This document shows positions 1-25,445 of a stretch of DNA of 25,445 nucleotides, one piece after another. The stretch's first letter is position 1, and every line of letters begins with the position of its first letter. This DNA is from a virus (Duplodnaviria > Caudoviricetes). The notes below the pieces were generated by a model that saw nothing but the letters and a program-made list of their open reading frames with translations, was not told where the DNA came from and did not search any database. The translations under genes and the position numbers were made by a program. The stretch covers positions 1-25,445 of IMG/VR virus record IMGVR_UViG_3300007988_000067; one strand, 5' to 3'.

Positions 1-184
1 CTTTATTATCTTCTTTTTCATTTATAATTTCATTTTCTACACAATTTCTAGGTTTTGGAATCTCAACATATTCAGCAGCACCACACTCAACTAAATTTTG
101 TTCTACTTTTTCATCAAATTCAATAATCTCGCCTTTTTCATAATAAGTTTTATTTGCTTTAATTCTATGTAAAGCTTTTATCAA
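1..184 (-). CDS. Small post-capsid phage protein (3' partial)
   Basis: Not in ORF track; RBS AAAGGGTG then TTG at 184, open to window edge: MIKALHRIKANKTYYEKGEIIEFDEKVEQNLVECGAAEYV...; typical position after the major capsid gene. Confidence 0.7.
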   Translation of the reverse strand, partial: MIKALHRIKANKTYYEKGEIIEFDEKVEQNLVECGAAEYVEIPKPRNCVENEIINEKEDNK

Positions 185-206
185 GTTAATTCACCCTTTC
201 AAATTT

Positions 207-234
207 AATAAAGAGAGTGTTTTCACACCCTCTT
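207..234 (-). terminator. Intrinsic terminator/attenuator after the capsid gene
   Basis: Minus strand AGAGGGTGT-GAAA-ACACTCTCT followed by TTATT, directly after the capsid stop codon. Confidence 0.6.
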
Positions 235-1303
235 AAACAACTTTATATGTTGCCCATGAATTAATATCCCATGGTTTTGGCATTGGCTTCGAAGATAGTC
301 GATGTTTTAAAACATCATCGCTGACATTTGTAATTATTTTAGGTACACGTGTACCTTCGTAAGTATGGAATCTTTTATCTTCTTCCAATTGAGTAATTGC
401 ACCATAAAGCATTTCACCCAAGTTTTTAGGTGCTACTGTAAAGTGATCCGTTGGATAAATTGAACTAACCGTTCCACCAATTGTTTGATACCATGCTTCA
501 TAAATGTATATAGGTAAATTAAGTCCTTTTAAAATACCTGCAAATGTATAACCATTTCCATTTTCAAAGCTTAGTTGAGGATTTAATTCACCAATACTAA
601 AGTTTCTAATATCAAGTAACTTTCTAAAATCTTCATCAGCTTCTAGTAAATCATAAGCATCAGTCCCCAAAATAATAGCTCCTGGATTATATCCAGCTTT
701 TCGAACTTGTCTTACAGCTGATTTAATATCATCCATTTTTTTAGAAGTTGATTCATCCCACTTTTCTGTTGTTTCTAAAGTAGTTTTTTGACCAAATCCA
801 TAATCAATATTATCGTCAATGTAATTCTCTAAATTATCATCTAAATAACCTCTAACATTAATTATTCCATTCGATAAAAGTTCAGAACACATTAATTCTT
901 CTCTTCTAGTTATCATATTATCCATTTCAAGCATATCTTTATCAATTATCGCTTGTTGCCTATCTTCTGGACTCAATGTTGTATGGATTGTTTCACCCAT
1001 TTGCCTATCATTTAACATTTCTTCTGTAATAGGTCTAGAAATAGCAATTGTTGGTGGTTCGTACTCATTTGTTTTATATCCGGTTCTCTCAACATTTATA
1101 CCCGATACATTTGGAGCAACAAAAGGAGCAGTTAAATACTTTCCTTTTCTAAAATCCATATCAACTTTTTTTGTTGTAAATGTATTTACCGCTCCAAAAA
1201 ACATATCTCTCAAAAAAGTTGTTACTGGCATATTCTTATCAAAAGACTTACTCATACTTCTTGGTTCATAGATACCTACATTTCCATTAGTAACATTACC
1301 CAT
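233..1303 (-). CDS. Major capsid protein, lambda gpE family
   Basis: 356 aa; FLRDMFF, APFVAP, ITRREELMC, YGAITQ, SKPMPKP motifs typical of gpE-family capsids; follows the decoration gene. Confidence 0.92.
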   Translation of the reverse strand: MGNVTNGNVGIYEPRSMSKSFDKNMPVTTFLRDMFFGAVNTFTTKKVDMDFRKGKYLTAPFVAPNVSGINVERTGYKTNEYEPPTIAISRPITEEMLNDRQMGETIHTTLSPEDRQQAIIDKDMLEMDNMITRREELMCSELLSNGIINVRGYLDDNLENYIDDNIDYGFGQKTTLETTEKWDESTSKKMDDIKSAVRQVRKAGYNPGAIILGTDAYDLLEADEDFRKLLDIRNFSIGELNPQLSFENGNGYTFAGILKGLNLPIYIYEAWYQTIGGTVSSIYPTDHFTVAPKNLGEMLYGAITQLEEDKRFHTYEGTRVPKIITNVSDDVLKHRLSSKPMPKPWDINSWATYKVV

Positions 1304-1327
1304 AGTTTATATTCCTCCCTTATTTTT

Positions 1328-1978
1328 TTAAGCTTCTGGATATTGATCTGCTAACATAATACCTAAAGCTCTTAGATTTTCTTCCGCATTGCTAGGTGCA
1401 CCATTAGTTCCATATGTCAATTCATCTCTATGGAAATAACCTGTTTTATATGCTACTGCTTTTATATCTGCTGTAGTATCTGCATCGTCCGCAAGTATAT
1501 ACTTAGGTTCAACGCTTCCATCAACTGCATTTGCATCACACAACATATATTTTCCTGCATCATCACTTGCTTCAACTGGTACAGTAAATGTTGCACCTAC
1601 TGTAAAATCAGTAGACCCATCGTTTATAGTGAAATTTATATGTTTACTTGCATATGCAGTTCCTACTACTGCATCAGCTAATCTATTTCCATTTGGATCA
1701 ACAACAGAAAATGTTCCGCTATCAGTTGCAGCCGTTACACATTTTACTATGTAATTACCAATTACAGCATCTTTAGCAATACTTACCGCTGTCATTGTTC
1801 CATTTCCTGTACCTGTTAGTACTGGTGTACCAATTACTTTTTTAATTTCTCCAAGTACACTTCCTTTTTCAAGTGTTCCTTGACCAGATTTCAAAGTTAC
1901 ACCAGTAGTCAACAATTCAACCTCATGTCCTGCAATTAAATTTTCAGGTTTTATACTTCCAACTTCTTGATAACCCAT
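1328..1978 (-). CDS. Head decoration protein (lambda gpD-like) with an inserted beta-rich domain
   Basis: G-x-L-x-KGSVLG N-terminus and ILADDAD...AYKTGYF...LRALGI C-terminus; between protease and capsid genes. Confidence 0.85.
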   Translation of the reverse strand: MGYQEVGSIKPENLIAGHEVELLTTGVTLKSGQGTLEKGSVLGEIKKVIGTPVLTGTGNGTMTAVSIAKDAVIGNYIVKCVTAATDSGTFSVVDPNGNRLADAVVGTAYASKHINFTINDGSTDFTVGATFTVPVEASDDAGKYMLCDANAVDGSVEPKYILADDADTTADIKAVAYKTGYFHRDELTYGTNGAPSNAEENLRALGIMLADQYPEA

Positions 1979-1980
1979 AA

Positions 1981-3108
1981 TTACTCAATCCCCCTTCTTC
2001 TTTTATCTAAATTCATCGCTGAATTTTTAAGCCTATCTACTAATGTAGCAGGTTTTTCTTCTCCTGTTGCTGGCTCATTTGCAGGCGGTGTTACATCACC
2101 ATCTTTAGAATCATCAGAATCATCTTTAGAATTCTTAAGATATTCTGATGATTTGTTTTGTTGCTCTAACATAGCTTTATAAGCTAATGATTCAGCGTTA
2201 TCAAATTCCTCATACTTAGCTTTATTTAAAAGCTCAGGCGAAACAGAATTTTTTAACTCATCTAACTTTTTCATTCTTTCTCTTTCTTCTTTCACAGCAT
2301 CATTTCTGATGTCTTTTTCAATTTCATTCTTGTAAGCATTTAGTAATTCAGGATGCTCTTTTTTCAATGTTTCTAAGTCCATCTTTACTTCCCCCTTCTT
2401 ATTTTTATTTTGATTATTTATATAAAGTGGTTGATTAACCACAGTAATACAAGGTTTATTCTTGAAACTTGACAAGTCATGCGAGATTCCATTTGTAATT
2501 AAAAAATTATTTTGAATAGCATCATCAATTTTAACTTTTTCAAACATAACCTCATCCGCAAAACCTTTTTCAACACAATCATCTGCAGTAAGCCATGACT
2601 CTTCTCTCATCATTTTGTAAAGTTCTTCTTCATCAATACTAACTTTACTCAAATATGCGTTCATGATAGATTTTTTAACCTTTTCTAAAGCTATTGCTTT
2701 TTTCTCAAGTTCTTCAGCATTAAAATAACCCATTATTCCAACCATTGGGTCATGTATCATCATCATTGCATTTGTTGGAATTATAATCTTATCTCCAGCC
2801 ATGGCGATGATTGTTGCAGCACTTGCAGCAATACCATCAATAATAACTGTAATTTTGGCTTTGTGATTTTTTAGGTTAGTATATAAAGCTTGTGCTACAA
2901 AAACATCTCCACCAGATGAGTTTATTCTTACTGTAATTTTCTTTTTATCTTTCAATTTTTCTAATTCGTCTAGAACTTCACTTTGAACAATTAAATCAGA
3001 ACTCTCATCATCCCAAAACCAACGTCTAGCTTCTTGGACTGCACCATATAATTTTATTTCAGCTTCACTTTCTGATTTATTGACTATTGTTAGAAACTTG
3101 TGCACCAT
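1981..3108 (-). CDS. ClpP-related head maturation protease with C-terminal scaffold region
   Basis: INSSGGDV, DGIAASAATII (catalytic Ser), MMMIHDP (His), ESWLTA; C-terminal LKKEHPEL...ERERM scaffold-like segment. Confidence 0.93.
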   Translation of the reverse strand: MVHKFLTIVNKSESEAEIKLYGAVQEARRWFWDDESSDLIVQSEVLDELEKLKDKKKITVRINSSGGDVFVAQALYTNLKNHKAKITVIIDGIAASAATIIAMAGDKIIIPTNAMMMIHDPMVGIMGYFNAEELEKKAIALEKVKKSIMNAYLSKVSIDEEELYKMMREESWLTADDCVEKGFADEVMFEKVKIDDAIQNNFLITNGISHDLSSFKNKPCITVVNQPLYINNQNKNKKGEVKMDLETLKKEHPELLNAYKNEIEKDIRNDAVKEERERMKKLDELKNSVSPELLNKAKYEEFDNAESLAYKAMLEQQNKSSEYLKNSKDDSDDSKDGDVTPPANEPATGEEKPATLVDRLKNSAMNLDKRRRGIE

Positions 3109-4666
3109 CTACACCTCCATTAAAAATTAATCCTGCTTGAATCATCTTCTTATTTTCGTCTTCCAACTGAACTATATTGTTTTCGAAGTCACCACCATTA
3201 ATTTCAGTTGTTTCTCTTTCCCTTGTACTAAAGCCGTTTTCAACTCTAAGTTTAGCAGCATTAACCTCTTTAACAGGGTCAATTTGCCCTGGAGCAGGTC
3301 CAATCCATTCAGAGCCTTGCCAAGCTTTACGAATAATTGGATCTGCAAAATATCCTGGTGCATTAATGCGTCCTCTTGCAACAGCTTCATTAAGCCACAA
3401 CTCATACACAGGTTTACAAAAATCATTAGCAAACCATGTTCTTTTCATTCGAAATGACTTCCAAGCTTCCAACAGTGCTGCCCTTGATGCTGAATATGAT
3501 GCCAAGAATGATTTAGTTAATAACTCATGTGGAATTTCAAGTGCTGCACCAATATGCTTAGTTATAGAAGTAACAAAACCCTCAAATCCACTTGCTGGTC
3601 TTTTAGGATCTGCAAATACTACATCCTCATTTTCACCAAGCACATTAATTGTTCCAGCTCCAAGCTCATAAGTTGTTGGGTCTGCATCATCAACTCTTTC
3701 AGATTCACTTATAGAATCTTCAAATGGTATTTCACTTCTGTTACCAGTTTGTTTTATGAACACAGTAAAAAAAGCTTGAATAACCGCAGCAGTTAATTCA
3801 GCTTCTGTGTATCTAGTTATTTGTAATAACGACTCAATTACAGGTGATAGATAAGGAACTCCTCTGTATTGTTCACACCTTTCAGATTCCATAAGATGAA
3901 GTATGTTTGGATTGCCCGTCTTATCTCCATAAGCTTGTATTCTTGTAAACTTTGCATTACATAAATTATTACCCATATAATGACTTGAAACGTAATAAGC
4001 AACTATCGAACCATTTTTATTTATTTCAACACCATTTATAATTTTATTTCCATTAGATAATTCTTCTATTAGTGTTTTTTGACTATTTAAAATTCTAGGA
4101 TTATAAATTCTATCAGCTTCAATCATGTGTAATCTTAACGAGTAAGGATAAAATTGAGTTGGATTATCCATTTCAATGATACAAAATCCATCACCATTTA
4201 GAATCCAACTTGTAAAAGCTAATTGTTGTAATTCATAAAAATTATTAACTCTTGTTGTATCACAAAACTTCGATTCCGCCCAAAGTAAAAATTCTTTTTC
4301 AGTTCTAATTGACCATTCTTTAGCGGTTTCCTTTGTCATATTTAATAATTTATAATCAATACGAGGTTTAAGCTTCAAACCCTCCCCTACAACATTAGTT
4401 CTATTGGTATTAATAGCACTTCTAGCTAATGCTGAACCCATGAATAAGCTTCTAGACCTTTGTCTTAAGGTATTAAGATTATAGTCTATATCTTCTACTG
4501 GACTTTTAGACTTAGATATCATACCCTTTAAAGCTTTTTTAATCTTGCTTGCCCCGGAATCACTATAACCGGAGTTTATAAATTCCTTTGCAATTTGATG
4601 CTGAATAGCTTTTTTAGGGCTAAAAAAACTTAATGTTTTAGCAAATATACTTATTGTAATCACCAC
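3077..4666 (-). CDS. Portal protein, lambda gpB family
   Basis: LRQRSRSL, NVVGEGLKL, IEADR, QYRGVP, SYSASRAALLE, IDPVKE motifs; exact start uncertain. Confidence 0.95.
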   Translation of the reverse strand: MVITISIFAKTLSFFSPKKAIQHQIAKEFINSGYSDSGASKIKKALKGMISKSKSPVEDIDYNLNTLRQRSRSLFMGSALARSAINTNRTNVVGEGLKLKPRIDYKLLNMTKETAKEWSIRTEKEFLLWAESKFCDTTRVNNFYELQQLAFTSWILNGDGFCIIEMDNPTQFYPYSLRLHMIEADRIYNPRILNSQKTLIEELSNGNKIINGVEINKNGSIVAYYVSSHYMGNNLCNAKFTRIQAYGDKTGNPNILHLMESERCEQYRGVPYLSPVIESLLQITRYTEAELTAAVIQAFFTVFIKQTGNRSEIPFEDSISESERVDDADPTTYELGAGTINVLGENEDVVFADPKRPASGFEGFVTSITKHIGAALEIPHELLTKSFLASYSASRAALLEAWKSFRMKRTWFANDFCKPVYELWLNEAVARGRINAPGYFADPIIRKAWQGSEWIGPAPGQIDPVKEVNAAKLRVENGFSTRERETTEINGGDFENNIVQLEDENKKMIQAGLIFNGGVDGAQVSNNSQ

Positions 4667-4685
4667 CTGTCGAAAAATAATATTT

Positions 4686-5288
4686 TTAATCTATTAAACC
4701 TTTAGATTCTTCATAAAAAAACATTTTAAAATAAACCTCGGCTGTTGAATCTCCTATGTTTGTAAATTTTAAAATATAATAAACATTTGATGTCTTGGTT
4801 ATTAATTCTTGGTTTTCACTTGAGTTGATTTCAGCATTACCAGTATATTGATTAGTTGAATCTGCTAAAGCTACTGCATCATCCCAAACAGTTCCTCCTG
4901 AATAAGTTGGACTTTGTTTTATCGTACTCTGTGCAACATTAGAAGAATTATCATTTGTATTCCTTATGCTAACAGATGTACCAGTATCAGTAGTAACAGT
5001 TACATTCTTTAGGATTTCTAGTTTTATTGATGATCCTAATGTTTGCAACTTTATGTTTTTTAAATGTGCATATAAAGTTGACGGTGATTTAAATGAAAAT
5101 TCTTTTATAGCCCCAGCATTCAAAGAAAATAACGAGCTTGCTAAATTGCCATATCCTGAATGATGAGCGGAATGATCTGAATTTGTATTTTTTATACCAT
5201 CTGTTATTTTTTCAAAAACATTAGATACTTCCGCAAGTGTTCCATCTTCTCTTTCTAAATATAATTTTAATTTTTCTAAAACTGACAT
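4686..5288 (-). CDS. Hypothetical beta-rich protein inserted between gpW and portal genes
   Basis: 200-aa ORF tightly packed in the head operon; Thr/Ser/Asn-rich; no family recognised. Confidence 0.75.
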   Translation of the reverse strand: MSVLEKLKLYLEREDGTLAEVSNVFEKITDGIKNTNSDHSAHHSGYGNLASSLFSLNAGAIKEFSFKSPSTLYAHLKNIKLQTLGSSIKLEILKNVTVTTDTGTSVSIRNTNDNSSNVAQSTIKQSPTYSGGTVWDDAVALADSTNQYTGNAEINSSENQELITKTSNVYYILKFTNIGDSTAEVYFKMFFYEESKGLID

Positions 5289-5290
5289 AT

Positions 5291-5521
5291 TTACACATCC
5301 CTCAAAGTTATTCTGTAAGCTTTACGCTTGCCACTACTGTTTGATTCTAATTCATCAATCATATCTTCTAAATACTTAATGTTTTTTTGAATATCATCTA
5401 AATCGGCTCTTTCTAATTCTCTTGAACCTATTTTATATCTTTTACCATCAAGTACTGCAAGCTCAGCTAAATAATAAGCTTCTAATCTACTTTGATACCT
5501 TTCTAATCTACTTAATGCCAA
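5291..5521 (-). CDS. Head completion protein, gpW-like
   Basis: RLEAYYLAELAVLDGKRYKIGSRELERADL motif; directly after terL; TTG start at 5521 fits the RBS. Confidence 0.85.
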   Translation of the reverse strand: MALSRLERYQSRLEAYYLAELAVLDGKRYKIGSRELERADLDDIQKNIKYLEDMIDELESNSSGKRKAYRITLRDV

Positions 5522-5536
5522 AATTACCACCCCGCT

Positions 5537-7378
5537 TTAATCTATTCCTTTTTTCACAACACCACGTCTTTTCTTTTTGACTTGCTTATTATCAACAGTA
5601 TTATCAACTGATTGTGCATTGTTTATTTTTTGATTAAGTCTATCAAAATCAACATTTAGAACTTTCATGGCACAAAAAGCATAGTTACGAACATCAAAAG
5701 GCTCATTTCTCTCTTTTATTTTTTCCCATACCATCTTAGGTTGACCTCTTACATTTCTTTTGACAAGCTTTTCACTCGTAAGTCCTTCAAAATATATCCT
5801 GTCATAACCTAGTTCAGTATTTAATGGGAAATTACAAAAACCATCACCTTTTTGTTTTATTTTCAATCTCGAAATTATATTTGATTTACCGCCATCAACT
5901 CCTAAGATAACCACTAAGGCATTCTCACGTTTTGACCTATAATATCTATGTATAAAAGGTAATCCCTCACCACCATGTCCTTTTATAGAATAAATTCTAT
6001 TTTGTTCATGTTTTTTAGTGAACTTATAAACATCAGTAGTGTTATGTCCACCTGAGTCAATAAATGTACATGCAATTTTAAGCCTTGAACCATCGATAAA
6101 ACTATATTCTTTAAAAATAATATTCTCTAATTGCTCCCAAGTTTGAGGGTTATCAGGCTTACCCAAAATTCTGTCATATTTAATTCCCCAAGATTGTTCA
6201 CCTCTGCCCCATCCTACAATTTCATACTCAAGTCTATCGCCTTGGGTATCAACACCACATGTCAATAGTAAAACACCTTCAGGAATTTCAGCCTGATACT
6301 CTTCCCTACGCTCCATTAAAAAATCAGTCTTATCAATTTCAGCAGAAATTTCAAAAGACTGACCAAATAATGTATTAACAACAACCTTTAGCATTTGTTC
6401 ATCATGCTTAGATTCAAGCCACTCTTTTATTATCGCTTCCCAACTACCCCATGGACTTACAAAGGCATTAAGGTGAAAACTTCTAACACCTTTTGCATCT
6501 GGATTGTTTTTAATCCATTCACCCTTTTGTTTCTTCCACGTAAATTCATTTGCTTTTTCTAAACAAGCTGGACATTGAAAAAACACATCACTTACTTCAT
6601 ATTTTCCTAAATCATTTTTACTATGTTCAAACTTCATACCATGTATATTCAAGTACTGTGGATCACCACAATGTGGACACTCTATTTTCCAAACTTCCAT
6701 AGTTCCTTTTTGATACTCATATTCAATCCTTGACATGCCTTTGATTGTAGGAGTTGATACAAATATCTTTTTCTTATTCCAAAAAGTTGTAGTTCTTCTC
6801 TCAACAAGTGATAAAGGATCTCCTTCAGTTCCTGCAGATACTGGATACCTGTCAATTTCATCAGCAAGTAATATTCTAATGGGTCTACTTGCTAATCCTG
6901 CTGGACTATTAGCTCCACCAAGTGCAAGGAATCCTCCTGGGAAGTTCTTCATCAAAATTGTATTATCTGAATCTCTTGTCTTAGCATCAGATACTTTTTC
7001 AGTTAAACATTTAGTATCACGAATCATTGGAGCAATACGCTCTTTAGAATACGATTTAGCTAACTCTACAGTAGGTTGAATAAATAACATAGGTCCTGGA
7101 TCTAAATCTATAAAATATCCGATTATAACATTACACATGACAGATTTACCTATTTGAGAACTTGTCATTAACACAATCTTCTCAATCTTTGAGTCATTTA
7201 TAGAATTTAATATTTCTTTTTGATACGGTGCCCTATCAGTTCGCCAACGTCCTGGTTCTGCAGATGATTCTTTTGATAACATAATATTTTCATCAGCCCA
7301 TTCAGATACATTTAAATCTTTTGGGGGTTCAAATGTATTAAGAATCCTCAAAAATGATTTTTTAAGATTCTTCTTCAT
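5537..7378 (-). CDS. terL: Terminase large subunit, gpA family
   Basis: VSEWADE, PGRWRTDRAPYQ, SSQIGKS (Walker A), LLADEIDRYP (Walker B), STPT, CPHCG, GVDTQ, IDSGG, RNEPFD; start set from GAGGAGG RBS. Confidence 0.97.
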   Translation of the reverse strand: MKKNLKKSFLRILNTFEPPKDLNVSEWADENIMLSKESSAEPGRWRTDRAPYQKEILNSINDSKIEKIVLMTSSQIGKSVMCNVIIGYFIDLDPGPMLFIQPTVELAKSYSKERIAPMIRDTKCLTEKVSDAKTRDSDNTILMKNFPGGFLALGGANSPAGLASRPIRILLADEIDRYPVSAGTEGDPLSLVERRTTTFWNKKKIFVSTPTIKGMSRIEYEYQKGTMEVWKIECPHCGDPQYLNIHGMKFEHSKNDLGKYEVSDVFFQCPACLEKANEFTWKKQKGEWIKNNPDAKGVRSFHLNAFVSPWGSWEAIIKEWLESKHDEQMLKVVVNTLFGQSFEISAEIDKTDFLMERREEYQAEIPEGVLLLTCGVDTQGDRLEYEIVGWGRGEQSWGIKYDRILGKPDNPQTWEQLENIIFKEYSFIDGSRLKIACTFIDSGGHNTTDVYKFTKKHEQNRIYSIKGHGGEGLPFIHRYYRSKRENALVVILGVDGGKSNIISRLKIKQKGDGFCNFPLNTELGYDRIYFEGLTSEKLVKRNVRGQPKMVWEKIKERNEPFDVRNYAFCAMKVLNVDFDRLNQKINNAQSVDNTVDNKQVKKKRRGVVKKGID

Positions 7379-7847
7379 CTTCATCCTCCTCGGCAACATC
7401 TTCAAACCTATAATTGCTCAATTCAGTTAAAGCACTTCTAATCTCAATATCTATTTCTTCTCTGATAAGATTTATATTATCTTCAGATACAATTCTAGGA
7501 GCAATTTTACTTGCTAATCCTAATAATTTAGCTTTGCAATTTGCAATAACATTAATCATTGCATATTCAACTTCTTCTAGGCTAACTAAATCCCTCTCAA
7601 TCTTTTTAAGTTTAAGTTCTGATAGTTTCCTCTTAACTTCTTCATGTTTAGCCTTTTCTTTATCTAAACTCTCACAAGAAGTTGTGTCATATTTGAATTT
7701 GTAATATTTATCTATTGCATCACAAGCTAAATATTTATTGTTATCATTCTTAGAAATGATATTATCGCTCGTGAGTTGATGCACTCTTCTTTCGCTTAGA
7801 TTGATTAAATGAGCCAATTCTTTAGCACTTAATTCTGAAATCAGCAA
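7362..7847 (-). CDS. terS: Terminase small subunit (Nu1-like)
   Basis: N-terminal wHTH SAKELAHLINLSERRVHQL, coiled coil, overlaps the terL start; TTG at 7847 after GGAGGTGG. Confidence 0.9.
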   Translation of the reverse strand: MLISELSAKELAHLINLSERRVHQLTSDNIISKNDNNKYLACDAIDKYYKFKYDTTSCESLDKEKAKHEEVKRKLSELKLKKIERDLVSLEEVEYAMINVIANCKAKLLGLASKIAPRIVSEDNINLIREEIDIEIRSALTELSNYRFEDVAEEDEDEEES

Positions 7848-7957
7848 TAATACCACCTCCTCGAAATGTTTTATTATATGTTTTTCTATTTTGCTAAATT
7901 AAGGTACTAACCATGTCACAGAATGAAGTCATATGAAAAATTTTTGTAACTGATTAA

Positions 7958-8007
7958 ATCTCGGGCTCGTCCGCCCCCGCAATGGATTTTATTTTCTGGA
8001 AGTACCT
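7958..8007 (-). other. Lambda-like cos site (cosQ-like plus cosN-like)
   Basis: Minus strand AGGTACT-23 nt-GGGGCGGACGAGCCCG, a GC island just upstream of terS; parallels lambda GGGTCCT-23 nt-GGGCGGCGACCT. Confidence 0.7.
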
Positions 8008-8020
8008 TTTATATCTTGAA

Positions 8021-8254
8021 CTATACTGCTAACCCTGCTTTTCTAAACCATCTTATTAATAATGCTGGTTTTTTCTTGTTTTTTATATGTATTCTTATTG
8101 CATTGGTAACTCTTCTCTTAAGCATATGTACGAGTAATATTCCTTCATCACCATATTGTTTACATTGATACCTTCTCCATGCACTTCTTAGCCCTGTATT
8201 TCCATATATTTTTCTCATTTTATTTCTTAGAACTTTTCTTGTAAAGCTACCCAT
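8021..8254 (-). CDS. Small basic hypothetical protein
   Basis: 77 aa, Arg/Lys-rich, RBS AAGGTG, start overlaps the upstream stop (TAATG). Confidence 0.7.
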   Translation of the reverse strand: MGSFTRKVLRNKMRKIYGNTGLRSAWRRYQCKQYGDEGILLVHMLKRRVTNAIRIHIKNKKKPALLIRWFRKAGLAV

Positions 8255-8481
8255 TAGTAATCACCTTCTTGTGCTTGAGTGAAATCAACATAATACTCTT
8301 TGCCTACCTCAAACTTTTCAGCAGCATGTATATTGACTGTTCATAAATTTACACTTCCAGCTGGAGTATAATTGTAAAACTTTTCATTTTCTTCACTTCC
8401 ACCTATTACTGGTTTTAAATTAATTTCAAAACCATACTCATTCTCAAGCTTTGTTTCAACCTTAAATTTTGCTCTAACCAT
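8254..8481 (-). pseudogene. Conserved small phage protein interrupted by one in-frame TGA (8341-8343)
   Basis: GGAGG RBS; MVRAKFKVETKLENEYGFEINLKPVIGGSEENEKFYNYTPAGSVNL*TVNIHAAEKFEVGKEYYVDFTQAQEGDY*; the final TAA is coupled to the next ATG. Confidence 0.75.
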
Positions 8482-8515
8482 TTTAACTACCTCCATATAT
8501 ATTTTTATTTAATTA

Positions 8516-8593
8516 AGCTAGGTGCAGGATTCGAACCTGCATCTTCTTGAACGTCTTCATCGTTTTACCAATTTTTTCTTAAACTACCCTAGC
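8516..8593 (-). tRNA. tRNA-like element / pseudo-tRNA, anticodon undetermined
   Basis: Acceptor GCTAGG/CCTAGC, D arm GTTT...TGGTA-AAAC with long loop, perfect T arm GCAGG-TTCGAAT-CCTGC; anticodon arm reduced to TGAA-GACG-TTCA; no encoded CCA. Confidence 0.6.
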
Positions 8594-8625
8594 ATTATTA
8601 ACAGAGTCATTTAGACTCTTTTACA

Positions 8626-8662
8626 GTAAAAAACCTTAGCCACATGGACTAAAGTTTTTTAC
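8626..8662 (-). terminator. Terminator-like hairpin in the late leader
   Basis: Minus strand GTAAAAAACTTTAGTCCA-TG-TGGCTAAGGTTTTTTAC: stem followed by a T6 run. Confidence 0.5.
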
Positions 8663-8713
8663 AGTGAATATATTTAATTATTTTGAGGTGAACCCTATTC
8701 AACCAACATCTAC

Positions 8714-8746
8714 ATTTTATCACACAAAAAGTGAAAAAAAGTGAAA
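8714..8746 (-). promoter_or_regulatory. Candidate activator-dependent late promoter
   Basis: Extended -10 TGaTAAAAT (8714-8722) with tandem 10-bp repeats TTTCACTTTT (8727-8746) in place of a -35; another copy at 8808-8816. Confidence 0.55.
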
Positions 8747-8823
8747 AGTTTAATTTCCTTCGAAACCTAAGTCAATTCTTGCATATGTGGTGTTTTTTGT
8801 ATGTTAAAAAAGTGAATATTTTT

Positions 8824-8997
8824 TTATTCTATTTCATCAATTCTATGTCTCATTTCCGAAAACATAAGTCCCAATTGACAAAGTTTCATCATATCTGATT
8901 CTTTACTATTAGCTGACTTTTCCCATTGTTCCAAACATTTCTCCAAAAACTATTTTTCATTTTCTTCACCATTAAATTCTACAAAATCATTTTGCAT
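8824..8997 (-). pseudogene. Small hypothetical protein interrupted by one in-frame TAG (8950-8952)
   Basis: RBS GAGGTG, ATG 8997: MQNDFVEFNGEENEK*FLEKCLEQWEKSANSKESDMMKLCQLGLMFSEMRHRIDEIE*. Confidence 0.55.
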
Positions 8998-9014
8998 ATT
9001 ATATTCACCTCACT

Positions 9015-9524
9015 TTAATATTTTAAATCACTATCCCACTTATATTCATATCCATCTGGTGCAAATTTGGACTTAACTTTTTTATTGCATCTGTCACTAA
9101 TTGTTTGATTACTCATATAGTTACATCTAGCACACTCTCTTGCACTTTTGTAAAATTCTACTATCTCTCCATTAGGATCTATTTTAACAACTGCTTTTTT
9201 ATTGCTATATGCACCTGTTATTTTGGCTAAATCTGATTTGCTTATTATAGCTATATTTGATAAAAAGCAATCAGTCTTATTTCTATTTTTGAAATAATAT
9301 ACTTCACCATGTTGTTTTATCAACCCAAATGCTAACGCAATTAACATATGTACTTTACATTCTTTATATATTCCGTTCAAATCTACTTTTACAGTGTAAT
9401 ATTCATCTTTTATAAAAGTGCTTATGTTCCTAAATCCTTTTTTGAGCTTACGTCTTATATTACCAACTGAATCAATTTGATATTTTTCAGACCCTGGTAT
9501 ATCTCTCCAAACACCTGTTAACAT
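9015..9524 (-). CDS. NUMOD4/HNH-like/NUMOD1 protein, HNH motif degenerate
   Basis: WRDIPGSEKYQIDSVGNIR (NUMOD4), VHMLIALAF...KNRNKTD...SNI (HNH-like, metal ligands not evident), GEIVEFYKSARECAR (NUMOD1). Confidence 0.75.
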   Translation of the reverse strand: MLTGVWRDIPGSEKYQIDSVGNIRRKLKKGFRNISTFIKDEYYTVKVDLNGIYKECKVHMLIALAFGLIKQHGEVYYFKNRNKTDCFLSNIAIISKSDLAKITGAYSNKKAVVKIDPNGEIVEFYKSARECARCNYMSNQTISDRCNKKVKSKFAPDGYEYKWDSDLKY

Positions 9525-9582
9525 ATCTAATTTCTCCTTAGATTCTAATGTCTTTTATTTTTATCCCTAGTAAAAAATGAAT

Positions 9583-9852
9583 TTATTTTTTACTAAAATA
9601 TTTTATAATGCAATTAACACATTCGTCTTTTGTCTTATCTTCATAAATATCATCAGAACAATTAACTTTTTTACATATATCTTCATCAATATCCAACTCG
9701 CTAATATATCCTGCCATTTTAAGCATACTGTCTTCGATTTCCCTAATTTTATTAACCACTATATCTTTTTCATTATTTGTTAAAAAACTTGCCATAACAC
9801 ATCCTACCGCAACATTGATAACTTTTTTAATTTTCCACATAATATACCTCAT
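9583..9852 (-). CDS. Hypothetical protein
   Basis: ORF in early operon orientation; C-terminal Cys cluster; true start may be the internal ATG (MASFLT). Confidence 0.6.
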   Translation of the reverse strand: MRYIMWKIKKVINVAVGCVMASFLTNNEKDIVVNKIREIEDSMLKMAGYISELDIDEDICKKVNCSDDIYEDKTKDECVNCIIKYFSKK

Positions 9853-10175
9853 GATTTATTTTTTTTATTCATATTTCTAATCTTCTTAACTGCATTATAC
9901 AGTTCTAAATCAATATCTAACTCACTAAGCTTTTTATTCAACAATTCATTCACATGTTTATTTTGAAAAGAATGTCCTTTTTCAGTTTTTATATGAGGTC
10001 TTACAATTTCTGCAACTTTAGCAGCACTTTTATACTGTATATACAATTTGAAAATAACTGCAGGTTTATGATTCCAATCATTTTCATTAATAATCATTAG
10101 ATCTTTATATCTATGTAATTCACTTAACCTATTTCTTAGCTTTTTACATTCATCATCAATCCACATTTTAATCAC
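9849..10175 (-). CDS. Hypothetical protein, possible HTH
   Basis: 108 aa, LYIQYKSAAKVAE segment; start overlaps upstream stop. Confidence 0.7.
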   Translation of the reverse strand: MIKMWIDDECKKLRNRLSELHRYKDLMIINENDWNHKPAVIFKLYIQYKSAAKVAEIVRPHIKTEKGHSFQNKHVNELLNKKLSELDIDLELYNAVKKIRNMNKKNKS

Positions 10176-10556
10176 CTAATCTTGATATATGTAAAGTTAA
10201 TATCTTTTTTAATATTTTAATTTCTCTTAAAACTGCATCATCAAAATCATTCTTTTGGATTTCGATAATATATTCCTTAAAAAGTTTTAAGTTTTCTACG
10301 TATTCTTCACTTGTTTTTGGATTGAAAAAAGTATACTCAGTTCCTTTTTTTGTTGGCTTTTTAAATTTTTTAACTATAAATCCTTTTTCAAGTTCAACTA
10401 ACCACGCTGCCATTTTTAACAATTCATATCTTTTAAAATCTTCTTTAGATAATTTTAGCGTCATTAATTTATTATTTATACCTCCAGATATAACAGTAGG
10501 TTGCATTTTGATTCCTCCTTAAAATTTAGTTCATCATCAATCCACATTTTAATCAC
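10149..10556. repeat. Perfect 27-bp direct repeat (10149-10175 and 10530-10556) flanking the 112-aa gene
   Basis: TTCATCATCAATCCACATTTTAATCAC occurs twice; a degenerate longer copy lies at about 10757-10815. Confidence 0.9.
10168..10506 (-). CDS. Hypothetical protein
   Basis: 112 aa, AAGGAGG RBS. Confidence 0.75.
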   Translation of the reverse strand: MQPTVISGGINNKLMTLKLSKEDFKRYELLKMAAWLVELEKGFIVKKFKKPTKKGTEYTFFNPKTSEEYVENLKLFKEYIIEIQKNDFDDAVLREIKILKKILTLHISRLGD

Positions 10557-10719
10557 ATTCATTTACTAAATATGCACCAATACTCCAGTCTAAATCCCTT
10601 ACTTCCCCAAACTCATTATTGTCTATCTTATTTATCATCTTCATGCAAGCCTCTTCTTCATCATCTGCATCAACCTCAATAACAATTAGTTCTTGTGCTT
10701 CCACTCTATACTTAGCCAT
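10549..10719 (-). CDS. Small acidic hypothetical protein (56 aa)
   Basis: Not in ORF track; AAGGAGTG RBS; MAKYRVEAQELIVIEVDADDEEEACMKMINKIDNNEFGEVRDLDWSIGAYLVNECD. Confidence 0.75.
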   Translation of the reverse strand: MAKYRVEAQELIVIEVDADDEEEACMKMINKIDNNEFGEVRDLDWSIGAYLVNECD

Positions 10720-10820
10720 ATAATTTCACTCCTTAGAATATAAAAAATTAATTACGTATATATGTAACTCACTTTCTATCTTTCTTATTTTTTTCAATTC
10801 TTCATCAATCCAAATAATAC

Positions 10821-11090
10821 TTAAAACCTTTCTTGTATTTCTTCATTGTTACACCAAGTAAGTTTGTATTTTTTATCTTCTTCATGTAGTGCAAAACTAA
10901 CATTTTTAAAAACTTTATATCCTTCATCTAAAAGTCTATTAACATTCTCATTTGTACATTTTCGTATGTACACATAATTTAGCCCTTCATTTGCAGCTCT
11001 ATTTATTAGCTTTTTAATAGTACTGTATTCATTTAATATTGTTTTTCTTTCAAATTCCTCTTTTGTCATTTCATAAATTATTTTATTCAT
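10821..11090 (-). CDS. Hypothetical protein
   Basis: 89 aa, GGAGGTG RBS. Confidence 0.75.
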   Translation of the reverse strand: MNKIIYEMTKEEFERKTILNEYSTIKKLINRAANEGLNYVYIRKCTNENVNRLLDEGYKVFKNVSFALHEEDKKYKLTWCNNEEIQERF

Positions 11091-11093
11091 AAT

Positions 11094-11315
11094 TTACACC
11101 TCCGATAATTCATCTGATATCTTTCCTATTTGAAATTCTACAAATTGTAAAAAATCTTTTCTAACTTCACCATTAAGAAATATATACTCACTATCTGGTG
11201 ATTTTAATTTTAACCATTTTGTTTTTTCATCAGCATTTTGTTTTATTAAAAAATCTTCCATTTCTTTTAAATACTTTAACTTTTGATACAATTCTTCAAT
11301 TTGATTCCTTTCCAT
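11094..11315 (-). CDS. Hypothetical protein
   Basis: 73 aa, AGGAGGG RBS. Confidence 0.75.
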   Translation of the reverse strand: MERNQIEELYQKLKYLKEMEDFLIKQNADEKTKWLKLKSPDSEYIFLNGEVRKDFLQFVEFQIGKISDELSEV

Positions 11316-11503
11316 AATTCCCTCCTAAAAATGTGACATAAAACAGGAAGTGTTGCATTTTCTAAAACCCATTTTAAGCCGTTCAAATTCTCGCTTAGAC
11401 TTATATGACCTTTACGCTAATATGACACCTTTAAAACGAAGATATACAACCCATTTATTCTACACATTGTAATAATAAACCAAAAAAATATAAAAAAATA
11501 ATA

Positions 11504-12058
11504 CTACTTTCTTGTATACTTAAATTTCTTCATCTTTTTGTACTTATCGCTGTCTCTTAATCCAATGTATCTTAGTGTTTCCTCCGGATGACTATGATTA
11601 AGTATTTCTTTAAGAATCATAATATCTTTTGTATCATTATAGAAATGATACCCAAATGTTTTCCTCATTGAATGTGTACCAATACTACTAAGTCCAAATC
11701 TTTCAGCAACATCCTTTAATATTTTGTAAGCCTGTTGTCTTGATATTGCTGAATTTTCATTTTTTTGACTTTTAATTAAATACTCATAATCATTTTTATT
11801 TTTTAAATAACTTTTAAAAAATTCTTTTAAATCATCATTAATAGGTATTTCAATTTCTTTTTTAGTTTTAGATTCTGTGATTTTGATAGACTCTTTATTC
11901 CTAACATCCTTAACCTTTAATTTGAGAATGTCACCTATTCTCCTTGCTGTTGTTATTCCTAATGTGAATAGTACATAATCTCTTTGACTTGTGCTTTTAA
12001 GATACTCCTGAATGTCTAAAACTTTATTCATGTCTCGAATTGGTTCAACTTTGTTCAC
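11504..12058 (-). CDS. Small tyrosine recombinase (catalytic domain only)
   Basis: VEPIRD start, RRIGDIL (Arg), ESKTKK (Lys), GTHSMRKTFGY (HxxR), LNHS, TLRYIG (Tyr); GTG at 12058 after GGAGG. Confidence 0.92.
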   Translation of the reverse strand: MNKVEPIRDMNKVLDIQEYLKSTSQRDYVLFTLGITTARRIGDILKLKVKDVRNKESIKITESKTKKEIEIPINDDLKEFFKSYLKNKNDYEYLIKSQKNENSAISRQQAYKILKDVAERFGLSSIGTHSMRKTFGYHFYNDTKDIMILKEILNHSHPEETLRYIGLRDSDKYKKMKKFKYTRK

Positions 12059-12389
12059 GCTGATCAGCCTCCAACTCTTTTTCAATTACTACCATTGTTC
12101 TTTTCATCTTAAAATGCATATTGTCTAGTATTGATGTATGAGTAAATTTAAAAATCTTCTCTAATTGACCGCACATATTATATACATCCGATAATTCTAG
12201 CTCTATATCTTTTATAAACTCCTTTCTTTTTAATTCATCTTGACTACCAGACTCTTCAAAATTTTCAAATTTATTAAGAGCATCTTCAAGTTCATAAACT
12301 TCTTCTCTCCATTTATCTAATTGCTTCGATACTCCACAATGATTTATTGCTGTCTTTTGTGCTATCTCTATGTATTTTAACTTGTCCAT
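12045..12389 (-). CDS. MazG-like nucleotide pyrophosphohydrolase domain protein
   Basis: QLDKWREEVYEL...ELELSDVY matches the EE-x2-E / E-x2-D pattern of all-alpha NTP-PPases. Confidence 0.65.
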   Translation of the reverse strand: MDKLKYIEIAQKTAINHCGVSKQLDKWREEVYELEDALNKFENFEESGSQDELKRKEFIKDIELELSDVYNMCGQLEKIFKFTHTSILDNMHFKMKRTMVVIEKELEADQREQS

Positions 12390-12846
12390 ATTGTTCAACC
12401 CTCCAATCTTTAATATATTTTTTACATCTCTTTGTAACTATTACATTAGCCTTGTCTCTCAAAATCATACAATTACGCTTATCGTAAGTCATTTCAAAAC
12501 TTATTTTTTCCCAGTTCATTTTTTGTTTATATCTAAGATCTATAATTTTATGGCACTCCTCTGGAAGTCTATTTATAGAATTATTCAATTTACTCCTAAT
12601 TTTACTAAGCCTTTTAACTCTATCAGTCAATGTTTTTATATCCCGCTCATACTGAAATACTATTGATTCTACATGAGAGTTAACTTCTACTGAGTTTACA
12701 CATACATCTTTTATTACATTTGCTTTAAGTGATGATTTAATATCCTCAGTATCAGATATAAGCATCCTTAAATCATCTGTACTAGCTTTAATTTCATTGC
12801 ATATGTTAAGCCACTCCTCAAACACATCATATTTTCTCTTTTGCAT
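12313..12846 (-). CDS. ArpU/RinA-type (sigma region-4-like) late transcriptional activator
   Basis: INRLPEECHKIIDLRYKQKMNWEKISFEMTY...RDKA C-terminal HTH preceded by a coiled coil; end of early operon. Confidence 0.75.
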   Translation of the reverse strand: MQKRKYDVFEEWLNICNEIKASTDDLRMLISDTEDIKSSLKANVIKDVCVNSVEVNSHVESIVFQYERDIKTLTDRVKRLSKIRSKLNNSINRLPEECHKIIDLRYKQKMNWEKISFEMTYDKRNCMILRDKANVIVTKRCKKYIKDWRVEQYGQVKIHRDSTKDSNKSLWSIEAIR

Positions 12847-12896
12847 TTGAACCTCCACAATTTAATATATTGTCCAACATGCTTTCTTTTGTTTAT

Positions 12897-13222
12897 CTAT
12901 ATTTTTTTATTCAATTCATACTCGATGAGCTTATTAAAGTTTTTAACGCTAAGTTCTTTAAATCTTGTAAACATAATAATTTTAATCATACGCTTTTGGT
13001 TCATTTGCTTTGATACCTTCACTAATGCCAATGCGTTTATAAAACTTAGCTTATTTTTTTAATGCATTTAACAATTGCATTATCTAGCTTAAGTATGCTC
13101 AAATGCTTAGATACATCAGCCTGACTTATACCACATTCATCAGCAAATTTTTGTTGAGTTATACCTAGTTTTTGCAATTGCTTTTTATACCTTATTGCTC
13201 TGTCAATAAAGTGTTCTTCCAC
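12897..13222 (-). pseudogene. ParB/Spo0J-type HTH-only protein, frameshifted in an A7 run (13054-13060)
   Basis: GTG 13222: EEHFIDRAIRYKKQLQKLGITQQKFADECGISQADVSKHLSILKLDNAIVKCIKK; adding one A continues NKLSFINALALVKV...Q...LSVKNF to TAG 12897 (108 aa). Confidence 0.7.
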
Positions 13223-13223
13223 A

Positions 13224-13502
13224 TTAATTCAGCTCCTCAACATACTCTATTTTTATGCCCAGAGTATGACTTAAAATATCAAAACCTGTACTTGTTAAAG
13301 CATAATCTTTTGATTTGAAACCATAATGATTTTTTGTAATTTTTTCACGCATTAACTCACATTCTATTAATTTTTCAAGGTCCTTACTCCAGGAATAGCA
13401 ATTATAAAAATTGCGTTTTGTTTTAAATTCTTCATCGTAACCATTATGTAAATCAAAGCCTATTGCTATTTTCATGATGTTTATTTGCTTTTCTGTTAAC
13501 AT
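13224..13502 (-). CDS. Hypothetical protein
   Basis: 92 aa directly after the initiator gene; IMKIAIG...RNFY motif. Confidence 0.75.
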   Translation of the reverse strand: MLTEKQINIMKIAIGFDLHNGYDEEFKTKRNFYNCYSWSKDLEKLIECELMREKITKNHYGFKSKDYALTSTGFDILSHTLGIKIEYVEELN

Positions 13503-13513
13503 GATTTACACCA

Positions 13514-14422
13514 TCAAGAATAATACTTATCAAGATCATCTTCGCTATAATCACGCTGATCAAAGTTGTTAATCTGCTCAACTTTATTTGCATCACTTGG
13601 CGCTTTAACATTTGAGAAGTTATCACCCAGGTAATCAATATATCCGGTTCCAAAAAACGTACTTCCGTGTTGGTATTCTTGCCAAGATGGTTTGTATCTT
13701 ACGTATCTTTCAATGCAACGTTTGATTATATCAAACCCATGCTTATGAATTTCCTTCTTGGTCTTAAGACTTACCTTTCCCTTCCCTTTTTGGTTTGGAT
13801 ATAGTGACCACAAACTTTCAAACATTTGGTGCACATCTTTATTTGATTTATTTTCTTCGTGCATGACCTCATGCACAATATCTTTTATTTTTTCTTTTTC
13901 TTTTTCTTTTTCTTTTTCTTTTTCTTTTTCCCCCGAGTCTCTACATACAATATCAACACTGTCACCACACTCTATGGACACAGTGTCCACACTGTCACTT
14001 TTTTCTGTTTCTTTAACATCTTTTTTATCATCATCATTCTCTGTATAATGCTTTAATAGATGATTTGCACATTCTCTAAATATTTTTGATTTAATTGCAT
14101 CAATCTCTTTTTTAATACAATTAATTACACTTGGACTTCTGCTAAAATTATGTTTAAACCAGTTAAGAATTATAAGCTCATTAGTTTTGGTGTCATATTT
14201 AATTTTTTGATACTCTTGAAATCTTACAATTAACTTATCAATAGTATCTTTTGTATATCCTGTTTCCATTTCTATAACTCTTTTTGATATTTCATAAACA
14301 CCACATTGTGTTGTTTTAGTATTTGTCATTAAATATATGTAAAAAAACTTTTCTTCTGGTGTAAGATCTAATACAAAAGGGTCTTGCCAAAAACTTGTTT
14401 GTAAATGTCTATAAATAGCCAA
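13514..14422 (-). CDS. Phage replication initiator / replisome organizer
   Basis: MAIYRHLQTSFWQDPFVLDLTPEEKFFYIYLMTN...CGVYEI N-terminus, KE-repeat linker, FESLWSLYP...HGSTFF C-domain; TTG 14422 after GGAGG. Confidence 0.9.
   Translation of the reverse strand: MAIYRHLQTSFWQDPFVLDLTPEEKFFYIYLMTNTKTTQCGVYEISKRVIEMETGYTKDTIDKLIVRFQEYQKIKYDTKTNELIILNWFKHNFSRSPSVINCIKKEIDAIKSKIFRECANHLLKHYTENDDDKKDVKETEKSDSVDTVSIECGDSVDIVCRDSGEKEKEKEKEKEKEKIKDIVHEVMHEENKSNKDVHQMFESLWSLYPNQKGKGKVSLKTKKEIHKHGFDIIKRCIERYVRYKPSWQEYQHGSTFFGTGYIDYLGDNFSNVKAPSDANKVEQINNFDQRDYSEDDLDKYYS
13889..14000. repeat. Probable phage replication origin inside the initiator gene
   Basis: ACACTGTCAC twice and dyad TGGACAC-A-GTGTCCA next to a (TTTTTC)7 tract at 13889-13930. 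Confidence 0.55.
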
Positions 14423-14471
14423 GCTTATCCCTCCTAGTTCTTTTGTAAAAAGGGGCATAATGACCCTTTAA

Positions 14472-15191
14472 CTATGCAATTATTTCAACTTTATCCTTAT
14501 ACTCCTGGAGTTGCTCTTCTAGATATGCTTTAATTCTCATCATTGTTTCTAATTTCCATGCTCCACCATCGGCTTCAAAAATTGCAGCTACAGGTCCGTT
14601 TTTCATTCTGAATATAAACTTACTTTCAACTTGCTCAATTTCCTGAAATGTTCTATATGGAATAAGTGATACTGGATTAGGTACTTTAACATTTCCAACA
14701 GTTGCAATTCCTGTTTTAGCTGTTACTTGTTGACTTACTCCATCGTCACCAGTTTCTCTTATATTTTCTTCTTTAATTGTACCTATTACTTTTAGAATTT
14801 GTGCCGAATCTTCATTTTGAACAAATGCTGATTGCATCATAATATTAAAGTTTTCTGTATCTAAAAATCTTTCAAACTCTATATGTGGTGTTTTTGATTG
14901 TGCTGCCATTAATAAATCTCTACTACCATCAAACTTTAGTGGTGACCTTACTATTACGGTTTCATGATTACTTACATGAATGATTAATTTTTCACTTATC
15001 TTATCAAAGTTTGATTTCACATAATCGATTATAGAATTGAGTGTATTTGTTTTTAAAGACTCTTTAACTATATCTGATACATGATTCAATTTCTTTGTTG
15101 TATAAGTTTGACAATTAATTTCTACTAACTCATTTTTATCCATACCCACTAAGTACTGCAACGCTTCTTTAATCATTTGTAATTCCTCCAA
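14472..15191 (-). CDS. Conserved phage protein
   Basis: 239 aa; DDGVSQQVTAKTGIA, VPNPVSLIPYRTFQEIEQ, FEADGGAWK; usual partner of the upstream gene in Firmicute phages. Confidence 0.85.
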   Translation of the reverse strand: MEELQMIKEALQYLVGMDKNELVEINCQTYTTKKLNHVSDIVKESLKTNTLNSIIDYVKSNFDKISEKLIIHVSNHETVIVRSPLKFDGSRDLLMAAQSKTPHIEFERFLDTENFNIMMQSAFVQNEDSAQILKVIGTIKEENIRETGDDGVSQQVTAKTGIATVGNVKVPNPVSLIPYRTFQEIEQVESKFIFRMKNGPVAAIFEADGGAWKLETMMRIKAYLEEQLQEYKDKVEIIA

Positions 15192-15199
15192 TATGTATT

Positions 15200-15559
15200 T
15201 TATTTAACTGCTTTTAATTTTTGACTTTCTATAACTTCCCCTGTATCATAGTCAATTTGCGTTTGTCCAAATAATTGACCTTTGATAAACTCCTCTGCGA
15301 CTACATTCCCATCATTGTCTTGTCCAATGTAAATTTTTGTTCCAAGACTCTTAACTGGTGCCAATTTTGTTTTACATTGAATATCAATATTGCTTTCTTC
15401 CCTATCATCATTAGGTTTAAAAGTAAGTTTAATATTCAACTCTCTTTTTGCAATAGATGAAGTGTTAGGATCTGCAATGTTGTTTAAAACTTCCTGAAAA
15501 TTTAAGTTTATTTGCTCTTGCACTGCACCATTTACCATTTCAAATAAATTTAATGACAT
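15200..15559 (-). CDS. Conserved phage protein (often labelled replication terminator protein)
   Basis: GAVQEQ...VLNNIADPNT...KRELNIKL...KTKLAP motif. Confidence 0.8.
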   Translation of the reverse strand: MSLNLFEMVNGAVQEQINLNFQEVLNNIADPNTSSIAKRELNIKLTFKPNDDREESNIDIQCKTKLAPVKSLGTKIYIGQDNDGNVVAEEFIKGQLFGQTQIDYDTGEVIESQKLKAVK

Positions 15560-15604
15560 GCCTATTCCTCCTTAGTATTTAATATTTTTTTATAGTTAAA
15601 ATGG

Positions 15605-15928
15605 TTAATCTTTTTTAACATCAGCCATTTTAAAAACTTCAACTTTTTTACCATCATCAGCAATTACTTCATCACCTTTACCCATGTGTCCAAATAATCC
15701 ATAAGCAGCCCAATTACATCCATACCTACTATCTCTTTCAAATGTACCTTTCCCATTATGTCTACCTATACAATCTACATAAGCACTGTTACTATCTGCA
15801 CCAGCATCAATAAAATCTTTAACAGTAGATACTTTTTTACATGCAGGACATTCAAAAGCCCATGTATTTGTGTCCTTGCCAAACCTGTTTTTTAGTTCTT
15901 CCAACCATTGTTTTTTTGTATATTCCAT
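15605..15928 (-). CDS. VVA0879-family putative Zn-binding phage protein
   Basis: RFGKD...WAFECPAC, CIGR, GCNWAAYGLF motifs. Confidence 0.7.
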   Translation of the reverse strand: MEYTKKQWLEELKNRFGKDTNTWAFECPACKKVSTVKDFIDAGADSNSAYVDCIGRHNGKGTFERDSRYGCNWAAYGLFGHMGKGDEVIADDGKKVEVFKMADVKKD

Positions 15929-16129
15929 CTAATTCACGTCTCCAATTCTATGATATCTATGCCATTCAATATTCGCTGCCATAATGTCAACCATCGTTTC
16001 TTCAAAAATTTTCTTAATATCAATCAAATCGTTATTATGTAGTGTATTTATTGCAAATTGCCATTCCTTTTGATTAAAACTTCCCACTAATTCTTTAACC
16101 TTCTCCTGTAGTTCTTGCATCCAAATCAC
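15929..16129 (-). CDS. Hypothetical protein
   Basis: 66 aa in operon context, AAGGAGTG RBS. Confidence 0.65.
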   Translation of the reverse strand: MIWMQELQEKVKELVGSFNQKEWQFAINTLHNNDLIDIKKIFEETMVDIMAANIEWHRYHRIGDVN

Positions 16130-16167
16130 TCCTTAAAGTTTTTGTAGTGCAGAACTCCCCAAAAGTA

Positions 16168-16335
16168 TTAATTAATTTTACCTAGTATCTCTTTTGCTCT
16201 CTCAATTTTCTTTTTTCTTATTTGTTCATCCAGCCTAATATTAATCACCATCGATATAATAAAAACAGTTACTAATACTACAAATACTCCTACTTGTTGC
16301 TCATAATTCAAATTTGCTAAAAACTCATAATTCAT
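16168..16335 (-). CDS. Small single-TM membrane protein (55 aa)
   Basis: Not in ORF track; ATGA overlap with upstream stop; MNYEFLANLNYEQQVGVFVVLVTVFIISMVINIRLDEQIRKKKIERAKEILGKIN. Confidence 0.65.
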   Translation of the reverse strand: MNYEFLANLNYEQQVGVFVVLVTVFIISMVINIRLDEQIRKKKIERAKEILGKIN

Positions 16336-16520
16336 TTTAACGCCCTCACTTCTTCAAATTCTTTATGTAATATAACTACTAAAATTGCTAACACTGGAAG
16401 TAAACACTCTCCTCCAAAAGCAACATATCCCCTACTTTGATTCACATAATTATGTAAAAATAGCGTGACTAATAGGGATAAAATTATTGATAACTTATCC
16501 CAACTCAACTTTCTTTTCAT
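16332..16520 (-). CDS. Small two-TM membrane protein
   Basis: Two hydrophobic segments around RGYVAFGGE; start set from GGAGG RBS. Confidence 0.7.
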   Translation of the reverse strand: MKRKLSWDKLSIILSLLVTLFLHNYVNQSRGYVAFGGECLLPVLAILVVILHKEFEEVRALK

Positions 16521-16674
16521 TTTCATGTCCTCCATCGTATGCCAAAGCAACTACTTCATCTTCACCAATTCCATAAAAAAGCATGTCCAAAACAAGTAAA
16601 AATTCATTTTCATTTTTCTCATTAGTTTTTCTAAATGCCATTAAGGCATATGCTCTAGCTTGGTTTTTGTCCAT
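16495..16674 (-). CDS. Hypothetical protein (59 aa)
   Basis: Not in ORF track; AAGGAG RBS; MDKNQARAYALMAFRKTNEKNENEFLLVLDMLFYGIGEDEVVALAYDGGHENEKKVELG. Confidence 0.65.
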   Translation of the reverse strand: MDKNQARAYALMAFRKTNEKNENEFLLVLDMLFYGIGEDEVVALAYDGGHENEKKVELG

Positions 16675-16699
16675 TGTAAGTGCTCCTTATTTTTTGAAT

Positions 16700-17011
16700 T
16701 TAAATACATTTGAGTTCTAAATTCTTACTTCTAAAATAATTAATACTTTTAACCAATTGCTCTATTAGCGCTTCACCAATTAATTTAATAGATGATATAT
16801 CCCTGGCCACAAAATCCCATTCTATATTCGTTACTTTTCCAATTTTATTCTCAACTTGGTACCTTAAATCTTCTGGATCTTCTTCTACATATTCCTTAGT
16901 TATAATAAAATTCGGACTTTCAATTATTTTTGAATCCTGCATAAATTCATCATCAATATGAACTGTTATTCCTTGTTTAGTTTTAAAAGTATGAATTATC
17001 ATTTTTATCAC
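16700..17011 (-). CDS. Hypothetical protein
   Basis: About 100 aa; GAGGTG RBS favours the ATG at 17002. Confidence 0.7.
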   Translation of the reverse strand: MIKMIIHTFKTKQGITVHIDDEFMQDSKIIESPNFIITKEYVEEDPEDLRYQVENKIGKVTNIEWDFVARDISSIKLIGEALIEQLVKSINYFRSKNLELKCI

Positions 17012-17237
17012 CTCTATACATACTATGTTTTTTATTACTTACAAGTTCTGATAAAATAGAATTATTTAGCAAAAGCACCTCCAAATCACTTTAAAATATT
17101 AATCCAATAACCCATTTTTCACCTATTTACTTTTTATATTTAATTTCAATTGATACACTTTGTTTATTTTGTAAATTTATGGTTAAATCTTTCTAAGAAA
17201 CTTTTTGTTAAATTTGGGGAAATATGGTTAAATGTAT

Positions 17238-17453
17238 TTAAGCACCTTTTTGTTCAAACAGCTCTGCAAAAAGATACTTAATATCATGCTCTGGGAAAAA
17301 TGTATCTCTTATGTCGTATGCTTGTTTAAGAGAAATTTCACTTTTTCCTGTTAATTTATTAATACCAGTTTTGTAACTCATAGAAGCTGATTCATAAATT
17401 TGCTTTTTAGATAAACGCTTTCTAGCTATTTCTGCCTCGAGATTTACATACAT
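17238..17453 (-). CDS. Cro-like XRE HTH regulator
   Basis: MYVNLEAEIARK...NKLTGKSEISLKQAYDIRDTFFP...YLF; first gene of the early operon, divergent from the repressor. Confidence 0.88.
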   Translation of the reverse strand: MYVNLEAEIARKRLSKKQIYESASMSYKTGINKLTGKSEISLKQAYDIRDTFFPEHDIKYLFAELFEQKGA

Positions 17454-17484
17454 TACAAAAAACCTCCTAATACATCTCGAATTT

Positions 17485-17606
17485 GTTACGCAATACGTAA
17501 CTTGTTAGTATAATATTACAACTTGCGTAAAAAATCAAGCATATTTATGAAAATAATTATCCTTTGCGTAACTTTGTTGCATATGTATGCTTTTATATTG
17601 GATAAT
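17485..17606. promoter_or_regulatory. Lysis/lysogeny switch: three operators and divergent promoters
   Basis: 15-bp dyads TTACGCAATACGTAA (17486-17500), TTACAACTTGCGTAA (17516-17530), TTATCCTTTGCGTAA (17557-17571); leftward TTGATT-17-TATTAT, rightward TTGCAT-18-GATAAT. Confidence 0.75.
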
Positions 17607-17611
17607 GTTAA

Positions 17612-18025
17612 TTGTATATATTTAGGGAGGTGATTTTTATCAGTTCAAATATAGGTTTAATTTTAAAAAAGTTAAGAAAATCTAGAAACCTTACACTAGA
17701 TTCAGTAGCTGAATATTTTGGTACAACAAAAGCTACTATAAGCAGATATGAAACTGGTAAACATGTTCCTGATGTACAACTGTTAATTAAAATGTCTAAA
17801 TACTATGATGTTAGCATGGATTATATAGTTGGTATTAATGAAAATATTTATACAAGTCTAGAATTAGCAATAATTAATAAAATCCAAAAATTAAACAATG
17901 CTAACCAAAATCAAGTTTTAGGTATGATTAATTATATGCTATCTGATAAAAATAATTGCTTTACTGCGGCATCACCAGAATTATGTGTAGCTGAAAATAC
18001 TGCTAAATATATAAAAAAAATATAA
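17612..18025 (+). CDS. CI-like XRE-family repressor
   Basis: LKKLRKSRNLTLDSVAEYFGTTKATISRYETGKHVPD...YYDVSMDYIVG; no S24 peptidase domain; start uncertain. Confidence 0.9.
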   Translation: MYIFREVIFISSNIGLILKKLRKSRNLTLDSVAEYFGTTKATISRYETGKHVPDVQLLIKMSKYYDVSMDYIVGINENIYTSLELAIINKIQKLNNANQNQVLGMINYMLSDKNNCFTAASPELCVAENTAKYIKKI

Positions 18026-18061
18026 TATATGTAAAATTTATATAAAAATTAGTAATTAAAG

Positions 18062-18919
18062 GTGGTTGTTGATTTAATGTTAAGAAATAATTATAAAATA
18101 AAGGGTACAAATTCAAACACAGGACGAAAAAAAACTTTATCTATTAAAGCGTTCTCAAATGAAGAGTGCTTAGAATTAGCAAGTAATGAAGGTCTAGTTG
18201 AACCTTTTGAAATTTCTTTAGAAGAATCACTACCCCCTACTGAAGCACAATTAAGTTATGCTAAATATTTAAAAATAAATATCCCAAAAAATATAACAAA
18301 AGAGGAAATATCATTCTTAATTGATAGAGTTAAATACAAGGATAAATCAGAACCAAATCCAGAACTTATAGAATATGCTGAATCAATGAATATTGAATTT
18401 TCTAATTATGTTGGTAAAAAACAATTATATGATATTATTTGGGATTCTTTGTATGGTTTAGATAAAATCGAATTCTTTATTTTCTGTGTATATAGATGGA
18501 TTTCAGATGATAGACATGGCAACTTGTTAACTCATAAGTGTAAAGATAAATTTAATTGTTTTGCCAAAATTTTAATAGATGATAAGAGTTTTATTAATTC
18601 TCTTGCTAAGAGTTATGATGAAGGTAAAAGTATCAGATTTTTTGGTACGTTATATGTTGGTAAAAATCAATATACTGGCGGAAGTACAATTACACAAGCT
18701 TATAAAACAGTAGTAAAATTTTTAAAAAAAGAATTTGGATTAAAAAACAGGACTTTTAAATATTTAAAAGACGAATCTACATATAATATGAATTCTAGTG
18801 ATTATGGAAAAATTGATTTTAAAGAATTTTGGAAATCTAAAAACAAATTAAAATATTTCTTAAAAAAGCTTAAAGAAGATTTGATTATAAAATCAAATAA
18901 AAAAACTTTCAAAAAATAA
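18062..18919 (+). CDS. Hypothetical lysogeny-module protein
   Basis: 285 aa between repressor and integrase; PTEAQLSYAKYLKINIP motif partly repeated (PNPELIEYAESMNIEF). Confidence 0.8.
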   Translation: MVVDLMLRNNYKIKGTNSNTGRKKTLSIKAFSNEECLELASNEGLVEPFEISLEESLPPTEAQLSYAKYLKINIPKNITKEEISFLIDRVKYKDKSEPNPELIEYAESMNIEFSNYVGKKQLYDIIWDSLYGLDKIEFFIFCVYRWISDDRHGNLLTHKCKDKFNCFAKILIDDKSFINSLAKSYDEGKSIRFFGTLYVGKNQYTGGSTITQAYKTVVKFLKKEFGLKNRTFKYLKDESTYNMNSSDYGKIDFKEFWKSKNKLKYFLKKLKEDLIIKSNKKTFKK

Positions 18920-18932
18920 CTTAGATGAAACT

Positions 18933-19024
18933 AAACCTGTTATAGAAAAAGTCATAAAACTTGCGAAAATAGTGATATTGATAGTTTAGACCATTTCGAG
19001 CAGACGCACGATATGGTTCAAATA
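18933..19024 (+). pseudogene. dinD: Fragment of a DinD-like (DNA damage-inducible protein D) gene
   Basis: Two frames read KPVIEKVIK / CENSDIDSLDHFEQTHDMVQI, resembling the DinD motif VI.KAK.ACENS...DHF...MV.I; no start, frameshifted. Confidence 0.45.
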
Positions 19025-19083
19025 AAAAAACTTGAAACTAAAAATTTTTAAACATCATTGAATAACAAAATTAAATCTAGTAA

Positions 19084-19120
19084 AATAAAAAAGACTCCGA
19101 GCGAAGGATTCTTTTTTATT
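19084..19120. terminator. Bidirectional terminator upstream of the integrase
   Basis: AATAAAAAAGA-CTCCGAGCGAAGGAT-TCTTTTTTATT. Confidence 0.65.
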
Positions 19121-19219
19121 ATGACAATAACTTTATTTTAAAAAACACTTTCACCATTGAAAGCTTAAAAATATATTACTATTTTTTCTCGGTGAAGTCA
19201 AGAAAGGGAAGGCAGTAAT

Positions 19220-20704
19220 ATGTATTGTATTTATCTTAGAAAGTCTAGAAATGATGAAGGAACTATTGAAGAAACTTTGGCTAAGCATGAGAAAATACTT
19301 CTTGAATTATCCAAAAAACAAAAATTATCAATATCAAAAATATATAGAGAAGTTGTATCTGGTGAAACTATTGCCTCTAGACCTGTTATGCAACACCTTT
19401 TATCCGAGCTTGAAAAAGAATTGTGGGAAGGTGTTCTTGTTGTTGAGGTTGAGAGACTTGCGAGGGGTGCTACTCTTGATCAAGGAATCATGGCACAGGC
19501 TTTTAAATACTCTAGTACTAAAATAATTACTCCACTCAAAACATATGATCCGAATAATGAATTTGATGAAGAGTTTTTTGAGTTCAATCTTTTCATGTCT
19601 AGAAGAGAATATAAAACTATTAATAGAAGATTGCAGCAAGGTAGACTGGCAAGCGTAAAAGAAGGCAGATATCTTGGCAGTATAGCACCATATGGATACA
19701 ATAAAACAAAAACAGAAGATGGGTTCACTCTTGAACCAGATCCTGATGAAGCACCAGTAGTTAAAATGATATTTGATTTTTACACTAAAGAGAGACTCGG
19801 AGTATCTAAAATAGTTCGGAAGCTTAACGACATCGGAATCAAAGCTAGAAAGGGAAATTGGACTACTTCTACAATTCAAGGAATGCTTAAAAATCCTGTT
19901 TACATAGGTAAAATTCGATGGAACTATCGTAAGACTATAAAACATGTTATTGATGGTAAAGTTGAATCAACTAGACCGAAGAATAAAGAATTTGAGCTAA
20001 CAGATGGACTTCACGTACGCTTAATTGATGATGAAGTGTTTTATACTGCTTTGAATTATATAAATCAAAATAGAGCCACTCCAGCTCCTAAAAACCAACC
20101 AATTAAGAATGTTTTAGCAGGAATAGTCAAATGTGGATTATGTGGTAGAAATATGGTTAGGAGACCTTATGGAAATCTAAAACAAGAAGATACTCTAATG
20201 TGTGCATATACTGATTGCAAAAATGTTAGCTCTCCCCTATCTTTGATTGAAAAAACAATTATAGATAACTTGAAAAATTATAAATTTAATAAAAAATCTC
20301 AGAAAAATATAGTTAATACCGAATTGCTAGAAAAAAATATGAATGATATAGATAGTGAAATAGAAACTTTAAAAAAACAAAAGGACTCACTGCATGACCT
20401 TCTGGAACAAAACGTTTATGACACAAATACATTTTTAGAGCGTTCCAAAAAACTGAATGAAAAAATTAAAAAACTCGAGGAAAATAAATTTAACATAGAA
20501 TCAGAATTGAAGTCTTTTAAAAACCAAAATATTATCATTCCGAAGATAACAAAACTAATTAATTCTTATGATAAAATAAGCATCAAAGATAAAAATGAGA
20601 TGTTAAAAACTATACTAATCAGAGTCGAATACCTAAAAAAAGAGAAAGCACTCAAAAAGAATGCCTCCCACAATGTCGATTTAAAGCTATTCCCTCGAAT
20701 ATGA
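19220..20704 (+). CDS. int: Large serine recombinase (integrase)
   Basis: YLRKSR (catalytic Ser), ERLARG, recombinase domain APYGY...LKNPVYIG, Zn ribbon CGLCG...C, coiled coil. Confidence 0.96.
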   Translation: MYCIYLRKSRNDEGTIEETLAKHEKILLELSKKQKLSISKIYREVVSGETIASRPVMQHLLSELEKELWEGVLVVEVERLARGATLDQGIMAQAFKYSSTKIITPLKTYDPNNEFDEEFFEFNLFMSRREYKTINRRLQQGRLASVKEGRYLGSIAPYGYNKTKTEDGFTLEPDPDEAPVVKMIFDFYTKERLGVSKIVRKLNDIGIKARKGNWTTSTIQGMLKNPVYIGKIRWNYRKTIKHVIDGKVESTRPKNKEFELTDGLHVRLIDDEVFYTALNYINQNRATPAPKNQPIKNVLAGIVKCGLCGRNMVRRPYGNLKQEDTLMCAYTDCKNVSSPLSLIEKTIIDNLKNYKFNKKSQKNIVNTELLEKNMNDIDSEIETLKKQKDSLHDLLEQNVYDTNTFLERSKKLNEKIKKLEENKFNIESELKSFKNQNIIIPKITKLINSYDKISIKDKNEMLKTILIRVEYLKKEKALKKNASHNVDLKLFPRI

Positions 20705-20750
20705 TAAGGTTAAGGAACTGATTCCTCTGTTCCTTAACCTTATCATATTC
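20697..20750. repeat. Perfect 22-bp inverted repeat with 10-bp spacer, probable intact attP
   Basis: GAATATGATAAGGTTAAGGAAC-TGATTCCTCT-GTTCCTTAACCTTATCATATTC overlapping the integrase stop; no U-tract on either strand. Confidence 0.7.
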
Positions 20751-20786
20751 ATTTAACTCACTTTGATTGAAAAATACAGATTTCTT

Positions 20787-21671
20787 TCATATTTTATAGA
20801 ATTCAAACTTTTCACATTTTCTAAATATAAATTTACTATTAACCCATCTTGCCATACGTTTAGTTAACTCTGGTGCATTCCATTTTTCAAATATCATAAT
20901 ATATGGGTCATAGCCTAATTCTTTAAGCTTATATATTCTATACAGGTCTTGTTCATGTGTTGTGTTAAAGTTAGTTAAAACATAAACTCGCAATTTTCTA
21001 AAGTCTACTTGTGTAGCTTTTTTAAATTGTTTTAAATTATCAATTATTACATCTGAATTATCTATCATATCCCATGCAAAGTGTAACATTTTAATTTTTA
21101 TTTGTTGTAATTTTTCTGTAATCTCCTCATTAAGTAATCTAGCATCTAACCCTTGTGTAAAATCAACCCACGATTTACTTTCTATAAGTTGATTTAACAA
21201 ATCTAATCTATCTTTGCTTCCTAAAATATTGGGATCTAAAAGTTTAATGTTTTTTTGACCATTCCAAAAATTATTCAAATCATTAACTTTATAACTTTTT
21301 TTACCTTCTTTTTCCGCAACAATACAAAATGGACACGCTCTAGGACAACCTCTAGTCAGAAAACCATATGCAGTGTTTTTAAATTTTACATTATCATACA
21401 ATTTATAGTCTGGAAACATATTTTCTATTTCAATAGAAAGGGTATTTTTTAAATCATATCCCGTCCCACCTCTTAATATTTTTGGTGCATTTATTAAATA
21501 TTCAAAATCATTTGTAAAAGTAAAAACTTTAGATTGATACACTAGATCATATTTTTTAAAAAGATCTACAAATTCAACTTGATGCCCTTGCACCTTGTGA
21601 TAAGCTGATATTTTCATTAATGCTAAATTAGGGAAATTGTGTCCATCTACATCTATCAATCCTATTTTCAT
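20787..21671 (-). CDS. Phage-type radical SAM protein
   Basis: TRGCPRACPFC (CxxxCxxC), N-terminal DVDGHNFPNLALMKISAYHK, FTQGLDARL. Confidence 0.88.
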   Translation of the reverse strand: MKIGLIDVDGHNFPNLALMKISAYHKVQGHQVEFVDLFKKYDLVYQSKVFTFTNDFEYLINAPKILRGGTGYDLKNTLSIEIENMFPDYKLYDNVKFKNTAYGFLTRGCPRACPFCIVAEKEGKKSYKVNDLNNFWNGQKNIKLLDPNILGSKDRLDLLNQLIESKSWVDFTQGLDARLLNEEITEKLQQIKIKMLHFAWDMIDNSDVIIDNLKQFKKATQVDFRKLRVYVLTNFNTTHEQDLYRIYKLKELGYDPYIMIFEKWNAPELTKRMARWVNSKFIFRKCEKFEFYKI

Positions 21672-21682
21672 AATATCCTCCT

Positions 21683-22906
21683 CTACCCTACAAGGGTTTT
21701 ATCCATCTCTAAAATTATAGTCTTTCCACCTTCGCTTTTCAATGTACCTTCTTCTTCTAACCAAGCTTTAATTTTTCTGCATTTTTCTTGACTCAATGAT
21801 GTATTCTTACTAATTTTAATATAACCTGGACTAACTAATTCTCCATCTGATTCAGTTGCATTTTCATACATATATTTTAGGTACTCTTCTACTTCAATAC
21901 TCTTAAAACTTTTAGGTGTTTTTTTAGGTGGAAAATCGCTAGAAGCTACTAGGCTTAAAGACCGATTAGCTTTTGCTAGATTAATATTTTCAAAATTAGG
22001 CTTAATATTAGGCTTAATTATTTTAAAGTTATTAGGCTTAATATTCTCAAAATTAGGCTTAATTTCATAATCAGTTGTTTTTTTAGTTGGTCGATTAGGT
22101 GTATTACCTAATTGTAACTGCCCAAGGTTAATAACCCTGGACAAATACATTGTTATGATTGCGATAAACTCAAATATTACTGATAATCCCATGAAAAAAT
22201 ATAGTTCAATTTCATCAGCTGAGATAGTTGTTTCTCTAAATTCATCTTGATTAATCTTATCAGCTACAATAGAGAATATAGCACTATATCCATTAGTCTT
22301 ATTTACATTAAGTGTACTTACATCAATTGGAGTTTCTAATTTATTACCAAGTTGAACTAATTCTTTATTCTTCTCACTGATCATGTTTTGCATTTCACTG
22401 CTTTTATTATTAATCTCAACCTGCAGATTTTCTTTCCTGGTAAAATAGTTGGCAGGGTAGGAGTTCTTAACTTTTGTCATTTCTTCAATTTGTGATGAAT
22501 AATTCGACTTAATACTTTCAATTTCTTGTTGTTTCGCAGTGTATAAATCTTTTTGAATACCTTTTCCTTCTTCGGCTTGTTTAAATGCAGAAGAGTGCTT
22601 TAGTTCAAGATTCTTAGTCTTATTAGTCATGTTTTGTATGTAGCCTGCAGATGCAACAATAGAGGAGAGGAGCAACAAAATACTAATTACACCCATAGTC
22701 ACTCTTACAGCTATATTCAAACGAGTATTTGTTAACGCTTCATTAAAAAATCCTACCTTACACACTTCTAACATTATTGCCATTCCAATAGTTAACCCAG
22801 TTGCAATAAATCCAACAACTGCACTTGTCATTAATATAATTGTAAATATTGCTGATACAACGAAAGCTAAATAACTAAATGTTTTAAGTAGAGTAGGGTT
22901 ATTCAT
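21683..22906 (-). CDS. Membrane protein: 3 N-terminal TM, coiled coil, fourth TM, repeat linker, C-terminal winged-helix-like domain
   Basis: Hydrophobic segments in the first ~90 aa and near aa 235-257; IKPN repeats; PGYIKISKNTSLSQEKCRKIKAWLEEEGTLKSEGGKT resembles a wHTH. Confidence 0.8.
   Translation of the reverse strand: MNNPTLLKTFSYLAFVVSAIFTIILMTSAVVGFIATGLTIGMAIMLEVCKVGFFNEALTNTRLNIAVRVTMGVISILLLLSSIVASAGYIQNMTNKTKNLELKHSSAFKQAEEGKGIQKDLYTAKQQEIESIKSNYSSQIEEMTKVKNSYPANYFTRKENLQVEINNKSSEMQNMISEKNKELVQLGNKLETPIDVSTLNVNKTNGYSAIFSIVADKINQDEFRETTISADEIELYFFMGLSVIFEFIAIITMYLSRVINLGQLQLGNTPNRPTKKTTDYEIKPNFENIKPNNFKIIKPNIKPNFENINLAKANRSLSLVASSDFPPKKTPKSFKSIEVEEYLKYMYENATESDGELVSPGYIKISKNTSLSQEKCRKIKAWLEEEGTLKSEGGKTIILEMDKTLVG
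21950..22063. repeat. Intragenic repeat cluster ATTAGGCTTAAT x4 plus one TAGGCTTAA
   Basis: Copies at 21995, 22007, 22031, 22052; 9-bp core also at 21950-21958. Confidence 0.85.
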
Positions 22907-23088
22907 TATATCACCTCCAAATGATTAGCTATGTCGCCTTTATATATGCCTTGTTGCCATTGAACATTGTTGCCTTTGAATGTAACACCTAGAGCTTTGA
23001 TTAATTCATTAGAAGTGATATTAAGAAATAGTGCATCATTACCAGATTGCTTTAACAACAATAATTCCATAGATCCATTTTTAAACAT
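22906..23088 (-). CDS. Small hypothetical protein (60 aa)
   Basis: AGGAGG RBS; stop overlaps the ATG of the membrane protein gene. Confidence 0.75.
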   Translation of the reverse strand: MFKNGSMELLLLKQSGNDALFLNITSNELIKALGVTFKGNNVQWQQGIYKGDIANHLEVI

Positions 23089-23152
23089 AATAATTCCTCC
23101 TAAAAGTATATTTTTTATTTGCCCTTAGGAGATTAATCTGATAAAATTATTC

Positions 23153-23232
23153 AGAACGGTCTCACTAGGGACTTGTTTATTTGAAAATGTAGTCACGTCT
23201 TCTTGTCAGGGAGTGGGTGGCTGCATTTTTAT
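23153..23232 (+). ncRNA. Predicted counter-transcribed (antisense) RNA in the leader of the membrane-protein operon
   Basis: Plus-strand promoter TTGCCC(23119)-17-TAAAAT with TG extension; ends in hairpin AAAATGTAGTCAC...GTGGCTGCATTTT (fully paired only on plus, via G-U) and a T-run. Confidence 0.55.
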
Positions 23233-23233
23233 T

Positions 23234-23416
23234 TTAGTCATCATTCTTGCTAGAGTTATTCTCTAAATATTTTTCCAAATCTTCTTTTTTTATTCTCCAT
23301 AGCTTACCAACTTTATACCCTATTAAAGCACCTGAATCAATTTCTTTCATTACAGTTTGCTTACCTATCCTTAAATAATCTGCAACTTCTTCAAGTGTTA
23401 ACATTTTATTTTCCAT
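23234..23416 (-). CDS. Excisionase-like / HTH_17 DNA-binding protein
   Basis: MLTLEEVADYLRIGKQTVMKEIDSGALIGYKVGKLWRIKKEDLEKYL; ATG 23416 after GGAGGTG. Confidence 0.9.
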   Translation of the reverse strand: MENKMLTLEEVADYLRIGKQTVMKEIDSGALIGYKVGKLWRIKKEDLEKYLENNSSKNDD

Positions 23417-23436
23417 ATTGCTCACCTCCAATGTTT

Positions 23437-23542
23437 ATTATATCACCATATTATATATATCGTCAATATGTTAAGTTATGTTTAGTTATATTTAATACTA
23501 TTTTATGTTATTATTGCATTTTTTAGTTAAGTATATTATATT
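23437..23542. promoter_or_regulatory. Divergent sigma-A promoters with intervening 10-bp tandem repeats
   Basis: Leftward TTGACG-18-TATAAT with TG (23437-23466); rightward TTGCAT-17-TATATT (23514-23542); TATGTTAAGT TATGTTTAGT TATATTTAAT at 23467-23496. Confidence 0.65.
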
Positions 23543-23568
23543 TTATTACGATAGATGTTACGAGCAAT

Positions 23569-23638
23569 AAAAAAAGAGAGTCTCTGACTGGAATCAGAAA
23601 ACTCTCTGGGTGATTAGAAATTGGATAACCCCTAATCA
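23569..23638 (-). ncRNA. Predicted counter-transcribed RNA in the rep leader
   Basis: Minus-strand promoter TTGTGT(23668-23673)-17-TACAAT with TG extension; covers hairpins GGTGATTAG/CTAATCACC and AGAGAG...CTCTCT and ends in T7. Confidence 0.6.
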
Positions 23639-23687
23639 CCTCGTATTGTATCAAATGTTTGTAAAAAACACAATAGGAGGGTTTTAC

Positions 23688-24554
23688 ATGTCTAAAACTA
23701 TAATGAGAGTAGCAAAAAACAAAGATAATCCATATTTAATGCTTAATAAAACATCAATTCAGGATTCAAAACTCAGCTGGAAGGCAAAAGGACTACACGC
23801 ATATCTATTATCACTACCAGATGATTGGAAAATATATGTTGAAGAATTAACTAAACACGCAAAGGATGGAAAGGATAGTACAAAAGCAACTATAAATGAA
23901 CTTGAAAAAATGGGTTACATATCAAAAAACAAATTAAGAGATGGTAGTGGAAGGTTTAAAGGATATGAATATATTATCTTTGAAGTTTCAACAGAAGTGA
24001 TAGAGCCAACTTCACCGAAAGCGGAAAAACCGTTTACGGAAAATCCAGAAACGGATAAACCGTTAACGGAAAACCCGCAACTAGTAATTAATAATAATAC
24101 TAATAAATTACTTAAACTAAATAATAACATCATCAAGGAATCAGGTAAGGATATAAATGTCTCAAGTAAAAAAACTGATGATGAATCTAACACTTTTAAT
24201 GCTTTAAATAACACAAACATGTTAGAAAATAACGATAGCAGTTATATAAACAACATCTTAGTCGATAGAATGACTTTTATGTATAATGCTACTCTATGTG
24301 CAAACGCAGAACATACTTATATTAAATTTTTAATTTCAAAATACGGAGAAAAGAAACTTATAGAAGCTTTGACAGCTTGGAAAGATAGAACGAAGAATTG
24401 TAATATCTTGAATGTTGCAGGATATTTTAAGACAATGTTAGAAAACGGAACTGTTAATCACGTTGAAAAAGTAGGAGCATCAAGAGTAGAGCAGTGTAAC
24501 AACTTTGAGCAAAGAGAGTATAGTGAAGAAGAGTTAAAGCAATTTTACGCTTAA
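23688..24554 (+). CDS. Second replication initiator (HTH replisome-organizer type)
   Basis: RVAKNKDNPY...IQDSKLSWKAKGLHAYLLSLPDDWKI...DGKDST...ELEKMGYI; internal iterons; ATG 23688 after AGGAGG (upstream extension in the ORF track is leader). Confidence 0.88.
   Translation: MSKTIMRVAKNKDNPYLMLNKTSIQDSKLSWKAKGLHAYLLSLPDDWKIYVEELTKHAKDGKDSTKATINELEKMGYISKNKLRDGSGRFKGYEYIIFEVSTEVIEPTSPKAEKPFTENPETDKPLTENPQLVINNNTNKLLKLNNNIIKESGKDINVSSKKTDDESNTFNALNNTNMLENNDSSYINNILVDRMTFMYNATLCANAEHTYIKFLISKYGEKKLIEALTAWKDRTKNCNILNVAGYFKTMLENGTVNHVEKVGASRVEQCNNFEQREYSEEELKQFYA
24015..24130. repeat. Four 15-bp iterons plus AT-rich tract: probable origin of the second replicon
   Basis: CCGAAAGCGGAAAAA CCGTTTACGGAAAAT CCAGAAACGGATAAA CCGTTAACGGAAAAC (24015-24074), then AATTAATAATAATACTAATAAATT. 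Confidence 0.7.
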
Positions 24555-24569
24555 TAAAAAAATGAGAGG

Positions 24570-25010
24570 ATGATTGGAATGGATATTAATAATTTAACGT
24601 TTAAAAAGCCTGAAAGTGGAGCATGCCCTTACTACATAAATGACAATGTTAAATATTATATTACGGATGAAAAGGATGGTAGTGAATATAAGTATATCCT
24701 AGTAAGCCAAATTATTGAAAAACCTAGGCTTATTAAGTTAGATGGTGCATATCATGTAGAATGGATGGAAAAAAACATTAAAGATTATAGTATAAACAGT
24801 AAACTAACACGCTACTGGGATGGAATCGTGTTTGAAGATAAGAAATATAACTATTTCGCAACTAAAGAAAGAATAAACATCGTAACGTTAACTAAAAAAT
24901 GTTCATGGGGATTTGATAACTACGTTGATTGCTTAAATCATGCAAAGGAATATATCTATAAGATTATGCAAAAAAAAGAGCCAGAACAGTTGATGTTTAA
25001 TATATTTTAA
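24570..25010 (+). CDS. Hypothetical protein
   Basis: 146 aa directly downstream of the second initiator; ends EQLMFNIF. Confidence 0.75.
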   Translation: MIGMDINNLTFKKPESGACPYYINDNVKYYITDEKDGSEYKYILVSQIIEKPRLIKLDGAYHVEWMEKNIKDYSINSKLTRYWDGIVFEDKKYNYFATKERINIVTLTKKCSWGFDNYVDCLNHAKEYIYKIMQKKEPEQLMFNIF

Positions 25011-25032
25011 AATAAACTATTCTAAATATGAG

Positions 25033-25063
25033 TTTAAAAAGAGCCTTAAATGGCTCTTTTAAA
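25033..25063. terminator. Bidirectional intrinsic terminator
   Basis: AAAAAGAGCC-TTAAAT-GGCTCTTTT between convergent genes. Confidence 0.75.
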
Positions 25064-25157
25064 ATCATTTTTAAAAAATGAATCAACGATACTTAACAAA
25101 ATTAGATAAACTCATTACAGCGAAAACAGTTAAAAGCTACTAAAAATATGAACTTAC

Positions 25158-25445
25158 TCATAAAATCTTCGGTCTTATATTGTTATCTTTTAAAGTGTCT
25201 TCAATTCTTTTCAAAGATTTTTTTAGGCTGTCAAAATCCTCAATTGTTGCATATAGGGAAACAGAATCATTCTTTTTTGTTATTTTGTCTTCGGAATCGT
25301 TATTTTTTTCTTTGATTTTGATATTAAAGTATCTTAAAATAGCTTTTCCGTGTGCTTCTCCAATTTTTTGTATCTCGTGTGCTTCATCCATTTTTTTATA
25401 ATCGTCAGAATCAATAAACCCTGATTCGCTCAAACATGCAATAGC
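25158..25445 (-). CDS. N-acetylmuramoyl-L-alanine amidase (Amidase_3) endolysin, 5' partial
   Basis: Frame open to the window edge: AIACLSESGFIDS...IGEAHGKAILRYFNI matches the Amidase_3 A-x-L-x-E-x-GF-x-D catalytic strand and terminal helix; same strand as the late genes. Confidence 0.75.
   Translation of the reverse strand, partial: AIACLSESGFIDSDDYKKMDEAHEIQKIGEAHGKAILRYFNIKIKEKNNDSEDKITKKNDSVSLYATIEDFDSLKKSLKRIEDTLKDNNIRPKIL

Follow-up and report, generated by a model that had tools for sequence, protein, structure and literature searches.

A divergent six-gene unit lies between attP and the lysis genes

The stretch of DNA analysed here (the window; 25,445 nt) derives from a temperate phage whose host is probably clostridial and which encodes terminase, portal and capsid proteins (by Pfam) together with holin and endolysin as lysis genes. 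Between its attP-like site and the endolysin gene, we found a divergent 4.2-kb unit (20787..25010) whose six ORFs are all open. The 3' end of the endolysin gene closes the window (25158..25445, minus strand; phrog_435, E 3e-43), and an overlapping contig that is 99.99% identical to the window (L001) extends through the full 235-aa gene (L001:7042-7749) into the holin gene. The placement proposed in the first-pass annotation is borne out by these ORFs, by the attP inverted repeat and by the lysis genes on L001, as is the absence of flanking direct repeats: the longest repeat at the unit boundaries was a 10-mer. The unit contained no recombinase, relaxase or packaging gene, and Pfam and PHROGs returned no packaging-hijack family among its six genes. 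Its GC content (27-31%) is similar to that of the phage backbone, and contig depth in one run (X2) was about 7.7 for the unit vs 7.9 for the backbone, which is not a measure of copy number.

The plus-strand arm comprises a second initiator gene (rep, 288 aa; 23688..24554) and a 146-aa gene (24570..25010), beyond which a hairpin resembling a bidirectional terminator (25036..25061; fold z -5.2) separates the unit from the lysis operon. The minus-strand arm encodes a 60-aa HTH_17 (Xis/MerR-like) DNA-binding protein (23234..23416; PF12728, E 1.5e-16), a 60-aa ORF (22906..23088) whose stop overlaps the start of the next gene, a 407-aa membrane/winged-helix protein (21683..22906) and a 294-aa radical SAM protein (20787..21671; phrog_9298, E 1e-121). 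Both arms diverge from a promoter region (23437..23545) with a strong leftward promoter (11/12 consensus) and an AT-rich array of 10-bp period (p about 0.011, from a single test on a region picked by eye), a possible operator.

Integration functions lie outside the unit. A large serine integrase gene (19220..20704, plus strand; Pfam Resolvase, Recombinase and Zn ribbon; phrog_95) follows the phage repressor gene and precedes an intact 25-bp inverted repeat resembling attP (20697..20750), whose arms are 96% complementary. Two integrases 49-51% identical to this one are encoded directly 5' of a truncated Mn_catalase gene, and one attP arm, read on the minus strand, encodes Gly-Thr-Glu-Glu, as at one such junction (L192). 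From this we infer a Mn-catalase (CotJC-like) gene as the integration target. The attP site was intact in the assemblies, although virion DNA would look alike.

The second initiator harbors a putative origin within its own gene

The second initiator possesses an HTH_36/DnaD-like N-domain (PF13730; PHROGs initiators). Its PF13730 match (E 1.8e-5) scored 24.9 bits, just below the cut-off of 25; HTH_36 was the only Pfam domain returned, and a RepA_N domain was absent. We considered GTG 23610 as an alternative start and rejected it in favor of the likelier ATG 23688. Both in PHROGs and in a comparison with phages, the best phage matches were lytic DnaD-like initiators, and the C-terminal 25 aa share 56% identity with the end of the phage's own lytic initiator, encoded in the early operon (13514..14458, minus strand; phrog_6251, E 4e-52). 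The protein is of a phage-type fold rather than a plasmid-specific Rep. Its gene lies outside the CI/Cro early operon.

Inside rep, we located a putative origin (24022..24130, plus strand). Four 15-bp repeats (24022-24081) follow an A-B-A'-B' pattern, with alternate units differing at 2 and 4 positions, and lead into a tract of 88-90% AT (24081-24130), confirming the earlier view of an initiator with its own four iterons and AT-rich tract. Repeats of this CGGAAAA type recur in two plasmid Reps. The arrangement is reminiscent of pPR9 and the RepA_N plasmids pSK41 and pSK1, where an initiator with an N-terminal DNA-binding domain likewise carries four boxes mid-rep (PMC5703833), the binding being a prediction in our case. 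Plasmid pPR9 has a PF13730-type N-domain initiator, a domain type shared by our second initiator, under the pSK41 control region, with autonomous replication shown (PMC5703833). Direct comparison of the two initiators gave a weak match (E 9e-7; residues 24-130, 29%) that leaves the C-terminal part of the pPR9 protein unmatched. Unlike the pSK41/pSK1 RepA_N systems, the unit yields no RepA_N Pfam match, sits in a phage and has a predicted second antisense switch on a membrane protein.

Related initiators occur in phage-plasmids, plasmids and lytic operons

All three complete phages tested (G006, G007 and G008) lack an integrase, and each has a same-family initiator as its second initiator, adjacent to the lysis genes and near ParA; a separate lytic initiator was found in G006 and G007, the two read gene by gene. 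As G007 and G008 are near-copies, the three represent two lineages. Our phage resembles these clostridial-type phage-plasmids in carrying an extra initiator beside the lysis genes besides the lytic one, and departs from them in keeping a serine integrase and attP and in that its unit includes a membrane/winged-helix gene of an uncharacterised family. No ParA or partition system was found in 32.9 of the 41.3 kb of its genome (about 8 kb lie outside). Many plasmid prophages miss a recognisable replicase or partition system and some phage-plasmids switch between integrated and plasmid states (PMC7969092), and plasmid genes have been reported in an integrated C. difficile prophage (PMC10993401).

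Stand-alone same-family Reps with the same repeats were found on a 13-kb Brevibacillus plasmid, adjoining ParA, and on pCALKR01, where rep diverges from an HTH_17 gene. The HTH_17 protein of pCALKR01, with its coiled coil, can be likened to Par of pSK1. Plasmid pCALKR01 of Caldicellulosiruptor (NC_014719) shares with our unit the divergent HTH_17/rep pair, the CGGAAAA repeats and a leader hairpin that resembles an antisense terminator; it differs in being a free plasmid without the membrane protein and in its larger HTH_17 protein (144 aa with a coiled coil there, 60 aa here).

A further relative, G001, is a circular phage with a 251-bp terminal repeat that lacks both integrase and ParA. Its lytic/maintenance switch is built from the same pair of divergent arms: on one, a homolog of the 407-aa protein (E 2e-12) follows a small RHH-like gene; on the other lies a same-family rep. 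This rep precedes a G39P-like loader, implying that it is at least partly lytic there. More broadly, the initiator family was co-oriented in ordinary early operons at 135 of 169 loci (from crude ORF calls). In a quick, unfinished tree of 95 N-domains, the second initiator did not group with ParA-linked Reps; with weak support, it clustered with a lytic initiator and with Reps of Legionella plasmids. Two further candidates for dual-initiator phages (L170 and G010) gave no clear case on checking. As a separate, post hoc observation not counted as evidence, an N-terminal K[TS]-hydrophobic-hydrophobic-R motif was present in 10 of the 95 Reps, among them those of both plasmids and of every phage-plasmid-like case, and in none of the 35 loader-linked ones.

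The first-pass annotation had proposed a search for the gene set on free plasmids, in other phages and at chromosomal sites. We found no second carrier: among viral and metagenome contigs, species genomes, plasmids and phages, the whole six-gene set turned up in this phage only, and searches with the integrase or the endolysin retrieved no sister phage with an empty slot. A search of mainly open-access literature returned no paper on the gene set or the 407-aa family.

In the main rival explanation, the unit would be a recently captured fragment of a G001-like phage-plasmid's control and replication core, lodged in the moron slot with a silent or idle initiator and inherited antisense switches. 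The shared divergent arms of G001, the lytic-like tail of Rep and the lack of a second phage with the whole set agree with such a capture, as does the radical SAM gene, by its matches a typical phage early-operon gene (a 65% identical relative lies in an early operon, another in that of G006). Against it stand the intact frames, promoters, repeats and terminators, the backbone-like GC content, and the retention of this initiator family as second initiator at the lysis end of other phages. We grant this rival a minor, if appreciable, probability.

Both arms contain a predicted antisense RNA

Both leaders combine an opposite-strand promoter, a structured RNA of ~75 nt and a terminator, all predicted. 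Antisense RNA 1 (23566..23673, minus strand) would start from a promoter at 23673-23645 and span about 23638-23566, with two stem-loops and a U-tract. Antisense RNA 2 (23119..23235, plus strand; promoter 23119-23147) would span about 23154-23230 before its terminator. The first-pass annotation had placed such an RNA in the leader of each arm; both are predicted here as well, whereas the left one lies between the HTH_17 gene and the 60-aa ORF rather than at the head of the arm. Opposite-strand folding was pronounced in the rep leader (z = -5.07) and the left intercistronic leader (z = -5.12, vs -1.09 for the left mRNA strand), and when 900 strand-windows over 7400-25445 were scanned, both leaders came out among the most stable folds. 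A TTG-N17 extended -10 pattern, written after seeing these promoters, occurs exactly twice in the window, once in each leader. In Rfam, the antisense RNAs had no match; the sole match was a chance one on the attP hairpin.

Folding models place the rep Shine-Dalgarno sequence (AGGAGG, 23675-23680) in a sequestering hairpin (23637..23683, plus strand). With RNA covering up to 23630-23638, modelled accessibility of this site fell from 0.34-0.46 to 0.17-0.18, whereas pairing up to 23641-23645 opened it (0.51-0.73) instead of closing it; the sign of the effect in the model is hence set by the 5' end of the RNA. For the leader of antisense RNA 2, modelled Shine-Dalgarno accessibility was 0.33 when free and 0.05-0.07 with the target blocked. 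For the RNAs as predicted, the models give ribosome-site occlusion at both leaders. The G001 homolog has the same antisense layout, with a modelled switch from 0.49-0.59 to 0.29. The predicted layout recalls pSK41/pSK1, in which a two-stem-loop antisense RNA causes the leader to mask its ribosome site; that RNA is about 83 nt long (PMC5703833), against a predicted 73 nt or so here.

The proposal that antisense leaders set plasmid initiators apart from lytic ones proved too strong: an antisense-strand terminator-like hairpin precedes initiators of the present family at 33 of 154 loci, and several of these loci are ordinary early operons. As to type I toxin-antitoxin systems, which would be expected to encode a short hydrophobic toxin behind the antisense RNA, inspection showed no hydrophobic character in the 60-aa ORF, and the membrane protein has 407 aa.

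An unnamed family of predicted membrane DNA-binding proteins

Hydropathy and an AlphaFold model (pLDDT 65) predict that the 407-aa protein consists of three N-terminal transmembrane helices, a coiled coil, a fourth transmembrane helix, a disordered linker and a C-terminal winged helix. A likeness of its C-terminal 60-70 aa to winged helices of the CRP/GntR type did not reach significance (best E 0.048), and a fold search of the model against the PDB gave no match at E<=1e-3. The family comprises 267 clusters at E<=1e-3 and is unnamed in Pfam or PHROGs. Outside this phage, no close relatives were found in viral contigs, metagenome contigs, species genomes, plasmids or phages, or in 399 genomes of one class (searched without a positive control; 2 further genomes were unscored). 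Since no close-relative loci were found, the genomic context of the family rests on one distant homolog, that of G001. Weak profile matches limited to the coiled coil (L129) or to a short C-terminal stretch (L160-L169) were discounted as probably noise. The preceding 60-aa ORF matched no family in Pfam, PHROGs or further searches and is likely a translational-coupling leader. The 146-aa protein had no homolog beyond its own cluster and no Atlas match; it ends in QLMF, which we take to resemble a sliding-clamp-binding motif.

In phage phi29, p16.7 joins a DNA-binding domain to a membrane anchor and serves in DNA positioning or replication. The same combination, for positioning or replicating DNA, is found in S. 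aureus RicO (bioRxiv 10.64898/2026.03.06.710092). The likeness of either to the 407-aa protein is a functional analogy: no sequence or fold match links them, and the present protein has four transmembrane helices and a C-terminal winged helix.

Two further explanations were weighed. The lysis-attP slot commonly holds exclusion genes expressed in the lysogen. The unit might likewise serve exclusion or defence, with the membrane protein blocking superinfecting DNA or Rep and its repeats interfering with related phage-plasmids, and a toxic membrane protein would suit tight antisense control. Given that no defence family was matched by the tools used, PADLOC aside, and that a complete origin with an AT tract is needless for exclusion, we consider this very improbable. 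Somewhat less improbable, yet still unlikely, is an independent plasmid or satellite fused into the phage and able to resolve and replicate alone. Two points fit that idea: the divergent layout is self-contained, closed by a terminator on each side, and resembles the HTH_17/rep pair of pCALKR01, and many 407-aa homologs lie on contigs of 1-15 kb, possibly mere fragments. The missing recombinase, relaxase and packaging gene and the lack of boundary repeats beyond a 10-mer do not fit. Nor do the lack of any match to the 407-aa protein or the 60-aa ORF among 72,556 plasmids and the contigs of six aquifer runs (one possibly the source), which showed neither an empty site nor a circle joint: the joints listed extended at most 23 letters on their shorter side, and none coincided with the unit ends. 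The unit also differs from phage satellites such as PICIs, having no integrase, att sites or packaging-hijack genes of its own.

A likely carrier-state replicon

Taken together, we lean towards the unit being a carrier-state plasmid replicon, making the phage an integrative phage-plasmid that would persist as a low-copy circle when not integrated. The first-pass annotation had left the choice between a dual-replicon phage and a hitchhiking element. Comparison favors the former, because the initiator family acts as second initiator with ParA in three integrase-less phages and pPR9 provides a tested antisense precedent, while the boundary evidence lends the hitchhiker no support.

In this replicon, Rep would bind the four repeats within its own gene and open the AT tract, its C-terminal tail recruiting host replication proteins. 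The antisense RNA of about 73 nt would pair with the rep leader and free the anti-Shine-Dalgarno arm, shutting the ribosome site and setting copy number as in pSK41 and pPR9. HTH_17 would probably regulate the divergent promoters, and the second antisense RNA would keep the 60-aa leader and the coupled 407-aa protein low. In the weakest step, phage DNA would be anchored to the membrane by the 407-aa protein, which would stand in for ParA. The probable donor of the block is a phage-plasmid similar to G001 and likewise integrase-less, with the radical SAM and 146-aa genes as likely passengers.

The locus suggests that an initiator family commonly labelled lytic 'DnaD-like' also serves as a second, plasmid-type initiator, and a 1.2-kb fragment could yield a new clostridial replicon. 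An unstudied family of predicted membrane DNA-binding proteins may replace ParA. We tentatively suggest, while holding it doubtful, that this four-transmembrane, coiled-coil and winged-helix family constitutes a new ATPase-free, antisense-controlled membrane tether for plasmid prophages, paired here with a copy-controlled replicon so that the phage would live on as a circle once excised from a sporulation gene, or where the host offers no free attB. If the phage does both integrate into a Mn-catalase/spore-coat gene and persist as a circle, it would show how such prophages can survive excision.

Phage backbone and attachment site

The window, whose GC content is about 30%, comes from a temperate tailed phage. 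It encodes capsid, portal and terminase proteins as well as a repressor, a large serine integrase and, within the early operon, a DnaD-like initiator (13514-14458). A viral contig overlapping it (99.99% identical) runs on into a holin and an endolysin, and a 41,278-bp metagenome contig agrees with the phage over the 14.2 kb compared; the portion of the phage genome examined amounted to 32.9 kb. All 19 sequencing runs listed were aquifer metagenomes, seven of them containing at least half of the words. GC content and the kinship of matches suggest a clostridial host.

The 25-bp inverted repeat following the integrase (20697-20750) is most likely an intact attP. Directly after two integrases 49-51% identical to that of the phage lies a truncated Mn-catalase gene (L192:4085, L193:9605-10134), and the four residues at the first of these junctions are also encoded by one arm of the attP-like repeat. 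This serine-integrase group appears to target the Mn-catalase (CotJC-like) gene at Gly-Thr-Glu-Glu codons, so that lysogeny may interrupt a spore-coat gene; a C. difficile prophage adjoining a CotJC-like catalase gene is on record (PMC11222575).

Elsewhere in the window, a hairpin in non-coding sequence ahead of the packaging genes (8601-8680) is very stable on either strand (z -11.5, -9.1), and a short tyrosine-recombinase gene (193 aa, 11504-12085) and a NUMOD4/HNH endonuclease (9015-9524) lie between early operon and terminase. A 285-aa phrog_20233 gene between repressor and integrase (18062-18919), at 24% the lowest in GC among 13 genes compared, is a possible defence moron. An internal GAAAAA-type tandem repeat of the lytic initiator (L001:18971-19029; window about 13880-13940) breaks assemblies in several runs.

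A divergent unit with predicted antisense leaders

The unit between attP and endolysin (20787..25010) is a real feature: its six ORFs and their orientation match the first-pass annotation, as do the four 15-bp repeats, the AT tract behind them and the terminal hairpin. The alternative raised there, a small integrase-less hitchhiker, was not borne out, given that the unit's genes include no recombinase, no boundary repeat longer than a 10-mer was found flanking it, no joint at its ends occurred in six runs (kept as contigs), and its specific genes had no match among plasmids. No sister phage with an empty slot was found.

For each of the two leaders, the fold, promoter and terminator of an antisense RNA are predicted on the strand opposite the mRNA. 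Both folds are strong (z about -5.1 each), the left one being confined to that strand, and an extended -10 promoter lies about 80 nt ahead of each terminator; this promoter pattern, defined after seeing the two leaders, occurs nowhere else in the window. In each leader a hairpin is predicted to mask the Shine-Dalgarno sequence that comes next. With the antisense target blocked, folding models gave a drop in the accessibility of this sequence from 0.33 to 0.05-0.07 in the left leader; in the rep leader it fell from 0.34-0.46 to 0.17-0.18 for an RNA starting at 23638 or lower, and climbed to 0.51-0.73 with pairing up to 23641-23645. Judging by where the promoter lies, the RNA would start near 23637-23639.

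The second initiator and its relatives

The N-terminal domain of the second initiator, Rep (23688-24554), has matches in 347 phage and 256 plasmid records, many of the latter prophage-like, and none covers >80% of its length. The upstream ORF was co-oriented with a same-family initiator in 135 of 169 loci (crude ORF calls), so the family's usual use is lytic. Rep-type N-domains, whole or short, adjoin terminase/portal genes in several phages (L101, L112, L114, L135, L136).

Stand-alone same-family rep genes with the same repeats occur on two plasmids: on pCALKR01 the gene diverges from one for an HTH_17 protein, and on a Brevibacillus plasmid it adjoins ParA. Three complete phages (G006, G007, G008) carry a same-family initiator close to their lysis genes, and ParA as well; tyrosine and serine recombinases were not found in any of them. 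In G006 and G007, read gene by gene, the early operon has a different initiator of its own; the rep region of G008 is a near-copy of G007's. The loci concerned in these two complete, integrase-less phages with two initiators and ParA are L184:69-794 and 4716-5748 (G006) and L187:9504-11353 (G007). The G006 rep region also lies on a 39,760-bp, about phage-length contig of a Ruminiclostridium MAG (L021), which suggests a free circle.

Plasmid pPR9, which as a mini-replicon is able to replicate, has a PF13730-type N-domain under the antisense control region of pSK41 (PMC5703833); its initiator matches Rep weakly. Antisense terminator-like hairpins lie upstream of same-family initiators in 33 of 154 distinct loci, some lytic, and a quick, unfinished tree did not group Rep with the ParA-linked initiators.

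The proposal of a dual-replicon phage has partial support: same-family initiators standing second in integrase-less phages and the pPR9 precedent favour it; the family's usual lytic use, the hairpins ahead of lytic initiators and the tree count against it. On balance, we lean towards a unit working like a pSK41/pPR9-type antisense-controlled replicon, which would place the phage among phage-plasmids also able to integrate. Its initiator is not a RepA_N member. The main rival, that the unit is a captured idle fragment, seems rather unlikely.

A membrane/winged-helix family beside the proposed replicon

The 407-aa protein of the left arm has three N-terminal hydrophobic helices and a later one, a long coiled coil, a disordered linker and a putative C-terminal winged-helix-like domain, with fold matches below significance. 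Its family comprises 267 clusters at E<=1e-3 (profile search); Pfam and PHROGs gave no convincing name, its Atlas look-alikes are hypothetical proteins from phages and bacteria, and the literature searched, a limited collection, held no description.

Genomic context was readable for one relative only (E 2e-12), in G001, a phage of 55.9 kb whose terminal repeat measures 251 bp. There the relative is preceded by a small RHH-like gene. Between the two lie a promoter and a terminator on the opposite strand, the modelled switch is the same, and the arm is divergent from another that carries a same-family rep together with a G39P-like loader. This single recurrence of the trio of small DNA-binding gene, antisense leader and membrane protein argues that the antisense switch is real. 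Integrase and ParA were both not found in G001, from which we infer that the 407-aa protein may be a tether replacing ParA. In circular G001 (L177:4615-10370), the arm led by the membrane/winged-helix gene goes on to encode a ParB-N protein, an SNF2-like helicase and a PAPS-reductase/DUF3440 protein.

The radical SAM gene, of a kind common in early operons, and the 146-aa gene, an orphan for which no homolog or Atlas match was found, are likely passengers. Dual-lifestyle phage-plasmids are already known (PMC7969092, PMC10993401); the potentially new part is an unstudied membrane family under a recurring predicted antisense switch.
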